Below are positions 1 through 64,000 of a DNA stretch of 64,000 nt, one piece after another. Numbering within the stretch: the first letter of the stretch is position 1; the number at the start of each line of letters is the position of its first letter. The stretch covers positions 1 to 64,000 of IMG/VR virus record IMGVR_UViG_3300028837_001424; one strand, 5' to 3'. Under the pieces are notes generated by a model. That model worked only from the letters and a program-made list of their open reading frames with translations. It ran no database searches and was not told the DNA's origin. A program made the translations under genes and the position numbers. The DNA comes from a virus.

Positions 1-143
1 TTCTCTATACTAGCCGCATACGCCTCAGCGGCTTTCTCCGCGTGGGGATCAGTATCGAGCCTCAGTACTAAGTAAACTGCCTCCGGGTCCACCTCGCTTC
101 CATCTGCTTTTGCGATTATGTACTTCTTAAACAAACCTGCCAT
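1..143 (-). CDS. Small phage hypothetical protein, runs off the window edge
   Basis: Reverse strand reads MAGLFKKYIIAKADGSEVDPEAVYLVLRLDTDPHAEKAAEAYAASIE after a GGAGGTGA RBS. Confidence 0.6.
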   Translation of the reverse strand, partial: MAGLFKKYIIAKADGSEVDPEAVYLVLRLDTDPHAEKAAEAYAASIE

Positions 144-669
144 CGCTCACCTCCGAGGGCTTTGTAATACCATTCTATAAAGCCAACCGGAACAATATTC
201 CACTAATGCCGTTACACCATAAGCCCAGACGCATATCAAACAGAGGACGAACACTCACTCACCTCTTAGGGCTATGGCCCTACAATGCGGACTCCATCAA
301 CCGTCCACTCAATAGCATCATCGAAACTTATTTGATAACCTATCTCTTTCTCGATAGTCCAATCCTCGGATCACTCCTCTTTGTCCACCATGATTACAAC
401 GCTTATTTGCACAATTAAATTGACCTGCTCTTTCATCACTCACCTCCGCTCAATTGCAAATAAAGCCCAATGGCTGATCCAATGATGAAGAAGACACTAC
501 CCAACAAATATGAGCCGAACATTACTACTGTTAGGTTCACTTGTTTAGCTCCTACGGTCTTCATCCATATAGCTCTTTTTGTAGTTGTCCTAAATCATTG
601 GCATTAAATTTGCCGTTAGGATCTTCAATTTCGGTATTGATGGCAGCTTGCATTTTCTCAAGCACAATA

Positions 670-963
670 TCATATACGCCCTTCTCTTTCAAGCTCTGGC
701 TCGATACTCGAACCGGCCCCTTCTTGAATAATTTCGCCATATTTCACCTCATGCCATACTTTATAAATGATCTCAGCGCATTGTCGACAACACGTTCTTG
801 TTTCGAAGACGCCTGTTGTACCCATTGGTCTAGGGGGTAATCGATCGGTCCATACAGCCCAAGAATTGCGATCACATAGAGGATTAGCGCACGGCCTTGA
901 GCGCGAGCCTTTGGGCCAATAATATTTAAGTTGATTCATTTGTTTGAATTCCTTTATTACCAA
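670..963 (-). CDS. Hypothetical Cys-containing protein
   Basis: ORF in a tightly packed leftward array; CxxxxC and CCxxC motifs. Confidence 0.5.
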   Translation of the reverse strand: MVIKEFKQMNQLKYYWPKGSRSRPCANPLCDRNSWAVWTDRLPPRPMGTTGVFETRTCCRQCAEIIYKVWHEVKYGEIIQEGAGSSIEPELEREGRI

Positions 964-1265
964 ATTGTTTTAATTCTTTCAATGATGGCGTTATCTACAA
1001 TGTCTAAGAATATCTCAGTGGCCTCTTTTGGATCTGGCATACAAAGCGCAGATGGGTAATCGAAATTGCAAACCTCGCACCAAATGAATGAGTTATATTC
1101 GCTCCAATGAAGGCGCTCGTCATAATGTTGCCCATCTTCTGACATCATAGGGTATTCGCAGATTGGGCAATGGTAGCCTAATTCACAGGGTTGATCCAGT
1201 ATGATCGCACCCGTCCTACGAAGACCCATGAGACGCGCAGCGCGTTTGTTTTTGGAATGGTCCAT
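957..1265 (-). CDS. Hypothetical Zn-ribbon protein
   Basis: CPIC and CEVC pairs; overlaps the 670-963 ORF and abuts the 1266 ORF. Confidence 0.6.
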   Translation of the reverse strand: MDHSKNKRAARLMGLRRTGAIILDQPCELGYHCPICEYPMMSEDGQHYDERLHWSEYNSFIWCEVCNFDYPSALCMPDPKEATEIFLDIVDNAIIERIKTIW

Positions 1266-1520
1266 TTAATCAATCTCCAAAGCATACTCGTCCCGGAATC
1301 TTGGTAGAAGCGCATGATCATGCGAGACGTGCTTTACGAACTCATCTACGCCAACGCGGGACCATACTCTATAAGCTTCTACCTCGCTTGGAAAACCCTT
1401 AGCCAAACGAGCCGTGTTTTTAGTATCGGCCATCATGATAGCTTGGAACAGAGCAGTATAGAAGTCTCCGCTTTGTCTATATTGATATTCAAGATATTTA
1501 TTAAATCCGTTAGTCATCAC
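1266..1520 (-). CDS. Phage hypothetical protein
   Basis: GGAGGTGA RBS; coupled to the upstream stop. Confidence 0.6.
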   Translation of the reverse strand: MMTNGFNKYLEYQYRQSGDFYTALFQAIMMADTKNTARLAKGFPSEVEAYRVWSRVGVDEFVKHVSHDHALLPRFRDEYALEID

Positions 1521-1753
1521 TCACCTCCGATGGCTTCAAAATTATTTAGCCAGTTATACAGATAATTATCGGCAATCGCCCCCATTGTTGCGCCGCACTT
1601 TATGACTGCAATCAACGTCTCATTCTCAGCTTCGAGTTGCTTGGCATATTGAGCAATGTCGGCAAGGATATTGGCGCTTGATAACACCGCTCCTCTTGGC
1701 TTTTTTTCGGCGGACTCAATTGTAAGCTTGTACTTTTCAAGTGGGGTGGTCAT
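1517..1753 (-). CDS. Hypothetical protein
   Basis: Coupled ORF ending AIGGE*. Confidence 0.55.
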   Translation of the reverse strand: MTTPLEKYKLTIESAEKKPRGAVLSSANILADIAQYAKQLEAENETLIAVIKCGATMGAIADNYLYNWLNNFEAIGGE

Positions 1754-1938
1754 TTCTCGTCCCTTATCACGGTACTTTTAAGTCTCTTCAGTTTTAGAAC
1801 ACTAAAGTATTCAATAGCCAGACCGCTCGCCTGATCATAATCTTCATCTGTTCTGGCGGTGCGTGCGGCCACTATAAATGCTGTCTCTGCCTCGTTTGCT
1901 CGCTTCTCTAAATCAATCATTTGACTCTGTCTTTCCAC
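1750..1938 (-). CDS. Hypothetical protein
   Basis: ATGA overlap with the next ORF. Confidence 0.45.
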   Translation of the reverse strand: MERQSQMIDLEKRANEAETAFIVAARTARTDEDYDQASGLAIEYFSVLKLKRLKSTVIRDEK

Positions 1939-2283
1939 TCTATTCCATCATGGGGGATCGGCATAAAACCTGGATATTCTTTATCCAATCTTGCTAAGAT
2001 ACGTGCGGCTTGCGCTTGGGCAGACATGAATTGCTCACTCTCCAAAGGATGATCAAATACGATTTTATGAATAGGAAGAACGCACGCCTTGCTACATAGC
2101 TCTATAAGCTCTAATATCTCTTGAATGGTTAGCTCTAGTGTCTTTCCGCCTTTGCGTCTAGGTCATCCAGGAACTTGTTATATCGGTGTGTCCAGGTAAC
2201 GCACATAGCCATACACATTGGAATACCTATCCAATATCCAAACCACGAGGCGACGGCAAGCATGTCTAAAAATGTATAATCGT

Positions 2284-2559
2284 TCATGATGATTCCTTGC
2301 CTATTTCAATTGTCGGCCTAATCAATGTGTTGTGGATTTCACTAACTGGAAGGTCCATCAGAGTTTTAGCAATAGCATGAGCACTATGTTTCATGTTTGT
2401 ATCTGCTCGGGCTAAGCTTACTTGATCATTATAGAGTGCCCATAACAATCTAGAACCCTCTTTGTTGTCCCCGCACTTATCAATCTTGTATGCTAGTGCT
2501 AGATGGAACGCAAGCACAAAGATTGTGTTACGCGTCTTAATTGGATTGTTTGCGATCAT
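2284..2559 (-). CDS. Hypothetical protein (start revised to MIANNP)
   Basis: AAGGAG RBS and a sigma70 promoter directly upstream of the ATG at 2559. Confidence 0.6.
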   Translation of the reverse strand: MIANNPIKTRNTIFVLAFHLALAYKIDKCGDNKEGSRLLWALYNDQVSLARADTNMKHSAHAIAKTLMDLPVSEIHNTLIRPTIEIGKESS

Positions 2560-2581
2560 GGTGTCTCCTTCATATGACACA

Positions 2582-2610
2582 AGCATACCGTAGAAGGAAC
2601 AGTACGTCAA
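2582..2610 (-). promoter_or_regulatory. Sigma70-type early promoter (TGTTCC spacer family)
   Basis: TTGACG-17nt-TATGCT on the minus strand. Confidence 0.65.
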
Positions 2611-2611
2611 G

Positions 2612-2809
2612 TTACCTTGGTACCATATGTTTTTTAGGCATTTCATCATAAGTTTGACCTTCAAGCAGTCGGCCACCCCAGGCACCATCAATCTTTGACC
2701 TACCTCCAAATTGTTTATAGAAGAAAGAAACATGTGCTTCTGCACACTCATCGCGCAGATCCGTAATCCATCTTATTTTAGGAAGCCGGATATTGTAGCG
2801 TCGGTCCAT
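2612..2809 (-). pseudogene. C-terminal fragment of a DUF5131 (phage Gp37/Gp68) protein
   Basis: WITDLRDECAEAHVSFFYKQFGG...GRLLEGQTYDEMP matches the DUF5131 C-terminus; the N-terminal part is absent. Confidence 0.65.
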
Positions 2810-2824
2810 TCGATTGCGCTGGTT

Positions 2825-3094
2825 TTAGCCATCGTCTAGCTCATTGATCCAGTCCCATATATTCTCGCCAAAAACAGCTATCATCGCCGCCTCATAAACC
2901 CAACAACAGATGTCTTTTACGCCGCGCCCTTCTTTCATCAAGTGATCTATCTGTTCATTACAAGAATTGATTACACTTGACCAATCTTTTTCGGCAAGCT
3001 CTTTTGGTTTATTGGCCAGCCTATTGGCTTGTTCGCGACGTTCAATCTCTTCTTCTAATTGTTCTCTTGTGTATTTGTAAAGGCCTTTTGGCAT
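2825..3094 (-). CDS. Hypothetical protein (start revised to MPKGLY)
   Basis: GGAG RBS and promoter upstream. Confidence 0.6.
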   Translation of the reverse strand: MPKGLYKYTREQLEEEIERREQANRLANKPKELAEKDWSSVINSCNEQIDHLMKEGRGVKDICCWVYEAAMIAVFGENIWDWINELDDG

Positions 3095-3119
3095 TATAAT
3101 TTCTCCATCGATTAAAGCA

Positions 3120-3148
3120 ACTATACCAAAAAAGGAACAAGGCGTCAA
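3120..3148 (-). promoter_or_regulatory. Sigma70-type early promoter (TGTTCC spacer family)
   Basis: TTGACG-17nt-TATAGT on the minus strand. Confidence 0.65.
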
Positions 3149-3201
3149 GGGAACATTTAGGCTCAATACCATATGACTTTAACAACCTGATGACACCCCA
3201 T

Positions 3202-3230
3202 TTGCGCGAAGTCCTAAATAATAGTAGAAT
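3202..3230 (+). promoter_or_regulatory. Sigma70-type promoter for gmd
   Basis: TTGCGC-17nt-TAGAAT, followed by a GGAGGT RBS. Confidence 0.55.
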
Positions 3231-3248
3231 AGGTCAGCGGAGGTAAAA

Positions 3249-5219
3249 ATGTCCAAGTCAAGAGCATTAATTACGGGGTGTACTGGACAAGACGGTTCGT
3301 ATCTGGCCGAGTTTTTATTAAAGAAGGGCTACAAGGTTTATGGGATGGAGCGCCGACATTCAACGGCACATCAAGAAAACATAAAAGGCATAATAGATCA
3401 CCCGAATTTTGAGACAATATACGGTGATATGACTGACGCTGTTTCGCTTTCTATGGTGCTAATTGCAACGCAGCCCGAAGAAATCTATAATCTCGCTGCG
3501 CAGTCATTTGTTCATCTGTCCTGGACTCAACCATGGCTTACTAACCAGGTGAATTATCTGGGCTTCATAAATCTATTAGAGGCTATGAAGAAACAAGTCC
3601 CCGACTCCAAGATTTATCAGGCGTCCTCGTCTGAGATGTTTGGCAATCAGCCGGCACCGCAGGATGAGGAAACTCAGATGACGCCCAGATCCCCATATGG
3701 TGTTTCTAAGTTGGCCAGTCACAGGATAGCGCGTGTTTATCGAGAAAGCTTTGATATGTTCATCGCGTGCGGGATCTGTTTTAATCATGAGTGCATATCA
3801 GCAAAAACACCGTTGCTTGTTCGCCTTGATGGGGAAATAGATGTTTTATCTGCGTCAGAAATTGCACCATATTCGGAAAAAAGAAAGGGCAAATCGAGCA
3901 TAGGCTTTTCTGTAAATGGGAAAGAAGTCTGGGATGGCCTAAAGTGGGCAAAAATAAAGGCAATAACAGCGACGCATAGAAAAGAATCAGATTTCAATCA
4001 TAGGATAATTCGTATTCAAACTCGATCTGGCGTCATTGAAACTACGGCACATCACAACATGATTACAAAAGAAGGCATCATAAAAAGGTCAGACAAGTGT
4101 CGGGTTGGCGAAGAAATGATGGTATCATCCTCTTGGCCCGAAGCGCCATCACTTACAATTGCATCAGATGAGATGGCCGAATTTCTAGGACTGATGGTAG
4201 CAGACGGTTATGTTGCAAAGGATGGTAGCGGTGCTAAGTATACAAAAAATGACAATGAAATGCGTAGCCAACTTAGCTCTTTATGGTCCAGACTATTCGT
4301 GGGGAAGACAAGAGAATGGGGTGGCACATCGGGCTTTGGAGACAGTCGGGTTTGTCAACTAAGCCTCCACGGAAATGTTCCAGCTAACAAGTATATACGT
4401 TCCCAGATTTATGATAAAGAAGGCTTTAAAATAGTGCCTAGATTGATCTTGAATGCCAGTGAAAGAATTCAAAAGATATTTTTTAATGCCTATTATAGAG
4501 GGGACGGTACGAAAGCGGGAAATATGGAGTGTATAACAACGAATAGTCCAAAGCTAATGCTTGGACTATTATATCTGGCGAGACGCATTGCATCTATATA
4601 TTTTGATAGAACTATTGCAGATAAGCCGTTTTATAGAGCCAATTTACTCAAAGATCCAAGTCACCCACGGGTAAAGGAACGTGGCGAAATATTAAATATT
4701 GACGACGGTGAAGATTGCAACTGGGTTTTTGATTTGGAGACCGACAGTTCTCAATTTATGGCTGGCATAGGAACGGTTATAATAAAAAATAGCCCTCGCC
4801 GTGGTATTGAGTTTGTCACTCGCAAGATCGCCCGTGCGGCTGCTCAATTCGCAAAGGGAATAAGGACTGCCGATAAGCCATTGAGCCTTGGCAATATTGA
4901 AGCCTATCGGGACTGGGGTTATGCGCCCGACTATGTAGAGGCAATGTGGCTCATGCTTCAACAGGATCATCCCAACGATTATGTGTTGGCCACTGGTGAA
5001 AAACACAGCGTAGGTGAATTCTTAGATGCGGCGTTTGAACAGGTTGATGTGCGTATTCCAGGCCATGTGTGTATCGGTGAAGCAGAACACATGAGGCCCG
5101 CAGAGGTACATGACCTATTGGGCGACGCATCAAAGGCCAAAGGCAAATTGGGCTGGCAACCCAAAACCAGTTTCAAGCAGCTTGTCGAGATCATGGTCAA
5201 CGCGGAGTTGGAGAAGTGA
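3249..5219 (+). CDS. gmd: GDP-mannose 4,6-dehydratase, intein-containing
   Basis: ITGCTGQDGSYLAE, YNLAAQSFV, YQASSSEMFG, SPYGVSK, FNHE|SPRRG, RDWGYAPDYV motifs. Confidence 0.95.
   Translation: MSKSRALITGCTGQDGSYLAEFLLKKGYKVYGMERRHSTAHQENIKGIIDHPNFETIYGDMTDAVSLSMVLIATQPEEIYNLAAQSFVHLSWTQPWLTNQVNYLGFINLLEAMKKQVPDSKIYQASSSEMFGNQPAPQDEETQMTPRSPYGVSKLASHRIARVYRESFDMFIACGICFNHECISAKTPLLVRLDGEIDVLSASEIAPYSEKRKGKSSIGFSVNGKEVWDGLKWAKIKAITATHRKESDFNHRIIRIQTRSGVIETTAHHNMITKEGIIKRSDKCRVGEEMMVSSSWPEAPSLTIASDEMAEFLGLMVADGYVAKDGSGAKYTKNDNEMRSQLSSLWSRLFVGKTREWGGTSGFGDSRVCQLSLHGNVPANKYIRSQIYDKEGFKIVPRLILNASERIQKIFFNAYYRGDGTKAGNMECITTNSPKLMLGLLYLARRIASIYFDRTIADKPFYRANLLKDPSHPRVKERGEILNIDDGEDCNWVFDLETDSSQFMAGIGTVIIKNSPRRGIEFVTRKIARAAAQFAKGIRTADKPLSLGNIEAYRDWGYAPDYVEAMWLMLQQDHPNDYVLATGEKHSVGEFLDAAFEQVDVRIPGHVCIGEAEHMRPAEVHDLLGDASKAKGKLGWQPKTSFKQLVEIMVNAELEK
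3792..4790 (+). mobile_element. Intein (333 aa) with LAGLIDADG-type homing endonuclease, in Gmd
   Basis: Starts CISAKTP; block B TTAHH; FLGLMVADG; ends VFDLET...IIKN before Ser; removal restores NHESPRRG. Confidence 0.9.
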
Positions 5220-5222
5220 AAT

Positions 5223-5251
5223 TTGCTAACTGTACCGAAATCATGTATACT
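5223..5251 (+). promoter_or_regulatory. Sigma70-type promoter
   Basis: TTGCTA-17nt-TATACT. Confidence 0.5.
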
Positions 5252-5337
5252 AAATGGCAGAAAGATAGTCGGCGTCACAGTCGACTGATTACGATAGAAA
5301 TGCAGATAAAAAATAGAAAGAAAGGAGGTACCAGATA

Positions 5338-5655
5338 ATGTTCGTCAAGCTAGTTCGCTCAGCAAATCCCCCCGATGTGTGCTTACTCGAATGTGTATCA
5401 GCAAGAATAATAGTTCGTATTCTTGAACATGACGAGGAGACTGCGTCAGACTGGGTAGACTGGGACCGTCACGAAGTAACAGGTTCCGCCGACCCACCTT
5501 ACATACCCTTTGGTTTACCGGAACGTGTGGCAAAGGGGACAAAAGTCGTTAAGGTCAAATTGGAAGGGCCTAACGTCGTCTCCAGTACAGTTATGGCTAA
5601 CAATGTTGATGTTTACCTGATGACCGATGACGGGAAAACTATCGATAAGTGTTAG
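5338..5655 (+). CDS. Hypothetical protein
   Basis: Strong AGGAGGT RBS; C-terminal YLMTDDGKTIDK. Confidence 0.65.
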   Translation: MFVKLVRSANPPDVCLLECVSARIIVRILEHDEETASDWVDWDRHEVTGSADPPYIPFGLPERVAKGTKVVKVKLEGPNVVSSTVMANNVDVYLMTDDGKTIDKC

Positions 5656-5694
5656 CCAGTAATTGATTAGCCGACTGTCTTTCTAAGGAGGTAG

Positions 5695-6807
5695 ATGCGA
5701 ATGGATGAGATAATAGAAAAAAACAATAAGGAATCAATGCCAAATGAGCTTGCGGAATACAATAAAATAGCATCGATTATTGAGGGCGCAGAGCCACATG
5801 AGCGAGCAGATATTGATGCTAAGCTGTCAGTGATTGCGAAGATTGCCAAGAAAGTTGGGGCCGATAAAGAAAAACAGGACAAGATTGCAAAGGAAAGAAT
5901 ACGCAATCTTGTACTGATGGGCAATGATTTAGATTGGCTGAGAGAGCAGGGGGTTATAGTAGAAGGCAGACCAAAAACTAGTACCCAGCGTACTAGTTTA
6001 TCAGATATAGCCCCCAAGAAATTACAAGTATGGGCTGACGAACTCAATGATTGGCCAGACGAAGATCTTAATCAATATATAGCCAAGTTGATGGCTAGCG
6101 AGACAAACGATCTCACTGTGAAGGGGGCATACAGAGAGGCTCGCCGATTTCGACTCGATAAAATGCGCAAAGAGGTGGAACTAGAGCCGTATAATCTTGG
6201 CAATGACGTGAAGTTATTCAACGACGATTTCCGAAATGTTTTGCCACAATTAGAGAATGGCATCAGTCCGCTTGTATTTACAGATCCGCCATATGGTAAA
6301 GATTTTATTTCCCTATATGGCGACTTGGCAGAATTGGCCGTGCCATTACTAAGCGATGGAGGTAGCGTAATGGCATATGCGGGACACTATGCCATGTTTT
6401 CAATTTTGAATCGAATGCGGGAACACTTGCGATTTTGGTGGTTACTGGCCATAAAGCATACGGGCGGGGCCAGAAGATTTCAGGGCAAAGATGTGCGCAT
6501 ACACTGGAAACCTGTTGTTTGGTTTGTAAAAGGCACGCGCGGCACCAATGATTTCGTTGACGATTTGGTGGTTTCAACACCGCCAGATAAGGAATTACAG
6601 GAATGGGAACAAAGCACAACTGAAGCAGAGTATTACATTAAGATACTAAGTAATCCTGGGGATTGGATTGTTGATCCCATGATGGGTTCTGGCACAACGG
6701 GAGTAGCGGCACTCAAACTAGGGCGCAGATTTATTGGGATTGAGATTGACGAGCAACGATTTACTGTTGCGCATAATAGAATAGGCAAATGGCTAAACCA
6801 AGGGTAG
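5695..6807 (+). CDS. DNA amino-methyltransferase (N6_N4_Mtase, beta class) with N-terminal helical extension
   Basis: TDPPY catalytic motif precedes [13 protein letters not shown] motif and GIEID. Confidence 0.88.
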
Positions 6808-7430
6808 ATTGGGAACCACATTCGGAATTACAAAAGGACATCAAAGAATTTTGCGAGAGCGTAGGATTTCTTGTTGGCGAAATGACCTATCATGAATCTC
6901 TACCTAAAGAGGTAATTGATAGACTGCGAAGAGTTTACACTTTGCAATCTCTTATTGTTAGAACTAGATCTGACATTGTTGCGGTTCATAAAGAAATTCA
7001 ATTAGCAATTGACTTGGAACCGAAAACCCATATGAGTAGGGACAAACACGATATAACGATTGAGGCACTGCCGCTGATAATGCATATCCGAGAGGGAGGG
7101 CAGTGTTTGTATTGCTACCGAGATCCCTTTGACCGACTAAGCGATGCAGGATGGTGGACAAATAATATGCCAATGCCCAGAGTACTGTTAATGCCAAAGA
7201 GATATGTTGATATGGGCAAGCCAGTCGTCGAATGGTTTGATGATTCATCGCAAGAGTTATTTTCAGATACACCCGTCGTTTTGATGGACCGCAATTTTCC
7301 TGACGGCTCAAATGACCCCTTCTATATCATAGACGAAGAAGATAAGAAAAAGATGTCGGATTGGAAGAGTCTGATCTCAGCCAAAATGAAGAACACAGAT
7401 TGGCGTAATAAATGCTCGGCTGGCTTGTAA
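6789..7430 (+). CDS. Hypothetical protein, possibly PD-(D/E)XK fold
   Basis: Overlaps the MTase; SD...LEPK spacing only. Confidence 0.5.
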
Positions 7431-7636
7431 CTGGCTTTTGGTGGCTTATCTATACGATACATACCATAAAGCATCGTAAGCGGAACACGATCAGCGGGCA
7501 GTGGTGGATCTGGCGCGAGCATGACAGAATAAGCGCATGGATAATCTGGCTGTTTATTACATGGCACTTCATGGTTAGGGGGCCTGAGGATAAAATACGC
7601 AAAAGGAGTATGGGATCATGGACGCAAAACCAATAA
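7412..7636 (+). CDS. Small Trp-rich membrane protein
   Basis: Two hydrophobic segments. Confidence 0.5.
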   Translation: MLGWLVTGFWWLIYTIHTIKHRKRNTISGQWWIWREHDRISAWIIWLFITWHFMVRGPEDKIRKRSMGSWTQNQ

Positions 7637-7923
7637 GATATACTGGAGTTAGGGTTACTTGGCGCGATTCAATTATCTTGGAGTTTCAATGGAGATCGGT
7701 CAATTTTTATAAGGATAGGGCCAAAGAGCTTGGAGCAATAGAACACTCAACCGTTGGCTACCTAGTTGATGAAAATGATGACTATGTGCTTGTTTCGCTT
7801 TGTATGAGACCTGATGGAGCAATGATGGAGGCAATTACTATTCCAAGGCTCGCAATCATCGAAATGGTAGAGCTTGAAATAGGAAGGAAAAGAGAATGGT
7901 CAGGAAAAAATGAAACTAATTGA
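7618..7923 (+). CDS. Phage hypothetical protein
   Basis: VTWRDS...STVGYLVDE...ITIPR pattern common in phage ORFs. Confidence 0.6.
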   Translation: MDAKPIRYTGVRVTWRDSIILEFQWRSVNFYKDRAKELGAIEHSTVGYLVDENDDYVLVSLCMRPDGAMMEAITIPRLAIIEMVELEIGRKREWSGKNETN

Positions 7924-8347
7924 GAGATTAGGCAAGCTATGGCACATCGCTGAGGATAATAAAATGACATCCAAACCAGAGTTTACTTTATCGGAAGCTG
8001 CAAAAGAGAGAATTCGCAAGCGAGGCGAAGAATTAAGGCATCGATATGACTGGTGGCACCACATGAATCCCATCAGGCGTTTCCTGCTACGTTGTGCTAG
8101 GCTGTTTATCAAGTATAATGGACAGACACAAGCCGAGGACACACAATGCTTCATCGATTGCGATTGTGGCAATAATATGTCGATCGGTGACGGGTGGATT
8201 ACTTGGTGTCCATATTGTGGGCGAGGCTACAGCACAGACTTTGTTGTTTATTGCTACCCGCCTACATTGAAGTGGAAACCAGAGCGCCCCGAAATTGCCA
8301 AGCAGGGTGCGCAGATGAATATGCAGGAACATAGCGAAAATAACTAA
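7910..8347 (+). CDS. Hypothetical Zn-ribbon protein
   Basis: CDCG...CPYCG. Confidence 0.55.
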   Translation: MKLIERLGKLWHIAEDNKMTSKPEFTLSEAAKERIRKRGEELRHRYDWWHHMNPIRRFLLRCARLFIKYNGQTQAEDTQCFIDCDCGNNMSIGDGWITWCPYCGRGYSTDFVVYCYPPTLKWKPERPEIAKQGAQMNMQEHSENN

Positions 8348-8354
8348 AACTAAT

Positions 8355-9140
8355 ATGCCCAAGGTAAAAGTCTTCCCAACGCCGGCACAGGCGAAGATCC
8401 TGCAAGCCCTGCACGATTACGAGGGTCTTCATATTGTCTATTTTCCACATGACACAGGTCGAAGTTACGCCGAATGGGGCTGCGATGGTGGTTGGCGGGC
8501 CGAGGCGCAAGCAACCAAGAAGTATGGCAAGCCTAGGGCCAGCACTATCCGTAAAATGTTTAGAGAAGGCTGGCTTGGTCACAAGAGCGAGGATCAAAGG
8601 TTCGAGCTTTGGCTTACAGACATAGGCGAGGAAGTACGCGCTCAGCTTACCCCAGAGCATTTCTACAGCCAAACCAAGGGAATGGCCACATGGCAGGTAA
8701 TCGATGCGCTCAAGAGGCGTCACCAGCAACCAGAGTGGATATTTGTTGAAGAATTGCGTCTTGGCACAGGTTACGGTAGAATGAACATACCAGGTCACTC
8801 TAAGGCAGTTACACACGAGCAACGTATTGATGCATTTGTTTTGAATTGCTATCCATCTCGAAAGAACGAACGATGGGCATACGAGATCAAGGTCTCGCGG
8901 GGAGATTTTATACACGAGTTGAAGCAACCCGACAAACGAGTAGGCGCGATGCATATAAGTAATCGCTTTTACTTTGCCGCACCTGAGGGGTTGATCAAGA
9001 CTGAAGAGCTACCCGACATGTGCGGATTAATGGAAGTACGCGGCGACACAACCCGAATTGTCGTAAAGGCACCCTGGCGGGAGTCTTGCGATCCATACTG
9101 GCCCTTAGTCGCGGCAATTGGCCGGTCATTGTTAAAATGA
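8355..9140 (+). CDS. MmcB-like PD-(D/E)XK nuclease-fold protein
   Basis: RIDA...YEIKVSRGDF..E...PDK...FYFAAP...ELP..CGL. Confidence 0.75.
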   Translation: MPKVKVFPTPAQAKILQALHDYEGLHIVYFPHDTGRSYAEWGCDGGWRAEAQATKKYGKPRASTIRKMFREGWLGHKSEDQRFELWLTDIGEEVRAQLTPEHFYSQTKGMATWQVIDALKRRHQQPEWIFVEELRLGTGYGRMNIPGHSKAVTHEQRIDAFVLNCYPSRKNERWAYEIKVSRGDFIHELKQPDKRVGAMHISNRFYFAAPEGLIKTEELPDMCGLMEVRGDTTRIVVKAPWRESCDPYWPLVAAIGRSLLK

Positions 9141-9146
9141 ATCGAA

Positions 9147-9728
9147 ATGACCGTAGTACCAACACAATATGATTTTATTGAACCCATCGATCTCCTAGAC
9201 GCCGAGAACAGGCAGATTTTACTCATTGAGCAGATCCAGGATATCGAGATGCAGCTTAGCGATGTCGCAAAGATCGACAAGGATACTGGACAGCTTTTAC
9301 CTAAGCCGGCATATGAAAGTTGGAGGCGAAGCGCGCGCTTTGCGCTCAAAATCAAAAAGGCCGAATATAGCTATTTGGGGCGATGGGTAAAGAGGCGTAA
9401 AGAAGAGTGGAGGGCAAAGTCTATTATGCACGCCATCGCTGACCCGTCGACGCCTGACGGTTTAATCATGGCAGCTTTTCGAATATTCAAGCGTAGTTTC
9501 CAGGACGGTATTTCGCCGTTTATCAGAACCGAAGATGAGCAGGCAGTTGTAGATGGTATGCGGGATTATCTTGAAGGTCGTGATTGTACGCCCATAATGC
9601 GTCTACGCGAGACGTTGAAAAAGGCGATGCCTTTGATCGTTGAATGCTGGAATGATCAGGAATTGCCAGAGGCAATAGGCGAGTTGAAGGAGCTATCTAG
9701 TGCTAGCAGTTGGGATAAGGGTCAATGA
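9147..9728 (+). CDS. Hypothetical protein
   Basis: 193-aa ORF in the operon. Confidence 0.6.
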   Translation: MTVVPTQYDFIEPIDLLDAENRQILLIEQIQDIEMQLSDVAKIDKDTGQLLPKPAYESWRRSARFALKIKKAEYSYLGRWVKRRKEEWRAKSIMHAIADPSTPDGLIMAAFRIFKRSFQDGISPFIRTEDEQAVVDGMRDYLEGRDCTPIMRLRETLKKAMPLIVECWNDQELPEAIGELKELSSASSWDKGQ

Positions 9729-9796
9729 TCGAACTATAGGTTGTATTGAAATTATACAGGTAGGGAAAATACGTCGCTCAGCCTCAAGGCTCTTAA

Positions 9797-10027
9797 GGAA
9801 GGTTATTTAGAGAACAAGGCGGTCAATGTGCCATTTGCGGTAGCTTGACGAAGGATGTTCTTTATCTAGATCATGATCATGAAACCGGAAAACTTCGTGG
9901 ATTGCTTTGCCAAAAATGCAATAGCGGGTTGGGTATATTGGGGGATACGAAAGAGATTTTGGAGAGGGCTTTAAGATATGTCGAAAACGCAAAACAAAGA
10001 ACCGACTTGCCCACATTGCGCAGTTAA
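9797..10027 (+). pseudogene. Endonuclease VII-like (His-Me finger) gene, 5' part disrupted
   Basis: In frame: LFREQGGQCAICG...LDHDHETGKLRGLLCQKCNSGLG; an in-frame TAA lies at 9794-9796 with no start codon before CxxC. Confidence 0.65.
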
Positions 10028-10418
10028 AATTTCGGAGCATCCTGAGTCTCGCTGTTTAGATGCGTGGGAGGCTGAGGCCGTGATGGGGCTGGAAGTTTAT
10101 ATGTCGCACGAGGAATATTTGAAGTCTGGCTCTCCTCACGCACAATACTGGAATTCCGCTGTTCATTATCCCGCCTACTGGTGGAACGAGGGTTGGGCAA
10201 TGTCTGTTGCCCCTTACTCCACCGACATCACCGCAGCGTGGCAGGTGGAGGAGAAGATAGAAGAACTCAAATTGAAAACAAGATATGTGCAAGCTCTGCT
10301 CTCAGGAATGTTAGTTATGGATATAGAAATAAACAGCGACGAGGAAACATGGTGGCTATTGGCACACGCCAGTCCTCTTGACCGTAGCCGAGCAGCGATA
10401 AAGGCCCATGGAGGCTAA
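9978..10418 (+). CDS. Phage ABA-sandwich-like protein
   Basis: LDAWEAEAVMG...PYSTDITAAWQVEEK...SPLDRSRAAI. Confidence 0.65.
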   Translation: MSKTQNKEPTCPHCAVKISEHPESRCLDAWEAEAVMGLEVYMSHEEYLKSGSPHAQYWNSAVHYPAYWWNEGWAMSVAPYSTDITAAWQVEEKIEELKLKTRYVQALLSGMLVMDIEINSDEETWWLLAHASPLDRSRAAIKAHGG

Positions 10419-10611
10419 AATGAAAAACTGCCTACTGTTTCACGACTGGGGCAAGTGGGAAAAGTATATGGACGAAAGCACTCACACTTATATTAACCCA
10501 TTTATACCTGAAGATGTTAGAGGCAAGCCGTTTGTATCGAGAGAAGAGCGACAGAGGCGAGTATGTCAAAGGTGTGGCTGGACTCAAGATAGATTAGTAG
10601 GTGAAACATGA
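10408..10611 (+). CDS. Small Zn-ribbon protein (DUF1660-like)
   Basis: CLLFHDW...RVCQRCG. Confidence 0.55.
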   Translation: MEAKMKNCLLFHDWGKWEKYMDESTHTYINPFIPEDVRGKPFVSREERQRRVCQRCGWTQDRLVGET

Positions 10612-10940
10612 AAGTCTACGTAGCAGGTCCATATAGCAACGACGACACTGTACTTCATGTGCGTAATGCGCTAGACGTGGCAGATAAATTATTGAAGGCT
10701 GGCCATGCTCCATTTGTGCCACACCTTACTATGTTCTGGCACTTGATTCATCCTCACGGTTATGAAGAGTGGCTTGCCTATGATAGAATCTGGTTGCTTG
10801 AATGTGAAGCACTCCTAAGATTGCCAGGAGAATCGGACGGTTCAGATCGGGAAGTGATGGATGCCATAGGGGCAGGTATACCAGTTTATTATGGCAATAA
10901 GGGGCTTGATGAATTGATTTATTTAGGGGGCGATCAATGA
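10608..10940 (+). CDS. DUF4406 / nucleoside 2-deoxyribosyltransferase-fold protein
   Basis: KVYVAGPYS...PFVPH...LPGESDGSDRE. Confidence 0.75.
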   Translation: MKVYVAGPYSNDDTVLHVRNALDVADKLLKAGHAPFVPHLTMFWHLIHPHGYEEWLAYDRIWLLECEALLRLPGESDGSDREVMDAIGAGIPVYYGNKGLDELIYLGGDQ

Positions 10941-11446
10941 GTGATAAGGAGGATTTGATTGAAGCTGGCTTACGAGCAATCGCTGTTGCAGCATCAGAAG
11001 ATAGCAAAGATGAATGGGCAGAGAAGTATGGCACCAATTTTGAGAACGAAGCATTTGCAATGCACAGATATTGCTGGTGCGAAAAGGATGATTGCCCTTG
11101 GTGTTCGGGCGAAGCACCCAATTTCTTATACAAGCCGACCGGATTCAGACTTGATTGGTATAAATACATAGGTCGTGGAATGGAGCCGAGCGAATCGGTC
11201 TCGGCATTCGATGTTGTTGTCATGATATTTCGTTGCCTAGTGAGCATATACTACATGGAAAACGAAAACGTTGAAAGGGTTTGGAGATGCAAGAAGTGCG
11301 GGTATACGCACAGACTGGTCGAAGTTCCCATGAACAAGCTTCTTGATACATTGTGGACACACACGGGCTGCGGTGGCCATTGGGAGATCGTGGAAGAAGC
11401 CAAAGATGTTATGGAGCAAGGGACATTAAACGTAAACAAAGAATAG
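10937..11446 (+). CDS. Hypothetical protein
   Basis: PNFLYKPTGFRLDWYKYIGRGM plus a C-terminal Zn ribbon. Confidence 0.6.
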   Translation: MSDKEDLIEAGLRAIAVAASEDSKDEWAEKYGTNFENEAFAMHRYCWCEKDDCPWCSGEAPNFLYKPTGFRLDWYKYIGRGMEPSESVSAFDVVVMIFRCLVSIYYMENENVERVWRCKKCGYTHRLVEVPMNKLLDTLWTHTGCGGHWEIVEEAKDVMEQGTLNVNKE

Positions 11447-11527
11447 AATTTATTGTAGAGCTATTGTTTGCCAGCGCAGCACTTTTGATTCTTGGTTGTA
11501 TGATTTATACGACAGTGAGGTAATAAA

Positions 11528-12103
11528 ATGCAGTTCATTCCCGACGAAGAAGATGGCCCCTCGCTTGATGTACCTTATTTTGGCGAGGCAAGAGCAGAGG
11601 ATGGTTGGCAAGGCCAGAGCACAAAGAGATCTTATAACACATTGAAATCAGATGTGACCAAGGCACTGGCCAGGATCGGCGGTATTGTACATGCCATTAA
11701 GCGGGGAACTTATGAAATAGGTGGTGTTGAGCGGGCCGGAGCGCAGATCCATTACAGTATTGAAGGCATAGGCTCTCAAGTGCACTATGGAAGGATTGAT
11801 GTCGCCGCGTTGCCAGTTCATAAATCAAACAGAGGCGATTGGCGGAAAATATTAAGAAAGCGCCAAGAGCGATCGCTTTGTATGGCTCTTTATAATGTTA
11901 TCCAGGCACTAAAAGCTCAATGGGTATTGAAACAATTGAATCCAGCTTATGTGCCATTGATGCCTTGGCTACTGGCAGACGATGAACGCACCATAAGCCA
12001 AGCCTATCTTGAAGCCGGCATAGGAAAAGCTCTTGCATTACCGGCACCGAGCGAGGCTGGCGAGACGGTGATCGGCGAATTCACGGAGGTCGAAGATGAC
12101 TGA
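11528..12103 (+). CDS. Hypothetical protein
   Basis: GAGGT RBS, 191 aa. Confidence 0.65.
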   Translation: MQFIPDEEDGPSLDVPYFGEARAEDGWQGQSTKRSYNTLKSDVTKALARIGGIVHAIKRGTYEIGGVERAGAQIHYSIEGIGSQVHYGRIDVAALPVHKSNRGDWRKILRKRQERSLCMALYNVIQALKAQWVLKQLNPAYVPLMPWLLADDERTISQAYLEAGIGKALALPAPSEAGETVIGEFTEVEDD

Positions 12104-12386
12104 GATGAATGAAGGAGCGCGGCGCGTCAATGAACAACTTAGGCACCATGGCGAAAGACTGGATCGAGAGACTACTATCGAATTGTTGCGGGATATCCGA
12201 GACAGCTTGGAGCGTATAGAAGAAAATGGTGTTCGACTATATTATTTAAACGAAGCTGATCATGATTTAATTCGAGGGCTTCCGCCCTCAGATGAAGGCG
12301 AATTACTAGAGATGTACGATTCTCTTGAGCAAGAACCACTTCCAGATCCGCCTGATCCATCTCAAGCTATCAAGGGCGAATCTTAG
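12096..12386 (+). CDS. Hypothetical protein
   Basis: GGAGG RBS, overlap with the upstream ORF. Confidence 0.55.
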   Translation: MTEMNEGARRVNEQLRHHGERLDRETTIELLRDIRDSLERIEENGVRLYYLNEADHDLIRGLPPSDEGELLEMYDSLEQEPLPDPPDPSQAIKGES

Positions 12387-12426
12387 CCAAACCACTATGA
12401 CTTGCCAACTGTGATATAATTAGCAC

Positions 12427-12837
12427 ATGGAACCAAAAAATATTTCAAACCCACGAATACCTATGGCCAACGAGGAAGAGACGAAGGCATTTATTGCGCG
12501 CTTTTATCCTCACTTAGTCGAAGCTCCTCAAGTCAGAGCCTTGACAGTAAAGGATGCCCTAAAGGAACAGGCCAAAATCGCAAGTGGTGAACTCAAAGCC
12601 GAAGAGATGATGGCGAATGACATTATTGGTATCATGATTCAAGGTGGATTAACACCTGAAATTATGAGACTTCAATCTGGCGCGACGCCATGGCCCGGAA
12701 CAACGGCTGAGGCTCAAGAGCAAGAACGGGCGCAAGTTACGCAAAAGTTAAGAGAAACTCAGGAAATCAACAAGAATCCAACCCCTAGCCTTCGCAATAT
12801 GGTTAGGCGTCAGTTTGGATTACCCCCGAAGGAATAA
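12427..12837 (+). CDS. Hypothetical protein
   Basis: Follows an extended -10 (TGATATAAT, 12412-12420); leaderless-like start. Confidence 0.6.
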   Translation: MEPKNISNPRIPMANEEETKAFIARFYPHLVEAPQVRALTVKDALKEQAKIASGELKAEEMMANDIIGIMIQGGLTPEIMRLQSGATPWPGTTAEAQEQERAQVTQKLRETQEINKNPTPSLRNMVRRQFGLPPKE

Positions 12838-12847
12838 ACGATTACAA

Positions 12848-12923
12848 TGCGGGGTCGACTGGAGTCTGGTTCCAGCTTAGCCTCATAAGCTAAATAACGC
12901 GGGTTCAAATCCCGCCCCCGCCA
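12848..12923 (+). tRNA. tRNA with CAT anticodon (Met/fMet/Ile2 not resolved)
   Basis: Acceptor (T)GCGGGG/CCCCGC(C); anticodon arm TTAGC-CTCATAA-GCTAA; T arm GCGGG-TTCAAAT-CCCGC. Confidence 0.8.
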
Positions 12924-13052
12924 CTATGCCAACTCTGCCACAAGCCCAGCCCCAGTCGCGATGAACCCCGTTGATTCTTACTGGGAAAAGGGCGTAGCGA
13001 ACATGGGGCCAAGCTACGCAACTAAAAAAGGTACGAACTGACTTATAATAAA

Positions 13053-13571
13053 ATGCCCAAATACATCATCGACGAAAAGGGTAGAGAGTGCAGTAGTTGT
13101 GGCGTTTATAAGCCATGGGTAGATGAAGACGGAGAGACAAATTTCCCTCGTCATCGCCATAGACCAACTGGCTACGATAGCCGATGTAAGGTATGCAAAA
13201 ACGCAGAGATAAAAAAGCTCCGAAGCAGGGAGGGTTATTCTGGAAATCAAGCCGAGAATAGATGTTTGGACTGTGGAGCACCGGTTGATTTGCAAGGTGG
13301 CAGATATTGCAACTACTGTAGAACGAAGAAGCGGAGATTGTCGCAGGGAAATTGGTACTTGGTGATAAAAGATCCGTCAGAGTGCAACCCGTTCTTAGGT
13401 AGAATGATTGACGCACTTAGTTTGAGATATGGATTAAGAGACGGGCATTTTCCAGAGGGAATGCAGTTGAGACATATAGCATGGGGCAAACCGCTAGGGA
13501 TGCATGTTATAAGAGGCAAAGAGCTAGGCAAGCAATCGTTGGAAACCGTGCTTCAATATGTAACTGAGTGA
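13053..13571 (+). CDS. Cys-rich Zn-finger protein
   Basis: CSSC, CKVC, CLDC, CNYC. Confidence 0.65.
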   Translation: MPKYIIDEKGRECSSCGVYKPWVDEDGETNFPRHRHRPTGYDSRCKVCKNAEIKKLRSREGYSGNQAENRCLDCGAPVDLQGGRYCNYCRTKKRRLSQGNWYLVIKDPSECNPFLGRMIDALSLRYGLRDGHFPEGMQLRHIAWGKPLGMHVIRGKELGKQSLETVLQYVTE

Positions 13572-13678
13572 TAAAGGCTGATCCGCCCATTACCGATTCG
13601 CGGGGAATTGGCTCAAAAATGGCTCAAATGGCTCAACCACAGCTAAAGCCTAAATGGAAGATTTAGAAAGGCAGGTGA

Positions 13679-13939
13679 ATGATGATAATCAATATTGATC
13701 CAGATGACTATGTGACTGAAATTAGTCACAGTACATGTCCATTTCACAAGAAACATCCTGGGGAACCCTATGCTGGATGTAGCTGTTCTAGTAGTTATAT
13801 TCGACGACGGGCAACACCAGAAGAGCGTCGGACAAATAAGATTCAACGATTGACGAAAGAACTTCCATCTTTACGGTCAACGCTAAAAGCTAAAGAACGG
13901 GAACTGGAAACCGCACAAAGAAAGGCAGGTGATGTGTAG
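13679..13939 (+). CDS. Hypothetical protein flanked by 14-bp direct repeats
   Basis: AGAAAGGCAGGTGA at 13665-13678 and 13919-13932. Confidence 0.55.
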   Translation: MMIINIDPDDYVTEISHSTCPFHKKHPGEPYAGCSCSSSYIRRRATPEERRTNKIQRLTKELPSLRSTLKAKERELETAQRKAGDV

Positions 13940-14016
13940 TGTACCCGAAATATTATCCGGGATCAGTGCAAAAGCCGGGGGATGCGCATCCGGCATAAAA
14001 CACGCAACGCAATTTT

Positions 14017-14092
14017 AGCGGGTTAGCCTAGTCTGGCTCAAGGCGCTTGCTTTGGAAGTAAGAGATCGCTGGTTCAAATCCAGCACCCGCTA
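14017..14092 (+). tRNA. tRNA-Pro(TGG)
   Basis: Acceptor AGCGGGT/ACCCGCT; anticodon arm CTTGC-TTTGGAA-GTAAG; T arm GCTGG-TTCAAAT-CCAGC. Confidence 0.9.
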
Positions 14093-14094
14093 TT

Positions 14095-14200
14095 GGGCCT
14101 GATGGTTCGATTGGCGAGGAAAATGTAGCGGCTCCATGGAGCTACAGCGAATCGGTGTTTGTGCATACGCCATTCGCGGGTTCAATTCCCGCCAGGTCCA
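14095..14200 (+). ncRNA. Minimal tmRNA-like RNA (tRNA-like domain only, no mRNA-like domain)
   Basis: Acceptor GGGCCTG/CAGGTCC-A with G3:U70; unpaired D-loop ATGGTTCGA; helix-2-like TGGCG/CGCCA; T arm GCGGG-TTCAATT-CCCGC. Confidence 0.7.
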
Positions 14201-14201
14201 C

Positions 14202-14279
14202 TTGCCAGGCGGACAAAATTCGGCTTTATGCCGTGTGATTGTAGGACTACGGTCCGCACAATCCTATATCCTCTGGCAA
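14202..14279 (+). ncRNA. Structured element A (three-way junction)
   Basis: TTGCCAG/CTGGCAA closing stem; internal CGGC/GCCG and GATTGT-GGAC/GTCC-ACAATC hairpins. Confidence 0.4.
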
Positions 14280-14437
14280 ACTAGCGGCATACCCAACAGG
14301 GTTGAGTATAGGAAGAGGGTAGCCTCCAAGCATGTTAAGGACATACGGCTCTGCCCTGCGGGGCAGCAAACGGTGAGGACTATACCCAAGTCCGTTTCGA
14401 CCTTTATCGGCCAGCATGCACCCGAAGTGCCGCTAGT
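14280..14437 (+). ncRNA. Structured element B (multibranch, probable pseudoknot)
   Basis: ACTAGCGGCAT/GTGCCGCTAGT closing stem; several hairpins; 14302-14311 complementary (9/10) to hairpin-loop region 14380-14389. Confidence 0.55.
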
Positions 14438-14480
14438 GATTTACTGCCCATCTGACGCTTCGGCCTCGGATGGATTATGA

Positions 14481-14604
14481 GAAGCCCCTGCATCGAGGGA
14501 ACACAAACAACATAGGGCGCACTATGGCCTGCCTGAGAATAATTGCGTCGCTTAGGAACTGACTAAAAGAAGATTGTGTTGAACGACCTAGACAAGGGCT
14601 TCTC
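14481..14604 (+). ncRNA. Paralogous ncRNA, copy 1
   Basis: 5' GAAGCCCCTGCATCGAGGG ... 3' GAACGACCTAGACAAGGGCTTCTC; the ends base-pair. Confidence 0.55.
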
Positions 14605-14625
14605 TCTCATAAGAAAGGAGATCGA

Positions 14626-14847
14626 ATGAACGGCTGTATTAATGCTTCGGCGGATCAAGTGGTCAGGGTAAATAAAACATGGTCAGACACCAATCTTACT
14701 AGGAATTTTGGTGGGGACGCGTCGTTTGGCCGGTTGAAATGTCGCAATTGTGGCAATCTTACCTTTGAGGTGCTAGATACTGGTAGTTATGAGACATCAG
14801 CTAGGTGCGTTATTTGTGGGTATTATTACAAAGTACATTGTGGATGA
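14626..14847 (+). CDS. Small Zn-ribbon protein
   Basis: AAGGAG RBS; CRNC, CVIC. Confidence 0.6.
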   Translation: MNGCINASADQVVRVNKTWSDTNLTRNFGGDASFGRLKCRNCGNLTFEVLDTGSYETSARCVICGYYYKVHCG

Positions 14848-14861
14848 ACGAAGACATATCA

Positions 14862-14870
14862 TGCTATAAT
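14862..14870 (+). promoter_or_regulatory. Extended -10 promoter for ncRNA copy 2
   Basis: TGCTATAAT, 7 nt before the conserved 5' end. Confidence 0.55.
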
Positions 14871-14877
14871 GCTACAA

Positions 14878-15000
14878 GAAGCCCCTGGATCGAGGGTAGG
14901 CCGCGGAGGCGGTGGAGGAAGTCGGCGTATACCCGTTACTGTCCTTAGCTGAAAAACTGCCCACCGGCAAAGTGGTCGAGCGACCTCACAGGGGCCTCTC
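14878..15000 (+). ncRNA. Paralogous ncRNA, copy 2
   Basis: 5' GAAGCCCCTGGATCGAGGG ... 3' GAGCGACCTCACAGGGGCCTCTC; the ends base-pair. Confidence 0.55.
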
Positions 15001-15052
15001 AACCAAATAAATTGGCGATAAAACCAATTCCTTTGGTGACCAGGAGGATAAT

Positions 15053-15301
15053 ATGAGTTGGCAAACATGTCCGGTTTGTAACGGAACAGGCAAAGTTCCA
15101 AGAAGTTTCTATCCCGACTTGGGACCGCCAGGTTCATCTACTGCCGATAACTATGTGGAGTGTCGGTCGTGCTATGGGCGAGGTGTTTTGCAGAGTACTG
15201 TATATCCGCCATACACTCCTAAACCACCTTACGAGCCTCATCCAGTGTGGCCTTATGGTCCTTGGACGACATGGACATTTGGTAACACTTATATTGCGTG
15301 A
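15053..15301 (+). CDS. Small DnaJ-type Zn-finger protein
   Basis: CPVCNGTG, CRSCYGRG; AGGAGG RBS. Confidence 0.65.
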   Translation: MSWQTCPVCNGTGKVPRSFYPDLGPPGSSTADNYVECRSCYGRGVLQSTVYPPYTPKPPYEPHPVWPYGPWTTWTFGNTYIA

Positions 15302-15390
15302 ATGTAGAAAATAAGCAAAGTTCTACAAAGAAGCAAGAAAGTTTTCACTGGCACTGAAAACTTTTACCTAAAACACCATCACTATATTGC

Positions 15391-15419
15391 TTGACCCGAT
15401 GTTCCCTATACGGTATAAT
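15391..15419 (+). promoter_or_regulatory. Strong sigma70 promoter (TGTTCC spacer family)
   Basis: TTGACC-17nt-TATAAT. Confidence 0.7.
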
Positions 15420-15545
15420 ACAATCTAATTTGGAGGTTTATCATGATGCGAAAAGTGAAATACGCGTTGGCGTTTTTGGCGGGCTGTTGTTTTATATCTC
15501 TTGGGCCGAAGACAAGTAATAAGATCAAGTACGAAGGAGATTGAT

Positions 15546-15845
15546 ATGGCTACAGAAATCTATGGTGCATCCGACGATCTGATAGAAATTCGGGGCAACG
15601 TAAACGGTGAACATTGTCATGATGATGGTTTCTTGATCGTCTCTGACGGCACTGTATTAAAGATCAAATACGGCAAGGATGCGATGGCCATTTGGGAGAT
15701 ACGATTGATTGAGAAAGGCAATCTTTTCGCAACGATTGATCCCTGCTTTGACGAAAATGAGGCTCGCTATTCGGATACCGCCATGTTCGACGAAGGAGTC
15801 AAGTGGGTTTATTTTGCTAAAGAATTAAGTGGCCGAATCAAATAA
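15546..15845 (+). CDS. Phage hypothetical protein
   Basis: AAGGAG RBS; IYGASDDLIEI motif. Confidence 0.65.
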   Translation: MATEIYGASDDLIEIRGNVNGEHCHDDGFLIVSDGTVLKIKYGKDAMAIWEIRLIEKGNLFATIDPCFDENEARYSDTAMFDEGVKWVYFAKELSGRIK

Positions 15846-16359
15846 AAAGGAGATTGAGATGAAACTAGTAAAGCCATTCAGTTCATTCGGAATGAGCTAT
15901 AATTCGGTTTTTCAGTTCCTTCTCGAATCTAATAAGATTGAGAGAATAAACAAAGTCTCAGAACAAGAGATAACTGCGGCTCTACACTTTCTCAACCTGG
16001 AAGAACTGTCCATTGAGGACGTAGAAAAATTTGTGTCGATCACCGCACCCACTGCAGTCTTGCGAGACAAACTAGGTTCTGATGTGATGGTTGGCGATTA
16101 CCTACCGCCTCGTGGTAACCCACGCATTCGACTTCTGCTTTCTACGCTGTTGGAGCAGATAAACACTGGAGAGCTAGATGCTTTTCACGCCCATATTCAC
16201 TACGAGTACCTGCATCCTTTCACTGATGGCAATGGGCGATCGGGTAGACTGATTTGGTTGTGGCAGATGAAGGATGCTCCATTGGGTTTCCTGCATACAT
16301 TCTATTATCAGACATTGCGTGAGAGAAGGTGGTCTACCTTATCTAGCCCTCGGAGGTGA
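15829..16359 (+). CDS. Fic domain protein
   Basis: Canonical HPFTDGNGRSGR motif. Confidence 0.88.
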   Translation: MAESNKKEIEMKLVKPFSSFGMSYNSVFQFLLESNKIERINKVSEQEITAALHFLNLEELSIEDVEKFVSITAPTAVLRDKLGSDVMVGDYLPPRGNPRIRLLLSTLLEQINTGELDAFHAHIHYEYLHPFTDGNGRSGRLIWLWQMKDAPLGFLHTFYYQTLRERRWSTLSSPRR

Positions 16360-16362
16360 GCG

Positions 16363-16551
16363 ATGAAAGCAGTTGGTGATGCAGCATGGGGCATTCTGGT
16401 CGGAGCCTATCTTGGAGCGAGATGGATGTACTTAGAGAAATATGAGAATGTTTTATTTCTGTTGGGCGGCTCATTGGTAATCGTACTTATTGTTATTGGG
16501 TACAATTGGGGAAGATATTTCCATAAGAAAGCCCTCAGAGGTGATCGATGA
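16363..16551 (+). CDS. Small membrane protein
   Basis: Two hydrophobic helices; GGAGGTGA RBS. Confidence 0.55.
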   Translation: MKAVGDAAWGILVGAYLGARWMYLEKYENVLFLLGGSLVIVLIVIGYNWGRYFHKKALRGDR

Positions 16552-16745
16552 ATATGTTATTGTTCGGAGTGTTGATCGGTTATTTATGGGGCGGATTGAT
16601 GTGTAGTAAATTCGGTAGGGTAGCAAGATATGAAGAAGCCCTAAAGGAAATTGCTGACTGGGAAAATTATGACTTAGGTGGTGATGTGCAGTATGGTGGT
16701 ATACATCCTGCTAAAATTGCAGAAGACGCAATCATGGTTGGATAA
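16548..16745 (+). CDS. Hypothetical protein with N-terminal TM segment
   Basis: Coupled ORF. Confidence 0.5.
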   Translation: MNMLLFGVLIGYLWGGLMCSKFGRVARYEEALKEIADWENYDLGGDVQYGGIHPAKIAEDAIMVG

Positions 16746-16765
16746 TTAATTCAATTTGGAGGATA

Positions 16766-17023
16766 ATGATGGGTATGTTTGATAATTTCTATTTCCACTG
16801 CCAAAATTGCGGCGCTGTAATTGAAGAACAATCCAAGGCTGGGTCATGTAAAATGAATCACTATACCTTTCTTAATATGCATCCTGCCGTAGCCGGCGAT
16901 CTGCATGGCAGAAAAGGTAAATGCATTAAATGTGGCTGGCATTATTTGATAGCATCCCAAGTTGCTATATCGGTAGTGCCGTGGGATGACTCCCTCGATC
17001 CTGCTCCAGAAGACGATCGTTGA
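16766..17023 (+). CDS. Zn-ribbon phage protein
   Basis: MGMFD...CQNCG...QSK motif; GGAGG RBS. Confidence 0.6.
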   Translation: MMGMFDNFYFHCQNCGAVIEEQSKAGSCKMNHYTFLNMHPAVAGDLHGRKGKCIKCGWHYLIASQVAISVVPWDDSLDPAPEDDR

Positions 17024-17064
17024 TATATGTAAACGAGTTTATGTTTTTCTACACTCAGATACAT

Positions 17065-17137
17065 AAGGCGGTAGTCCAACTGGCTAGGACACTAGACTGT
17101 GGATCTGGGGATGCGGGTTCGAATCCCGTCCGCCTGA
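17065..17137 (+). tRNA. tRNA with GTG (His) anticodon and atypical acceptor end
   Basis: Anticodon arm CTAGA-CTGTGGA-TCTGG; T arm GCGGG-TTCGAAT-CCCGT; acceptor (A)AGGCGG/CCGCCT(G), A73. Confidence 0.85.
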
Positions 17138-17149
17138 CCTACGTACTAT

Positions 17150-17179
17150 TTGACAGTACTATACCGTATATGGTACACT
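17150..17179 (+). promoter_or_regulatory. Sigma70 promoter
   Basis: TTGACA-18nt-TACACT with TG extension. Confidence 0.5.
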
Positions 17180-17185
17180 CTTGAC

Positions 17186-17335
17186 ATGAAAGAAAATACG
17201 AAGGATGCACTGGGTTTTTATGCTTTAATGATGGCGGCGATATTTGGCTTGCTTGTCATGATAGCTGGAATTATTGTGGCAATACTAAACTTTCTGGCTG
17301 TAAGCGGCTACTTGATCGCTGATGTCATCGGATAA
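17186..17335 (+). CDS. Small membrane protein
   Basis: Hydrophobic 49-aa ORF starting near the predicted TSS. Confidence 0.45.
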   Translation: MKENTKDALGFYALMMAAIFGLLVMIAGIIVAILNFLAVSGYLIADVIG

Positions 17336-17458
17336 AGGGCCGAGTAAATCTTTTTTTGGAGGCTGGCCCGAAGCCCCTTGGAAACGCAAGCGAAGTCGGA
17401 GGTTGCGCGACATCGCCAAGCGTTTTATAATTAAGCTACTTTCAATTAGGTTATTCAA

Positions 17459-18124
17459 ATGACCTGGCATCCTGACATGCCCGAAGAATATAAGAATCAA
17501 ATCGTCACTGGCGATGCGCGTGAGTTGGCAAAGCGGATACCAGACGAGAGTGTTGATTTGATTTTTACTGATCCGGTTTATGACAGGATTGATGATTATG
17601 AGTGGTTGGCAGAAACGGCATATAGAATATTGAAATCAAATAGTGCTTGTCTAATTTGGCAAGGACAGCAATGGCTTGAGAAGACTTATTTGGCGTTGTC
17701 TAAATCCTCCCTAAAATATAGGTGGCAGTTAGGTTGGTATGCTTCCAACAATATGCAGATGGTGGGAAAGATAGGGCGCAAGATTGCGCCCTTGCTGTGG
17801 TACGAAAAAGGACATAGCAATCCTTGGCGATGCTGTCGCGAAATTGTTAATGCGCCAATAACTAGCGGTAAACGACCCCACAAATGTGCAAAGCGCCCAG
17901 ATGCAATTGCGCATTATTTAGAAAAATTCTTAATTGAAATCGGAGTGGTGTTCGACCCATTTTGCGGTGGCGGAACAATCCCCGCAGTATGCAAGCAACT
18001 ATCCCGCAACTACATCGCATTCGAGATTGACCCCGACACTGCCGAGTTAGCCAGAGAGCGAGTGCTAAATACTCAGCCGCCGTTGTTCGTTATGGAGCCT
18101 GAGCAGTTGGAGTTGTCCGAATGA
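17459..18124 (+). CDS. DNA amino-methyltransferase (beta class, DPVY variant)
   Basis: GDARE...VDLIFTDPVY; FDPFCGGGT; AFEIDP. Confidence 0.85.
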   Translation: MTWHPDMPEEYKNQIVTGDARELAKRIPDESVDLIFTDPVYDRIDDYEWLAETAYRILKSNSACLIWQGQQWLEKTYLALSKSSLKYRWQLGWYASNNMQMVGKIGRKIAPLLWYEKGHSNPWRCCREIVNAPITSGKRPHKCAKRPDAIAHYLEKFLIEIGVVFDPFCGGGTIPAVCKQLSRNYIAFEIDPDTAELARERVLNTQPPLFVMEPEQLELSE

Positions 18125-18585
18125 GCTTTATTTATAATCTTACTCAGGGCATTCGAAATATCATTTATTGGTTACCTGTTATATGGCGGGATCGTAATTG
18201 GGATTATTCATATTTTCTTGAGATCCTGAGGCACAAGCTTTATGCCATTCGTCTAGATATACCTAATTGGACCCGCGCGGAGAAGGAGAAAGACGAAGAG
18301 AATATTGAATACGTGATCTCATTAATTGACGCTGTAGTAAACGATGAATATGAGAAACAAGCGTTTGATAAGCACAGGCAGCACTGGGGCAGCCCCAAAG
18401 TGGTATTCGAATCAATTGACGATAAATTCAGCGAGATGACCTTTGTCTACCCAGAAGCATCCAGCCAAGCGGAAGCCGGAGAGCAACTAAGCAGGTTGCT
18501 CCGCGAGGCCATGCGCAAAAGGCAAGAAGCGATAAACATATTGTTCGGGATAATAAGAGACAGCTTCGAGACTTGGTGGATTTGA
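18121..18585 (+). CDS. Phage hypothetical protein
   Basis: WLPVIWRDRNWDY...WW motif common in large phages. Confidence 0.65.
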   Translation: MSFIYNLTQGIRNIIYWLPVIWRDRNWDYSYFLEILRHKLYAIRLDIPNWTRAEKEKDEENIEYVISLIDAVVNDEYEKQAFDKHRQHWGSPKVVFESIDDKFSEMTFVYPEASSQAEAGEQLSRLLREAMRKRQEAINILFGIIRDSFETWWI

Positions 18586-21320
18586 TGTCATGGTATGAGA
18601 TCATAGAGCAAGACATAATCCAGTGGCTTCAAAATTATGAGGGCGAGCGCTTCCACGCTATTCTGTCAGATCCGCCGTATGCGCTAATATCAGTTACAAA
18701 ACGCTTTGGTAAAGAATGTTCCGCGCCTGCGCAAGAGGGCGCGGATGGTCGTTATAGCCGGCTGAGTGGTGGCTTCATGAACCAGGTTTGGGATTCGTTT
18801 GAAAGTTTGGAACATTATAGAGAGTGGGTAAAGACCTGGGCAAAGCTATTGATTGAAAAGGCACTGTATCCAGGGGCGGTTTGCTTATTTTTTGGCGGTT
18901 GTTATGATGAGGAAACAGAACTTCTAACTAAGAGAGGCTGGATTAAATTTGCAGACGTTATAAAAACCGATTATATTATGACTCTGAATCCAAAGACTGA
19001 CAAAATAGAATATCACTTACCTATAGAGATAGTTAAACAACAATATAAAGGACCTATGTATCGATTATTAAATAATAAAGTTGATCTTTATGTCACGCAT
19101 GATCATTGGGTTTATTCGGCACCATTCAACAGTAGGCATAAGAGTAAGCGTTTTTGCCTCCGCACTGCCAAGGAAATAGCGGGTAAACATGTTCACTTTA
19201 AAAAGGACGGTATCTGGCTTGGAAAAGATCAAAAACATTTCATTTTACCTAGTTGCAAAAAGCGACTTGGCGGACCAATATCGAGAGTAATCATTGAGCC
19301 AAGCAAGATGATTCCAATGAAAAAGTGGCTCAAGTTTTTCGGACTATGGATAGCCGAGGGTAGCGCATCAAAAATAAAAGCACCGTCTGGATATAGCTAT
19401 AGAGCATCAATTGCGCACTTTGACATACAGAATTTGAACGAGATAAAAGATGAATTAGTACCTTGGTTCAACATGCGAATATATCCTAAGTATGGGAAGG
19501 CCAACATTTATGGCCGCCAAATTTATGAATACCTAAAGAATTTTGGACATGCGTCAGATAAATATATACCCGATTGGCTAAAAGAATTGACCCCTGAATT
19601 AATACGTTTATTTCTTGAATGGTATCGTAGGGGCGATGGAGATAAAAATAGGTTTAGACTATATACAAGTTCAACAAAGCTAGCAGACGGGCTTCAAGAA
19701 TTGGCACTAAAAGCCGGATGGTCGGCAGATGTATATGTTAGAAACAAAAGGAAACCAAGCTATATAAACGGCAGACAAATAATTGCTCGCCACCCACAAT
19801 TTGTTATCGCCATCAATGTAGTACAAAATCAACCGCACAAGAACCCACATAAAACAAAAATAGAAGAGTGGGTTGATTATGACGGTGATGTTTATTGTGT
19901 TGAAGTACCAAATCATATAATCTACGTAAGGCGAGGAGGAAAAGCTGTTTGGTGTGGAAATACTAGAACTTGGCATCATTTGGCACTTGGTTTGGAGCAG
20001 GGCGGTTTTGAAATTTTCGAAACATTAATGTGGTTGACGGGACAAGGATTCCCGAAAAGTTTTGATATAAGTAAGGGGATAGATCGAGCGGCTGGTAAAG
20101 AGCGTTCTGTGGTTAGAACAACCAAAAGTGGGGGATATAAGCGCATTATGATAACCAACGAGGAGGCTGGTTTTCGTCCAAAAGACTATTACCCAGAAGG
20201 CAATAAATTTACTTCAAATGATCCCATTACGCCAGAAGCCATACCGTGGCGCGGGTATGGCTCAGCCCTTAAACCGGCCTGGAATCCGATTCTCCTATGT
20301 CGTACCCCTAGGAAGGGTGCTACGTTCGCCTCGCTTGCTCTGGAGCATGGGAGCGGGTCGTTGAACATCGATGGAGGACGACTCGGCTATAAAAGCGATG
20401 TAGATAAAGCATCGGCGACACCACAAGGCAAGCCAACTGCCAAATCTGGCGCGTTAGCCGGTGGCATTCAGCACGGAGATGAACGAACGGAATTTGAGCG
20501 GCCAAATCTAAAGGGCCGCTGGCCGGCAAACCTTTTATTGTCCCACCATGAAGACTGTGTGAAAATTGGAACATTCGAAGTGCCGGCACGAGTTATAAAC
20601 CGATGGCTAGATGGAATGAAGCCATTTGGTGATGGCGCAGGTGGCGAATATGAAAGCGTCCATCCTACAAGGAAAGGTGAAGCATCGGCAGACAGAACTT
20701 ATGAAGATGAAGGCGGTACAGACTTTGCCATGAAGCCAGGCGCACGACGAGACAAAGAAATGGAAACCGTCGAGCGTTGGGCCTGTGTACCAGAATGTCC
20801 GATCAGGCAGTTGGATGACCAGGCGGGCGCAAATATGCACAGCGCGGGTGTTGCCAGAAAATCTATTCGTAAGGCCGATGCCACGGGGATGTTCAATCTC
20901 CCAGGCGACGGCCATAGATATGGCGACACCGGCGGTCCCGCGCGTTTCTTTTATTGCGGCAAAGCCAGCCGAGCCGAGAAGGACAAAGGGCTTGAGGAGT
21001 TCTATTGGAGGCGTACAGGCAAGGGCTTTGAAAGGGTCGACCAAGAAGTATGGGCAAAGCTAGAGCTACGCGAGCGGGCGCGGGGCTGCATTCATCCAAC
21101 AGTAAAACCATTGGGCGTCTGCCGATATCTAGCAACCCTTATTCTACCGCCAAAGCAGGAAGATAGAACAAGGCGAATCCTTATTCCATTCTCTGGATCT
21201 GGCTCAGAAATTATCGCTGCCAGACAAGCGGGTTGGGATCTTGTGGTAGGCATTGAAATGAAATCGTTGTATAATGAGTTATCCCGTGCACGTATAAGTG
21301 CCAACATAGGGATGTTCTAA
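18585..21320 (+). CDS. DNA amino-methyltransferase, intein-containing
   Basis: SDPPY; GFPKS; ALKPAW; GRWPAN; ARFFY; HPTVKP; PFSGSGS; TGATG-coupled start at 18585. Confidence 0.9.
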   Translation: MSWYEIIEQDIIQWLQNYEGERFHAILSDPPYALISVTKRFGKECSAPAQEGADGRYSRLSGGFMNQVWDSFESLEHYREWVKTWAKLLIEKALYPGAVCLFFGGCYDEETELLTKRGWIKFADVIKTDYIMTLNPKTDKIEYHLPIEIVKQQYKGPMYRLLNNKVDLYVTHDHWVYSAPFNSRHKSKRFCLRTAKEIAGKHVHFKKDGIWLGKDQKHFILPSCKKRLGGPISRVIIEPSKMIPMKKWLKFFGLWIAEGSASKIKAPSGYSYRASIAHFDIQNLNEIKDELVPWFNMRIYPKYGKANIYGRQIYEYLKNFGHASDKYIPDWLKELTPELIRLFLEWYRRGDGDKNRFRLYTSSTKLADGLQELALKAGWSADVYVRNKRKPSYINGRQIIARHPQFVIAINVVQNQPHKNPHKTKIEEWVDYDGDVYCVEVPNHIIYVRRGGKAVWCGNTRTWHHLALGLEQGGFEIFETLMWLTGQGFPKSFDISKGIDRAAGKERSVVRTTKSGGYKRIMITNEEAGFRPKDYYPEGNKFTSNDPITPEAIPWRGYGSALKPAWNPILLCRTPRKGATFASLALEHGSGSLNIDGGRLGYKSDVDKASATPQGKPTAKSGALAGGIQHGDERTEFERPNLKGRWPANLLLSHHEDCVKIGTFEVPARVINRWLDGMKPFGDGAGGEYESVHPTRKGEASADRTYEDEGGTDFAMKPGARRDKEMETVERWACVPECPIRQLDDQAGANMHSAGVARKSIRKADATGMFNLPGDGHRYGDTGGPARFFYCGKASRAEKDKGLEEFYWRRTGKGFERVDQEVWAKLELRERARGCIHPTVKPLGVCRYLATLILPPKQEDRTRRILIPFSGSGSEIIAARQAGWDLVVGIEMKSLYNELSRARISANIGMF
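18900..19961 (+). mobile_element. Intein (354 aa) with LAGLIDADG endonuclease, in the MTase
   Basis: Starts CYDEETELLTKRGW; VTHDH; FFGLWIAEG; ends VYCVEVPNH...VWCGN before Thr. Confidence 0.9.
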
Positions 21321-21540
21321 TGACGGCAAGAATCGAAATTGACATGGACAAGAAATGTAAGCGGTGCAAGAAGAATCCTCCGACGCAAAACGGCTATTGT
21401 CTAGCTTGCATAACCAAGATGCTGAATGAAGGAAAGTTCGATCATATTTTAGATAGACATCTAGACAAAGCTCGGAATGAGCGATGAAAACCAAAATCTT
21501 GGTAGTCTAAGCGAGGTTGTTCTGATCTAGGAGTTGAATA

Positions 21541-21768
21541 GTGACAGAGAAACTCAGCAAAAGAATGATACGCTACGAGAGTAGAAGCAATCACTCAATA
21601 CGAGACAGTCAGAGGTTTATTATCGTAGATACGGCTGAGTTTGCCGATTGGTTAAATATGGCGAAAAGACTCGAAATTTCGGAAGCCGATGCAGTAAGAC
21701 GCATGAATAAAGCCGAATATGCCAAGGCAAATATGATGCTGGCGCAAGCCCTTGGAGGTGAACGGTGA
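21541..21768 (+). CDS. Hypothetical protein
   Basis: AGGAG RBS. Confidence 0.5.
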   Translation: MTEKLSKRMIRYESRSNHSIRDSQRFIIVDTAEFADWLNMAKRLEISEADAVRRMNKAEYAKANMMLAQALGGER

Positions 21769-22115
21769 CACTGAGCGATGAAAAGAAGAAGGAGTTGAGA
21801 CAACTTATTCTCGATAAAAGAAAAGAAGGTAAGGTTGTAGTAATGGGTATTGATTGCCCAATCTCTATGCCGCTAGATGACATTATAGATCAGCCCACAG
21901 ACGGTTTATTGTACGACTTGAATAGACTCGAAGAAACGTCATTGACATTCCTGGACAATTTGAAATGGGTGAATGACTTTGCCGTTGCTCTCGTGATTAG
22001 AAAACTCAAGTCCAAACTCGACCAACTTAACGAAGAGAATAGGGCATTAGGACAGTTGATTGAAAATTTGAATAGCAAACTCCCAGAAGAAGAAAGAATG
22101 ATTCATGAAAACTAA
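21765..22115 (+). CDS. Hypothetical protein
   Basis: GGAGGTGA RBS; coiled-coil C-terminus. Confidence 0.55.
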   Translation: MTLSDEKKKELRQLILDKRKEGKVVVMGIDCPISMPLDDIIDQPTDGLLYDLNRLEETSLTFLDNLKWVNDFAVALVIRKLKSKLDQLNEENRALGQLIENLNSKLPEEERMIHEN

Positions 22116-22321
22116 AAACTTATTAGTTCTAGTGAGGTTGTTCTAATGACATTGACAGATTTTGTAAAACACACGAAAGAGGATCTAAACAATTTCCAGG
22201 CGAATCTTTCAGAACTACCCGAAAGAAGCGAGTTTAGCAGGGCAAAATGGATGCAGTGGTTCCTTGATTGGCTCGAATGGAAGACCGAAATGCATGAAGA
22301 ATATTGGGGTGAAGAGAAATA

Positions 22322-22504
22322 ATGTCTGTATATCATACTCGATTTTGGAGAGGGGCAGAAATAGTAAGGACACCAAGAAATACTGTTTGTCCGCATTGTG
22401 GTAGTCCTATCGTGTTGCCAGATAAAAAGAAAACTATACTTACTTGTATAGATTGTGGTTATTTTTGGGATTACGATAACAAGAAGATAAAGAGGAAACC
22501 CTAA
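22322..22504 (+). CDS. Small Zn-ribbon protein
   Basis: CPHCG...CIDCG. Confidence 0.55.
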   Translation: MSVYHTRFWRGAEIVRTPRNTVCPHCGSPIVLPDKKKTILTCIDCGYFWDYDNKKIKRKP

Positions 22505-22836
22505 TGACAGAAGCCCCTGAGCATGATCCCAAGAAAGAGAAGAACGAACTACGCCCAATAGATGACATCTTATTTGTTCACGACGTAGTTGATCAATTTA
22601 TAAGTGGTAGATTGCCAGTAAGGCCAGACACTAAAGAAGCGTCCCTATGGACTGGTATTCAATTGGCTTTATGTTGGGTATTAAATCATAGGTTTGGTGA
22701 CACCTTATCGATCAATGTAGAAAATATAATGAAGATGTGTATCGAAGCTGGCTACTTGTTTTATGCCCATCCTGCTAGTGGGGGAAACGGAAAAGGGCCG
22801 AAGCCAATAATTCCAGGAAGCATCGTCAAAAAGTAG
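22504..22836 (+). CDS. Hypothetical protein
   Basis: TAATG coupling. Confidence 0.55.
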   Translation: MTEAPEHDPKKEKNELRPIDDILFVHDVVDQFISGRLPVRPDTKEASLWTGIQLALCWVLNHRFGDTLSINVENIMKMCIEAGYLFYAHPASGGNGKGPKPIIPGSIVKK

Positions 22837-22938
22837 TGTATAATATACAGTGCGGCGAGGGAACTGGGTGAACCAGCCCTCGCATTTCATAATCATATTT
22901 TAGCTTACCGCGGGGACATAGGATGTGAGAGCTAAGAT

Positions 22939-23682
22939 ATGGCGAATGAAAAAACATATACTGACGAAAGCCAATTACCGGATTTACCTCCAAACAAGTG
23001 CGGGAAAAGGAATAAGAGTTGTAGGCTTTGCCACTATCGATTTAAGCCTGGCGACAAGTCTTTAATATGCCCTGAGTGCGGAGCCGATCGACGTTGTAGA
23101 GCCGATAAAGTCAAAGGGTTTAAAACATGCAGGATGCACGGCGGTACTGGTGGGAGACCTCCAAAGCGTGTTTACACAGTCGTAAAAAAACTTGAGAAAG
23201 CCTATAACATAGCACTAGAACAAGCGGGCCATATAAGAACATTGGCCGAAGAACTTGCAGCTTTACGGGGAAGGAACGACCAGCTTTTTCGTAGACTTAA
23301 CAGGATTGAAGAAAGAGCGGCTGTCGCGATGGTGCGAAAAGGGCTTGAGAAGGCTCAGGGCGGTGCCTTATTTGGCGATATGAGTAGAGTATCAAAAGGC
23401 ATATCTTTGGCCATAGAGGGTATTACGCAATTGGAAATTGAAAATGAAACTTGGTTTGAATTACGGCTGAACACTGAGTTGATAAGAAAGATGGAAGACA
23501 CAATGCAGAAATGGGACATCGACAATCAGCAGATGATCAGTGCCCAAAACGTATTCGAAATTATAGTTCGCTTTTACGGATTGCTACTCAAGTATGTAAG
23601 AGACCCAACGGATCGACGTAATATATCATTTGAAATAAGGCAACTGTGTCCACCAGACCATGACCTCTATATTGGCTCCTGA
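22939..23682 (+). CDS. Putative terminase small subunit (HGGxSTG domain)
   Basis: CRMHGG motif; overlaps the TerL start. Confidence 0.65.
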   Translation: MANEKTYTDESQLPDLPPNKCGKRNKSCRLCHYRFKPGDKSLICPECGADRRCRADKVKGFKTCRMHGGTGGRPPKRVYTVVKKLEKAYNIALEQAGHIRTLAEELAALRGRNDQLFRRLNRIEERAAVAMVRKGLEKAQGGALFGDMSRVSKGISLAIEGITQLEIENETWFELRLNTELIRKMEDTMQKWDIDNQQMISAQNVFEIIVRFYGLLLKYVRDPTDRRNISFEIRQLCPPDHDLYIGS

Positions 23683-26281
23683 TGAATTTACGATAAAGAA
23701 TGGCGATCCTAGCTACGTCTGGGCTGCGTTAGCCGAAAAGCTGGTTCCTCAAGACATTGATGAGGAAGAAGAGCGCCGCCGAGAATATGCGCGCACGCAT
23801 ATGATAGGCTACACCCAATACACATTTCCAGGCTATATAACAGACCCATTTCATGAAGACGTATGTAACGCAATCGATCGAGTGGTTTTTGACGATCATC
23901 CGGACGGCCACATCAGCCATCTTATGCTATTTGCTCCACCTCAACATGGCAAACAGTGTGCCCATGAAACACCAATTCTAACTACTAAGGGTTGGAAAAT
24001 ACACGGCGATTTACAAATCGGCGATCACGTTTTTGGGCGATATGGTCAACCAGTTAAAGTTGTTGCTTTATCCAAAGATTCAATGGCCGATTTTGGAGTT
24101 GAATTTACTGACGGTGCTATTATCAAATGCCACAGTCGACACGAATGGATTGTATTTGAAAGGGGTGGCCACAGGTCAGTATATCGTTGTTTGGAGACAG
24201 GCGAAATTGAGGCGAATGGTGTATGGATGGGGGAGAGAAACACGCGTGGTGGTAGAGCAAGATACCAAATTGATGAAAATATTGCTATCGAATTTGAACA
24301 ACAAGATCTTCCGATACACCCGTATATTTTAGGCGTTTGGTTGGGCGACGGAACCAAAAATAAAAATTGCATTACGCACAGCCCTAAAGATTATAAGATA
24401 ATAGATAAGATTGAGAGATTAGGCATCGAACGAACTGCTTTCTCAATTCACCCTGAAACGGGCGTCTTTACAAGTTACTTTCGCCGACTTTATAAGTTAT
24501 TGAAAGAAAACGAATTGTTTGACAATAAAAACATACCTGAGATTTACAAATGTTCATCATTAGATCAACGAATAGAGCTTTTAGCGGGGCTAATAGATAC
24601 GGACGGATATATCTACCACAAAAATGGTAGGACCACTATCTCGACGGCTGATGAGCGATTGCGCGACGACATAGCTGATCTAATAAGAAGTTTGGGATGG
24701 CGAGCGACTATTGTTAGATATGAACCAACCACATCATCCTCCGGCATTGTTGGACGTAAGCCAGTTTATCAAATTAGCTTCAACCCAACACTGGATATAC
24801 CGTGTGCATTAGAACGCAAGCGCCCAAAAAAGCTAAATCCTAAAACTAAAAAACGAGGTATCAAAGCCATACGCCGATGTGATCCTGTGCCTGGTCGATG
24901 CATACAAGTTGAAGGCGGCATTTATTTAGTCGGCAAGACACTTATACCAACACATAATAGTGAAATAGTATCCACTCGCCTTCCTGGCTTTTGGTTGGCT
25001 CACCACCCAGAGCTTCCCGTAGCGCTAACATCATATAATCAGCGACTTGCCTATAGGAACAGCCGCCTTTCGAGAGCAGTTGTCGAAAGCCCAGCATATG
25101 ATCGGCTCTTCGGTGGTCCCGAATATGGTATTTTGCGCGATTTAGTAAATTGGAGGAAAAAGGATTGGCATATACTTGGTCATAAGGGATTCGTTTTTTC
25201 AACAGGTATTGAGGGAGATCTTACAGGAGAAGGATTTGGCCTTGGAATTATAGATGACCCCATTAAAGACTGGGCTGCTGCACAGTCAGAGGTGGTTAGA
25301 GAGAATGCTTGGGATTGGTGGAGAGGCACATATACAACCCGAATGTGGGAGCATCACAGAACAGTATTTATGATGACCAGATGGCACGAAGATGATCTAG
25401 CCGCGCGCATAATTGATTCGGAGGGGACTGTCGAGGAAGGGGGGAAGTGGGACATCTTGGCCTATTCGGCGTTAGCGGAAAGCCAGGATGAGCGCAACAA
25501 ATATGCCGAAGAGGCGGGCAGACCGAAGGGTTTGCCCGATCCTCTTGGCAGATTCCCGCTAGAGCCATTGGCTCCTAGTAGATATAGTGCCGAATACTTG
25601 CTTGACGTACGCGATAATGTTGGGTCGTTAGTTTGGGGAGCAGAATATCAACAGCATCCTACGCCGCCAAAGGGCGATTACTTCAAGGTTGGACGAATCA
25701 AGATAAAAGCGATGTATCCTATAGAATCTTTTGGGGGCGAATTGATAGATCGAGTTCCTGTTGGATTAAAAAAGTGTGTACGCTTCTGGGATTTGGCAGC
25801 AAGCGAAAAGAAAAAGGGTAAAGATCCTGACTATACATCAGGCACATTATTGGGGATAGATAGAGAGGGCTTTACATGGGTTTTGAATCAGATTAGCTTA
25901 CAGGCATCATCAGATCAAGTAGAGCAGGTAATACTCCAAACCGCGAATCTGGATGGCAAGAAGGTAAAAATCAGAATAGAGCAGGAGCCTGGCGCGGCTG
26001 GAAAGGCTCTTTGTGCTGCCTATGTTCGAAAGTTGGCTGGCTATGACGTTGAAGGAATTCCGTCAAGCGGTGATAAACAAACCAGAGCCTATAACTTTTC
26101 GGCACAGGTAAACGCGGGCAATGTAAGATTGCTTGATGCGTCTTGGAATAAAATATGGCTGGCCAGGCACCGTACATTCCCATTCGGCAAACACGATGAT
26201 GAGATTGATAGCACATCAGGTGCATTCAATGATCTTACGGGAGGAAAACGTTGGATAAGACAAACATTCAAACACTTGTAA
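23660..26281 (+). CDS. terL: Terminase large subunit, intein-containing
   Basis: Walker A PPQHGK|S; Walker B GIIDDPIKD; MTRWHEDDL; nuclease RFWDLA, DPDYT, EQEPG, HDDEID. Confidence 0.95.
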   Translation: MTSILAPDEFTIKNGDPSYVWAALAEKLVPQDIDEEEERRREYARTHMIGYTQYTFPGYITDPFHEDVCNAIDRVVFDDHPDGHISHLMLFAPPQHGKQCAHETPILTTKGWKIHGDLQIGDHVFGRYGQPVKVVALSKDSMADFGVEFTDGAIIKCHSRHEWIVFERGGHRSVYRCLETGEIEANGVWMGERNTRGGRARYQIDENIAIEFEQQDLPIHPYILGVWLGDGTKNKNCITHSPKDYKIIDKIERLGIERTAFSIHPETGVFTSYFRRLYKLLKENELFDNKNIPEIYKCSSLDQRIELLAGLIDTDGYIYHKNGRTTISTADERLRDDIADLIRSLGWRATIVRYEPTTSSSGIVGRKPVYQISFNPTLDIPCALERKRPKKLNPKTKKRGIKAIRRCDPVPGRCIQVEGGIYLVGKTLIPTHNSEIVSTRLPGFWLAHHPELPVALTSYNQRLAYRNSRLSRAVVESPAYDRLFGGPEYGILRDLVNWRKKDWHILGHKGFVFSTGIEGDLTGEGFGLGIIDDPIKDWAAAQSEVVRENAWDWWRGTYTTRMWEHHRTVFMMTRWHEDDLAARIIDSEGTVEEGGKWDILAYSALAESQDERNKYAEEAGRPKGLPDPLGRFPLEPLAPSRYSAEYLLDVRDNVGSLVWGAEYQQHPTPPKGDYFKVGRIKIKAMYPIESFGGELIDRVPVGLKKCVRFWDLAASEKKKGKDPDYTSGTLLGIDREGFTWVLNQISLQASSDQVEQVILQTANLDGKKVKIRIEQEPGAAGKALCAAYVRKLAGYDVEGIPSSGDKQTRAYNFSAQVNAGNVRLLDASWNKIWLARHRTFPFGKHDDEIDSTSGAFNDLTGGKRWIRQTFKHL
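23954..24958 (+). mobile_element. Class-3 intein (Gln1, WCT signature, 335 aa) with LAGLIDADG endonuclease, in TerL Walker A
   Basis: QCAHETPILTTKGW start; block B HEW; block F GRCIQV; block G PTHN|S; LGVWLGDG and LAGLIDTDG. Confidence 0.88.
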
Positions 26282-26326
26282 ACGGTGCAAATGCTCTACC
26301 AGTTAAGGCTAAAAACAACTTATCCT
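26282..26326 (+). promoter_or_regulatory. Putative late promoter (20-bp conserved box plus -10)
   Basis: ACGGTGCAAATGCTCTACCA-N18-TTATCCT; identical box at 35953. Confidence 0.6.
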
Positions 26327-26347
26327 TAGAGAGCCAGGAGGTACTGA

Positions 26348-28876
26348 ATGGCTAAAACTAAGGCGTCCTCAAAGAGGCCGCGTCCTCAAGAACCGAGAGG
26401 ACAGCGGGCTATTCAGCTTGTTCCATACTTAAATCGGATTATACCGTTCTGGGGCCATCCAGGCTATCTCTCAGGAATGCAGTGGAGAACATTGGTTAAA
26501 AATCAGCCGTTGGCCATAATTTACCGCGACACATTAATTTCGAATACAATTTCGTTGGATTGGTCAGTAAGATTGCGCGAACCTGAGGAGGTTTCTCCTG
26601 ATAAAAGACTAAGGTATAAAGAGGAGATTGATTATTACACTGAGCTTTTCAATGAAATGGAAGGCGGCTTTGATAATTATATATCCTTAATTCTGCAAGA
26701 TATGCTTGACCTACCTTTTGGTGGGATGTCTGAAATAGGCCGCTTGGACGACGATCCTAAAAAGCGTGTCGTATGGGTACAACACGTTGATGCAGCTAGC
26801 TTAATTCCTACCGGTAATCCCGAATGGCCAGTGATGCAAGCTGTTCCTGGTCTACCTTCAAAACCAGTTGTATTTCCAAGACGTGCTGTAAACCGCTGTT
26901 ACATGAATCCTCGACCTGAAATCAAACGTAAGGGTTGGGGCATGGCCCCTCCTGAAAAAGTATACCTTGCGATTGAGATGCTTTATCGAGGCGACAGATA
27001 TTATGCAAATCTATTGCTTGATACGCCAGAGGCAGGCATTCTTGACTTGCTTGATATGGAAGAAGAAGACGCTAAAGATTGGATAGAAAGTGCGCGAGAA
27101 TTGTTTGGCGGTATTGGTGGCTGGAAAGTTCCCGTCTTATATGAACATGAAAAAGCGGCACAATGGATTCCATTCACACGCCCTCCTAGCGATATGCTGT
27201 ACGACGAAACCACCATGAAATATGCGCAGGTCTTAGCTGCAGGATATGGGCTTCGGTTAAGCGATATTGGAATGGCCGAGCTAAAGGGCGAAAAGACGCT
27301 GGCTGGCGTAATTAGAGGCGAGCGCCAGAGTAGACGTACAGGCTATGGTACAGTACGCAAGAAATTACGCAATCATTTAAATCGCATATTGCCCCCTCAC
27401 CTTATGCTTGTATGGGAAGAAAAGGACGAAGAAGCTAAGACAGAACAAGCCAGGGCATTATCAACTTATGGTCTTGCGTTAGGTCAACTGAAACGCGACG
27501 GTCTTTTATCTCCAGAGGAGGCACGTTCCGAGTTAGTATCAACGGGCTTATTGGAGGTCGAGATTGATCCTCAGGAAGTACCCGAACCTGAGATGCCGAT
27601 GGGAATGCCTGGTCATGGCATGTTTGAAAAGCCAGGCGAAAAGACTGATAAGCGGAAGCCCTTTGGTAAAACAACCGATGAAGACAGAGGACGTGTAAAG
27701 GACGAGGAGAAGGGCAAAGTCTCACCGACCAAGGGTGGTAGAGGCGGCTTAGGATCATTCTTAAAGCGACAATTTGGTAAGAGAGAGGCCGAAACCATTA
27801 AGCCTAAAATTGCACCAGATCAAGTTATAGAACGGATGAAACAAGTTGTTCAGCCTGGGATTGCAGCTATACCAGAAAAAGCCGAACCACCGAGACTTAG
27901 AAGGCTCATAAAAGTTATCACGCGTGCCATGGTTCCCATGCTACAAAAAACCTTTGGCGTTATTGATGATGATGCTATAGAGCGTGTTTGGCTGCCTGAG
28001 ATGCAGGCATTAGAATTTGATCTGCCCAGCGAACTTGACAGTCTAGTTATTCGACAAACCACTCAAGAATTGCGCGATATGCTAGACGAGCATCTTGATG
28101 ACGATCCGTGGTGGAAAACGGCTACAGCTTGGGAGAAGTCCGAGATCCTAGCCATATTCAGGGCGTCTTACGAAGCCGGTCTTGAGGATATGGCACTTAA
28201 TATGGTCCGAAGTCTTTATGAAGAAGGGCTTGCCTCAGTACCTACGCTAGCACCAACGATAGACTTTGATCTTGTAGATCATAAAGTTATTCGAGCATTG
28301 GAACATAAGGCCGCCGAAATGGTGACTCATGTAGATGAAGGAACTAAATATTTCCTAAAGCGCATTGTTGTGGCAGGCGTTCGGCGCGGTTTATCACGGC
28401 AGAAGATGGCCGCCGCAATTCGAGACGGGCAAAGTGCGGAGCGAATTCTACGTGATGAAGGCTTTATGGATGATGTGATTGATCAGATTATGAATGGTCT
28501 GATCGAGATGACTGAGAAGCGCGCAATGTCAATTGTGAATACCGAAGTAAAAGGCGCGCTTGTTGCTGGGCAATTAGAGCAAATCAAGCGTACTGGATTG
28601 ACAAAGAAAGGATGGCGGCACTTCGGCGAACGCGGAGTAACCGCGGCTGGCAACGTGCATCCTTGTCCAGTTTGTGTAAGAAATGAGGAGTTGGGTTTTG
28701 TGCCGTTTGAATATCTTTATGAGACGGTCTTCAAGCGTGGTGGCCCTCAGGGCGACGGAAAAGCTCCAGGCCCACCAGCACATCCTAATGTCTGCCACTG
28801 TTCCATTGTTTTCGACGAGGCTGAGCTATTCGCTACAGTCAAGAAGGGCGAGTTTGCACCCTGGCTTGGCGGATAA
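26348..28876 (+). CDS. Portal protein fused to a MuF/gp7-like head morphogenesis domain
   Basis: Lies after terL; portal-like GWGMAPPE region; C-terminal RAMSIVNTE...CPVC...PPAHPNVCHC MuF signature. Confidence 0.82.
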   Translation: MAKTKASSKRPRPQEPRGQRAIQLVPYLNRIIPFWGHPGYLSGMQWRTLVKNQPLAIIYRDTLISNTISLDWSVRLREPEEVSPDKRLRYKEEIDYYTELFNEMEGGFDNYISLILQDMLDLPFGGMSEIGRLDDDPKKRVVWVQHVDAASLIPTGNPEWPVMQAVPGLPSKPVVFPRRAVNRCYMNPRPEIKRKGWGMAPPEKVYLAIEMLYRGDRYYANLLLDTPEAGILDLLDMEEEDAKDWIESARELFGGIGGWKVPVLYEHEKAAQWIPFTRPPSDMLYDETTMKYAQVLAAGYGLRLSDIGMAELKGEKTLAGVIRGERQSRRTGYGTVRKKLRNHLNRILPPHLMLVWEEKDEEAKTEQARALSTYGLALGQLKRDGLLSPEEARSELVSTGLLEVEIDPQEVPEPEMPMGMPGHGMFEKPGEKTDKRKPFGKTTDEDRGRVKDEEKGKVSPTKGGRGGLGSFLKRQFGKREAETIKPKIAPDQVIERMKQVVQPGIAAIPEKAEPPRLRRLIKVITRAMVPMLQKTFGVIDDDAIERVWLPEMQALEFDLPSELDSLVIRQTTQELRDMLDEHLDDDPWWKTATAWEKSEILAIFRASYEAGLEDMALNMVRSLYEEGLASVPTLAPTIDFDLVDHKVIRALEHKAAEMVTHVDEGTKYFLKRIVVAGVRRGLSRQKMAAAIRDGQSAERILRDEGFMDDVIDQIMNGLIEMTEKRAMSIVNTEVKGALVAGQLEQIKRTGLTKKGWRHFGERGVTAAGNVHPCPVCVRNEELGFVPFEYLYETVFKRGGPQGDGKAPGPPAHPNVCHCSIVFDEAELFATVKKGEFAPWLGG

Positions 28877-28906
28877 TGCGGGGAAATAACCAACGGGAGG
28901 TTAGAA

Positions 28907-29575
28907 GTGAGCGAGAAAGAATTAGAAAAGGTTGAAGAGGAGGCACCTCTAGACCGCGACCAGGTTGACCGACAGCGCCTAATGAATTACACGGTAAAGG
29001 ATCTCAAAACCATTGCCGAAAATCTTGGCGCGGAAAGCGCAACAAGAAAGGCGGACCTGGTAAATAACATTTTGGCGAAAGCTAAATACCAAGAACAGAG
29101 TGAGACCGTAGAACCAGCATCGGAAGAGGTCGAAGAATCCAAAGAGCCTAATCCAATAGCCGTTGAAGATGGCGGCGATGTGTCTGCGCCGAGCATAAAG
29201 CACTTCATGGCAACTGCCGGTATTTCAAGCAGAATGGACCAGGGCGTTTATGACTGGCACGACTTGGATGCTAAGATCTCAAGTTGGTTCCAGCGGGGAT
29301 ATAATCCCGTCGAGTTTCAAGCTGTCGGGACGATACCGGAAGGACATCGATTGCTCTATGTTTTTCAAAAGAGCGACGAGCCGTTGTTCAAGGAAGCACA
29401 TCATGTTGTGCGAGTGCTTACGGCACGCCCTAATCCTGCGATTGGATCAATTTCGGGCTTCCAAGCCGACATCTATATTGGCTCGTTTCTAGATGATGGC
29501 TGGACACTTGTAGGGGCGCGATACAACGGCAATGCCGAAGATGGCATCTATATGGCTTGGTTGCTTGCGAAATGA
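28907..29575 (+). CDS. Hypothetical protein with a Rho-N/HeH-like N-terminal motif
   Basis: TVKDLKTIAENLG...RKADLVNNIL. Confidence 0.6.
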   Translation: MSEKELEKVEEEAPLDRDQVDRQRLMNYTVKDLKTIAENLGAESATRKADLVNNILAKAKYQEQSETVEPASEEVEESKEPNPIAVEDGGDVSAPSIKHFMATAGISSRMDQGVYDWHDLDAKISSWFQRGYNPVEFQAVGTIPEGHRLLYVFQKSDEPLFKEAHHVVRVLTARPNPAIGSISGFQADIYIGSFLDDGWTLVGARYNGNAEDGIYMAWLLAK

Positions 29576-29871
29576 AATGGATTGCCCTTGTAATCACCGG
29601 AAGGTTGGTTATCTGGGTACTCCAAACTAACGGCCTTACCAAACCGATATTGGAAAAACATCCTAAGCTCAAAGAGCTTGTAGGATGTGAGTTTTGCCTA
29701 GGCTGCTGGGTCTTTATGGCTTTATCGTGGGCATTAAAGGCTAATATCTTAGAGCCGGTTTATGTGCCTGGCCTTTGTGAATTTGTGACTGGAATCACAA
29801 TCTCATTTGCTGTGTACCTGGGCCGGCTCGGTTGGAATGACCGGTTTGGAGTAATCGAGTTTGACAACTAA
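29572..29871 (+). CDS. DUF1360-like membrane protein
   Basis: ELVGCEFCLGCWV with flanking TM segments. Confidence 0.55.
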   Translation: MKWIALVITGRLVIWVLQTNGLTKPILEKHPKLKELVGCEFCLGCWVFMALSWALKANILEPVYVPGLCEFVTGITISFAVYLGRLGWNDRFGVIEFDN

Positions 29872-32011
29872 CCTAATAGTTCCTGATCTTGAGAAAAAAC
29901 TAGTCGATATGTTGACTAGGGATTACCCCGCGCCTCACTGTGGGAATCCTGGGGAAATTGGGGGCTCAAAACCGCGTGAAGAGTGCGATGGTGGTAAACG
30001 TATAGCAGAAGTTACCCATCGATACTCTATGATGTTTCCAGGCATGAAGGGCGAGATCATAAAAGAATGGACTGATCCAAACGATAATAAATGGTATCGT
30101 TTAGATTTCGGAGAAAATCAAACTGGCCAAAGATTAAGATCTAATATTCCCGCTAATTCAGCAAGGGTTATTGAAGAAGATCCAGAAAAAGAGTTATCAT
30201 ACGTCTTGGAAGAAATCGATGCAATTACGGACATAGGCCAAAAGCGTTTTGATGAAGCCAAGGATGAGACCATAAAGATGTTACATCCTGCAGGAATTGA
30301 TTGGCTTGAGCGGGATGAATTAGATAGACTTCAAGCTTTGCTAATGAAGCTGCCTGCCCTAGAGCATGAGATCATGGGAAGCCCACAAGAGCGCGTACGC
30401 ATTAAAAGACAGTTACGTAAGCTTGGTATCGAATTTGATCCAAAAGCACCGCTAAGCGATTTGGCGGAAGCTTTGGGGGCTACTCAGAGGTTCATTTTCC
30501 GTGATTATCCTGGTGACGGTCACCTTATTACTCGCGAAGACCTTCTAAGCATTCTGCGTGGCGACCTCCTGTTAAAAGGGGAACTACGCAGAGTAGTCAG
30601 CCTGGAAAATGGACCATTCCTCATAACTGCCGATTATCCTGATCCGCATTGTGGCCTTGAGGGAACACATGGCGGCTCGCGCTCGCGTGAAGAATGCGCT
30701 ACTAATACCGAAGGGCTTGATATTAGGCCTGGGAAGTTTGCGGCAGAGGGGAAGTGGGCGGTCTTCGAAGAAGACAAGATGGCCACCAACTATCATGACA
30801 CGCAAGAAGAGGCTGCGGAAGAATATCATCGCTCTAAAAAGATGAAAAAGACTGGTCAAGCAGCCGCGGATAAACGCAAGGAACTTATTTCCATAATGAT
30901 CGACGCTGGTAGTTTCACAGAAGAACAGCTTATGGAATTCACTGGTGGACACAAAGAGAAAACCCATAAATACGCCTGGGCTGATATTCAAGATTTAGGA
31001 TTGCGATGGACCGATGCGAAGAATGTATTGGAAAAGATCAAGCCAATTGGTCTTAGCGAAGGCGGCTATCGAATCTATGACATGGAAAGGGTTATACAAG
31101 AAGCACTTGACTTTATGGGTGTTGTTGAGCGAGCAGTTGTTGAGCGCAAAGGATTACTTGCTAGTGTCCGTCGCTCACTTGAGAACTTGGTTGAAAAAGT
31201 ATTATCGGTAGCTAGAGTCGGCGAAGGGCCAGGATACCACGATCCTCACGTTGGATTGCCTGGTGTCCATGGGGGATCTCGCCCTAGGGGCGAAGGCGAG
31301 GCTGCACCGATCTATACCGAACCAGGCCAACAGCAAGCGAATGTGCTTGAGAGTCTACCAGAGGATTTAAAGAAGGTTATCAAAGCTGGTAAATTCGATG
31401 AGGAAACCACTCGTCGTATTCTAGAAAGCTCAGAAAAAAGCATCGAACAAGCAAGCGAGCAGGAAACGCGCACCAGTCCGATGATACAAAGATTGGCACA
31501 GCAGACCGGTGCGCAAATCGAGGGATTTGATTATAGGATAAAAGGGAGAGATTCATTAGCTCGCAAGATTGCAACCGACATGGTTGAAAAGAATCTAAGT
31601 CTGGAAGAGGCCACATCTGATGTTTATGATGCCGTGCGCTATACCATGGTTTTTGATAACGAGGAATTTGCAGATAGAGTAGGCGGTGTCCAGGATAGTT
31701 TACAAGAACAAGGTTGGAGTCAATATGATCTAGCGTGGAAAAACTACTTTCCGGCTGGCGACAATTATGATGGTTACAATACGGTTATGGAAAACCCCGA
31801 TACTGGAGAACGCTTTGAGCTTCAATTTCATACGCCCGAAACATGGCAGCACAAAATGGACACACATGGTCTCTATGAGGAATTGCGAGTTCTTCCGAGG
31901 GATAGTACACGTAGGCTTGAGGTTTGGAATCAAATGGTAGAGGGTGCCGCCGCAATAACAAGACCAGATGGCTGGGATAGATTAAGGGGCCAGCAGGTAA
32001 TAAGGCAATGA
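29861..32011 (+). CDS. Modular effector polyprotein with C-terminal Apk2-like RelA/SpoT (SAS) toxin domain
   Basis: Three tag repeats; C-terminal YRIKGRDSLARKI...DAVRYT...YDGYNT...FELQFHT...HGLYE. Confidence 0.8.
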   Translation: MTTNLIVPDLEKKLVDMLTRDYPAPHCGNPGEIGGSKPREECDGGKRIAEVTHRYSMMFPGMKGEIIKEWTDPNDNKWYRLDFGENQTGQRLRSNIPANSARVIEEDPEKELSYVLEEIDAITDIGQKRFDEAKDETIKMLHPAGIDWLERDELDRLQALLMKLPALEHEIMGSPQERVRIKRQLRKLGIEFDPKAPLSDLAEALGATQRFIFRDYPGDGHLITREDLLSILRGDLLLKGELRRVVSLENGPFLITADYPDPHCGLEGTHGGSRSREECATNTEGLDIRPGKFAAEGKWAVFEEDKMATNYHDTQEEAAEEYHRSKKMKKTGQAAADKRKELISIMIDAGSFTEEQLMEFTGGHKEKTHKYAWADIQDLGLRWTDAKNVLEKIKPIGLSEGGYRIYDMERVIQEALDFMGVVERAVVERKGLLASVRRSLENLVEKVLSVARVGEGPGYHDPHVGLPGVHGGSRPRGEGEAAPIYTEPGQQQANVLESLPEDLKKVIKAGKFDEETTRRILESSEKSIEQASEQETRTSPMIQRLAQQTGAQIEGFDYRIKGRDSLARKIATDMVEKNLSLEEATSDVYDAVRYTMVFDNEEFADRVGGVQDSLQEQGWSQYDLAWKNYFPAGDNYDGYNTVMENPDTGERFELQFHTPETWQHKMDTHGLYEELRVLPRDSTRRLEVWNQMVEGAAAITRPDGWDRLRGQQVIRQ

Positions 32012-33702
32012 GATACTTTGTCAGGATCAGGGATAATCCAAAGGCAAATAACTATATGCAGCTACTCTCGTTGCATCGTTTAGGTAAGCGCGGGAATATT
32101 CTCATTACCGAGCGTTGGGATCGAAACAAGAAAAACTGGGTTGATAATCTAAGTATGCTTTATCGTTTCAGCGGCATGGGTGGCGCAAATGATTTTAGAG
32201 AGATCGTAGAGCCTGAGGCTACTGCTTTGATCAAACAATGGTCCAAACCACCTACGATTAAAAGGCCCAAAGACAAAAGACGATGGGAAGATCGGCGTGC
32301 TAAGGAGTTTGAAAATGCAAAAGAAGAACAGCACAAATTAGCGCATCACGTTACTGGTCCTGCTAGTGTAGGACCAACATCATCCTATATTCAAAGTAGT
32401 GTTGTTGGCGCGCTTAGGAGAGTTGTTGAATTACAACCTCTTTATATCAATCTTCCAATAGACGAATCGCAGATTGAATTAAACAAACAACAAGCATTAG
32501 GCAAGCTTGATCCTACGGTGAAGTTGGAACCTGTTGACTTTGATAAACTACACATCACTTTAATATGGTCAGAAAACTGCTCTGACCAAGCTGTTATTCA
32601 AAGCATAAAAGAAGTTTCATGGCCAATGTCATTCAGTGTGCGGGTTAGTCGGTTGGAGGTACTGCAGTCTGATGATGGCTTGACATTAGTTTGGGCTGTT
32701 GATCCAGATCCCGCCCTTGTTAGGCTACAGACCGAGCTTTATAATGCCTTCAAAAATAACAACATAGGCCTTAGCGAGTACTCTGATCAACAGGTTTACA
32801 AACCGCATATTTCAATAGCATATAACTTAAGCCACATGCCATACGAATTACCATCGATAGAGCCATTTAAAATATCAATAGATAGAGTCAGGGTGACCCG
32901 CAAAGATTATCGCGAAACCATGTCAATTGATCTTGTTGGGAGAGACTATCCAGACCCTCATTGCGGATTAGCGGGCGAGCACGGAGGCTCTCGCCCGCGG
33001 GATGAGTGCGCACCCAAGGACGATGAGGGAAAACCAATATCGCGTATTGAGGCTACAAGTGATGCTCAACTTGACTCGGCAATAGAATCTGTTATGGATA
33101 CGTGGCACGATTATGAAGGAGCAAGGATTGCGCTAAGTTGCTTACACGAAGAAATTGCCGAAGAGGGCATAGGGGAAACCCATATATGGAAACGCGACGA
33201 TGATTTAATGGGCGTTATGAGTATTTCACAAGACGCAGCACCATTTACAATTGAGCAATTATCTTCGCTGGATGCCCCTGGACTTGAGGGCGATAAACTT
33301 ACTCAGGTTTTGTATATTGCAAGCAAAGAGCGAGGCATAGGGACAAGGATGATGCAATATGCGGTTGATATTGCAGCCGATAGAGGACATGGTTTATGGG
33401 TTTATTCTGAGCCGGAAGCCATGGGCTTCTACGAAAAGATTGGAATGAAAAGCGCTGTTGATTCTAATACAGGAGCGCCAACCAGATTTTATTACTTCAC
33501 AGACGAGGATGTTAAATCATTATCTTTGCCAACCGTCAAGAAAGCCTTACCCGAAGTCAAGCCTGAAGACGAGCCAGAAAGCGGTGCCTTCGCGTCGCCG
33601 CCTCCTAAAATTGATTCATCAAAAAAGGCCGAATCTAAGGTAGCCAAAAAAGAACGACGTAAGAAAAGCAAAAAGAAACGTAAACGAAAGGCGCGTAAGT
33701 GA
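32008..33702 (+). CDS. Polyprotein: IapK-like immunity domain + 2H phosphoesterase + tag + GNAT + basic tail
   Basis: N-terminal RYF..L.RL..ERWD..KKNWVD..DFREI.E.EA; HITL and HISI 2H motifs; RGIGTRMM...AMGFYEKIGM; KKERRKKSKKKRKRKARK. Confidence 0.75.
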   Translation: MRYFVRIRDNPKANNYMQLLSLHRLGKRGNILITERWDRNKKNWVDNLSMLYRFSGMGGANDFREIVEPEATALIKQWSKPPTIKRPKDKRRWEDRRAKEFENAKEEQHKLAHHVTGPASVGPTSSYIQSSVVGALRRVVELQPLYINLPIDESQIELNKQQALGKLDPTVKLEPVDFDKLHITLIWSENCSDQAVIQSIKEVSWPMSFSVRVSRLEVLQSDDGLTLVWAVDPDPALVRLQTELYNAFKNNNIGLSEYSDQQVYKPHISIAYNLSHMPYELPSIEPFKISIDRVRVTRKDYRETMSIDLVGRDYPDPHCGLAGEHGGSRPRDECAPKDDEGKPISRIEATSDAQLDSAIESVMDTWHDYEGARIALSCLHEEIAEEGIGETHIWKRDDDLMGVMSISQDAAPFTIEQLSSLDAPGLEGDKLTQVLYIASKERGIGTRMMQYAVDIAADRGHGLWVYSEPEAMGFYEKIGMKSAVDSNTGAPTRFYYFTDEDVKSLSLPTVKKALPEVKPEDEPESGAFASPPPKIDSSKKAESKVAKKERRKKSKKKRKRKARK

Positions 33703-33721
33703 CAACCACAGGAGTTGAGGC

Positions 33722-34669
33722 ATGACCAAAATAGATGTTATGTTGAGCGTGTGGAAGCCTTGGAGCTTAGCACTGCCACCAAACAATATATCAATAAAAG
33801 ATCAGGTGAACACCGCCAAAGCTCTTGATGTGCGCGCCATAGCAATAAAGGGGACCAACCGCAATGTTATTTATGGTGCGAAGGAAAAAATGGCATGGCC
33901 ATACAACAAATACAGCAATGATCACATCGAGATCGAGGCCAAGGCACAAGGGCTTGAAGTGGATCTGTGGTGTTGGGTCGACTGCCGGCATCCTGCTATT
34001 CAAGCCGAAGCAGTAAAACAGGCGGTCGCCAGATGGAACCCACGCAACGTATTTATTGATTGTGAAGGCGGGATAGCCAAAACCTATGCTTACAACACAG
34101 GGGCCTTCCTGAGAAGCCTAGGGCGGCTTTATAGGCACAATGGCGAGGAGATAAAGGTTTGGCTACAGTCATATCGTCGGCCAATGTTGCACCCAGAAAT
34201 AGCTTGGCATAAATGGCTTACTTATGTTGGCCAAGATGGGCAATATCTGCTCGAAGGCATATCGCCACAAGCTTACTATGTGGGGACACAGGATAGCGTA
34301 AGTGACTACGCGGGCATGTTATCGGAATACGAAAAGATGGAAGCTAGGATTGGTCGAGTCTTGAATTGGCATGTAACCCTACCTGCGTATTACGAACACG
34401 GTTGGCAGCCTACCGCTGACAGTCTTGAGGCTGGTATTGATTTCCTTAGAGACGAATTAGAAGATCGATTGGTCGGTGTTAATTTCTTCCGACTAGGATG
34501 GTTGATGAACGATAAACTACTCGATGTTTGGTCAATGCTTCTTGGCTATGATTGGGGAGAGGAAGAGGAGCCAGAACCCGAACCGACGCCATTTGAACAG
34601 CGCCCCGAACCTGAACGATGGGTCATTGTGGGTGACGATTTTAGATCACGAGGCGTAATAAGTGACTAA
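33722..34669 (+). CDS. Putative glycoside hydrolase-like (TIM-barrel) protein, possible muralytic enzyme
   Basis: AKALDVRAIAIK...WCW...FIDCE...PQAYY pattern resembling GH25-like phage lysins. Confidence 0.45.
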   Translation: MTKIDVMLSVWKPWSLALPPNNISIKDQVNTAKALDVRAIAIKGTNRNVIYGAKEKMAWPYNKYSNDHIEIEAKAQGLEVDLWCWVDCRHPAIQAEAVKQAVARWNPRNVFIDCEGGIAKTYAYNTGAFLRSLGRLYRHNGEEIKVWLQSYRRPMLHPEIAWHKWLTYVGQDGQYLLEGISPQAYYVGTQDSVSDYAGMLSEYEKMEARIGRVLNWHVTLPAYYEHGWQPTADSLEAGIDFLRDELEDRLVGVNFFRLGWLMNDKLLDVWSMLLGYDWGEEEEPEPEPTPFEQRPEPERWVIVGDDFRSRGVISD

Positions 34670-34723
34670 GAGTGTCATTTGATTAGAAGAATGCAATTTC
34701 ACTAAAAGCACCATATTCAACGA

Positions 34724-35695
34724 GTGTTGAAAATACCTTATTTAGTGAAAATGGTTGTATCTGTGGAAATAAAGAAAGTTGTAATGGGGCCAATGAGAAG
34801 AGTGATTAAACAGAATGAGACTATGCCTATTGTTGTAGGTCTTCTTAGACGCGTTTTTACAAAAACCAAGCAGCTAAACTCCTTAGATTTGCCAGAATTT
34901 ATGGAGCGCGTTGGTAAAGGACCAGGATATCACGACCCTCATTGTGGGCCTCCTCCAGGCGTACATGGTGGCTCAAGACCGCGCGATGAATGTGCTGGGG
35001 AGGTGTCTGTTGAGACTGGCGAACAAATGGTTCAACCATCAATACAAGGGCCACGCGATTTCGGCGAGAATGTTCCAATAGGGGCAAAGTGGATGCCCAG
35101 AAGAGAATATCGGGCAATACAGGAACAGATAGAACATAACGCCATGGATTGGGGTGAGGAAAACTTTGATGAGTTTGTAGAATCGCTATCCGATGAAGAA
35201 ATTTTGGCAATGAGTTCTTATAGAGTACAAGCCTATGATCCCATCAATGATTATTTACGGAAAGGCAAACTCGATCCATACGCAATATATACAGAGGAAG
35301 AGGTTAGGGAATTAATACCCATGATCGAAGGCGTTTTGGATAAAACACAAATTCCTGAGGAAGTATATGCCTATAGAGCGATGCGGATGCCCGAATTTAA
35401 AGATCCAAAAGAGATGATAGGTGAGACATTTACTGATTTCGGCTTTGCCTCGACCACAATGGTGCCGCACATGACTCACGTTTGGATGGAACAACCATCC
35501 GAAACGCCCAGATTCGTTGCTAAGATTAGGATACCTCAAGGTACAAATGCGGCATATATCAGCCATATAACCCATAAAGATCAAAATTATTATCCCGAAG
35601 AGACCGAAATACTATTGCAACGCAATACTAGGTTTAGAATTTTGGGATTAAATAATGACGGGTCAATAGATATGGAGGTTATTGGTGAGGAATGA
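34724..35695 (+). CDS. Tag + VIP2-like ADP-ribosyltransferase (start uncertain, 34724-34823)
   Basis: INDYLRKG; AYR; DFGFASTT; IRIPQGT.AAYI; EETEILLQRNTRFRI (R-S-ExE). Confidence 0.85.
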   Translation: MLKIPYLVKMVVSVEIKKVVMGPMRRVIKQNETMPIVVGLLRRVFTKTKQLNSLDLPEFMERVGKGPGYHDPHCGPPPGVHGGSRPRDECAGEVSVETGEQMVQPSIQGPRDFGENVPIGAKWMPRREYRAIQEQIEHNAMDWGEENFDEFVESLSDEEILAMSSYRVQAYDPINDYLRKGKLDPYAIYTEEEVRELIPMIEGVLDKTQIPEEVYAYRAMRMPEFKDPKEMIGETFTDFGFASTTMVPHMTHVWMEQPSETPRFVAKIRIPQGTNAAYISHITHKDQNYYPEETEILLQRNTRFRILGLNNDGSIDMEVIGEE

Positions 35696-35873
35696 AATAG
35701 GCAAATTCACCTGGGACTTCGGCCTAGACCAAGACCAAGGCATAATGTTTGATAGTCAAAAGGCTAGTTTGAAGGAAGATAAACTAGCTCCTTGGGATGC
35801 CCAAGTAATATCACGCGCGGTTCAAGAAGTTGTTGATTCATTAGCGAACTTGCTTGGTATCGAAAAGAAATAA
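35682..35873 (+). CDS. Small protein coupled to the ART gene
   Basis: GGAGG RBS; overlaps the ART stop. Confidence 0.45.
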   Translation: MVRNEIGKFTWDFGLDQDQGIMFDSQKASLKEDKLAPWDAQVISRAVQEVVDSLANLLGIEKK

Positions 35874-35912
35874 ACCAGCCATTCTATACAAGAAACCCAT
35901 TTGCACTAAGCG

Positions 35913-35950
35913 ATGAGGCGACCCTTTTAGTGGGTCGCCTCATATTTGTT
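35913..35950 (+). terminator. Intrinsic terminator
   Basis: ATGAGGCGACCC/GGGTCGCCTCAT 12-bp stem followed by a T-rich tail. Confidence 0.7.
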
Positions 35951-35952
35951 AT

Positions 35953-35997
35953 ACGGTGCAAATGCTCTACCAAAGACTTATCTAATTGATTTATCAT
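35953..35997 (+). promoter_or_regulatory. Putative late promoter (second copy)
   Basis: ACGGTGCAAATGCTCTACCA-N18-TTATCAT. Confidence 0.6.
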
Positions 35998-36026
35998 GTA
36001 AACAGCCTAATACATGGGAGGTTACA

Positions 36027-37004
36027 ATGCCTATAGGGATTGGCGATGCCCCAGGCACTTTGCCTAGCCATGCGAAGGATATATACGTCTCGGCCTTCAA
36101 TAATTCTTACGAAACGACTTGTAAGAAAAGGAAAGATCGAGACGCGTGCGCGGCAAAGATAGCCTGGTCGGCTGTCAAAAACAAATATAAGAAGGGTGGA
36201 GAAGGCAAGAAATGGGTTGCCAAGAGCTTTAATGAACTCGAAGTTGATGTTGGCAATATTCCTTTGCCCGGTTCTTTATACGAGTCACCCTACCATGCTG
36301 CCCAAAATTGGATTGATGCTTATGGCTCATGCATTATCGCGGAAAAATCTATTGGAGAATCCGCCAGTGACGCGTGGGCTGTTTTGAAGACGCATTACGA
36401 GTGTGATAGTCAGGGACTATGGCAGATCAAGGACGGACAAATGATTGAGCGAGCTTCACTAAACCCCGAAGAGGAAATTGTGGAAGCCCCAGAGGATGCG
36501 AAAGCCGAGCTTGTCATCGTTCGTTCTGAAATCGGCGGCGGATCTTGGCGTACAGAAGGCGGTCCCATTATCGTTGATGGTTTGACACCTGAACAGGAAC
36601 AAGCCCTTGTAGATAAATATTGCAATGAAATAGCTGCAAGGCCCGAAGGTTTTCCTGGAATGGCTTGGGCATCATTAGCTCTCAAGCATAAAACGGTTTG
36701 CAAAGCGATTCATCTTAAGCGCAGATCGAGAGCTTATATGTGCGCAGTCGAGCGCGAACAAAAGCGAGGATGGACTACTTATCTTAACCCATTGAATCCG
36801 AGCGAATATATCTTTAGCGGATGGAAAGTTGAGCCGGACAAAGCGCAAACCCTACAACGAACAGTGCTTGTTCGATCCATTACGGATGACGGCACTAAAT
36901 GTGAACATTGGCTGCTTGGTGATCCGCTCAACTTTGCATCGGCTACCATACAACGCGACGTTGGCCCTGATTATGCTCGATTCAGAGGTCCACTTTTGAA
37001 ATGA
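36027..37004 (+). CDS. ChaB-domain protein (two ChaB-like repeats)
   Basis: LPSHAKDIYVSAFN...AKIAWSAVKNKYKK; second copy HAAQNWIDAY...AWAVLKTHY; GGGAGG RBS. Confidence 0.75.
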   Translation: MPIGIGDAPGTLPSHAKDIYVSAFNNSYETTCKKRKDRDACAAKIAWSAVKNKYKKGGEGKKWVAKSFNELEVDVGNIPLPGSLYESPYHAAQNWIDAYGSCIIAEKSIGESASDAWAVLKTHYECDSQGLWQIKDGQMIERASLNPEEEIVEAPEDAKAELVIVRSEIGGGSWRTEGGPIIVDGLTPEQEQALVDKYCNEIAARPEGFPGMAWASLALKHKTVCKAIHLKRRSRAYMCAVEREQKRGWTTYLNPLNPSEYIFSGWKVEPDKAQTLQRTVLVRSITDDGTKCEHWLLGDPLNFASATIQRDVGPDYARFRGPLLK

Positions 37005-37828
37005 CGCCAATTGATGCTGGTGGAAGCGGCAACACTGGCCATACCACGGCGAGAGGCAAGAAAAGGATTAAGCTTACGCCTGGTGAGGCTGGTTACCGCG
37101 AAGGAATGGGTATACCAGAACTGCGATGCGGAGATTGTGTTTTTTATGTGAATGGTTTGTGTGAGAAAGTTGCAATTAAACCAGACGCCGATGATGTTTG
37201 TAATGAATTTGAGCCTGCCTTACAGAGGGGAAACCTAAGTTCAAATTCTCCAGGAGTGGGTTCGGATTTTGCTACACTAAGAGGTTTGTTAGTGCCAGAC
37301 TTATTGAAATCTAAAGCTAAATGGGAAACGATGGGCCGCAAGGGAGGGCCCAAAGCCGCTGGGCCAGATGGCGAGTGTGTTTGTCCAGAATGCGGATATA
37401 AAACCAAACATGTGGCTGGCGAACCGTGTGAAGATAAAGAATGCCCTAAGTGCAAAACCCCTATGGTAAGAAAAGGTCTTATTGTAAAAGGTGGTTCACG
37501 ATCAGGATATCATGATCCGCACTATGGCAGAGTTGGGCAGATTGGAGGATCAAGAACAAGGAAAAGTCAGATAAATAAACTTCGGGAAGTTGCTATTGGT
37601 TGGCGAAGCATTGTATTGGGATCAATGCATCATAAGATTACTCGCACCGTTGGCCAAGGCAGGCACGAGGCGATTATCAGGAAGACTAGTGAAGGATGGG
37701 ATCTGTCAAGACAAACATACGATTATTGGGGAACACCAATGGGGCGGTCAGGCGTTAGTCATCATGATGAATTAATAGCGGCAATGGCTTCTGGCAATGA
37801 TTGGATTGAGAGAAAAGCAAATGACTGA
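37001..37828 (+). CDS. Modular protein: Cys-cluster domain + Zn ribbon + tag + unknown domain
   Basis: CGDC..C..C (HiPIP-like spacing); CVCPECG..C..CPKC; YHDPHYG..GGS. Confidence 0.65.
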   Translation: MTPIDAGGSGNTGHTTARGKKRIKLTPGEAGYREGMGIPELRCGDCVFYVNGLCEKVAIKPDADDVCNEFEPALQRGNLSSNSPGVGSDFATLRGLLVPDLLKSKAKWETMGRKGGPKAAGPDGECVCPECGYKTKHVAGEPCEDKECPKCKTPMVRKGLIVKGGSRSGYHDPHYGRVGQIGGSRTRKSQINKLREVAIGWRSIVLGSMHHKITRTVGQGRHEAIIRKTSEGWDLSRQTYDYWGTPMGRSGVSHHDELIAAMASGNDWIERKAND

Positions 37829-39425
37829 AAAACAATTGCTTCAAGAACAAGCAGTCGGCATGGAATTAATTATCACGAAAGTTGCCAAAGATAAGCAGAC
37901 TGGCGAAAAGCGCTGGTTTGCACGAGCAAGTGGCGTTGAGCGAGACTTATTTGATGAGAGGATGTCGAAAGAATTGTTTGATGACTTCATCCGACGTGCA
38001 GAAGCCAAAGAATCTGTACCAGAACCATTCTCAAGCAAAGCCTGGAACGGCGGATTGCCATATCTAGGAGTTGCCCATTATCTTGATCTGGAAGGTGAAG
38101 GTATAGCAGGACCTACGACTCAAATCTATACAGATGGCGATTATTTCAAGTCAAAGGGCACATTTGAGAATAGCGAATTAGGAGACCTTTGTTATGACGC
38201 CATCAAGAAAGACATAGAAGATGATATTCCGCACGACCAACGAATACGAATTTCGATTGCGTTTATTGACTGGGGACACGATCACGAAGGACATGGTGTA
38301 TTTAGGCGCGAATCTCTTATGGATCGATGTGAACTATGTGGAAAAGGCATAGGAGAGAAGATTTATAAGGCCGGCCACCTTGTTCATCTGGCACTAACAA
38401 GAAGGCCAGCTTACCCCCAAGCTACTATAGAACTGGAGGAACGATCCATGAATAAGAGACGTGATGATGCCGCTTCCATTGTGGGGGATGATAAAGCTGA
38501 CGAGCTTGAAGCAAAATCCCTAGAAATGCTTCTAGTTGGCAAGACTGAAGGAATTGACCCAAATGCAGTAATCATCAAGGCTGACGAGGAAACGGGTGAA
38601 GAGAGCGCCGAGGAAGCCCCCTATGGTGGGGCTGAAACACTTGACGAAGCCGAAGCGTATCTTGTCCAAAAAGCAACCGAGCCAATCTTGATGAATTCCT
38701 GGGGCGTCTTACAAGGCGTTCTAACTAACATAGCGGGTCGGGATCATGGGCCAGCAATAGCTGAGCAGTTAAAGGCGTTTCAAACAACGCTTGATGTGCA
38801 AGCTCTTGAGGCTCTAAAATCCATGACCCACAGGGAGGTAGTTATGCCCGAAGTAGCAAAAGAAGTTATCGTTGAGAGGCAGCCGCCCTTTGTTGGTGAG
38901 GAAGAGTTAGCTGAGGAAGAAGGGTTAACGACTGGAACCGTTGAAGAGGTAGAAGAGGAAGAGGAAGTTGCCTTCCGATCCACCTCTGAAATGGCCGAGC
39001 CACACCCCTTGGATGAATCTTTCTTGGCACTACGTACCGCCTATGATGAGGCGCTGGAGACCCCTGTAGACCGCTCCTCGCGGCTTCAGATGATTCAGCC
39101 CGCTATAAATGCCGTAGGCGACGCCATCCTAGCCAATATTGAGGCAGTACCCGCGGAAGGCGCTGTTTCAAAGGACATTATTAAGCGAGCCATTGAAGAG
39201 GCTGTCGCACCCCTTCGGGCTGAACTTGAGGCGCTAAGAGTAAAGTCCTTATCAGATTCAACACCTCCGCCCCAAGTGCCAGTACCACGGCACATCGTCG
39301 CTCCAGCACGCGTTGTTAACCAGACGCCTGAAAAACTCATTGTTCGTGACATTGAAGAGGCTAAGGTAGACAACCCAACACCAAAACTGCGTGCAATAGT
39401 GCGCAAATCAGTAGGAATACGGTAA
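37821..39425 (+). CDS. Putative prohead protease/scaffold protein
   Basis: Directly upstream of MCP; ASGVERDLFDERMS, H, SI, HLALTRRPAY protease-like motifs; acidic helical C-terminus. Confidence 0.7.
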   Translation: MTEKQLLQEQAVGMELIITKVAKDKQTGEKRWFARASGVERDLFDERMSKELFDDFIRRAEAKESVPEPFSSKAWNGGLPYLGVAHYLDLEGEGIAGPTTQIYTDGDYFKSKGTFENSELGDLCYDAIKKDIEDDIPHDQRIRISIAFIDWGHDHEGHGVFRRESLMDRCELCGKGIGEKIYKAGHLVHLALTRRPAYPQATIELEERSMNKRRDDAASIVGDDKADELEAKSLEMLLVGKTEGIDPNAVIIKADEETGEESAEEAPYGGAETLDEAEAYLVQKATEPILMNSWGVLQGVLTNIAGRDHGPAIAEQLKAFQTTLDVQALEALKSMTHREVVMPEVAKEVIVERQPPFVGEEELAEEEGLTTGTVEEVEEEEEVAFRSTSEMAEPHPLDESFLALRTAYDEALETPVDRSSRLQMIQPAINAVGDAILANIEAVPAEGAVSKDIIKRAIEEAVAPLRAELEALRVKSLSDSTPPPQVPVPRHIVAPARVVNQTPEKLIVRDIEEAKVDNPTPKLRAIVRKSVGIR

Positions 39426-39524
39426 TAACCCTGCTTGCTATGTGTGCTACTGAGTAAGGCGATCTATCAGTAGCGTTAAGCACGGCGAGAGTAAGAAAAA
39501 GAAAAAGTTTCTGGAGGAAACGTC

Positions 39525-40730
39525 ATGACAGAACAAATAGTTCCCGATATCACTGGCGAGCGGGTTATCAATCCTTCGACTGGCGAAGTCTTTGTTTCAA
39601 AAGCCACCGATCCTGTTATCCTGCCTCAGCCATACGCAACACCTGGCACGTTCTCGGCTCAGTACCCTACTCCACTTGACCCAACCGAGATCATTGCATT
39701 GTGCGAGGAAGTCTCACTTTGGCAAGCATTACCTGAGGAGTTTACATCTTTGAAGGCGTATACTTGGCGCGAAATGGATGCCATCCAGATGATCTCTGGT
39801 TCCACCGCCGCATCAACGTATTTGTTCTTCGCTGATGGTGAGTGTCCTGAGGAGTACGAGCACGAAGGGGACAATTTTACAGTGAATTTAAAAAATATAG
39901 GCGCGAAGAAAAGCCTCAGCATTTCGGACATAATGCACTCGGCGGCTGTGGCTGGAGCTAACTGGCATGGAATTAACCGCCTTGTTGGCGGGTTCCCTGC
40001 AAGTGAAGGCGCGCCAGGCGGAACCGATGCTGCAACGTTTAGCCAAGAACGTGTTTCCGATCTAAAAGAGAAGGAAATTCGAATCGGAATGACATCAGTG
40101 CTGAACGGATGGGACAAATATCTTGTGATTGGCAATAGCGCTGCGCCAGGCGGATTGCAGTTTGATGGACTTGACAATTACGACGCAAACATGGGTGGAA
40201 CTTGCACCTTCCATACAAACGCTGCCGGTGCCCACACTGGAATCTTCACCGCCATTGGCTTTGACCGCTGGTTATCCGAAAGTTGTGCAAAACCAACGCA
40301 CCTTTTTGGGCATCCACAAAGTATGCAAGAGTTGATGTCTGCTTACTTCCAGCTTGGTTACCAGGGAAGTCAGGTGGTCAATTTTTCAAGCGGTGATCGG
40401 ATTGTCCCAGGATTTAACTTTGCCGGTTACGTCAATACTGGTGTTGGCCGATTAGCAGTAACTTCGGACAACAACTTCACTAACGCGACCTATAATGATG
40501 ATATTCAAGGGGAGATTTATGCCCTACGAATGAATCAGAACGGCGAACCGTTGGTGTATAAGCTAACCCAGATTCCGCTTGCTCTTAAAGATCTTACCCC
40601 TGGTTGTACTGCAATCAGTTTTGAGATTTGGTGCAAAACCGCGCTTGTTGTAAAAGCGTGCTGCGCCCAGGGTCGTTATACAGCCCTATTCTCAGGCCGA
40701 GTTCAAGCAACTTGTTCAACCATCGGATAA
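39525..40730 (+). CDS. Major capsid protein
   Basis: Position, 401 aa, GNS...QFDGL motif, strong RBS, downstream hairpin. Confidence 0.75.
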   Translation: MTEQIVPDITGERVINPSTGEVFVSKATDPVILPQPYATPGTFSAQYPTPLDPTEIIALCEEVSLWQALPEEFTSLKAYTWREMDAIQMISGSTAASTYLFFADGECPEEYEHEGDNFTVNLKNIGAKKSLSISDIMHSAAVAGANWHGINRLVGGFPASEGAPGGTDAATFSQERVSDLKEKEIRIGMTSVLNGWDKYLVIGNSAAPGGLQFDGLDNYDANMGGTCTFHTNAAGAHTGIFTAIGFDRWLSESCAKPTHLFGHPQSMQELMSAYFQLGYQGSQVVNFSSGDRIVPGFNFAGYVNTGVGRLAVTSDNNFTNATYNDDIQGEIYALRMNQNGEPLVYKLTQIPLALKDLTPGCTAISFEIWCKTALVVKACCAQGRYTALFSGRVQATCSTIG

Positions 40731-40754
40731 TCTGAGTAGTCGGGAAAATCAAAA

Positions 40755-40791
40755 AGGAGCCGGCGCGGGCCTAACGGACCTGTCGGCTCCT
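40755..40791 (+). terminator. Hairpin after MCP (terminator or stabiliser)
   Basis: AGGAGCCGGC/GTCGGCTCCT stem. Confidence 0.5.
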
Positions 40792-40843
40792 CATACGAAA
40801 TTATAGATTTAATCTTTGAATTTAATAATTCAGGGAGGTTCTA

Positions 40844-42286
40844 ATGCCAGGTATGTCAGATACACCAGTTGATGGTCAACAATATTCAGGTTTATTCAAT
40901 GGTGTTCCAGTAGTACTCGAATACGATGGTTCTGCTGGTGGCTATAAACTTGTTGTTGCTCAAGAGTATGCTGTTAACTTTATGATATCCGGCGTTGTTG
41001 CATTGGAGCCTGGCGATATCGAGATAGGTGCGGTTGAGTTAAAAGATTATGTCACTGATGACCGCGCTCATGTTGATACAAGTCACCTACTTCATGTCTG
41101 CCTAGCGTCAGGTACTATTTGGACCATAGCAGTTGTGCAGTCTGATAAACGTGAGGACACCGCGCATATAACTGGCGATTGGGGTAACTTTAACTTGAGT
41201 GTTCGGCAAGATGCACATGGTCCTTCTGGGGGCGATGGCGATTATGTAGCATTTCTAAGTGATGCCAATGGCTATCTTAAAGTCTGGACGACTGGATCTC
41301 ATTCGTTTGTTGATGTTCTAAGTGATCCGGCTCTAGAAAAAGATGTTGATGAAGTAACAGCCTACGTTACTGGTTCGGTCGGTTTAGTAGATGCCGATGG
41401 TGATCTGGCTAAGATTAATGCCGATGGTTGCTTGCAAGTCGCAGTATGCACGGGTTCGGTAGTTGCCGACACTGAGCTTCCGGCTGCGGCTGTTCTAACC
41501 GATGATTTTGCGAATCCAACTGCGCCTGCGGTGGGTTCATTTGGTATGGGTTATTATCCTGCCAGCGGTTCGTGGTCTCGTCTGACGGTAGATGAGAATG
41601 ATCAATTAAAAGTATCTCTCAGTAGCGAAAATGAGGGTGCCAGTGGCTCTTATGCATTGAGAACTTCTCAATGGGGTATGGCACCTAGCGGATATAGACC
41701 CATTCTGATTGATGATGATGGTCATTTACAGGTCGATATTTTAAGTGATCCAGTACTAGCTAAAGATACTGATGAAGTAACAGCTTACGTAACCGGTTCG
41801 GTAAGAATCGTTGATAGCGAAGGCCATGAGGCTGGTGTTTCTGAGGCCGGTTGTCTACAAGTTCAAGTCTGCACAGGTACCGTTATAGCTCATGTGGAGG
41901 GCGACATACAGATCGGTGCCGTTGAAATAAAAGACGGCGACTCTGATCAACGCGCAGAGGTTGATGCTGATGGATGTTTGCACGTATCCGTCTGTACAGG
42001 ATCAGTAGTTGTTGGTGACGGTGGGGATTCACTTACTGTTGATGATGGAGGTTCTTCGCTAACCGTTGACGGTGCGGTGACGATTCCAAAGCTTGATAAA
42101 GATACGGATGAAGTCAGCGCTTACGTAACTGGCTCGGTTCGAATTGTTGATAGTGATGGTCATGAGGTCGATGTTTCTGAGGATGGTTGTTTAAAGGTTC
42201 AGGTTTGCACTGGGACCGTTGTTGCCACTCTAGAAACTGGTGATATTGAAATAGGTGCAGTAGAAATCAAAGACAGCGACACATGA
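40844..42286 (+). CDS. Repeat-rich virion fibre/decoration protein, part 1
   Basis: Repeats IEIGAVEIKD, DGCLQVAVCTGS, DEVTAYVTGS; ends at a frameshift. Confidence 0.7.
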   Translation: MPGMSDTPVDGQQYSGLFNGVPVVLEYDGSAGGYKLVVAQEYAVNFMISGVVALEPGDIEIGAVELKDYVTDDRAHVDTSHLLHVCLASGTIWTIAVVQSDKREDTAHITGDWGNFNLSVRQDAHGPSGGDGDYVAFLSDANGYLKVWTTGSHSFVDVLSDPALEKDVDEVTAYVTGSVGLVDADGDLAKINADGCLQVAVCTGSVVADTELPAAAVLTDDFANPTAPAVGSFGMGYYPASGSWSRLTVDENDQLKVSLSSENEGASGSYALRTSQWGMAPSGYRPILIDDDGHLQVDILSDPVLAKDTDEVTAYVTGSVRIVDSEGHEAGVSEAGCLQVQVCTGTVIAHVEGDIQIGAVEIKDGDSDQRAEVDADGCLHVSVCTGSVVVGDGGDSLTVDDGGSSLTVDGAVTIPKLDKDTDEVSAYVTGSVRIVDSDGHEVDVSEDGCLKVQVCTGTVVATLETGDIEIGAVEIKDSDT

Positions 42287-44910
42287 TGACGGCTGTTTGA
42301 AAGTTGCAGTTTGCACAGGTAGTGTTGTTGCTGACACCGAATTACCGGCTGCGGCTGCATTAGCAGATGCAACAGCAAGTCCAACGGCACCTGCTGTTGG
42401 TTCCTTCCCTCACGGTTGGGATGAAGTTGATTCTACTTGGGATAGGTTACGCAATGAGGGGGCAAGCGGATCTTACGCCTTACGGGCATCATCCTGGGGT
42501 ATGGCCCCTAGTGGCTATCGGCCCATGCTTCTTGATGATGATGGCCACTTACAGGTTGACGTTCTCAGCGATCCCGTACTCGACAAAGATACTGATGAAG
42601 TCACGGCTTATGTGACGGGAACTATTCGAATTGTTGACAGCGAAGGTCATGAAGCTGGCGTCTCTGAGGCTGGCTGTTTGCAAGTTCAAGTTTGCACTGG
42701 TACGGTCATAGCACATCTCGAAGGTGATGTAGAAATAGGTGCTGTTGAAATCAAGGACGGTGACACAGATCAACGCGCCGAGGTTACGGCAGATGGTTGC
42801 TTGCAAGTTGCAGTTTGTACAGGATCGGTAGTTGTAGGAGACGGCGGTGGATCAATTACGGTTGACGGTACGGTAACCGCCGACACCGAATTACCAGTCG
42901 CGGCAGTCCTAAGTGACGACTTCGCGAATCCGACTGCACCAGCAGTGGGCGCATTTGGCATGGGCTACTACCCTGCAAGTGGTTCTTGGTCTCGTTTAAC
43001 AGTAGACGAAAACGATGCACTAAAAGTTTCACTAAGTAGCGACATTGAAATTGGCGCGGTAGAAATCAAAGACGGCGACTCTGATCAACGCGCGAGCGTG
43101 AGCGCTGATGGATGCTTACAAGTCGCAGTTTGTACTGGCTCTGTTGTTGTAGGAGATGGTGGTGACTCATTAACTATCGATGGATCTGTTACTGCCGACA
43201 CCGAATTGCCAGCCGCCGCGGCACTTGCTGATGGAATGGCTAACCCAACTGCACCAGCTGTAGCCTCTAGTTTAATGGGTTACAACGGTTTGACATGGGA
43301 TCGAATCTATATGGGTTTGTCGGGTAGCGTGAAAGTAGACCTATCTACCAGACTCGACAAAACAAATGATGAGGTCACGGCCTATGTAACTGGCTCTGTG
43401 GGCCTAGTTGATGCTGACGGTGATCTTGCCAATATTAATGCTGACGGTTGCTTGCACGTTGCAGTTTGCACAGGTAGTGTTGTTGCTGACACGGAGTTAC
43501 CGGCTGCCGCTGCTCTTGCAGATGCAACAGCCACACCTACTGCGCCTGCCGTTGGCTCATTCCCGCACGGGTGGGATGAGGTAGATTCTACGTGGGATCG
43601 TTTGCGAAATGAGGGAGCGAGTGGCTCCTACGCTCTAAGATCTTCAATATGGGGTATGGCACCATCTGGTTATAGGCCTGTTCTGATCGACGCCGAAGGA
43701 CATCTTCAAATCGATGTTTTGAGTGATCCTGCTCTTGCCAAAACAACCGACGAAGTTACTGCGTATGTTACTGGATCGGTTGGTTTGGTTGACGCTGATG
43801 GTGATCTTGCCAAAATAGACGCTAATGGATGTCTCCAAGTTGCTGTTTGTACGGGTAGCGTGGTTGTGGGTGATGGTGGAGGCACAATCTCTGTCGATGA
43901 TGGCGGAGGTGCATTAACGGTTGATGGTACTGTTACTGCCGACACCGAATTACCAGTCGCGGCAGTCCTAAGTGACGACTTCGCGAATCCGACCGCACCA
44001 GCAGTTGGTGCCTTTGGCATGGGTTACTATCCCGCGAGCGGTTCTTGGTCGCGTCTAACTGTAGACGAGAATGATGCACTAAAAGTCTCCCTCAGTAGTG
44101 ATATCCAAATAGGCGCGGTAGAAATCAAAGACGGCGACTCTGATCAACGCGCGAGCGTGAATGCGGATGGATGCTTACAGGTAGCTGTCTGCACTGGATC
44201 AGTGGTCGTAGGCGATGGTGGAGGCACAATCTCGGTAGATGATGGAGGCGGTGCCATCACGGTTGATGGATCTGTAACTGTTCAGAATCTTGATAAGGAT
44301 TCGGATGAAGTCACGGCCTACGTTACTGGCTCGGTTCGCTTAGTGGACAGTGACGGTGATGAAGCAGCTATAACAGCCGATGGATGTCTACAAGTTTCTG
44401 TATGTACAGGAACCGTAGTTGCTGACACCGAGCTACCTGCCGCGGCCGCGCTAGCAGATGCAACGGCATCGCCTACGGCACCAGCAGTCGGGTCCTTCCC
44501 TCACGGATGGGACGAAGTAGACAGCACATGGGATAGGCTACGAAACGAGGGTGCAAGCGGTTCTTATGCGCTAAGAACTTCAAGTTGGGGAATGGCCCCA
44601 AGCGGCTATCGGCCCGTACTACTTGACAACGATGGGCATCTCCAGGTTGATGTATTAAGTGATCCCGTACTTGCTAAAGATACGGATGAAGTTACGGCTT
44701 ATGTGACTGGAAGCGTGGTTATAGAAGACGGTGGCGGATCGATCACCGTTGACGGTACGGTAGCAATAGGAGATCTTGATAAAGGCAGCGATGAGGTAAC
44801 CGCATACGTCACGGGTAGCGTTCGCTTAGTAGATAGCGATGGTGACATTGCGGGAATCTCGGCAGACGGTTGCTTGCAAGTAGCAATATGCACAGGAACA
44901 GTCGTAGCCG
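41320..44910 (+). repeat. Shuffled intragenic repeat modules
   Basis: Near-identical DNA blocks, e.g. GCCGACACCGAATTACCAGTCGCGGCAGTCCTAAGTGACGACTTCGCGAATCCGAC at ~42879 and ~43938. Confidence 0.9.
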
Positions 44911-45314
44911 ATGTCTCGCTCGATCAATCAACCGATTCGGTCAAGGCACATCTACCCACTGGCTCTATTATAGGGCTATCAGGTCAGACAAAGGTAATCG
45001 AACGCACGCCAATTAATATCACTGGCACAGCAGGTGAGTACATGCTAATCACAGGTACATCCAGTGAGCGCGTGAAGGTGATGGAGTTTATGCTGATAGC
45101 AAGTGCAGATACGGAAGTCATCTTCAAATCTGGTTGGACTGGAACTGCGCTAACCGGACCTATGAGCTTACCGGCTGATGGTGATGGTTTCTTCTGTGGC
45201 GCACCCGCAACACCTGACTTGTTCCACTTCCAGACTAATTTTAACGAGATGCTTGTTATCCAACTTGTAGGTGGCGCACGAATAGGTGGCTGGATTAACT
45301 GGTACGACGAATAA
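42297..45314 (+). CDS. Repeat-rich virion fibre/decoration protein, part 2 (same gene, +1 frame)
   Basis: Same repeat modules continue; no RBS before the TTG. Confidence 0.7.
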   Translation: MKVAVCTGSVVADTELPAAAALADATASPTAPAVGSFPHGWDEVDSTWDRLRNEGASGSYALRASSWGMAPSGYRPMLLDDDGHLQVDVLSDPVLDKDTDEVTAYVTGTIRIVDSEGHEAGVSEAGCLQVQVCTGTVIAHLEGDVEIGAVEIKDGDTDQRAEVTADGCLQVAVCTGSVVVGDGGGSITVDGTVTADTELPVAAVLSDDFANPTAPAVGAFGMGYYPASGSWSRLTVDENDALKVSLSSDIEIGAVEIKDGDSDQRASVSADGCLQVAVCTGSVVVGDGGDSLTIDGSVTADTELPAAAALADGMANPTAPAVASSLMGYNGLTWDRIYMGLSGSVKVDLSTRLDKTNDEVTAYVTGSVGLVDADGDLANINADGCLHVAVCTGSVVADTELPAAAALADATATPTAPAVGSFPHGWDEVDSTWDRLRNEGASGSYALRSSIWGMAPSGYRPVLIDAEGHLQIDVLSDPALAKTTDEVTAYVTGSVGLVDADGDLAKIDANGCLQVAVCTGSVVVGDGGGTISVDDGGGALTVDGTVTADTELPVAAVLSDDFANPTAPAVGAFGMGYYPASGSWSRLTVDENDALKVSLSSDIQIGAVEIKDGDSDQRASVNADGCLQVAVCTGSVVVGDGGGTISVDDGGGAITVDGSVTVQNLDKDSDEVTAYVTGSVRLVDSDGDEAAITADGCLQVSVCTGTVVADTELPAAAALADATASPTAPAVGSFPHGWDEVDSTWDRLRNEGASGSYALRTSSWGMAPSGYRPVLLDNDGHLQVDVLSDPVLAKDTDEVTAYVTGSVVIEDGGGSITVDGTVAIGDLDKGSDEVTAYVTGSVRLVDSDGDIAGISADGCLQVAICTGTVVADVSLDQSTDSVKAHLPTGSIIGLSGQTKVIERTPINITGTAGEYMLITGTSSERVKVMEFMLIASADTEVIFKSGWTGTALTGPMSLPADGDGFFCGAPATPDLFHFQTNFNEMLVIQLVGGARIGGWINWYDE

Positions 45315-45332
45315 GAGCGAGGTTCATGAACT

Positions 45333-45370
45333 AGAGGTAGCGCCGCGCCGTTGGGTCGGCGCTACCTTTT
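45333..45370 (+). terminator. Intrinsic terminator
   Basis: AGGTAGCGCCG/CGGCGCTACCT stem followed by TTT. Confidence 0.75.
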
Positions 45371-45388
45371 GATTAATGGGAGATTGAA

Positions 45389-46720
45389 ATGCCATCAAGA
45401 ATATATGCTGAGAATAGATTAGTAGTTCAAGATTATTTAATACAAGATTCATTTACTGATAGTGGCGAACTTGAAGATCATGCTCCTGATAGAGATTCAT
45501 TGCATGGCGGTTGGAATGAGGTTGTTGGTGATTGGGAGATAGTATTTAATAAGGCTAGCGTAACATCTGCAGTATTTCAAAATGAGTTTGCAATGATTGA
45601 TTCTGGTAAACGGAATGTTTGTATTCAGGCTGATTTAACATACGGTGCGGGCTGTAATGTTACGGGCATTTTTGGCATTTGTGGTGCCGGAGACCTGGAT
45701 CATAATTGCCTGGGTCTTTATTATATTAAAGATTATGGGTATTTGGGAATCGGCATAATAGACGGTGCGGGAACTTTTGCAGAATATAGCTGGAATGTTG
45801 GAGAAACAAAAAAAATGATGTTGGTTATTGAGGATAATCTTGTAGCGGGATATATTAATGGCGAGAAAAAGGTAGCGAGGGCGATGGCTGATTATCCGAC
45901 AAACACTTTGGTAGGCTTGGTACAAAAAAATTGCGATTCCAATCTTTGGGATAATTTTAGGGTTAGCCAGGGCAAATTACCAACACCATCAAGGTCAATA
46001 AGAGTTGGTGCAAGCTATGCGGTTGGTAGATTAGCGGTTCAGTCGGCAGTTTGGTCGCCCCTCGACATAGCTGATTGTGAATTATGGCTAGATGTCTCAC
46101 AAATTGTTGGATTGAATGATGGCGATGATGTTTCAGCTTGGGATGATTTAAGCGGTAATTCTAGACATGCTACACAAGCGATTGCTCTCGATAAACCACA
46201 TTTTCGGGAAGCCTATAGGAATGGGTTGGCTGCCGTTGAATTTGATGGAGCTAATCATTGGATGGATTTGGATCTATCATCTGCCATTGCCTTGGCGGAC
46301 CATACCATTATTGTTGCCTGTGAGACTAGAGACACTGCAACAACTGCCGATCAGCGTTTCCTATATGTGAATGTAGCTGGTGATGAGTTTTCGCTCAATT
46401 CCGTTACTGCAACTGCGGGTAAACTTGGGTGGTTTGATGGTGCATGGGAAAATGCGGCAAATGCCACGGATGCAGCACAGGTATTGTCGTTCCAATTAGC
46501 CGCCGCTGGTGCGGAGGTTTTTCGTGATGGAGTATCCATTGGTGATAGTTTAGGACTTGTAGCTCACCAACTAGCAGATGATGCTGCTCTATGCGCTAAT
46601 ACTGCTGGAAATTACCTGTTTGACGGATATTTATTTGAGTTTCTTATTTACAGTCCCATACTTAATGCCACAGATCGAGCGAAAGTAGAAGCCTATCTTA
46701 TAGCTAAATGGGGAATTTAG
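45389..46720 (+). CDS. Virion protein with LamG/ConA-like domains
   Basis: WLDVS...VSAWDDLSGNSRHATQ...FDG...KVEAYLIAKWGI. Confidence 0.7.
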   Translation: MPSRIYAENRLVVQDYLIQDSFTDSGELEDHAPDRDSLHGGWNEVVGDWEIVFNKASVTSAVFQNEFAMIDSGKRNVCIQADLTYGAGCNVTGIFGICGAGDLDHNCLGLYYIKDYGYLGIGIIDGAGTFAEYSWNVGETKKMMLVIEDNLVAGYINGEKKVARAMADYPTNTLVGLVQKNCDSNLWDNFRVSQGKLPTPSRSIRVGASYAVGRLAVQSAVWSPLDIADCELWLDVSQIVGLNDGDDVSAWDDLSGNSRHATQAIALDKPHFREAYRNGLAAVEFDGANHWMDLDLSSAIALADHTIIVACETRDTATTADQRFLYVNVAGDEFSLNSVTATAGKLGWFDGAWENAANATDAAQVLSFQLAAAGAEVFRDGVSIGDSLGLVAHQLADDAALCANTAGNYLFDGYLFEFLIYSPILNATDRAKVEAYLIAKWGI

Positions 46721-46735
46721 TAAAAGGAGCTAATC

Positions 46736-46951
46736 ATGGCGTTTTATGGATATACTCACGAAACAATAGAGGCAATGGAGAAGTTTTTCTCGGAACGCGA
46801 CATTCAAGCAATGGTCATAGATCAATGTGCCGTATTGCATGAAAGAATCTGCGCTTCTAACGAGCATGTGATCATCAAAACAGGCATTAATAAAGGTAGA
46901 TGCAAGTATTGTATGAAGATGATTGCCGAACCAATGCCATTACCTAAATAG
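46736..46951 (+). CDS. Hypothetical protein
   Basis: AAGGAG RBS. Confidence 0.5.
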   Translation: MAFYGYTHETIEAMEKFFSERDIQAMVIDQCAVLHERICASNEHVIIKTGINKGRCKYCMKMIAEPMPLPK

Positions 46952-47414
46952 CAACGCGCTTCTAATGACCAGTGGATTGAATTATTACACCGAAATGCTT
47001 AAGGCGGCCCGCGAAGGCCGTACCTTTACTTGCTGGGTTAATGACTATAAACCAGGCGACGGGCTTAATGTCGTAAATATGACTGGTTCTTTTCATAATC
47101 TAAATCCAGGAGAACAGGCAGTTATTACACAAATTGCATTTGGAATTGTTTCTATAAATGACAGTGCCCATTTTGAGGTTGGATACACTAGTGAGGGATA
47201 CTGTTCTGGAACATTTACTCCAATTCATTATCATGAAGAATTAACATCTGGAGCAGCAAAAGAATACAGCGCGATAAAAGATGAGACATTTTTACCACCA
47301 AAAGTTGTGAAATATTCTGATGTTGTAAAGTGCGTTTGCCTAAGAGCCGACTGTAGCGATTCAGACGTTGAGGTTACGGTAGGGTTTAGTGGCTGGGTCG
47401 AACCAGAGGATTAG
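46923..47414 (+). CDS. Putative virion beta-sandwich protein
   Basis: Lies in the structural operon; C-terminal GFSGWVE. Confidence 0.5.
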   Translation: MPNQCHYLNSNALLMTSGLNYYTEMLKAAREGRTFTCWVNDYKPGDGLNVVNMTGSFHNLNPGEQAVITQIAFGIVSINDSAHFEVGYTSEGYCSGTFTPIHYHEELTSGAAKEYSAIKDETFLPPKVVKYSDVVKCVCLRADCSDSDVEVTVGFSGWVEPED

Positions 47415-47428
47415 TAAGGAATAAAAAT

Positions 47429-48844
47429 ATGGCAACTTATATTGGCTGCGATGGCGCAGAACAACAGAACACAGCCCTAGCTTACAGTACAGCCGGCACT
47501 ATAACTATTGATACGACTACAACCTGGAAATCGGGTGCGTCGTTTCGTATGAATTTAGATAACGAACAAGCTGATCTATACTACGGTTCGCAAGTCAACG
47601 CAGCAGATTATTTCGATAACGTAGACACCCGACCTTGGGGCTATTCCTTCCACCTATACATTGCAACTCTTCCGGGCGCTGAGAAGTATCTTCATTTCAC
47701 AGCAGTAAACAAACTTGTTGGCGGCGTAAATATGAAGGCTCGTGTCGACGAGAATGGTCAAGTCAGCATGTGGTCTGATTTCGCTGGGGCATATGTCAAC
47801 AGTGACGCTAATATCTCAACGGGCATCTGGTACGCTGTCCACGTTAGGGTTTATATTCCGGCTGGCTCTTTTGAGCTTGATATGTACAGAGCAGATAATA
47901 GTGTACAAGCATTCAGCACGCTTGCACGAGCCTCTGGCAACCGTAGCTTTAACGGTTGCTATTTGGGAGCCGTGGAAAACAGCACTGGCGATATGTATTT
48001 CGACAACTTTATTATTTCGGGCAATTCAGACGGCGAGAACTGTCGCGATACCGTTGGAGACGATTGGGTTGTTGGTATCTTGATACCTGATGGCACGGGT
48101 GCCCATGATGATGCTTGCTGGGATAATGACTGGACATTTGTGGATGAAATTCCACCCGACGACTTGGTGACTACTAGATCATGTGCTACTTTGGCTAATG
48201 CATTTACCGAAACTATGGAGGCGATGTCTGCTCTAGATCCGCCAGGTGTTGCAACGATACTAGGCGTCCAGCCAGTCTATCATGCTGGCGGTGATGGCGG
48301 GGTGGGGGGACGCTGTGAGTTGAGATTCAGGAGTGGCGGAACAGACTTTGATGGGAACGATCACATACCTGGGGCTGGCTGGAATGAGTTTTTTAGATAT
48401 TGCATGACTGATCCCGACAATGGTGCATGGACCGAAGCTGCCATTAACGCCTGTGAAGTTGGCTGCGAAAAGACGGATAATAATAAGTTGGTTAGAATAT
48501 CGACTTGTTACTTGATGGTGGCCTATCTTCCACACCCTGCACCGACCGTTACCGACTGCGATCCTGATACTGGCCCTACTGCTGGCGGGACTAGCGTGAC
48601 TCTGGCTGGCACCGGATTTAGAGATGGCGCGACGGTAACTTTCGACGGAGACGCTGCCGACAATATAGTGGTTGTCGATCCAACAGAAATTACCTGTGAC
48701 ACTCCTGCGCACGCGAAGGGTCTAGTTGATATAATAGTGACTAATGACGATACGCAGTCTGGAACTTTAGAAAACGGATTTGAATATCTTGCCGGTAATG
48801 GCGGCAAGAGCCATGCTAAAAGACAACTACTAGGATTAATTTAA
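47429..48844 (+). CDS. Virion protein with C-terminal IPT/TIG domain
   Basis: APTVTDCDPDTGPTAGGTSVTLAGTGF...ITCDTPAH..G.VDI.VTN. Confidence 0.75.
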   Translation: MATYIGCDGAEQQNTALAYSTAGTITIDTTTTWKSGASFRMNLDNEQADLYYGSQVNAADYFDNVDTRPWGYSFHLYIATLPGAEKYLHFTAVNKLVGGVNMKARVDENGQVSMWSDFAGAYVNSDANISTGIWYAVHVRVYIPAGSFELDMYRADNSVQAFSTLARASGNRSFNGCYLGAVENSTGDMYFDNFIISGNSDGENCRDTVGDDWVVGILIPDGTGAHDDACWDNDWTFVDEIPPDDLVTTRSCATLANAFTETMEAMSALDPPGVATILGVQPVYHAGGDGGVGGRCELRFRSGGTDFDGNDHIPGAGWNEFFRYCMTDPDNGAWTEAAINACEVGCEKTDNNKLVRISTCYLMVAYLPHPAPTVTDCDPDTGPTAGGTSVTLAGTGFRDGATVTFDGDAADNIVVVDPTEITCDTPAHAKGLVDIIVTNDDTQSGTLENGFEYLAGNGGKSHAKRQLLGLI

Positions 48845-49110
48845 TGGAAATTCCTCCTGAGGCAATCGTCAATGAAGCAGGTCAAGTTGCAATGTGCCAC
48901 AGGAGACCTAGGCAAGTTTGCGTCAAGTGTGCTAACCGAAGCCATGTTTTTGTTCTTCGAGGCAATTGGGCACTTACATGGGTTGAAAGAGAAGATGTGC
49001 CATGTATACTTGCCAAACGCTCAAAGCGTGGTTGTTGTGGCGGTAATAGCAGAAAGGCGTTTATGTTCGCCACAGCAGCGGCGATTAATTTATGGAATAT
49101 GACGAAATAA
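48844..49110 (+). CDS. Small Cys-rich protein
   Basis: GCCGG; TAATG coupling. Confidence 0.5.
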   Translation: MEIPPEAIVNEAGQVAMCHRRPRQVCVKCANRSHVFVLRGNWALTWVEREDVPCILAKRSKRGCCGGNSRKAFMFATAAAINLWNMTK

Positions 49111-49123
49111 TTTATTCATTAAC

Positions 49124-49152
49124 TTGCACAATGTCAATTTGTTTTGTAAAAT
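49124..49152 (+). promoter_or_regulatory. Sigma70 promoter heading the glycosylation operon
   Basis: TTGCAC-17nt-TAAAAT. Confidence 0.55.
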
Positions 49153-49176
49153 AGGTAAACACTTTAGGAGACGATC

Positions 49177-49677
49177 ATGACTGAATCAAATGTTGAAGAG
49201 GCCAAAGGATATACCAAAGAAGCGCTGATGCGAATGAGTAAGCAAGAAATCATCGCAGTGGCAGACGAGATCGGCGTTGATCTTTCTGTTTTGCCTAAGC
49301 TTACCGAAGACTCGATTTCTGACGCCATCTTGGTTTTTCTTGAGCCTTATCTGGAAAAAGATGGTTCATTAGACGAGCTTCCAGTTGAGTATATTGAGGA
49401 AGAATTGGCAGAACCGACTGAGCCAGTCGAGTTAGAGGGACTGGTGGAACCAGAAGAGCCGACCGAGACTCCTGAGCCATGCGAAACGGAAGAGGTGGCG
49501 GAATCAGAGGAGCCGGCTGAAGCAGAAGAACAAATCGAATCGGAAGAGCCTGTCGAGCCTGAAGAGCCATCAGGTCCAGATCCCACCGTAATGTCTGGTT
49601 CTCATCAAGAGATTCTAAGGCCTGTCAAGATTGAACAATCTGTTAGGGTGCGGCGCATAGCGGAAAGCAATAAGTGA
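49177..49677 (+). CDS. Acidic Glu/Pro-rich protein with a Rho-N-like motif
   Basis: LMRMSKQEIIAVADEIG; EEPxE repeats. Confidence 0.6.
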   Translation: MTESNVEEAKGYTKEALMRMSKQEIIAVADEIGVDLSVLPKLTEDSISDAILVFLEPYLEKDGSLDELPVEYIEEELAEPTEPVELEGLVEPEEPTETPEPCETEEVAESEEPAEAEEQIESEEPVEPEEPSGPDPTVMSGSHQEILRPVKIEQSVRVRRIAESNK

Positions 49678-50495
49678 AAATTGCTGTTACAGGACCTAAA
49701 GGGCGGCTAGGCTCTTGCCTAGTAGATAAAGGTTGTATCCCGCTTGACTTTGATATAAACAATCCAAGTCTTGTCGAGAGCGAACTGGATAGCATTAAGC
49801 CAGATGTACTTATAAACTGTGCAGCCTGGACCGATGTAGACGGTGCGGAGGTGGGCGAAAATCTTTATGAGGTGCTTCTTACCAATCTACGCTCACCTGG
49901 CATCCTAAGGGTAAATCACGAAGGCTTGTTTGTTCAGATATCCACTGGATATGTATTTGGAAATGATGAAGGCCCTTTTACTGAGGCAGATGAACCAGAT
50001 CCATTGAGTTGGTACGGTTGGTCGAAATTCGGAGGCGAGAAGGCCGCCGAAATACGCTCTCCAACTTTGATTATTCGAACGCTTGATTTATTTGGAATTA
50101 ACACTAGAACTGATTTTGTGAAACAAGTACGAGAAATGATTGAATCAAATTCCCAAATAGAATTGCCCGATAATCTTTTTGGTACACCTACTTATATTCC
50201 ACATTTAGCCGAGGCTTTGCTGATAGCAATCGAACGCGGTTTAACTGGCATTATAAACATCGCGGGCGATCTCACTCTGAGCCGCTACGATTGGGGAAGA
50301 ACGATAGCTAGACATTTTGGGGCTGACCCTGACATTATAGTACCTACCCAAACGATAAAGGGTAAGGCGCAGAGGCCACTGCGGGGTGGCTTGAATGTCA
50401 ACAACGCCCAAAAACTAGGTCTTCCTATTTATTCTCCCATCGATGGATTACGCGGCATATCGGAGTGGGAGAATGCCAGGGGTAAAGCCTTCTGA
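49674..50495 (+). CDS. rfbD: dTDP-4-dehydrorhamnose reductase-like SDR
   Basis: TGPKGRLG, NCAAWTDVDGAE, STGYVF, YGWSKFGGE, GTPT. Confidence 0.85.
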   Translation: MKIAVTGPKGRLGSCLVDKGCIPLDFDINNPSLVESELDSIKPDVLINCAAWTDVDGAEVGENLYEVLLTNLRSPGILRVNHEGLFVQISTGYVFGNDEGPFTEADEPDPLSWYGWSKFGGEKAAEIRSPTLIIRTLDLFGINTRTDFVKQVREMIESNSQIELPDNLFGTPTYIPHLAEALLIAIERGLTGIINIAGDLTLSRYDWGRTIARHFGADPDIIVPTQTIKGKAQRPLRGGLNVNNAQKLGLPIYSPIDGLRGISEWENARGKAF

Positions 50496-50937
50496 GCGTC
50501 CTCTAAACTCAGTTCTTTTCTTAACCTATAAAAGAGCCGATCTTATAGACGAGCGTATTAGAGAGATTGAGCGCTTGTACTCTTCGCGTTCCGACGTTGA
50601 GCTTATTGTATTTGATAACGGTTCTGAGGGTTCGAACATCGCATTATGCCTTTTGGCACAGTCCGAGGTGGCCAGACTCAATAATTGGAAACTACAATTT
50701 CATACACATAAGATTGAAAAGAATGTCGGCTTTTCGGCTGGCTGGAATGAGGCTTTGCAATTCGCGAATGGCGAATATATATTCTTGCTCAGTGACGACG
50801 TACAGGCATTTGGCGATTTTATTACACCGGTTATTGCCGCATTAAAAGTAGCACCTAACGCAATTGTTGGGGAAGCGTATATTAATTGGCCCGCTGGCTG
50901 GAATGAGTTTGGGCACCTTCCACCAAAGGAGCCATGA
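50473..50937 (+). CDS. GT2 glycosyltransferase, apparently C-terminally truncated
   Basis: VFDNGS, NVGFSAGWN, FLLSDD; the usual GGFD/ED region is missing. Confidence 0.65.
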   Translation: MPGVKPSERPLNSVLFLTYKRADLIDERIREIERLYSSRSDVELIVFDNGSEGSNIALCLLAQSEVARLNNWKLQFHTHKIEKNVGFSAGWNEALQFANGEYIFLLSDDVQAFGDFITPVIAALKVAPNAIVGEAYINWPAGWNEFGHLPPKEP

Positions 50938-51194
50938 TGACTGATCCAATCAAACCCAGTATTGATGAGATTGATGTTGAACATTTGGAGATTAAGCGAA
51001 TAATCCCGATTCATCCCGAAGCCAAATATATGATCTTATGTGGCCCTGATGTTTTACAAGCAGAGGCCGATCAATTGGCGGTTAGGATAAAAGAATGGTA
51101 CTCAGATCCCGAAACGCCAATTGCGATTGTAATGGGAGATATTTCGCTTGTCAGGGTTGACAAGATAACCGATGAGGCGTTGGACATTGGCTAA
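50934..51194 (+). CDS. Hypothetical protein
   Basis: ATGA coupling. Confidence 0.5.
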   Translation: MMTDPIKPSIDEIDVEHLEIKRIIPIHPEAKYMILCGPDVLQAEADQLAVRIKEWYSDPETPIAIVMGDISLVRVDKITDEALDIG

Positions 51195-52155
51195 GAAAAA
51201 GAAACTCAAGGTCATAATAACAGGTATTTGGTATCCAGTAGCAATCTGTCGATACCTGTGGGAAGCCTTACTCAGCTATCCCAATATTGAAACATGGTGT
51301 GCTGGTCCTTATGCAGGGCGCGAAATCCCTTGGGCTAATAAAGAAAATCCAAGAGGAATGAATCTGCCACAAAAATATGTACTCAAGCCAGATCACCCGA
51401 CGCCAATGACCCAACCTCCGATGGTTTCTTATGCAATGCTTGAGAAACACAAGCCCTGGGAACCCGACCTGTGGTTGGAAGTAAACGCCGGATTGCAGGC
51501 TATAGGTAAGCCGATTAGTGCGCCATTGGCTGTTGTAGCAACAGATCCTCATGTGCTCAACTACACAGGTGCGCGCGAGCGCGCAGATTACTTTTTCAAT
51601 ATGCAAACGCCCTATATGAAGTCAGGTGACATCTGGCTACCATATGCATATTCCCCTAAGTGGCACGCGCAAACGGATAAACCAATCAGAGAGCGCGAGT
51701 GGGACGCCGCCTTGATCGGCCTTCAATACCCCAACCGAATAAATCTTGTGAATAGGTTGCGCCAGCCAAACAATCATCTACACAGGGAAGGCGCTGGTTT
51801 CAAAGTCTTCTCGAAGCTAGGACCGTCCTATGATGATGCCCGTGAGATTTATCACAACACGAAGATAGGACTCAATTGGTCAAGTCTTCAAGACACAACG
51901 GCTAGATGCTACGAACTGATGGCCTTTGGTATACCAGCGGTTATGAACAGAGTTCCCGATCTCATGAAGCTTTTTAAGGATCGTCGAGATTTCCTTGGCT
52001 TTGACAGTGAGGACGAGGCCGTAGCCATCATTCACGAGCTTCTAAACGATATGGACTGGGCGGAGGAAGTTGGAAAGCAAGGACGCAAGGCCGTTGAGGA
52101 ACATACTTGGGAAGCAAGAATAAAAACCATTATACAAGAGACAGGAGTGATTTAA
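51172..52155 (+). CDS. Glycosyltransferase, CgeB/YkvP-like (GT-B)
   Basis: WLPYAY, KIGLN, RCYELMAFG, HTWEAR. Confidence 0.8.
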   Translation: MRRWTLAKKKKLKVIITGIWYPVAICRYLWEALLSYPNIETWCAGPYAGREIPWANKENPRGMNLPQKYVLKPDHPTPMTQPPMVSYAMLEKHKPWEPDLWLEVNAGLQAIGKPISAPLAVVATDPHVLNYTGARERADYFFNMQTPYMKSGDIWLPYAYSPKWHAQTDKPIREREWDAALIGLQYPNRINLVNRLRQPNNHLHREGAGFKVFSKLGPSYDDAREIYHNTKIGLNWSSLQDTTARCYELMAFGIPAVMNRVPDLMKLFKDRRDFLGFDSEDEAVAIIHELLNDMDWAEEVGKQGRKAVEEHTWEARIKTIIQETGVI

Positions 52156-52157
52156 TT

Positions 52158-53069
52158 ATGAAATGTGTCGTGATTGGAGGTTCGGGATTTCTTGGCGGCG
52201 CAATAGTTGACGAGCTAGTGGCAAGAGGCGATCAAGTTATTAGTGCCGATAGGAATATTCGCGAATTGAAAGATGGTGTCGAGAGCCGCTTCTGTGACTT
52301 GACGGAACCATCAACCATAAAAGATGTGGTTGATGGCGCAGACGAGGTTTATCTGATAGCTGGCGTTCTTGGAACGTCTGAATTGGATGATCAGATTATT
52401 AGTGCGATTAGAGTAAATGTGATGGGAGCAGTGAATACCCTAAATGCCTGCGTCGAAGCTGGCGTAAAACGATTGTTCTACCCAAGCAAGCCCAATCCTT
52501 GGTTGAATACTTATACAATCACCAAGATCGCGGCAGAGCAATTCATGAAGATATACCACGAAAGATATGATCTGAACGTCATTGTAATGAGATGGTTTAA
52601 TGCTTATGGGCCAGGACAACATGCTTATCCTGTGAGGAAAATTGTTCCGACATTTTGCTTACAAGCAAGATACGGAGAGCTTTTGACCATATTTGGGACG
52701 GGCGAGAACGTATGCGATCTTGTGTCCTCCAGGGATATTGCCCGGTGGTCCGTTGAGGCAACGAGGCTGGAATTGTGTAAGCAAGTTTGGGATTTTGGCC
52801 GTGGAATAGGAATGACGGTCAACCAAGTAGCGGCAGATATTCTTACCGTTGCTGATAAAGATGTGCGAAATGTTCAACATATACCAATGCGTAGGGGCGA
52901 AGTTGAGGGAACGAAATTGGTGGCAGACATCGATGATTTGAGGGATGCGTTTGCCCAAAAAGGGAAAAAGATATATTTCGAATCATGGATGGAAACGCTC
53001 AGGGAAACCTATCGATATTACGAGCATTTGCCAATGGAGAAATTATTAAAAGCAATGGAGATCTGGTAA
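52158..53069 (+). CDS. NAD-dependent epimerase/dehydratase
   Basis: GGSGFLG, YTITK, RWFNAYGPGQ. Confidence 0.88.
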   Translation: MKCVVIGGSGFLGGAIVDELVARGDQVISADRNIRELKDGVESRFCDLTEPSTIKDVVDGADEVYLIAGVLGTSELDDQIISAIRVNVMGAVNTLNACVEAGVKRLFYPSKPNPWLNTYTITKIAAEQFMKIYHERYDLNVIVMRWFNAYGPGQHAYPVRKIVPTFCLQARYGELLTIFGTGENVCDLVSSRDIARWSVEATRLELCKQVWDFGRGIGMTVNQVAADILTVADKDVRNVQHIPMRRGEVEGTKLVADIDDLRDAFAQKGKKIYFESWMETLRETYRYYEHLPMEKLLKAMEIW

Positions 53070-53075
53070 GTATTT

Positions 53076-53372
53076 ATGACGGAAAAAGATTGTATCTATG
53101 AGGCAATTGCCGCGCACTACGAGCGCATGATAACCTATAACGTGCGCGAGGCACTTGTGATGAACAAATGCCTTCATTCAGTAAGCGGGCTTTACGACGT
53201 GCTTTGGCAGCATAAGCGAGAGCTTATTATGTGCGGTGCATTTGATCAACTATGGGAAAGTGCTAACGCCTTGATGCAAGTAATTGAAGTGCGCGCAGAA
53301 ATTACGGGATTAAGGGCTATTTCATCAGAGAGTATGACCAAGGATATTACAAATAAACTGAAGGATCTTTAG
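53076..53372 (+). CDS. Hypothetical protein
   Basis: ORF in the operon. Confidence 0.5.
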   Translation: MTEKDCIYEAIAAHYERMITYNVREALVMNKCLHSVSGLYDVLWQHKRELIMCGAFDQLWESANALMQVIEVRAEITGLRAISSESMTKDITNKLKDL

Positions 53373-53376
53373 GTAA

Positions 53377-54051
53377 ATGGGCAAAAAACTTGTTCCCACA
53401 TCGGCAATATTTGAATTGAAAGATGCTCATAAATTTGGCATAGGAAAGGGACTAGAAATTCATGAGCGAATGAAGGGGCGCTATGCAGGCCAACCTTATG
53501 ATTGGGGCGTTTTAGCAGAAATGATTAAGTGGGCAGGAGACGGGGATCATTTAGAAATCGGAACATTGTTTGGAGGAAGTGCCATATTATCGGCGTTGAC
53601 GAAAATTAAATATGGGCTAAGTGGCAATATTATTTGCGTCGATCCACTAGATAGTTATTACGGCATTAAAGTCGATCCTGGAAGCAACGTTCCAGTCACA
53701 CCCGAAATTGTGAGAAAGAATCTTGAGCTTTTCAATGTTCAGGATCGAATTGAGCTAGTGACTAAGAAATCTCAACCCTGGCCCTTGCCTCCAAACCGCA
53801 AGTTTAATAGTGCATATATAGATGGTCAGCATGATTATAAGGCCTGTTTATCAGATTGGGTAAATTGCGAAGCTTGTGTTGATAAGGTAATACAATTTGA
53901 TAATCATGACATGGCACACGCTGCTATTTGCAACGTCGTTTCTCAAGTGTCTAAAGACGAATGGTTAACTGTACATATTAGTGGAATAAGCGCCGTGTTG
54001 GCGAGGCGTACTTGGCTTAGGCCCGATTGGAAAAAGAGGGAATTATGGTAA
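53377..54051 (+). CDS. SAM methyltransferase (Methyltransf_24-like)
   Basis: LEIGTLFGGSA, VDP, YIDGQHDY. Confidence 0.82.
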   Translation: MGKKLVPTSAIFELKDAHKFGIGKGLEIHERMKGRYAGQPYDWGVLAEMIKWAGDGDHLEIGTLFGGSAILSALTKIKYGLSGNIICVDPLDSYYGIKVDPGSNVPVTPEIVRKNLELFNVQDRIELVTKKSQPWPLPPNRKFNSAYIDGQHDYKACLSDWVNCEACVDKVIQFDNHDMAHAAICNVVSQVSKDEWLTVHISGISAVLARRTWLRPDWKKRELW

Positions 54052-54773
54052 ACAAAGATTTAAATATCGAGAATTACAAAAATCGCCATCTTGGAGAGCG
54101 GGCATTTATTGTAGGCAATGGTCTAGGCACAACTCCCGAAATACTGGATCGACTTGAGCATTCTGGATGGATCACATTTGGAATGAACCGTATTGGAATG
54201 ATCTTCCCCAAAACTTCCTGGCGTCCAAGATTTTATATAGGCACTACCTCGGCTATAAATGATCCTATCCATAGACCCGATAATCTGGCTGGTATTCGCT
54301 CGTCTGAGATTGCTTTTTGCTGTGATGGCTACAAGAATTATCTGGATGAAAGTATTAACGATAACGTGATTTATCTTAGTTGCTCCCAGCTTGAGGATTG
54401 GCTAGGAAAACACAATGAAGCAACCAATGATTTTTGGTCAGACGATATATCTAATCGCCTTTCTAAATTTGCTTGCACCGCTTTTCCGGCAATGCAGGTG
54501 GCGGCTTATTTAGGACTTAATCCGATTTATCTTATTGGTTGCGACGCGGACTACAGACCTCCTGTTGATGGCGTCGATCCATCTCACTTTGATCCTAAAT
54601 ATAGACCGTGGCACGCGTATCCAAGTTACGAGAACTTGAATCTAGGTATACAACGGGCACACGAAATAGCGCAAGTGGCTGCAGACAGATTGGGAATAGA
54701 AATAATTAATATTTCCCCAATCAGCGAAATTACTGCCCATACGTTTGGAAGCTTGGACGAGGCATTGGCATGA
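54045..54773 (+). CDS. DUF115/MptE-like (Maf/sialyltransferase-like) protein
   Basis: YKNRHLGERAFIVGNG, FGMNRI, AAYLGLNPIYLIGCD, SHFDPKY. Confidence 0.78.
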   Translation: MVNKDLNIENYKNRHLGERAFIVGNGLGTTPEILDRLEHSGWITFGMNRIGMIFPKTSWRPRFYIGTTSAINDPIHRPDNLAGIRSSEIAFCCDGYKNYLDESINDNVIYLSCSQLEDWLGKHNEATNDFWSDDISNRLSKFACTAFPAMQVAAYLGLNPIYLIGCDADYRPPVDGVDPSHFDPKYRPWHAYPSYENLNLGIQRAHEIAQVAADRLGIEIINISPISEITAHTFGSLDEALA

Positions 54774-55168
54774 CTAAACCCAAAAGTGCATTCAGTGGAC
54801 ACAAATTTAATATAGTTAGATGGCGCGGAAACCCAACGGAAGCAACGCTAAAAAGCGGACATGTTGTACGCAAAGAAAAATATATTTATTATCGTGACAC
54901 GAATGACAGGTGGATTGCTGTACGTGCCTCCGACTATCATGGCGAACACTTTGTCTATGTTGATCCACTTTTCAACGATGGTGTATTAGGGCATTTCTCG
55001 TTTATGTGTACTTGTGGTAGCCCCGCGGTTATTGTAGGCCCGGCAGACGCCGCACTAGAAGACACTAATTGCCCAGAACGATTATTGGTGTGCTACATAT
55101 ACCATCTTACGCTTACAAAGTATGGTCACGGCTGGCATCAAACCAGCGATGGTAGGAGATGGGTATGA
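54770..55168 (+). CDS. Hypothetical protein
   Basis: CTCG...C..H...H motif. Confidence 0.55.
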   Translation: MTKPKSAFSGHKFNIVRWRGNPTEATLKSGHVVRKEKYIYYRDTNDRWIAVRASDYHGEHFVYVDPLFNDGVLGHFSFMCTCGSPAVIVGPADAALEDTNCPERLLVCYIYHLTLTKYGHGWHQTSDGRRWV

Positions 55169-55809
55169 AACTTAGTCATGAGGCCTGGTTTTTGGGGCTT
55201 AAACTGGAAGGGGAAATCAAAAAGAAACTGGTTGGCGAGTATCAAATGTGGGATAACCAGTTGGGTTTGCTCGCGCAAGTCGTTGAATGTGCCGGCAATG
55301 GATATCATCTTGACATAGGTACAATGTGGGGAGGATCAGCGATATTAGCCGCACTGGTAAAAAAGAGGATGGGCTTAGGCGGACTGGTTTATACAGTTGA
55401 TCCTCTTGATCAACAATTTTTTGATGATAATAAGGGTTATTTGAGCAGTCATAAAGACCCAGTTATACCTACAGTTGAACAAATACTGGAAAACTTCAAG
55501 ACTTTTGGTGTCGAAGATCGAATTATTTTCAAGCAAGTTAAATCATCAGATTTGCCATATCAGTTTAGACGTTTACCAGTATCGGCATTTATTGATGGGG
55601 CACACGACTTTGACAGCGTATTAATTGACTGGGCAACTTGTAGCAAATATTGCAATTTTATAATGTTCCATGATTATTCTGAGATCTCGGCTTGGAAGGG
55701 CGTGAATGAAGTGGTTGATAGATATGTGCTCAAGGACGATAAATTTGAAGTGCTAGGCGAGGCAATACACTGTATCGCTTTTGTAAGAAAAGAACAAGAG
55801 AATATATAA
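55165..55809 (+). CDS. SAM methyltransferase (Methyltransf_24-like)
   Basis: LDIGTMWGGSA, FIDGAHD, FHDY. Confidence 0.82.
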   Translation: MKLSHEAWFLGLKLEGEIKKKLVGEYQMWDNQLGLLAQVVECAGNGYHLDIGTMWGGSAILAALVKKRMGLGGLVYTVDPLDQQFFDDNKGYLSSHKDPVIPTVEQILENFKTFGVEDRIIFKQVKSSDLPYQFRRLPVSAFIDGAHDFDSVLIDWATCSKYCNFIMFHDYSEISAWKGVNEVVDRYVLKDDKFEVLGEAIHCIAFVRKEQENI

Positions 55810-56496
55810 ATGAAAGTTGTCATGATAGCCAGGAGTAAAAACGAGGCATTGAATATAGGAAGGTTTTGCAACGCCTATCGGGATTGTGTTGACATGATAC
55901 TTCTGGCAGATGGAGGGAGCGAAGACAATACCGTTGACATTGCAAAAGGCTTCAAGAATGTGCAGGTACGCCATTTCAAGGAACGAATGGAATTTCCAGG
56001 AGGAGTTTGGAGGAATCCTCACGGCAAACACATGAACTTTCTTATTGATTGGGCATTAGAGGAAGATCCCGACTGGATTATCTTTGATGATATTGATTGT
56101 ATACCGACCGAGGCACTTCGATTAAATCTTCGAGAAATAATGGCGAACGCCGATCATCCCTCAATTTGGCTTTATCGGTTATATGTTTGGGGGAAGGATC
56201 AATATTTTCCCAAACTTAATGAGCCAGGTAAAAGTATATATGCCTGGAAGCCCGAATTGGGTATAGTGGCACAAAACGAGCCGCCCTTAGCGTGTGTTCT
56301 TTTAAATGTTCCAAGCGATACTAAGGGAGTGATTCTTGAGCCTCCGTTTTGTATTATGCATTATTTTTGTCAGACCGAAGAGTTGGCCCAGGCCAAGTTG
56401 GAATTCTACAGGGCTACTGGAGAACAGACGGGCATACAACATCCGAGCAAATTTGGCGGGCCATTGGAATATTTGCCCGATTGGGCGCATGAGTGA
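55810..56496 (+). CDS. GT2 glycosyltransferase (paralog 1)
   Basis: KNEA.NI, ADGGSEDNT, DWIIFDDID. Confidence 0.85.
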   Translation: MKVVMIARSKNEALNIGRFCNAYRDCVDMILLADGGSEDNTVDIAKGFKNVQVRHFKERMEFPGGVWRNPHGKHMNFLIDWALEEDPDWIIFDDIDCIPTEALRLNLREIMANADHPSIWLYRLYVWGKDQYFPKLNEPGKSIYAWKPELGIVAQNEPPLACVLLNVPSDTKGVILEPPFCIMHYFCQTEELAQAKLEFYRATGEQTGIQHPSKFGGPLEYLPDWAHE

Positions 56497-56501
56497 AATA
56501 G

Positions 56502-57188
56502 ATGAAGATTGTGGTAGTGGTCAGAACCAAGAATGAGGTTCGTAACATAGCTCGATTTTGCGCTGCATATAAAGAATGCGCTGATCTTATTCTCGTGGCG
56601 GATGGCGGAAGTGAGGATTATACAGTACCCATTGCCAAATGCTTCAATAATGTAAAGGTTCGCCACTTTGAAGAACGCATTGAATTTCCAGGAGGCTTGT
56701 GGCGCAATCCGCATGGCAAACACATGAACTTTATGTTTGATTGGGCGGTTGACGAGGGTGCGGACTGGATTATTTTTGACGATTGCGATTCTGTTCCTAC
56801 CGCTACGCTGAAAGAGAACATTCGGGAAATAATGACGAGTGCCGTCCATCCAACAATTTTCGCAGACAGATTGTATATTTGGGGTAGGAATAAATATTTC
56901 CCCAAACTTAATGAATCGTGGACGCCTTTATATGCCTGGAGACCAGAAGCGGGTATAGTGGCAGAAGAGAGAAATCCAATAGCGTGCCAGATATTGAATA
57001 TACCGCCAGTGGAAGAACGCGTAATTCTTAAGCCGCCGCTGTGTTGTTTGCATTATTTTTGTCCAGACAAGGAGACTGCACAAGCTAAACTAGATTTCTA
57101 TATAACTATCGGCGAGCAAAAAGACGCAACGCATCCGCTTGAATTCGGAGGGCCATTAGAAGATTTACCGGAGTGGGCACATGAATAA
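56502..57188 (+). CDS. GT2 glycosyltransferase (paralog 2, tandem duplicate)
   Basis: Same 228-aa length and long identical blocks with 55810-56496. Confidence 0.85.
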   Translation: MKIVVVVRTKNEVRNIARFCAAYKECADLILVADGGSEDYTVPIAKCFNNVKVRHFEERIEFPGGLWRNPHGKHMNFMFDWAVDEGADWIIFDDCDSVPTATLKENIREIMTSAVHPTIFADRLYIWGRNKYFPKLNESWTPLYAWRPEAGIVAEERNPIACQILNIPPVEERVILKPPLCCLHYFCPDKETAQAKLDFYITIGEQKDATHPLEFGGPLEDLPEWAHE

Positions 57189-57789
57189 AGTTGTAGCGTT
57201 GGCCATGAATTATAAATGCCTTTTGGGTTATCAAGAGCCTTATGAAGAGCCGATTGTTTTTCTAAAGTCTAGAGAAGCCATCATCGGACCTGGAGAGACA
57301 ATCTTTATACCTCATGATGCTATTGTTTGGCCAGAGGTTGAATTGGCTATTATTATTGGCAAGCAGGCTAGGAATGTTTTGCCCAAGGATGCTTATAAAT
57401 ATATTATTGCGTATGCGATCGCAAATGATGTTACGGCATATTATGGGGATGAACGAGATGTGCATTATGCTAAATCCAAATGCCCAGACACATTTCTGCC
57501 AATGAGCCATATTGTATATGCGCCCGAAGCACCTATCTGGAAATCTCAAGAACTAACCACATTCATTAATAGCCATAGGGTGCAAGCTGGCAATGTTGGA
57601 GACATGATTTTTGGAGTTGAAAAAGCGGTAGAATTTATTTCTAGTTGGATGACGCTCAATAAAGGCGATGTTATTATAACTGGTACGCCCTGGCACAATC
57701 GACCAGAATTACACGACGGCGATATCGTGACTGTTGCGATTGAGGGATTGGGCGAAGTGATTAATCCGGTAAAACTAAGGAAAAACTAA
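57181..57789 (+). CDS. Fumarylacetoacetate hydrolase family protein
   Basis: EVELAIIIGK, NDVTA, KCPDTF, GDVIITGTP. Confidence 0.88.
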   Translation: MNKVVALAMNYKCLLGYQEPYEEPIVFLKSREAIIGPGETIFIPHDAIVWPEVELAIIIGKQARNVLPKDAYKYIIAYAIANDVTAYYGDERDVHYAKSKCPDTFLPMSHIVYAPEAPIWKSQELTTFINSHRVQAGNVGDMIFGVEKAVEFISSWMTLNKGDVIITGTPWHNRPELHDGDIVTVAIEGLGEVINPVKLRKN

Positions 57790-59282
57790 TGGCTCATTCT
57801 ATAACGCAGTTCAAAGATAAATATAAGGGCGAGCGCTGCTTCATTATAGGGAACGGTCCAAGCCTTGCTCGAACACCACTTAGTTTAATTAAGGGAGAAT
57901 ACTCTATTGGCATAAACAGGATAGGGATGCGATATGATAAAACCGATTGGCGTCCCAGTCACTTCTTGTGTGTTACTCAATGGGTAAAGAAGGACGATTA
58001 TCGGGCAGATGTACTAAAATCAATCGATCTTGGCATACCTTGTTTTATAGGCGAACGTATTAGACACTTTATTAATCGGGAAGATGAAAACATCACTTGG
58101 GTTGATTGTACTTTTCCACACGCGGATGAATCGTATGACATAAACAAAACAAGTCTAAAGTGGTGGCTTAGAGATATATCAGATGGGATATTGAATTATT
58201 ATTCGAATGCAACATTTGCAGCAACGAAGCTGGCGGTTTATATGGGTTTTAATCCGTTAATTTTTGTCGGTTGTGATTTGGGCTGGAAAGGTTTAAATTA
58301 TTTGGAATACGGCCTAGACCATGATCATTTTGATAATCGTTATGAAGACGCAACTTTTGAAAAACCCGCTGACCATTGGGACAAATTCAATCCTGATGCA
58401 ATTCGAGCGCACGAGATTATAAGAGTTTGTACAAAGAGTATAGGGGTAGATGTTTACAATGCCACTTTGGGCGGCGAGCTTGAAGTATATCCAAGAGTTA
58501 ATTTTTTGAAGACGGCCATGAAGATTTCTGAACCGCAACCCAAGGGGCTTGATGTGAAAGAACTACTGGGCCAATATAAGGGAGAAAGGATTTTCATAGT
58601 CGGCTGCTCAAAGAGTCTTACGGTAGAACAACTTGATCTTATTAAGGGCGAGTATTCGTTTGGATTAAATCGTATTGCGATGTTATACGACGAAACCGAA
58701 TGGAGGCCGACCTTTTATAAAGCGGCACCACCAGAATATTTGAGCTATAAGCCCTTTAGAGATGATGTAATCAGATCCATAGAGCTTGGAATTCCCTCGT
58801 TCTTGTGTGTTCGCTTACGCTCACACGTAGAAAACGGCATTGAGTATGGTATTGGTGATGCATACGATAATGTTCATTATATTTCATGCACGGCTAGGAC
58901 TCATGGCGAGGATCTTGAGTGGTGGGCAACAAACTATAAAGAAGGGGGAAACGTCGGACGATATTCAAGCTCCACTTTTAGATCGGCCATGATTGCGATC
59001 AAAATGGGTTTTGAGGAGATCGTATTTATCGGCGTAGATATGGATTATCAGATACACGAAGAGGATGGTCCTGACCCCAACCATTTTGCCCCTGACTATG
59101 TTCCAAGACTTGGGCGCTCCGATGTTCATTTAGAGGCGATTAATAAATCGTTTTTAGAGCAATATGAAAGGTTAGAGGAACAAGCCAAATTCTTGGGCAT
59201 TAAGGTGATAAACGCAACAGAAGGTGGGCTACTTGAAGTTTTCCCGCGAGCCAATTTAAAAGAATTAATTAAAAGGGAATAA
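57789..59282 (+). CDS. Tandem double DUF115/MptE-like (Maf-like) protein
   Basis: Two YKGER.FI.G...NRI...MGF..I.F.G.D...HF...NAT.GG.LEV.PR units. Confidence 0.8.
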   Translation: MAHSITQFKDKYKGERCFIIGNGPSLARTPLSLIKGEYSIGINRIGMRYDKTDWRPSHFLCVTQWVKKDDYRADVLKSIDLGIPCFIGERIRHFINREDENITWVDCTFPHADESYDINKTSLKWWLRDISDGILNYYSNATFAATKLAVYMGFNPLIFVGCDLGWKGLNYLEYGLDHDHFDNRYEDATFEKPADHWDKFNPDAIRAHEIIRVCTKSIGVDVYNATLGGELEVYPRVNFLKTAMKISEPQPKGLDVKELLGQYKGERIFIVGCSKSLTVEQLDLIKGEYSFGLNRIAMLYDETEWRPTFYKAAPPEYLSYKPFRDDVIRSIELGIPSFLCVRLRSHVENGIEYGIGDAYDNVHYISCTARTHGEDLEWWATNYKEGGNVGRYSSSTFRSAMIAIKMGFEEIVFIGVDMDYQIHEEDGPDPNHFAPDYVPRLGRSDVHLEAINKSFLEQYERLEEQAKFLGIKVINATEGGLLEVFPRANLKELIKRE

Positions 59283-59283
59283 A

Positions 59284-60117
59284 ATGAACAAAATTATGGG
59301 TTTCATTGAGCATTTATTGGGCTGGGAAATTGAAAAAAAGCCCAACAAAACAGAAAATCGCTTGACAAACAGGCGAATACCTATGAATAAGATTGCGGTT
59401 ATTATACCCGCCAGACTTGCATCAACGAGATTTCCTCGCAAGGCCTTGGCCGATATATATGGAAAGCCCGTGATACAAAGAGTTTACGAGGCGGCTAGCC
59501 AAGCCAAAGGTATAGCTGACGCATTTGTTGCGACGCCCGATGTTGAATTGGCAGAGGTCGTCGAATCCTTTGGTGGCAAGTATATTATGACTGGTCCACA
59601 AGACACTTGTCTAGGAAGATGCTCGGAGGCAATGAGAGACGACGCACTTTTTGATTATTATGGGGCAGTTATTGCACAGGGCGACGAGCCTATGTTGAAG
59701 CCCGAAATGCTTGATGTAGCAGTTGAGGCACTTGGCAAGTATGGTGTTTGTTGGTTAGTAAAAAAGATTCTGCCCCATGAAGATCCAACCGACATCAATA
59801 TGATAAAGTGTGCTTTGAATAGTAACGGCAATATTATTTATGTTTCGCGCGGGGCAATTCCTATCCCTACGCCTGAAGGAGACCATGACTTTATACCAAC
59901 TTATTATAAACAAGTAGGCGTAGTCGCATTTGGCAGAAGAATGCTAATCGAATTCAATAATCTTGAAAGAGGACCACTGGAGAAATGCGAGGGTATAGAT
60001 TTGCTCAGATTTCTTGAGCATGGCGTAATAGTAAGTTCGGCTCTTTCGCCCTATGATACACAATCGCTTGACACCCCAGAAGATTTGGAACGAATACTGG
60101 ACATGTGGCCTAAATGA
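59284..60117 (+). CDS. kdsB: CMP-Kdo synthetase-like cytidylyltransferase
   Basis: IIPARLASTRFPRKALADI, QGDEP, LEKCEGIDLLRFLE, DTPEDL. Confidence 0.85.
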   Translation: MNKIMGFIEHLLGWEIEKKPNKTENRLTNRRIPMNKIAVIIPARLASTRFPRKALADIYGKPVIQRVYEAASQAKGIADAFVATPDVELAEVVESFGGKYIMTGPQDTCLGRCSEAMRDDALFDYYGAVIAQGDEPMLKPEMLDVAVEALGKYGVCWLVKKILPHEDPTDINMIKCALNSNGNIIYVSRGAIPIPTPEGDHDFIPTYYKQVGVVAFGRRMLIEFNNLERGPLEKCEGIDLLRFLEHGVIVSSALSPYDTQSLDTPEDLERILDMWPK

Positions 60118-60926
60118 ATAATAGAGTTGCAGCCATCATTGTTAATTATAATATGCCCGAAAGAACAGATGCCTTATGTTCTTATATAAAGGTACATGTT
60201 AAATGGCCCTACGATCTTATTGTTGTAGATAATGGTAGTGATCCAAAATATCCGTCCGAATGGACTACCGTTAAGCTTCAACAAAATGTACAAACAACAA
60301 ATGGCTGGTTGTGTGGTGTTGCCTATGCAAAAGGATTAGCTAGTATGCGCAAGGAGCCTTATTTGGGCTACTGGTTCATGATAACAAGTGCCGAGTTTGT
60401 AAAAGAAAGCAAAGACCCGCTTACGCCAATAGCGAATATATTGCTGGATATACCCGACGCGGTTGTGGCCTCGCCGGCGCTTACCAAGGATAGCACAACT
60501 GCACATGTACAAATGATAACAAGAGGAGGCAACGACCCAAGACGCACATGGCTACTTGATAACATTGCTGCGTTATGGAGGGCAGATTGGCTCGATTCCA
60601 TTGGCGGTTTCCCGCCAGAACTTACCATGGCCTGGGGTTGTGATTTTGAAACCTGTTATCTTGCAAGAAAGGCTGGCAAAAGTATCTGGATACACGAGGG
60701 CACGCGTGTCAAAAAAATAAGTGACATAGGTTACACAATGGATCGCATGGGAATGACCGCTGAGGAGAGAGGCCCTATGGCCGGTCTTGAAATGAGGAAT
60801 TATCTTGTGCCTAAATACGGCGAAGATTATGACGCAAGACTTCATAAGGAATACACAGACCCAAAATGGTGTAGTCGTGTTACAAGGATAAATGAATGGC
60901 AGCCTTCTGCCGATAAGGAGAATTAA
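60114..60926 (+). CDS. GT2-like glycosyltransferase
   Basis: IIVNYN, VVDNGSD, IGGF..WGCD. Confidence 0.75.
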   Translation: MNNRVAAIIVNYNMPERTDALCSYIKVHVKWPYDLIVVDNGSDPKYPSEWTTVKLQQNVQTTNGWLCGVAYAKGLASMRKEPYLGYWFMITSAEFVKESKDPLTPIANILLDIPDAVVASPALTKDSTTAHVQMITRGGNDPRRTWLLDNIAALWRADWLDSIGGFPPELTMAWGCDFETCYLARKAGKSIWIHEGTRVKKISDIGYTMDRMGMTAEERGPMAGLEMRNYLVPKYGEDYDARLHKEYTDPKWCSRVTRINEWQPSADKEN

Positions 60927-60927
60927 A

Positions 60928-61794
60928 ATGGCCAAAGACCCTGCAGTGGGACCTATTACTAGATATGACAAATTCGGGAACGCAAGAGTTGATCGAGGAG
61001 AGGCACTACCCGTTGTTCCAGTAGAGGAAGTAATTGAGTATGCTCCCGAAAAGAAGGACATGAAGACGATCATTTTGGCTGGCGGTCATGGTACTAGATT
61101 GCAGGATGAAACCGAGGGGAAGATCCCTAAGCCATTGGTAAAGATTGGCCTAATGACAATGCTTCAACACATCATTTACCTTTATGAAGGCCAAGGCAAT
61201 AGCCAGTTCATAGTGGCGGGTGGCTATAAGGCAGACGCGTTGTTGAAATGGCGAGAAGAATTGCATGATGTGTTTGGGCATCGTGAATTAAATGTTCTTA
61301 TAACCGATACTGGCGTAGAGACGCAGACTGGTGGCCGGCTTCTACGTTTAAAATATTACTTGTCTAAACCGTTCATGATGACCTATGGCGATGGCTTGTC
61401 TGATATAAATTTATCGGCGCTTGCGGAGTTTCATGATCGAATGGTTATTGATCACAACATTCTTGTTACTTTGACTGCGGTAAGACCGCCAGCGCGCTTT
61501 GGAAATCTTGTAATCGAAAACGGTCTTGCAAAGCTATTTGTAGAAAAATCGCAGGCTACAGGTGGTTGGATCAATGGCGGTTTCTATATTATCCAGCCAG
61601 ATGCTTTGAATTTGATCAGCGGTGATTCCTGTAGATGGGAATATGATGTTTTGCCTACATTGGCAATTCAGGGAAGGCTTGCCGCATACCAGCATACTGG
61701 TTATTTTCAAATGTGCGACACATCGCGAGATCTGGAATCACTGAGAAGTATATGGGAGCTTGGAAATGCCCCATGGGCGAGGTTATTTAAATGA
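60928..61794 (+). CDS. rfbF: Glucose-1-phosphate cytidylyltransferase
   Basis: ILAGGHGTRL, PKPLV, DTG..TQTGGRL, MTYGDG, WINGGF, DT.RD. Confidence 0.88.
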   Translation: MAKDPAVGPITRYDKFGNARVDRGEALPVVPVEEVIEYAPEKKDMKTIILAGGHGTRLQDETEGKIPKPLVKIGLMTMLQHIIYLYEGQGNSQFIVAGGYKADALLKWREELHDVFGHRELNVLITDTGVETQTGGRLLRLKYYLSKPFMMTYGDGLSDINLSALAEFHDRMVIDHNILVTLTAVRPPARFGNLVIENGLAKLFVEKSQATGGWINGGFYIIQPDALNLISGDSCRWEYDVLPTLAIQGRLAAYQHTGYFQMCDTSRDLESLRSIWELGNAPWARLFK

Positions 61795-62840
61795 CAGACG
61801 ATTTGATTAAGCAATTGAAAAACCAACGAGTTTTGGTAACCGGTGCCACTGGTTTTATGGGCCAAAGGCTTGTCGATATTTTATTGAGCGCGGGAGCGTA
61901 TGTAAGCGCGCTAGTACTTGACATTGATTTTGCCAGTCGGTTTTATAGAGAAACCTACATGAGTTGTCTGGCCAATCGAATAGAGAAAACCATCACCGGT
62001 GATCTGCGCAATTACTTTGACTGTGAACGGGCAGTTGCCGAATCGAGACCTACTATCATATTTCATTTGGCGGCCATAACCCAGGTATGCGATGCAAGCA
62101 GGATGCCTCTACAAGCGTTTGATTCGAACATTATGGGTACGGCCAATCTGCTTGAGGCGGCGCGCAAGATAGCTCCTGGAGAGATTGCAATAGTAGTTGC
62201 TTCAAGCGATAAAGCGTTTGGTGAACCAATTGACGAGATGCCATTTAATGAAAACTCAGTACTAAACCCTATTCATCCTTACGATGTATCTAAGGCATCG
62301 GCGGATCTGGTTGCGAGATGTTACGCTTTACATTATGGAGAAAAAGTTGCCATTACTCGTTGCGGAAATGTATACGGGCCGGGCGATATCAATTGGCAGC
62401 GCCTCATACCCGAAGCGATTAGGTGTGGCCTAACTGGTAAAACGCTGATCATTCGTAGCGATGGGTCACTGGTGAGAGAATACAATTATGTCGATGACAT
62501 AATTGATGCTTACATTCGGATTGCGCTTTCACTCATGCCTTGGGGCGGTCAACCTGAGCCATGGGCGCTGGGTACATCTTGGACGGTTTCAGATAATCGA
62601 GGACGTATGAGCGTTTTAGAAATAGTAGATAAGATAAGCGCCGTCATAAATCAAGATATCAAAATTGATATATTAGGAAAAGCTCAAGACGAGACGGGAG
62701 AATTGATACTTGAATCTGGTTTAATTAGACGCAAATTGGATTGGCGACCAAAAACGGAACTGCCAGAAGGCCTACGAAAAACTACCAGATGGCTTGTCAA
62801 GCACCTAAGAAGTAGAGGTGAGGTTGTAAAAACGGTATGA
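61791..62840 (+). CDS. rfbG: CDP-glucose 4,6-dehydratase-like SDR
   Basis: VTGATGFMG, FHLAA, SSDKA, PYDVSKA, RCGNVYGPGD; follows rfbF. Confidence 0.75.
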   Translation: MTDDLIKQLKNQRVLVTGATGFMGQRLVDILLSAGAYVSALVLDIDFASRFYRETYMSCLANRIEKTITGDLRNYFDCERAVAESRPTIIFHLAAITQVCDASRMPLQAFDSNIMGTANLLEAARKIAPGEIAIVVASSDKAFGEPIDEMPFNENSVLNPIHPYDVSKASADLVARCYALHYGEKVAITRCGNVYGPGDINWQRLIPEAIRCGLTGKTLIIRSDGSLVREYNYVDDIIDAYIRIALSLMPWGGQPEPWALGTSWTVSDNRGRMSVLEIVDKISAVINQDIKIDILGKAQDETGELILESGLIRRKLDWRPKTELPEGLRKTTRWLVKHLRSRGEVVKTV

Positions 62841-63319
62841 ATGGTTTGATTGATGGCGTAAGTGTGACGGATCTAAAAGTTATTAAGGATGAGCGCGGGG
62901 CCGTATGGCATATGCTGCGCGCGGGCAATATGCCATTTTTTGAGCCAATGGGAGAAGTATATTTTTCAATGGTGCGTCCAAATGTTGTAAAGGCCTGGCA
63001 CTGTCATAAAGCCATGAGGCTAAATTATTGCTGTGTTGTTGGAGAAATTCAATTAGGATTAGTGGATCTGAGGCTATCCAGTCCAACTTTTGGCATAGAG
63101 AATACAATATATTTAAGTGACGGAATGTTACCGAATTACAAATTAGTTAGCATACCGCCGCTTGTATGGAACGGGTTTAGAAGTCTTGCTATAAACAACA
63201 ATAGCGCGCTTATGGCCAATATGGCCACGCTTCCGCATGATCCAGAAGAAATAGTTAGAGTCCACCCTAGAGAATTTCCAGTAGATTATTATTGGGGAGA
63301 TTACGAAATAGCGGGCTAA
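62837..63319 (+). CDS. rfbC: NDP-4-keto-6-deoxy-sugar 3,5-epimerase (RmlC-like cupin)
   Basis: DERG, VKAWHCH, DLR..SPTFG, IPP.VWNGF. Confidence 0.8.
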   Translation: MNGLIDGVSVTDLKVIKDERGAVWHMLRAGNMPFFEPMGEVYFSMVRPNVVKAWHCHKAMRLNYCCVVGEIQLGLVDLRLSSPTFGIENTIYLSDGMLPNYKLVSIPPLVWNGFRSLAINNNSALMANMATLPHDPEEIVRVHPREFPVDYYWGDYEIAG

Positions 63320-63392
63320 TTGCGCCCAGGCACGCAGGAGCGTGTAGGAGACGATTTTTGATGGAAAACATGATACAGGACACCTTAATCCG

Positions 63393-63758
63393 ATGATGAT
63401 CATTGTAAACTGTCGGGCGCTATATTCTTGCCCATGGATTTCATATTTACTCAGTGAGCTACAACCAGCCGAAAATCAGGTTGTAGTATGCGGGATGCTC
63501 TCCGACTATGACAGCGGCAAGATTGAAGCCGCCAAAGCAGCGTTCCGAGCGATAGATTACGAGATCTGCCAGGATAATAACTTGCGTAGTCATGTTGCAA
63601 TGCTCAATCTATTGACAAATCGGCACCAGGAAAAGACGGGCGACTTCCTGCTTGTAAGCAGTATACCTGCCGATCAGGAAGCCGCCGTATCGATCGGCAT
63701 GGAATATATTCAACCGGAGTTGTTCGATGTAGTTTATAAAGGATTGATTAATGGCTAA
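63393..63758 (+). CDS. Hypothetical protein, degenerate HAD-like
   Basis: C-terminal ADQEAAVSIGMEYI. Confidence 0.45.
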   Translation: MMIIVNCRALYSCPWISYLLSELQPAENQVVVCGMLSDYDSGKIEAAKAAFRAIDYEICQDNNLRSHVAMLNLLTNRHQEKTGDFLLVSSIPADQEAAVSIGMEYIQPELFDVVYKGLING

Positions 63759-64000
63759 TAAGCAATCAAGGCTTAAGCTCCAAATAGCCGGTCTGGCTGA
63801 TATCTACGCCGAGAGAGAGTATCGAGGCCAGGAAGAATTCAAGGCTGGAAAAACCTATATACCTCCAAGCGGAAAAGTTGTTCGAGGCCTAGAGGCGGCG
63901 TATGGCGTAGAGGCCGTTCTTGACGGTTGGCTTACGGAGGGCCGTTGGGTTGATCAATTCGAAAAGAAACTAGCGTCTTACATCAGCGTCAGATATGCAT
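63751..64000 (+). CDS. rfbH: RfbH/DdhC-like CDP-4-keto-6-deoxyglucose 3-dehydrase (DegT family), runs off the window
   Basis: Not in the ORF track; reads MANKQ...FKAGKTYIPPSGKV...AVLDGWLTEGRW..QFEKKLA. Confidence 0.8.
   Translation, partial: MANKQSRLKLQIAGLADIYAEREYRGQEEFKAGKTYIPPSGKVVRGLEAAYGVEAVLDGWLTEGRWVDQFEKKLASYISVRYA

Follow-up and report, generated by a model that had tools for sequence, protein, structure and literature searches.

In the window analysed here, the whole stretch of 64,000 nucleotides taken from the start of IMG/VR virus record IMGVR_UViG_3300028837_001424, two elements were found that sequence comparison identifies as diverged copies of one structured small RNA family (Table 1). 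This family would be widespread, with members predicted in more than 100 otherwise unrelated phages, and no prior description of it was found. We consider it probable that its members are free-standing, phage-encoded small RNAs in which an almost invariant internal loop would be the working site on a universal target.

An initial annotation, made from the letters alone, had described two copies with shared ends that can pair with each other, and this description holds. The 19-nt 5' block, GAAGCCCCTG[C/G]ATCGAGGG, is identical at 18 of its 19 positions between the copies, and the 3' blocks, which follow ca. 81 nt after the 5' blocks, can be aligned with a single 1-nt indel. In copy 1 positions 14481-14490 are paired to 14593-14602 with one C/A mismatch, and in copy 2 positions 14878-14887 are paired to 14989-14998 with one A/C mismatch. 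As had been noted, the two copies have different inner helices (AACACAA/TTGTGTT versus GGCCGC/GTGGTC in DNA letters), and the middles of the two copies give no alignment to each other. When up to three mismatches are allowed, the 5' block matches at these two sites only, in the window as in the complete record of 112,591 bp, where 0.10 matches would be expected from shuffled sequences. Since the folding energy of each copy taken alone is unremarkable (z of -1.0 and -1.3), the significance of the two copies comes from these repeat statistics together with the covarying homologs described below.

Table 1. Positions in the window of the two RNA copies, their parts and the neighbouring features.
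Feature	Position	Strand	Sequence or remark
RNA copy 1	14481-14604	+	44.5 bits with family model R1 (copy 1 is in the R1 training set)
Copy 1, 5' block	14481-14499		GAAGCCCCTGCATCGAGGG
Copy 1, P1 5' strand	14481-14489		
Copy 1, closing G	14490		
Copy 1, loop 5' strand	14491-14499		CAUCGAGGG
Copy 1, P2 5' strand	14500-14506		AACACAA
Copy 1, P2 3' strand	14574-14580		UUGUGUU
Copy 1, loop 3' strand	14581-14592		GAACGACCUAGA
Copy 1, 3' block	14581-14604		GAACGACCTAGACAAGGGCTTCTC
Copy 1, closing C	14593		
Copy 1, P1 3' strand	14594-14602		
Small ORF, 73 aa	14626-14847	+	two CxxC pairs; Shine-Dalgarno sequence in front; start 22 nt past copy 1
Extended -10 promoter-like box	14862-14870	+	TGCTATAAT; 7 nt between the box and G14878 of copy 2
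RNA copy 2	14878-14998	+	31.7 bits with family model R1 (copy 2 is in the R1 training set)
Copy 2, 5' block	14878-14896		GAAGCCCCTGGATCGAGGG
Copy 2, P1 5' strand	14878-14886		
Copy 2, closing G	14887		
Copy 2, loop 5' strand	14888-14896		GAUCGAGGG
Copy 2, P2 5' strand	14899-14904		GGCCGC
Copy 2, P2 3' strand	14972-14977		GUGGUC
Copy 2, loop 3' strand	14978-14988		(G)AGCGACCUCA
Copy 2, 3' block	14978-15000		GAGCGACCT-CACAGGGGCCTCTC
Copy 2, closing C	14989		
Copy 2, P1 3' strand	14990-14998		
Small ORF, 82 aa	15053-15301	+	DnaJ-type CxxCxGxG, zinc-finger-like; downstream of copy 2

An exact search of IMG/VR with the 5' block gave one true match only, the first relative (L005), which has the same ends as the window copies, an unrelated middle of 59 nt, a perfect TTGACA-17-TAGACT promoter and, ca. 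70 nt past the element, what looks by eye like a terminator hairpin followed by a U run. A looser pattern brought in contigs that keep GC-AUCGAGGG and GAGCGACCUGGAC and in which the flanking helix is of wholly different, still complementary sequence. Viral, genome and metagenome collections were scanned with such patterns, and matches were retained when they had at least five contiguous P1 pairs. In total, 122 distinct members of 79-147 nt (median 104) were collected from phage and metagenome contigs; in the metagenome scan the P1 filter was passed by 87 of 118 pattern matches, ca. 0.7% being expected by chance. Ascertainment relied on patterns that required an exact core and a distance of 45-106 nt from block to block, which bears on all the figures of core invariance given below, and E-values of the family model R1 are rough.

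The 19 matches found among the genome contigs mostly represent chance matches in high-GC coding DNA (20-31 bits, no P1), and a bacterial chromosomal gene was rejected as the nature of the element on these grounds. Only four MAG contigs from the bacterial genome assemblies look real, and the family is thus essentially a phage element. No member was found in cultured phages, for which blastn with three members returned spurious short matches only and two candidates failed the model, and no location in the plasmid or phage collections could be assigned to the isolate-derived member (L203).

All members share the same layout, namely a terminal helix P1 of 5-16 bp formed by both ends and followed by a fixed G-C pair, an asymmetric internal loop that hardly varies, a covarying P2 of 4 bp and a variable distal domain. 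Covariation in homologs had been named beforehand as a test of the initial annotation and was found: in an alignment of 48 members (A3) the named structure has 86% of its cells paired, versus 33-38% in slid controls, and none of 500 shuffles reached the observed covariation score. The inner five pairs of P1, a helix which is itself the selection criterion, are almost always formed and occur as 4-6 pair types. The pairs of P2, which was not used for selection, are formed in 96, 96, 93 and 82% of the 122 members, with many pair types and in a register where the base after GGG is paired to the base before AGCGACC. Non-Watson-Crick combinations in P2 comprise 14 G-U as opposed to 6 A-C, and the flanking genes have the same orientation as the element at 39 loci and the opposite one at 8, which agrees with an RNA transcribed from the + strand. 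This supports the non-coding RNA genes proposed at the outset.

Beyond P2, about a quarter of the members have an extended design with a P3 hairpin CGUC-ACUAA-GRCG, a P4 helix and a conserved GCCGA/UCGGC hairpin; in this CUAAG subclass, compensatory changes are detected by RNAalifold at 18 of the 31 pairs. The distal domains of the remaining members, including the window copies, are unrelated and free in length and fold. The idea of a constant paired-end module with a variable inner domain can therefore be extended to the 122 members, which keep only P1, the loop and P2 and are heterogeneous distally. A universal GAAA loop docking into the core was considered and dropped, GAAA being only mildly enriched (51 of 122 members, 32 expected).

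The core lies between the closing G-C pair of P1 and the first P2 pair and reads CAUYGAGGG on the 5' strand and AGCGACCUGGA on the 3' strand, which amounts to ca. 20 nt that are almost fixed. This invariance is not merely a product of the search pattern, because positions that the pattern left free or unspecified stay constant as well. Indeed, the GC linker and the A before GCGACC (A181), both unspecified, are constant in all true matches; when U-G-G was freed, UGG alone occurred among the matches having P1; and when U-C-G was freed, only UCG (ca. 30 matches) or UUG (4 distinct) was obtained, the latter retaining a wobble pair with the proposed partner G. In the proposed pairing, the loop, whose bases do not vary, could form a short irregular helix made of UY/GA, a G.G mismatch and AGG/CCU that leaves CA and the purine-rich AGCGA unpaired. 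When checked by hand, the loop did not fit a kink-turn, a loop E or a hammerhead. Such near-total invariance of a loop across unrelated phages is seen more in the cores of ribozymes and aptamers, or in RNAs contacting the translation machinery, than in decoys of the Y RNA or 6S kind, in which it is the shape that is conserved, not the sequence.

Exactly one copy occurs in each of 36 other phage records, 18 of which are at least 90% complete (31-120 kb), and the window phage, with two copies in a genome of 112.6 kb, is the exception. A tRNA gene lies within 400 nt on the same strand in 21 members and on the opposite strand in none. In 10 members P1 follows the nearest upstream tRNA at a distance of 0-14 nt, and in 6 a further tRNA begins 3-18 nt past P1. 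In one locus (L143) the element is located between two tRNA genes with spacers of ca. 1 and 12 nt, and the same layout is found in another (L210). Where sigma-70 promoters can be recognised (L005, L196, L162, L129 and copy 2 of the window), transcription would begin on the first P1 base or directly beside it, as with the TTGACA-17-TAnnnT promoters of L005 and L196. The spacing of these two full promoters to P1 is also that of the extended -10 box which the initial annotation had correctly placed in front of copy 2; the box has no good -35 and is not listed by a two-hexamer promoter scan. Downstream, a terminator-like hairpin with a U run follows a second element (L139, by eye) besides L005, a U-rich tract is found right after P1 in 11 of 45 members, and an ORF with a Shine-Dalgarno sequence begins 20-30 nt further on in about a third of the members. 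The last two features are equally compatible with a cis-acting leader and a free RNA.

The neighbouring genes are diverse (terminase, protease, minor head genes, dCMP deaminase, SSB, exonuclease, methyltransferase, integrase) and the first downstream ORFs have nothing in common. As to the protein-binding role proposed initially for the constant part, no partner protein emerged from an all-against-all BLASTP comparison of 14 near-complete carriers, in which the top family, DNA methyltransferases, was present in 7 and the others in at most 4. Likewise, only DNA methyltransferases recurred (8 loci) when ORFs within 3.5 kb of 52 members were clustered. The GC content of these 14 near-complete genomes ranges from 43 to 64%, which suggests diverse hosts. 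Among the compared carriers, which share almost no proteins by BLASTP, the element is the only conserved feature.

No known RNA family accounts for the element, in agreement with the initial annotation, which could not assign it. With Rfam 15 (4227 models) the window gave three tRNAs only at gathering scores, and nothing was found on copy 1 or copy 2 at E<=10 in the region 13900-15500, nor on the elements at nine canonical-member loci at E<=5. ARAGORN and Rfam called the flanking tRNAs and never called the elements as tRNA or tmRNA. The motif occurs in the searched literature text in unrelated DNA primers only, the lists of large phage-RNA catalogues such as PMC10690425 lying outside this search. 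That source is a very large catalogue of unnamed candidate phage structured RNAs, and the family may already sit in a catalogue of this kind, undescribed.

The closest parallels are of layout rather than homology. The species 1 and species 2 RNAs of phage T4 (rnaC and rnaD) are released together with tRNAs, and to our knowledge their function was never established. Like the family they are phage-encoded, of tRNA size or somewhat larger and in line with tRNA genes, and like the window copies they lie side by side; in contrast, most family members are not near tRNAs, and rnaC ends, as judged by eye, in a tRNA/tmRNA-like T-arm and acceptor strand that the family does not have. R1 found no match at E<=10 in T4 positions 68000-78000, and homology to rnaC/rnaD was rejected. 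In phage HK022, putL and putR are two paralogous leader RNAs located just downstream of promoters that act without a phage protein, and the put RNAs, known from HK022 and close relatives, consist of two simple stem-loops. The window resembles HK022 in having two paralogous structured RNAs in one phage, but the family also occurs inside tRNA arrays, and homology was rejected here too, R1 having no match at E<=10 in the whole HK022 genome.

The Y RNA and 6S comparisons made initially were not supported, in that none of the Y RNA, YrlA and 6S models matches. Likeness to Y RNA and YrlA (RF00019, RF02553) is one of layout only (a stem formed by the ends, a conserved irregular helix, a variable module); against it stand the ca. 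20 almost fixed nt of the family, the lack of an Rfam match and the absence of the Ro/Rsr TROVE domain (PF05731) from 19 carrier phage records, the Deinococcus and Bacteroides positive controls being detected. A guide function, also suggested at first, is not favoured by the middles, whose longest antisense match to the phage genome is 11 nt, as in shuffled sequences. A few bases recall tmRNA (RF00023) by eye, with a terminal helix of 7-9 bp, UCGA..GGG leading into a long helix and GGAC before the returning strand, and the consensus blocks GAUUCGACGGG and CGGAC are loosely evoked, but the family lacks a T-arm, a G3:U70 pair and a CCA end, and Rfam gives no match on the elements. An rRNA mimic was rejected: R1 had no match in the E. 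coli rrnH operon, and a motif search returned only pieces with 1-3 mismatches, at chance level. A by-eye likeness to 23S positions 1340-1385 (GAGUCGACC...CUAAGGCG...UCGAUGGG) and to the helix 42 loop was dropped because the strands are swapped in order and P2 bases that covary take up part of it; chance also accounts for an 8-nt complement to 23S around position 2500.

Known self-cleaving ribozymes (hammerhead, twister, twister-sister, pistol, hatchet, hairpin, HDV-like) were rejected, as no Rfam ribozyme model matches; on inspection, the elements do not contain the CUGANGA...GAAA core, and their end-to-end P1 is incompatible with the HDV topology. In the HDV fold the 5' end pairs internally within a nested double pseudoknot, whereas in the family it pairs with the 3' end. 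A resemblance of setting exists with the HDV-like theta ribozymes reported in PMC10879173 to adjoin phage tRNAs, which are likewise small structured RNAs beside phage tRNA genes that need no protein partner.

Taken as a whole, these results favour a free-standing RNA. Most probably a discrete and stable molecule is produced, given that the element is flush with tRNA genes on both sides in some members and begins at a good promoter in others. The molecule would be either a primary transcript starting at P1 or a product cut from tRNA arrays by tRNA-trimming enzymes, in both cases with the two P1 strands as its ends. Held between P1 and P2, the loop would be the working site, with the distal domain as a mere scaffold holding the strands together. 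The loop would act on something universal, not on a phage-specific partner, since no phage protein travels with the RNA and the carriers range so widely in GC content; this is an argument from absence, at the level of the BLASTP comparison of 14 genomes. The occurrence of one copy per carrier examined, sometimes placed like a tRNA, similarly suggests that the RNA probably touches something common to all bacterial hosts.

As to what that might be, only rough estimates can be given. Self-contained chemistry, whether catalysis or ligand binding, ranks highest as a reasonable possibility short of being probable; host translation or tRNA machinery, to which the link with tRNA arrays points, comes next as a tentative target; and another host protein is rather doubtful. 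Also tentative is the more specific proposal that the loop is a self-contained RNA core, corresponding either to a new class of self-cleaving ribozyme or to an aptamer that would bind a universal small molecule as a free sponge or sensor RNA rather than as a riboswitch. It is now rare to find new RNA classes that covary strongly and combine a near-fixed core with a wide spread, and earlier ones proved to be ribozymes, riboswitches or components of basic machinery. The smallest members, of ca. 80 nt, belong to a family that also bears on the 50-year-old question of the non-tRNA stable RNAs in phage tRNA clusters, such as T4 species 1 and 2.

Among the other readings, a small self-cleaving ribozyme or RNA-processing module of a new type, which would cut polycistronic phage transcripts including tRNA arrays without a host factor, is unlikely but ranks directly behind the free RNA with a universal target or its own chemistry. 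A fixed core of ca. 20 nt with covarying helices and a variable periphery is the pattern of small ribozymes, the element is found in settings of every kind (between two tRNAs, ahead of ORFs, or within modules for head, DNA metabolism or integration), no partner protein is common to its carriers, and the theta ribozymes cited above offer a precedent; yet only ca. 16 of the 122 members are within 18 nt of a tRNA, several begin exactly at the start of transcription, which would make cleavage at the 5' end pointless, the window copies do not have all of the otherwise fixed bases, the sequence alone names no cleavage site, and no Rfam ribozyme model corresponds to it. A cis-acting 5' leader controlling downstream genes, be it a riboswitch-like aptamer, an attenuator or an RNA acting on the transcribing polymerase, is placed lower still and seems improbable. 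Promoters that put the start of transcription at P1, the U-rich tracts, the ORFs preceded by Shine-Dalgarno sequences shortly downstream of many members (both window copies included) and the paired leaders of HK022 would agree with it, but the downstream genes are heterogeneous, their Shine-Dalgarno sequences are left free by the structure, for those members that lie in tRNA arrays there is no gene to control, some members seem by eye to have a terminator hairpin of their own behind them, and HK022 itself contains no match to R1. A riboswitch proper was rejected for the first three of these reasons.

Last in order comes an action as DNA, which was already disfavoured and is very improbable, in the form of a recombination site, an attC-like folded single strand or a miniature mobile element with inverted ends. 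Inverted paired ends around an unrelated middle, the cassette-like alternation of elements and small ORFs in the window and the first relative, whose P1 and 5' core are identical to those of the window copies on a 14-kb fragment that has no protein in common with the window phage, could be accounted for in this way. On the other hand, the end sequences, which form P1, vary freely and the inner loop is fixed, the reverse of attC sites or transposon ends, the covarying inner helices are nested and include a three-way junction, G-U pairs exceed A-C pairs, orientation follows transcription, tRNA slots are occupied and there is a single copy per genome. An integron attC with RYYYAAC...GTTRRRY outer sites was rejected on the free outer helix, the fixed inner loop and the single copy per genome. 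A separate possibility concerns the window copies themselves, which could be decaying relics or neutral duplicates of a once-canonical gene whose function has been lost. Copy 1 departs from the core by GAA for AG and UAG for UGG, and copy 2 by a change of the first C (the linker C) to G and a shortening of UGGA to UCA; since these changes are absent from every other collected member, the window copies may have changed or lost the canonical activity. Their R1 scores are the lowest although both are in its training set, and all of the 36 other records hold a single canonical copy. Loss of function is nevertheless unlikely, because P1 and P2 are kept in both copies with different P2 sequences and the 5' block is nearly identical between unalignable middles, which argues for ongoing selection on the ends, and the promoter box of copy 2 stands at the usual spacing of the family. 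Scans for window-type variant cores elsewhere gave nothing real (L448 and L451 lie inside an ORF), a weak negative because the gaps of 50-80 nt that were scanned exclude the 81-82 nt spacing of the window copies.

Finally, the two small ORFs that follow the copies are regarded as genomic context, without an established link to the RNA. The 73-aa product belongs to no Pfam family, and the 82-aa product has matches to DnaJ_CXXCXGXG and Anti-TRAP that are sub-threshold only. A true mini tmRNA-like domain was also observed in the window 280 nt upstream; the sole YrlA row (15.7 bits, E 6.4) falls on this tmRNA-like element at 14152-14237, off both copies.

The region that carries copy 1 and copy 2, two diverged members of the phage structured small RNA family, looks like a non-coding RNA gene island over the whole of 14016-15000, and the features found in and around it are listed in the table. 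Next to the tRNA-Pro gene is an element resembling the tRNA-like domain of a tmRNA, which has a short insert and lacks the mRNA-like part. Its acceptor stem is GGGCCUG/CAGGUCC, a G3:U70 pair included, and its T-arm reads CGCGGGUUCAAUUCCCGCC. This element scores 38 bits with the Rfam tmRNA model, below the gathering score of 47, and ARAGORN made no call on it. By eye, the 3' end of T4 rnaC, a stable RNA encoded in the tRNA gene cluster of phage T4, is similar to it, being likewise composed of a T-arm and an acceptor strand.

Features of the window and of one other contig that carries a family member.
Feature	Position	Strand	Basis or remark
tRNA-Pro	14016-14093		directly 5' of the tmRNA-like element
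Mini tmRNA-like tRNA-like domain, 109 nt	14095-14203	+	Rfam tmRNA model, sequence features
ORF, 114 aa, over the folding stretch	14136-14480	+	start within the tmRNA-like element
Strongly folding stretch, 277 nt, from the tmRNA-like element to copy 1	14204-14480	+	folding versus shuffles
Cys-rich ORF, 73 aa, two CxxC pairs	14626-14847	+	3' of copy 1
Cys-rich ORF, 82 aa, two CxxCxGxG-like motifs	15053-15301	+	3' of copy 2
ORF with Fic/DOC domain, 176 aa	15829-16359	+	E 5e-8; 0.8 kb 3' of copy 2
DNA methyltransferase-like ORF	17459-18124	+	
DNA methyltransferase-like ORF, 915 aa	18573-21320	+	
Small RNA family member	L207:2871-2984	-	

The stretch that follows the tmRNA-like element folds at -107.3 kcal/mol versus -87.6 in shuffles (z -4.06; equalled by none of 200), the predicted structure consisting of a branched unit of ca. 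74 nt, a long unit of ca. 158 nt and a hairpin. The 114-aa ORF that covers it is probably spurious.

Directly upstream of the family member of contig L207, positions 2985-3030 (minus strand) read ...GCAGGUUCAAUUCCUGCCAGCUCCAC, a close likeness to the 3' end of bacterial tmRNA; this segment may represent a copy of ssrA at a phage attachment site, or else some other tmRNA-like gene. In the region 1230-1440 (plus strand) of contig L129, a promoter-like block, CAGCAGATG[T/C]GCTAC..., occurs both immediately 5' and immediately 3' of the RNA gene, an arrangement suggesting that this gene lies within a repeated promoter module.

Regarding protein-coding neighbours, the 82-aa Cys-rich ORF gave DnaJ zinc-finger and Anti-TRAP matches, both sub-threshold. 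A small Cys-rich ORF is likewise found 3' of the family member in two other contigs (L127 and L204), and most members have other neighbours. The Fic/DOC ORF is possibly a host-modifying enzyme belonging to the same early-looking block as copy 2. Among protein families, methyltransferases alone recur in the vicinity of the small RNA (8 of the 52 loci with clustered ORFs and 7 of the 14 near-complete genomes compared by BLASTP), a link that is considered weak, since phages often carry genes of this kind. Mid-way in the 915-aa methyltransferase-like ORF, there is a weak LAGLIDADG match just under the Pfam cut-off, so this ORF may contain an intein or have a homing endonuclease inserted in it.

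Follow-up and report, generated by a model that had tools for sequence, protein, structure and literature searches.

A peptide tag repeated ahead of cargo domains in a phage head module, a strong candidate signal for cutting head cargo apart or loading it

In phage T4, unrelated cargo proteins (IPI-III and the ADP-ribosyltransferase Alt) carry an N-terminal capsid-targeting sequence that is removed by the prohead protease gp21, and the internal proteins are injected with the DNA. The cargo-loading peptides of encapsulins are likewise short conserved linear peptides, which send diverse enzymes into an HK97-fold shell. Pre-toxin motifs (CdiA VENN, PT-TG, and PT-HINT) are short conserved elements directly ahead of a swappable toxin domain. 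In MuF polymorphic toxins, a toxin domain is placed on a head protein encoded after the portal, and no junction motif is described (Jamet et al., 2017, PMC5576092). According to the searchable text of their description, polyvalent phage proteins combine ART, Zeta toxin, ParB, GNAT, 2H, MuF, and metallopeptidase domains, their genes adjoin head-morphogenesis genes, their products are thought to be packaged and injected, and zincin metallopeptidase domains are proposed as processing agents; that text makes no mention of a recurrent inter-domain motif (Iyer, Burroughs, Anand, de Souza, and Aravind, 2017, PMC5512222).

The tag described here was found in a 64-kb stretch of phage DNA, the window. 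As in T4, an N-terminal peptide stands on unrelated cargo and the protease of the window shares the gp21 fold, but the T4 signal, present as a single copy in each protein, has ~10 residues of another sequence and an LxE cleavage site, whereas the tag has ~30 residues, is Gly-rich, is repeated within polyproteins, and is conserved across very distant phages. Encapsulin peptides differ in consensus, are usually C-terminal, and belong to a non-viral system with no protease or portal. Pre-toxin motifs are found in secreted toxins, one to a protein, and the flank they share is believed to let recombination displace the cassettes, whereas the DNA identity between tag copies is at background. The layout of MuF toxins is matched by MuF-tag-ART proteins of two other phages (L071 and L134), with the tag at the MuF/toxin junction, but the window has no MuF-fused toxin. 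Tag-bearing giant proteins have exactly the domains named in the searchable text on polyvalent proteins; unlike in that text (PMC5512222), the window has its cargo distributed across four ORFs and its MuF domain fused to the portal. The genes of the array and its borders are as follows:

26348..28876, plus strand: portal protein with a fused MuF-like head-morphogenesis domain; borders the cargo array upstream
29861..32011, plus strand: 716-aa polyvalent ORF with tags at aa ~21, 258, and 458
32008..33702, plus strand: 564-aa polyvalent ORF carrying tag copy 4
33722..34669, plus strand: 315-aa ORF without a tag, within the array; predicted TIM-barrel protein
34724..35695, plus strand: ADP-ribosyltransferase (ART) ORF with MRRV/LRRV elements (34844), tag copy 5, and then the ART domain
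35946..37004, plus strand: ChaB-domain protein (PF06150, E 3e-19), untagged in this phage
37001..37828, plus strand: 275-aa ORF with a Cys-cluster domain, zinc-ribbon-like CxxC pairs, tag copy 6, and a ~90-aa unknown domain
37797..39425, plus strand: prohead protease, assemblin/gp21 fold at aa ~15-195; downstream border of the array
39525..40730, plus strand: major capsid protein (MCP) candidate by position and conservation; the ORF after the protease

The portal-MuF and protease genes, which the original prediction had named as flanking the array, are confirmed by PHROG matches and by a fold match to T4 gp21. The portal-MuF product matches phrog_2662 (portal, E 3e-15) and, at aa 570-761, phrog_2468 (head morphogenesis), and is 33-47% identical to the portal ORFs of eight relatives. 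In the protease ORF, a helical scaffold-like C-terminal part is fused to the protease domain; the AF2 model has a pLDDT of 85-95 across the N-domain and matches T4 gp21 (5jbl) with Z 9.4 and an rmsd of 3.6 over 138 residues, as well as herpesvirus assemblins (more than 20 matches, Z 5-6.5), and its ESM Atlas neighbours are Peptidase_S78/S77. The MCP candidate, with no family match of its own in Pfam or PHROG, is 49-66% identical to the ORF following the protease in 14 relatives.

Four plus-strand ORFs, with the portal-MuF gene upstream and the prohead protease downstream, bear six tag copies of the pattern Y-x-x-P-H-x-G-x3-G-x-x-GGS-[RK]-x-R:

29906..29980, plus strand: tag copy 1, MLTR-DYPAPHCG...GGSKPR (general profile E 1.6e-5)
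30584..30691, plus strand: LRRV element and, 15 aa further on, tag copy 2, LITA-DYPDPHCG...GGSRSR (general profile E 1e-3, local profile E 5.6e-19)
31205..31291, plus strand: tag copy 3, SVAR-VGEGPGYHDPHVGLPGVHGGSRPR, near the wider consensus (E 3e-10)
32929..33003, plus strand: tag copy 4, LVGR-DYPDPHCG...GGSRPR (E 4e-6)
34898..34984, plus strand: tag copy 5, FMER-VGKGPGYHDPHCGPPPGVHGGSRPR (E 2e-9)
37478..37561, plus strand: tag copy 6, LIVK-GGSRSGYHDPHYGRVGQIGGSRTR (E 2e-10, the best general-profile match of the six)

A six-frame regex scan of the window for the core [DA]PHxG-x(3-7)-GGS[RK] gave exactly six matches (29930, 30641, 31241, 32953, 34934, and 37514), all on the plus strand and in coding frames. 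A general profile, made from 821 instances nearly all of other phages, recovered the same six sites in six frames of the complete 112,591-bp genome (E 2e-10 to 1e-3) and no further copy, the next best hit having E 2.6, so that the restriction of six copies to four ORFs, noticed in the window, holds for the whole genome; a partial copy that had been placed near 30503 found no support from the profile. Y, P-H, G, G, GGS, and R are invariant among the six copies. The element LRRV occurs three times in coding frames of the array region (30584, 32413, and 34844) and twice outside it (six frames, 64 kb). Its recurrence had been noticed before, but it is not a separate linker motif: in relatives, [LT]RR[IV] stands immediately N-terminal to the tag, which makes LRRV an N-terminal extension of the tag.

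The domains that follow the tags include the SAS toxin, GNAT, and ART domains that had been proposed from the sequence. In the 716-aa ORF, each tag is followed by a segment of 180-235 aa, the final, C-terminal one being a small alarmone synthetase-like (SAS) toxin domain (PDB 8vx3 SaSAS, E 1e-24; also phrog_7625); no homologue of this ORF was found in the arrays of relatives. The 564-aa ORF consists of an N-terminal domain of ~135 aa, LRRV (32413), a 2H phosphoesterase/Acb1-like domain (PF13563, E 1e-8; PF23474 Acb1, E 6e-6), tag copy 4, a GNAT domain (PF00583, E 5.5e-5), and a basic tail, and its 2H part is the only cargo in common with relatives (L177 and L178). The ORF at 34724..35695, with its ART domain at aa 142-306 (PF03496, E 3e-27), has a homologue of identical layout, P0006. 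The remaining three post-tag domains gave no family match, and family searches found no portal, MuF, or scaffold domain in the tagged ORFs of the window. The ChaB-domain protein is conserved just 5′ of the protease in relatives, one of which (L184) has a ChaB-tag-DUF2958 counterpart. Residues 8-85 of the 275-aa ORF match aa 13-86 of the relatives' protease ORFs, where they form the protease N-terminus, and in one relative (P0252) a canonical tag occupies this point; the 275-aa ORF looks like a tag-plus-domain cassette inserted in the protease gene.

Judged by sequence, the window tags are divergent copies of a widespread ~30-residue motif with the consensus hhx[KR]-GGxGSG-xx-GHxG[RL]PGxxGGS-xP, followed by a Gly/Ser tail. 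The GGxGSG half is absent from three of the six window copies, which are nonetheless kept, and the Asp-Pro of the window is not conserved in the wider family. The possibility that the tag is peculiar to this phage was rejected, as it is a degenerate variant of a motif shared by hundreds of phage protein clusters, with 868 matching cluster representatives at E<=1e-3, of which 190 reach E<=1e-10. About 14 positions are near-invariant; H and S are conserved at ~100% across the 821 instances, and the near-invariant H, S, and glycines span phages of bacteria and an archaeal MAG. The family consensus at positions -4 to -1 ahead of the tag (L/I/V, R/V/I, x, K/R) agrees with the hydrophobic-x-R/K site noticed before five of the six window copies. 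The canonical tag is weakly basic. No record of the motif was found in Pfam, NCBIfam, the PDB, or the literature, and it is apparently uncatalogued so far.

Across phages, tags border variable effector domains on the N-terminal side (ADPrib_exo_Tox, ART-PolyVal, Zeta_toxin, Ntox50, NUDIX, GNAT, topoisomerase IB, PBECR3, CdiA_C, and MuF). Giant polyvalent proteins carry up to 10 copies each, with a median tag-to-tag spacing of 222 aa, roughly the length of one domain. In 97 of 167 proteins, no more than 40 residues separate the N-terminus from the first tag, and stand-alone one-domain proteins with an N-terminal tag have 6-30 residues ahead of it; the 5% quantile of the length left after the last tag is 93 aa, so a tag always has a domain behind it and hardly ever closes a protein. 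The domain ahead of the first tag is a portal in 29/69 cases, DUF2213 or S78 in 10/69, and MuF in 3/69, with MuF-tag-ART, DUF2213-tag-X, and portal-tag-X as explicit architectures. Among 148 genes sampled within three genes of a tagged ORF, MuF (14), portal (10), large terminase (about 9), and S78/DUF2213 (6) families recur, capsid and cement proteins are also present, and no conjugation genes were seen. Profile search, neighbouring genes, and architectures support the view that the tag is portable, confined to head modules, and ahead of variable domains. A DUF2213 or S78 domain is found in 22 of 32 tag-bearing viral records, and DUF2213 in none of 14 control genomes. DUF2213, which has invariant H, S, and H columns, is the N-domain of gp24, a capsid-internal scaffold protein of phage Pa193 (PMC11456595).

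Tagged arrays between portal-MuF and protease are present in 9 of 17 relatives of this phage; seven more distant relatives have neither tags nor arrays, and the truncated locus of the seventeenth (L186) leaves too little sequence for a judgement. Relatives carry mutually unrelated cargo, while the MCP (49-66% identical), portal, and protease are conserved; cargo behind the tag thus turns over between related phages, as the idea of swappable cargo had anticipated. In a DNA alignment of the six window copies, third codon positions are scrambled and the same codon is used at only a fraction of 0.32 of identical residues, so the repeat is maintained as a peptide and is not a recent DNA duplication. 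Similarly, tags are more alike within one protein or locus (0.77) than between different phages (0.64), while codon identity at identical residues (0.38 vs. 0.30) is near background, which indicates that the likeness is kept by peptide-level selection and not by gene conversion. The AF2 model of the tag (147-sequence alignment) has a pLDDT of 57 and no secondary structure, and the tag is predicted to have no autonomous fold.

The preferred reading, to which we give a probability of roughly one half, is that the tag is a linear recognition element for head maturation, namely a processing site of the prohead protease that may also recruit cargo. In this model, the motif would mark the N-terminal edge of every cargo domain in head-module polyvalent proteins, and the unstructured peptide would be read in trans by a component of the head assembly or maturation machinery. 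The gp21/assemblin-fold protease would most likely dock on it and cut the polyproteins to single-domain proteins inside the procapsid; where tagged proteins have no portal, MuF, or scaffold domain, as here, the same interaction may bring them into the procapsid. The freed enzymes (SAS toxin, 2H/Acb1-like phosphoesterase, GNAT, ART, and unknown domains) would exit with the DNA at infection. We infer trans recognition, cleavage, packaging, and ejection; the model is favoured by the scale, repetition, and polarity of the motif, the diverse effectors after the tags, the head-internal domains before the first tag, the head-gene context, the relatives' arrays with unrelated cargo, the predicted lack of a fold, and the gp21-fold protease directly after the array, and trans recognition by the peptide-level selection for likeness within a phage. 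The HK97 S78 protease cuts its capsid protein after Lys, and by analogy a cut at hhx[KR]|GG would be chemically plausible. However, known prohead-protease sites (T4 LxE, phiKZ-type AxE, and herpesvirus VxA|S) are far shorter and less conserved than a motif with ~14 near-invariant positions, so something beyond cleavage must constrain it, and the motif is nearly constant among phages whose proteases, portals, and capsid proteins can no longer be aligned, which speaks for an invariant partner or intrinsic chemistry more than for a partner specific to each phage. In addition, an N-terminal tag on a one-domain protein has only 6-30 residues upstream to be cut off, most DUF2213 proteins in tag-bearing genomes are untagged themselves, and seven relatives have this protease family but no tags. 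The packaging or processing role originally predicted is partly supported.

The tag may instead be an uncut address or anchor, comparable to encapsulin peptides or the T4 sequence, that binds a head component (scaffold, capsid interior, or portal crown) and loads or holds domains in the procapsid, any cleavage being elsewhere. This would suit the many stand-alone proteins tagged at the extreme N-terminus and almost never at the C-terminus, the retention of an own copy by every cargo domain, the selected likeness within phages, and the window's tagged ORFs, which lack portal, MuF, and scaffold domains; yet it is rather unlikely, as an address would be redundant in the 42 of 69 cases where a portal, MuF, or scaffold/protease domain directly before the tag already secures entry, an arrangement that speaks at least equally for processing or for a boundary role, and as the motif stays nearly constant although candidate receptors have lost all recognisable similarity. 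A flexible linker, either protease-accessible or insulating for folding, that demarcates cassettes with no specific partner, in the manner of VENN and PT-type motifs, would agree with a Gly/Pro/Ser-rich, structureless motif placed between domains, with cassette exchange between relatives, and with the apparent insertion in the protease gene. Near-invariance over 821 instances is not expected of a passive linker, however, copies with background DNA identity are poor recombination substrates, and N-terminal tags of single-domain proteins link nothing, which makes such a linker quite improbable.

Conservation of H, S, and glycines from bacterial phages to an archaeal MAG also points to chemistry or to a partner that is universal, such as the ribosome, and the layout resembles the separators of a viral polyprotein; the tag itself might then break the chain without a protease, for instance through ribosomal skipping or pausing at GRPG or through an N-to-O acyl shift at the invariant GG-S in which the invariant His would act as base. 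We regard this as very doubtful: the tag is predicted to have no fold able to strain a peptide bond, whereas the cis-autoproteolytic motifs known to us require a folded domain; we know of no 2A-like skipping in bacteria; the Asp-Pro is not a family feature; and three window copies persist without the GGxGSG half. Least probable, and very much so, is a tether in which RPG-x-[VI]-GGS-x-P-R occupies the minor groove of DNA, as the Pax paired-domain linker or an AT-hook does, and ties cargo to the packaged genome. The conservation would make sense if DNA were the invariant partner, the references of PMC5576092 include a description of SPP1 gp7 (MuF) as a DNA-binding head protein, and among PDB sequences only the paired-domain linker of 1pdn (RPGVIGGSKPR) shows a resemblance, but that match is no better than chance (E 1.5, 11 bits), the canonical tag has only weak basic character, and the conserved GGxGSG-xx-GH half and the polarity toward domains are left unexplained.

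Within the array, the untagged 315-aa ORF has no Pfam, PHROG, or PDB sequence match; its structure neighbours in the ESM Atlas (TM 0.66-0.74) suggest, as a lead only, that the predicted TIM barrel resembles proteins with fused LysM or PG-binding domains.

The tagged array falls within the already described class of polyvalent and MuF-type head cargo, to which the conserved tag at domain boundaries adds a new and testable feature. The parent IMG/VR virus record, whose first 64 kb form the window, has 112,591 bp and is rated complete by CheckV, and the array stands in it among the following genes.

23660-26281, + strand: large terminase with an inserted element
26348-28876, + strand: portal fused to a MuF-like domain (phrog_2662, phrog_2468)
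after the portal-MuF gene and before the array, + strand: ORF with a SAP motif
29861-37828, + strand: array of six ORFs
37797-39425, + strand: 542-aa ORF, prohead protease, directly after the array
after the protease ORF, + strand: 401-aa ORF, major capsid protein candidate (49-66% identity to relatives)

The original prediction counted six copies of the core motif and none elsewhere in the window, and a six-frame regular-expression search agrees, returning it six times, each time in frame within one of four ORFs, and at no other site; a profile of 821 instances, nearly all from other phages, recovers the same six sites only in the whole genome. A "partial copy" proposed near 30503 gains no support from the profile, which also fails to detect a candidate relic tag at the portal/MuF junction (TKGGRGGLGSF). 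The copies in the window share invariant Y, P-H, G, G, GGS, and R residues, are degenerate relative to the family consensus, and in three cases lack the GGxGSG half (DYP[DA]PHCG). Third codon positions are scrambled in an alignment of their DNA, and these free differences argue for a selected peptide rather than a recent duplication. The LRRV string, described earlier as a second motif of the linkers, does recur (three occurrences in ∼2,650 coding residues of the array region), but it is an N-terminal extension of the tag rather than a separate motif, because [LT]RR[IV] immediately precedes the tag in relatives (for example, GALRRIINRGGPGSG, TRRIVKRGGPGSG, and LKRVIKRGGPGSG); in the window it lies 15–22 residues upstream of the tag in two copies and stands alone before the 2H domain. 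A zinc knuckle built from H/C...EC was rejected, as neither copies 3 and 6 nor the wider family have the cysteines.

Queried with the six copies, a word-indexed search leads to metagenome proteins with several copies each and the fuller consensus KGGPGSGYHxPHxGLPGVHGGSxPR, and an exhaustive profile search covering 1.84 billion cluster representatives gives 868 matches at E ≤ 1e-3, of which 190 reach E ≤ 1e-10. The best matches are giants of 1,200–3,100 aa with 5–10 tag copies, between which lie ART-PolyVal, 2H, ParB_N, GNAT, and Zeta toxin domains. The 821 unique instances yield the consensus [LIV][RVI]x[KR]-GG-[PK]-GSG-[NHY][FHW]-G-H-x-G-[RL]-P-G-x-[VI]-GGS-x-P-[GS]-G, with ∼14 positions at which G, S, and H reach 97–100%. 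A DNA pattern for the GSGNFGHxGRPG variant matches at least 114 IMG/VR stretches and also 29 contigs of prokaryote genomes, mostly Clostridia and Lachnospiraceae MAGs, with others from Dehalococcoidia, Omnitrophota, Elusimicrobiales, Sulfuricaulis, and one Methanomassiliicoccales archaeon. The archaeal contig (L044) has two adjacent ORFs (3–620 and 959–2266) that both bear canonical tags; the motif may thus occur in tailed viruses of archaea as well, unless the contig was mis-binned. The corresponding pattern for HxGLPGVHGG matches 0 viral contigs and 24 metagenome stretches, only ∼7 of which, on short contigs, are real tags. No tag is present in Faecalibacterium phage FP_Brigit or in gp030 of cyanophage PSS2, which is a polyvalent protein containing a Zeta domain, so that neither of the two cultured phages checked is a carrier. 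The FP_Brigit MuF protein gp34 (13283–14197) ends ...PVTKGGDGRG at a stop just before the protease gene, which resembles, in sequence, the opening third of a tag truncated where the gene ends.

The tag has a clear polarity: a domain always follows it, and it almost never stands at the end of a protein. Among 167 proteins, copy number runs from 1 to 10 (mode 4) with a median spacing of 222 aa, 97 have their first tag starting no more than 40 residues from the N-terminus, and the stretch after the last tag has a 5% quantile of 93 aa. Segments that follow a tag and have a Pfam match, in a set of 148, fall into 24 families, mostly toxins and effectors (ADPrib_exo_Tox 7, Zeta 5, MuF 5, ART-PolyVal 3, Ntox50 3, NUDIX 3, ART 2, and ATLF 2, further families being GNAT, topoisomerase IB, PBECR3, and CdiA_C), and most domains found by following tags have no family. 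The segments before the first tag (n = 69) include portal in 29, DUF2213 or Peptidase_S78 in 10, NUDIX in 10, and MuF in 3, and single ORFs are built as MuF-tag-ART, DUF2213-tag-X, S78-tag-X, or portal-tag-X.

In the window, the proposed SAS domain behind a tag matches PDB 8vx3 (E 1e-24), and the GNAT and ART assignments are likewise borne out; the remaining three post-tag segments have no family match. The SAS domain is the last of three tag-delimited segments in ORF 29861-32011, and ORF 32008-33702 places a 2H/Acb1-like domain ahead of its tag and also encodes the GNAT. The SAS-like domain (aa 508–705 of ORF 29861-32011) has further matches in the C-terminal end of the NCBIfam model for XopAD/skwp type III effectors (E 1.4e-31) and in PRK09169 giant proteins, so that these effectors may end in the same alarmone-synthetase-like domain. 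Besides the ChaB ORF at the downstream end, the only untagged ORF of the array is 33722-34669, which has no sequence-family match in Pfam, PHROG, or PDB sequence and is confidently modelled as a TIM-barrel (Atlas pTM 0.81). Its structural neighbours are bacterial LysM/PG_binding-fused proteins and "GTA TIM-barrel-like" proteins, so that it may be a cell-wall hydrolase.

The window protease has 233 relatives, and 17 related IMG/VR loci were compared. Nine of them have tagged ORFs between portal-MuF and protease. The tag count is six in each of L170, L171, and L173, seven or eight in L176, five in L184, and four in L178, and L174, L175, and L177 have a single tag apiece. Of the other eight loci, seven, which are more distantly related, lack tags and show only a short portal–protease gap, and the last, L186, is truncated just past the protease start. 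Core proteins are conserved (identity of 49–66% for the major capsid protein, 33–47% for the portal, and 29–46% for the protease), whereas no relative's array contains a homologue of ORFs 29861-32011, 33722-34669, and 34724-35695 and the only recurring cargo is the 2H domain and ChaB, which indicates that the cargo turns over behind a constant tag. Among GenBank phages, neither the DNA of the region nor the major capsid protein finds a match, and the 401-aa ORF is taken from its position and conservation to be that capsid protein.

The N-terminal 195 residues of the protease ORF give a confident model (pLDDT 85–95). The best superposition is with gp21, the prohead protease of T4 (5jbl, Z 9.4, rmsd 3.6 over 138 residues), followed by more than 20 herpesvirus assemblins at Z 5–6.5, and the neighbours of the ORF in the ESM Atlas belong to Peptidase_S78 and S77. 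The catalytic domain is accordingly modelled with the assemblin/gp21 fold, and H86, S145, H153, H155, and H189 are the invariant His and Ser columns among 24 relatives. Together with the phrog matches of the portal-MuF ORF, this fold match and the S78/S77 neighbours uphold the placing of the array between portal-MuF and protease. The PF04586 model is detected in 2 of 32 tag-bearing records, a count of little use since it misses the window's own protease and its sensitivity is too low. A predicted complex of the protease domain with the tag scores 0.02, a value obtained without controls that speaks neither for nor against binding. ORF 37001-37828 consists, in order, of a Cys-cluster domain, a zinc-ribbon-like segment, tag 6, and a 90-aa domain without family, and it overlaps the protease ORF (37797-39425) by 32 nt in a different frame. 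Because relatives have the Cys-cluster domain at the start of their protease protein, and one relative, P0252, has a canonical tag at the Cys-cluster/protease junction, the unit of zinc-ribbon, tag, and 90-aa domain seems to have been inserted into the window's protease gene, splitting it.

Head genes also surround the tagged ORFs elsewhere. Among 148 genes sampled at a distance of up to three genes from a tagged ORF, the families that recur are Phage_Mu_F (14), portal (10), large terminase (∼9), and S78/DUF2213 (6), others being capsid, cement, and minor capsid proteins and further effectors, and no conjugation gene is found in this sample. Of the 32 tag-bearing viral records that span at least 35 kb, 22 have DUF2213 or S78, and DUF2213 occurs in 0 of 14 control genomes. 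Given these neighbours and this tally, the motif is not one found mostly in non-structural or non-phage contexts, and the family, the neighbour tally, and the turnover of cargo agree with the original prediction of a portable, head-confined tag ahead of variable domains. DUF2213 is the N-terminal domain of Pseudomonas phage Pa193 gp24, a capsid-internal "scaffolding protein" whose residues 286–326 bind the five-fold vertices (PMC11456595). In an alignment of 18 DUF2213 domains from tag-bearing viral genomes, columns of P, H, E, S, G, H, and A are invariant, of which the H, S, and H columns alone suggest that DUF2213 may be a prohead protease domain; hhalign finds no relation between it and the window's protease family (probability 1.4%).

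Polyvalent proteins combine at least two unrelated effector or enzyme domains in one polypeptide (Iyer et al., 2017), as do proteins of the window, and their head-morphogenesis location is shared by the array, which lies between portal-MuF and protease. The repertoire described for them in PMC5512222 (ART, Zeta, ParB, GNAT, MuF, metallopeptidase, and RadC) is represented by ART, GNAT, and 2H in the window and by ART-PolyVal, Zeta_toxin, ParB_N, GNAT, and ATLF in other tag-bearing proteins. MuF polymorphic toxins join an N-terminal MuF to a C-terminal toxin in one protein (Jamet et al., 2017), an arrangement seen in the tag-bearing loci L071 and L134, whereas the window has its MuF-like domain on the portal ORF and encodes its toxins in separate ORFs. 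Like the pre-toxin VENN and PT motifs, the tag is a conserved short motif just before a variable toxin domain, but its scrambled codons differ from the shared boundary DNA of that type, which could serve cassette exchange by recombination. The tag has no match in Pfam even at E 10 or in NCBIfam and no significant one in PDB sequence; motif strings and linker descriptions find none in full-text literature, a scope from which subscription journals largely fall out, and the motif is therefore treated as uncatalogued. The searchable text of PMC5512222 and of the MuF-toxin paper contains no such motif, and the 2017 survey proposes only metallopeptidase domains as processing agents (PMC5512222).

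Mean tag identity is 0.77 within one protein or locus vs 0.64 between different phages, and identical residues use the same codon in 0.38 of cases within loci vs 0.30 between loci. Such peptide likeness without codon likeness indicates that similarity within a phage is maintained by selection on the peptide, as would be expected if a single partner in each phage read all of its copies. We consider it about an even bet (probability ∼0.5) that the tag is a head-maturation signal, which the prohead protease would recognise and at which it would separate the cargo domains inside the procapsid; the same contact may also recruit proteins that have no head-protein carrier. This reading draws on tag polarity, on the occurrence of tags behind portal, MuF, and scaffold/protease domains, on the head-module context, on the signature of recognition in trans, and on the adjacent gp21-fold protease. 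Against it, cleavage is a step that we infer, known prohead-protease sites are all much shorter and less constant than the motif, and a single-domain protein with an N-terminal tag leaves little for the tag to be cut from. The original interpretation is thus partly supported, with packaging and cleavage putative.

A pure address tag, which would direct proteins without being cut, appears unlikely. The tag does share with the T4-type capsid-targeting sequence an N-terminal position on unrelated head cargo, each copy leading into a different domain. Folded alone with 147 homologous instances, the tag is predicted to have no secondary structure (pLDDT 57), which fits a linear motif rather than a mini-domain; a passive boundary linker would be of this kind, and it is a distinctly improbable account. 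We see little prospect for a self-acting element, and a GD|PH-type acid-labile or autocatalytic site was rejected because the Asp is replaced by A, G, or E in other copies. The least credible reading makes the tag a DNA tether. The paired-domain linker RPGVIGGSKPR (PDB 1pdn chain C, residues 64–79), which lies in the DNA minor groove, is similar to the tag's second half (in the window, GLPGVHGGSRPR), with a score at chance level (E 1.5).

Beyond the head-maturation reading in this phage, hhx[KR]-GGxGSG-xx-GHxG[RL]PGxxGGS is tentatively proposed as a general portable signal by which tailed phages of many bacterial phyla, together with at least one lineage of archaea, would bring injected effector domains into the head and process them there; its reader would be the prohead protease or a scaffold. 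If this is true, the tag would be a marker for unseen anti-defence and toxin cargo and a handle for loading capsids with chosen proteins, and, if it is sufficient for loading, a tool to package such proteins in laboratory phage capsids. A conserved peptide at each cargo boundary provides a handle, open to mutation, on how polyvalent proteins and MuF-linked toxins enter the head and are cut, and as a search key it makes any post-tag domain in a head module a candidate injected effector.

Two further features of the window lie outside the array. In the terminase ORF (23660-26281, 873 aa), an insert of ∼330 aa reads like an intein, with a C-A-H-E-T-P-I-L-T start and a T-H-N-S end; the terminase of the related locus L177 aligns only to aa 430–869, and the insert region (aa 103–435) aligns with the N-terminal part of a 769-aa ORF in L182 and L183. 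After the capsid gene, at 40844-45314, two large ORFs of 480 and 1005 aa consist of many near-identical repeats of ∼100 aa (DTDEVTAYVTGSV...DGCLQV.VCTG.V) and may encode a decoration or fibre protein.

Follow-up and report, generated by a model that had tools for sequence, protein, structure and literature searches.

Whether a phage can carry a toxin-type alarmone synthetase and its inhibitor as modules of two adjoining head-region polyproteins is the question raised by a locus of a 112.6-kb (~113-kb) uncultured phage genome, of which a 64-kb window, i.e., the whole stretch of DNA studied here, was analysed. Phage-borne Apk2 toxins have been known only as MuF fusions of temperate phages that are accompanied by a separate small antidote gene, and their role during infection is still a question in the literature (PMC10083569, PMC12226406). 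A sequence-only reading of the window had proposed an Apk2-like synthetase at 31390-32240, followed by an IapK-like immunity domain at the head of the next protein. The place was right, while the borders proved slightly narrower, i.e., aa ~524-714 of the first protein (nt 31430-32002) for the synthetase and aa 1-78 of the second (nt 32008-32241) for the N-terminal domain (hereafter N-domain). The genes, domains and motifs for which coordinates are given below are all located on the + strand.

The synthetase domain and its genomic setting

Upstream of the locus, an 842-aa ORF (26348..28876) encodes a portal-MuF fusion protein, which matches the PHROG portal family phrog_2662 (2.7e-15) and, at aa 570-761, the head-morphogenesis/MuF family phrog_2468 (3.9e-12), and which exhibits an HPNVCHC motif near its C-terminus. 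The synthetase is encoded by a second ORF (29861..32011), which specifies a 716-aa head-module polyprotein with three tag motifs, two further modules and the C-terminal synthetase. A Pfam search of aa 1-499 of this protein returned no family above the cut-off, while its PHROG matches are confined to aa 503-703. MuF/Phage_Mu_F was not found in the 716-aa protein by Pfam or PHROG, being situated instead on the portal ORF, and the proposed lack of a toxin-MuF fusion was thereby confirmed. Further downstream, neither a prohead protease nor a major capsid protein could be recognised, and the genome yielded no integrase or resolvase.

The third tag motif of the 716-aa ORF (GYHDPHVGLPGVHGGSRPRGEG, 31232..31297) is positioned directly 5' of the synthetase module, with the other copies of this ORF at 29921-29986 and 30632-30697. 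A six-frame regular-expression search, by which all of these were located, returned six copies in the window, confined to four ORFs between 29861 and 37828. The same motif marks module borders in homologues, and the tag of the synthetase module is common to adjoining ADP-ribosyltransferase (ART) and GNAT modules.

The domain at 31430..32008 belongs to the RelA/SpoT-type small alarmone synthetases (toxSAS), and among these to the Apk2/SaEAS clade; a family HMM spans aa 524-714 (2.8e-78). The synthetase HMM has a single significant match in the six-frame translation of the window, at the coordinates of the locus. The synthetase motifs on which the sequence-only reading was based, i.e., YRIKGRDSLARK, DAVRYT, YDGYNT, FELQFHT and HGLYEE, are all present, as are those quoted for the N-domain. 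SaEAS (PDB 8VX3) represents the best and only significant match among solved structures (E=9e-25); the Asp of DAVRYT (D91 of the 217-aa segment) aligns with SaEAS D121, and D121A is the mutation that inactivates the crystallised enzyme. All 15 columns that are invariant among 33 homologues are retained, namely K62, K70, D91, R94, T96, G119, Y137, G139, N141, G150, E154, Q156, H158, Y173 and P203 in the numbering of the same segment. Pfam RelA_SpoT gave no match to the domain at E<=0.01.

The resemblance to Apk2 also holds at the level of homology to the toxin domains of characterised proteins. The domain matched 128 phage records (E about 1e-18 to 3e-23), among them the characterised Apk2 phages. 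It shares 29-33% identity (tblastn, E 1e-18 to 3e-23) with the MuF-synthetase genes of S. pneumoniae, Mannheimia and Pasteurella phages, each of which has a 68-72-aa IapK gene, and then an HD hydrolase, downstream; prophage Apk2 toxins of S. pneumoniae, Mannheimia and Pasteurella hosts have been characterised (PMC12226406). Homologues of the synthetase reside on MuF, portal, PAAR, WXG100 or ART carriers, a variety typical of polymorphic toxin domains. The C-terminal domain is, as judged from its sequence, an intact RelA/SpoT-type synthetase homologous to the Apk2 toxin domains, and is predicted to be active. It does not represent Apk2 in the strict sense, as there is no MuF fusion, and neither an Aph1 hydrolase nor an integrase in the genome. 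The sequence does not predict whether ppApp, ppGpp or both would be made, and the clade is not uniform in this respect: Apk2 uses A only, VpEAS and AaEAS G only, and SaEAS either of the two (PMC12691689).

The IapK-like domain and its linkage to the synthetase

The ORF that follows (32008..33702) encodes a 564-aa protein, in which an IapK/Tis1-like immunity-type domain (aa 1-78, 32008..32241) is followed by a 2H phosphoesterase domain (LigT/Acb1-like, 32485..32883), a tag motif (DYPDPHCGLAGEHGGSRPRDEC, 32944..33009) that separates the latter from a GNAT acetyltransferase module, and a K/R-rich C-terminal tail (the last two at 33166..33702). The claim that the IapK-like domain forms the first module of this protein was thus substantiated. 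The 2H domain, which precedes the tag, matches Pfam 2_5_RNA_ligase2 (1e-8) and PHROG 755, and scores 26.5 bits against Pfam Acb1 (5.8e-6; cut-off 27), while the GNAT module matches Pfam Acetyltransf_1 (5.5e-5, aa 387-480). That the 2H phosphoesterase might serve as an enzymatic antidote in place of Aph1 was considered and set aside as improbable at best: the domain does occupy the position of aph1 in the phage locus and in the relative P0064, but it is distant from the synthetase in P0051, P0061 and L007, and this, together with its LigT/Acb1-like score, disfavours such a replacement.

The N-domain carries the motifs MRYF..LHRL..ERWD..KKNWVD..DFREIVEPEATALI, and a small beta-sheet with two helices is predicted for it. 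An 85-aa query retrieved 71 other clusters (E<=1e-3) among 1.8 billion representatives; one of these (P0110) was rejected as spurious, its match being the same ERWD..K.W hairpin-motif artefact that accounts for equally spurious Kelch-repeat matches of the N-domain sequence and profile in the PDB. Among the 70 representative clusters that remain, the domain stands alone in 34, heads a longer protein in 27 and is fused behind a synthetase in six. The layout of the locus, which had been called unusual, is therefore so in comparison with the characterised systems, but not within this family.

Profile comparison, which the sequence-only reading had suggested as a check, relates this family to IapK: hhalign of the family profile against one that combines characterised IapK proteins with their relatives gave 95.5% probability (E=1.5e-8; 67 columns, 25% identity), and against single IapK sequences ~80% (E~1e-5). 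In the six-frame translation of the window, the N-domain is the sole match of an IapK-only HMM (E=0.0033), and the HMM of the N-domain has its single significant match at the locus coordinates. The structural half of the suggested check was less productive: the AF2 model of the N-domain (pLDDT 90.7) returned no match in the PDB by Foldseek at E<=0.001, and a wide structural scan with VIA (48,161 chains) returned nothing above Z 4.7. The Tis1 chain 6OX6_B ranked fifth of the 48,161, at a weak Z of 3.6 (rmsd 3.5 A, 61/76 residues) and tied with unrelated chains. A search of the genome with Pfam Tis1_ImmP (PF24154) returned nothing at E<=10; since characterised IapK proteins are likewise unmatched by PF24154, this model does not define IapK. 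Pfam recognised no family in any of 34 members that were scanned, the N-domain had no tblastn match among 50,697 GenBank phages, and the nearest named cluster in the ESM Atlas is Tis1_ImmP, whose score of only 0.76 constitutes a lead and not evidence. The N-domain is, by profile homology, a remote but significant homologue of the IapK immunity proteins, situated as these are directly after the synthetase; it has diverged within the IapK/Tis1-like immunity family, and its predicted role is that of an inhibitor.

The adjacency or fusion of synthetase and N-domain is strict across many phages. With the N-domain alone as query, six representative proteins were retrieved in which it follows a homologous synthetase by 10-22 aa in one chain, and in the one case that was checked on DNA (L087; table 11) the in-frame fusion was confirmed. 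An N-domain or IapK match is present in 39 of 80 IMG/VR synthetase loci and begins no more than 300 nt downstream of the synthetase in 38 of the 39, and in seven more metagenome loci the N-domain is the next ORF after the synthetase. The closest relative, L007, has the same layout as the phage, i.e., the synthetase ends one tag-polyprotein and the N-domain opens the next. Single-protein IMG/VR scans with the synthetase, the N-domain or the natural fusion P0076 (323 aa) as query gave no matches. The AF2 model of P0076 (domain pLDDT ~95 and ~90, pTM 0.64) has a disordered linker and, with ~50 disordered residues, is uninformative on docking. A tree of 71 N-domain sequences requires 22 changes, against 26.3 with shuffled labels, of which well-supported branches force only two, a resolution too poor for the counting of fusion or fission events.

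In the phage itself the two ORFs share an ATGA stop/start overlap (32008..32011), as had been noted, with AAGG 3 nt upstream of the second start, and this overlap probably couples their translation. No promoter-like excess was found in the locus region, the first strong terminator of which is at 35913-35943.

A proposed capsid-delivered toxin with a putative inhibitor module, and alternative readings

The explanation that we favour, with a probability of about 0.68, is that the locus specifies a phage toxin-type synthetase and an IapK-like inhibitor module, which are coupled, and that the toxin is delivered from the capsid. The last ~195 residues of the 716-aa polyprotein would form an active toxin-type nucleotide 3'-pyrophosphokinase of the Apk2/SaEAS clade, to which the N-terminal ~78 residues specified by the following ORF would bind, occluding the acceptor site by analogy with IapK and Tis1. 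The enzyme would so be kept silent while it accumulates late in infection, and the toxin module would be taken up by the capsid and reach the next host cell from there. IapK and BcTis1 neutralise Apk2 through direct binding (PMC12226406, PMC10083569), from which we infer an equivalent inhibition here. The position of the gene and the tag shared with the ART and GNAT modules form the basis on which the synthetase module is most likely capsid-loaded and delivered.

Four other readings were weighed against this explanation. It is quite unlikely that the N-domain is a partner of the synthetase other than an inhibitor, i.e., a folding or loading chaperone, a capsid-interior adaptor, or a specificity or activating subunit. 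Such a role would account for the tolerated fusion in one chain, which is hard to square with a simple stoichiometric inhibitor, and a tag usually lies directly behind the N-domain, as if the latter belonged to the cargo module. However, the N-domain is a homologue of IapK, whose binding and neutralising action has been demonstrated in three systems (PMC12226406), and fused toxin-antitoxin synthetases of the CapRel type indicate that cis-inhibitors are viable (cited in PMC12691689). It is somewhat less probable again that the synthetase is not cargo and acts late in the producing cell, for instance in host metabolism shutdown or lysis timing, with the N-domain as a rheostat. The locus does lie within one late-type transcription unit, from the portal gene to the terminator, and the lack of an integrase or resolvase renders unlikely the lysogen-competition role that was proposed for the MuF toxins of temperate phages. 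Against this stand the location of the gene between the portal-MuF gene and the remaining head region, the presence of its tag on ART and GNAT modules, a type that packaged effectors like T4 Alt are known to carry (PMC5512222), and the fusion of homologous synthetase domains to delivery domains (MuF, portal, PAAR and WXG100).

We consider it very improbable that the enzyme pyrophosphorylates tRNA 3' ends, as do CapRel, PhRel and FaRel2, instead of free purine nucleotides. The motifs do not reveal the substrate, and a swap of the syn motifs left the specificity of Apk2 unchanged (PMC12226406); yet SaEAS is the sole solved structure that was reached by sequence, the PDB sequence search returned no tRNA-modifying toxSAS chain even at E<=10, and the closest characterised enzymes, Apk2 and SaEAS, use free nucleotides (PMC12691689). 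A -1 frameshift at the ATGA junction, which would yield one polyprotein of ~1,280 aa like the fused relatives, can be almost entirely discounted: ORF 32008 is indeed read in frame -1 with respect to ORF 29861, and the junction is in frame in the relatives P0051, P0061 and L087, but the phage junction (GGTAATAAGGCAATGAG) contains no slippery heptamer, ORF 32008 has a proper ATG behind its AAGG, and a split junction is found in the majority of cases (38/38 IMG/VR loci and 7/8 metagenome loci).

The favoured scheme of a coupled, capsid-delivered toxin and inhibitor would require at least one further step, of release, since in the relatives that have toxin and immunity domain in one chain a toxin permanently inhibited in cis would be useless. 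A bolder variant, which is unlikely though worth stating, is that the immunity-type domain is itself virion cargo: the inhibited pair, whether covalently joined in a single chain or held in a non-covalent complex, would enter the capsid on tagged polyproteins, and would be parted only by head-maturation cleavage or by unfolding during ejection. If so, the next host would receive a single, self-limiting alarmone burst, together with the 2H and GNAT modules to which the inhibitor is joined, and the locus would encode a built-in toxin switch, timed by proteolysis or ejection, that has no described counterpart among phage effectors.

Relation to known systems and significance

The locus resembles the Apk2-IapK-Aph1 MuF modules of temperate phages of S. 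pneumoniae, M. haemolytica, P. multocida and Bacteroides caccae (PMC12226406, PMC10083569) in that a homologous synthetase has a homologous inhibitor-type domain right behind it, and in its location in the head-morphogenesis region, near portal and MuF genes. In contrast to those modules, the toxin ends a tag-delimited polyprotein without a MuF fusion, and its IapK-like counterpart is not a 70-aa protein but opens one of 564 aa that also contains 2H phosphoesterase and GNAT modules. Furthermore, the 112.6-kb genome has no Aph1/HD hydrolase, both HD_4 (PF13328) and the Aph1 of an S. pneumoniae phage being unmatched, and, unlike the temperate Apk2 phages, no integrase; Aph1 is variably present in published Apk2 loci. 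The synthetase shares its catalytic Asp with SaEAS of Streptomyces albidoflavus (PDB 8VX3; PMC12691689), which, unlike the phage domain, is a Sec-exported stand-alone enzyme without an immunity protein. The phage polyvalent proteins (Iyer et al. 2017, PMC5512222) are likewise virion-region multi-effectors, which combine RelA/SpoT, 2H, ART and GNAT domains and whose injection along with the DNA is presumed. The phage modules differ from these in including a toxin-specific immunity-type domain, the term 'immunity protein' having no occurrence in that publication (PMC5512222).

The Tas1 (Apk1)-Tis1 pair of P. aeruginosa (PDB 6OX6) similarly consists of a synthetase toxin and a small immunity protein, which in that pair occludes the active site. 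The phage domains have no sequence-level match to Tas1 or Tis1, and Tas1 is delivered by a PAAR domain and a type VI system, unlike the phage protein with its head context. CapRel serves in host defence and has tRNA as its target. As in CapRel, synthetase and presumed inhibitor form a single chain in the relatives P0051, P0061, P0076 and L087, but the inhibitor domains are unrelated, and a virion-region protein of a phage is here compared with a host defence protein (general background and PMC12691689).

The findings extend what is known of phage-borne alarmone toxins in that a homologous toxin/antidote pair also occurs inside tag-delimited multi-effector polyproteins, in large phages that are apparently not temperate, and with the antidote as a polyprotein module or even directly fused to the toxin. 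They also define an immunity-type domain family of ~70 clusters, which had no name before and was unmatched by Pfam models in the searches made here. The locus thus offers a handle on two questions, i.e., whether such toxins are in fact delivered by the virion, and how a toxin bound by its inhibitor is released.

Gene block downstream of the portal gene

The 112,591-bp IMG/VR virus record of which the window represents the first 64 kb is graded complete (CheckV), and nearly all long ORFs of the window lie on the + strand. The large terminase gene (23660-26281) precedes a gene for an 842-aa portal-MuF fusion (26348-28876), which exhibits PHROG portal and head-morphogenesis matches and a C-terminal HPNVCHC motif. 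MuF is thus present in this phage, where it is borne by the portal protein rather than by the toxin, in agreement with the sequence-only reading, which had held the toxin not to be fused to MuF. Pfam and PHROG searches of the five large downstream ORFs at 37001-45314 recognised neither a prohead protease nor a major capsid protein, and this phage has highly divergent head proteins. Promoter-like sites within the block are not above shuffled controls, while the first strong terminator downstream of the portal gene, with a 12-bp stem, is located at 35913-35943; the portal-to-terminator block therefore looks like a single late transcription unit.

A ~22-aa tag, DYPDPHCG..G.HGGSRPR.EC and variants thereof (looser form of the pattern, [DG]Y[PH].PH.G..G.[HI]GGS.[PST]R...), is present in six copies, spread over four ORFs of the 29861-37828 stretch, at 29921-29986, 30632-30697, 31232-31297, 32944-33009, 34925-34993 and 37505-37570, the tag being absent from the rest of the window. 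Both Cys residues are kept in four copies and both are missing in two, and this paired loss suggests a disulfide or metal-ligand pair. The modules that follow the tags include a RelA/SpoT-type synthetase, a GNAT domain and an ADP-ribosyltransferase, and the same tag delimits the modules of distant homologues. The tagged ADP-ribosyltransferase (Pfam ADPrib_exo_Tox, 2.9e-27) and an overlapping 63-aa ORF occupy 34724-35873; the latter, which is without family, precedes the terminator, and the two could represent a second toxin/antidote pair of the block. A 315-aa ORF (33722-34669), located between the 2H-GNAT and ADP-ribosyltransferase genes, carries neither a tag nor a Pfam or PHROG match.

The synthetase and its downstream partner domain

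The synthetase domain forms the C-terminus of the 716-aa ORF 29861-32011, and the motifs previously reported for it and for the downstream ORF were all found in place. The proposed translational coupling is likewise probable: the stop codon of the first ORF and the start codon of the second share the ATGA at 32008-32011, which is closely preceded by AAGG. The domain is not recognised by Pfam; it is matched by three PHROG families built from the C-termini of MuF or minor-head proteins. Its sole significant match among all PDB sequences (E=9e-25) is 8VX3, representing SaEAS, the exported alarmone synthetase of Streptomyces albidoflavus (PMC12691689). The deposited 8VX3 chain bears L83M and D121A, and counting along the alignment, in which the M is chain position 48 and the A position 86, places the inactivating D121A opposite the D of the window's DAVRYT.

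A tblastn search of GenBank phages returned 128 records matching the synthetase, including phages of S. pneumoniae, Mannheimia and Pasteurella at 29-33% identity (E 1e-18 to 3e-23); Apk2 toxins of prophages in these three hosts have been characterised (PMC12226406). Four of the records were inspected, and in each the matching segment ends a MuF protein and precedes an ORF of 68-72 aa and an HD phosphohydrolase, as in the published apk2-iapK-aph1 modules. The window synthetase retains each of the 15 columns that are invariant among 33 aligned homologues, and homologues from a 5.8-billion-protein collection are carried by MuF, portal, PAAR, WXG100 or ADP-ribosyltransferase proteins or by tag-delimited polyproteins. 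Taken together, these data substantiate the earlier Apk2-like designation and indicate that the window domain is, as judged from its sequence, an intact member of a polymorphic-toxin synthetase clade. Sequence does not reveal which product the enzyme would make: among characterised clade members, Apk2 makes (p)ppApp only, SaEAS both alarmones, and VpEAS and AaEAS (p)ppGpp only (PMC12691689), and motif swaps left the specificity of Apk2 unchanged (PMC12226406).

It had further been claimed that an IapK-like domain heads the adjoining 564-aa ORF (32008-33702), and the profile data bear this out. A profile of 34 stand-alone proteins of this N-terminal domain (hereafter N-domain) was compared with an IapK profile built from the IapK ORFs of four annotated phages and close homologues; the two align end to end over 67 columns with 95.5% probability (E=1.5e-8), while comparison with individual IapK sequences (S. 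pneumoniae and Mannheimia) gave about 80% (E~1e-5). An HMM of the IapK profile only, searched against the six-frame 64-kb window, returned exactly one match, i.e., the N-domain (E=0.0033). Among 80 IMG/VR loci with synthetase homologues, 39 match the N-domain or IapK HMM, in all but one of these 39 starting no more than 300 nt downstream of the synthetase; several match both HMMs alike, thereby bridging the two families, and in nine an Aph1-like hydrolase is next. Pfam Tis1_ImmP matches neither the phage genome nor the characterised IapK proteins. The AF2 model of the N-domain (pLDDT 90.7) consists of a small beta-sheet and two helices, and a structural scan ranked Tis1 (6OX6 chain B), which in that structure shields the acceptor-nucleotide pocket of its synthetase, fifth among 48,161 chains, a weak match (Z 3.6). 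The profile, HMM and locus-position matches argue that the N-domain is a diverged member of the IapK family and a putative inhibitor.

The 2H phosphoesterase at 32485-32883 (Pfam Acb1, anti-CBASS, 26.5 bits, just below the 27-bit cut-off) separates the N-domain from the next tag, a position it also has in one related protein cluster (P0064); beyond the tag come a GNAT domain and a tail rich in K and R. The 2H domain is not read as a replacement for Aph1, because in other relatives it is situated far away from the synthetase.

Split and fused synthetase/N-domain architectures

Residues 1-85 of ORF 32008, searched against 1.8 billion representative proteins (E<=1e-3), returned 72 matches: 70 further clusters of the family, in addition to the window's ORF itself (P0045) and a spurious match (P0110). 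The N-domain is stand-alone in 34 clusters (77-130 aa), heads longer proteins of 187-1,040 aa in 27 and is internal to the chain in six. Each of these six chains has a synthetase homologous to that of the window 10-22 residues ahead of the N-domain; because the query consisted of the small domain only, they constitute independent 'Rosetta-stone' evidence of a functional link.

One such chain, on a 116.7-kb groundwater contig (L087), consists of four tags, synthetase, N-domain and a further tag in one open frame, a fusion confirmed at the DNA level (table 11), while in the 118.3-kb sister contig (L095) the synthetase/N-domain junction is split. Both derive from the same sampling site of a groundwater metagenome and are similar in size to this phage. 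L007, the closest relative (synthetase identity 45%), has exactly the layout of the window: its synthetase ends a first tag-polyprotein, and the following one begins with the N-domain, whose start codon is located at the preceding stop codon, with a tag 10 residues past the N-domain. Since a tag shortly behind the N-domain is common across the family, the ancestral unit looks like tag, synthetase, N-domain and tag, with a toxin/antidote gene boundary that is sometimes there and sometimes not.

Eleven viral loci (L033, L036, L039, L042, L056, L069, L070, L073, L076, L078 and L081) continue in frame for 350-1,200 residues past the synthetase. These extensions match neither the N-domain nor IapK, and may contain some other immunity or cargo module that has gone unrecognised.

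Proposed function and relation to known systems

The locus is most likely an Apk2-IapK-type toxin/immunity pair transplanted into tag-delimited polyvalent head proteins. By homology to proteins of proven function, the coupled downstream N-domain would keep the synthetase inactive in the cell where the phage is made. Gene position, the shared tag and the delivery-domain carriers of the toxin elsewhere make it most likely that the tagged synthetase module would then enter the capsid and reach the next host cell. Because toxin and antidote-type domain form one chain in some relatives, a release step of some kind is required, and the 'timed switch' proposed from sequence is possible. Pfam and PHROG searches of the head region yielded neither a cleavage site nor a protease, nor any sign of packaging, and an AF2 model of a natural single-chain fusion was uninformative on docking.

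RelA/SpoT domains were described in 2017 from polyvalent proteins of phages and from MuF fusions (PMC5512222), and Apk2-IapK-Aph1 was characterised in 2023-2025 (PMC10083569, PMC12226406). In contrast to the latter system, the present one belongs to a large phage without sign of lysogeny, neither an integrase nor a resolvase nor an HD-type alarmone hydrolase being detectable across the whole 112,591-bp record; furthermore, its antidote-type module heads another effector polyprotein and, in relatives, is fused to the toxin itself. The new element is the state of the antidote, which occurs as a module heading a polyprotein or as a fusion to the very toxin.
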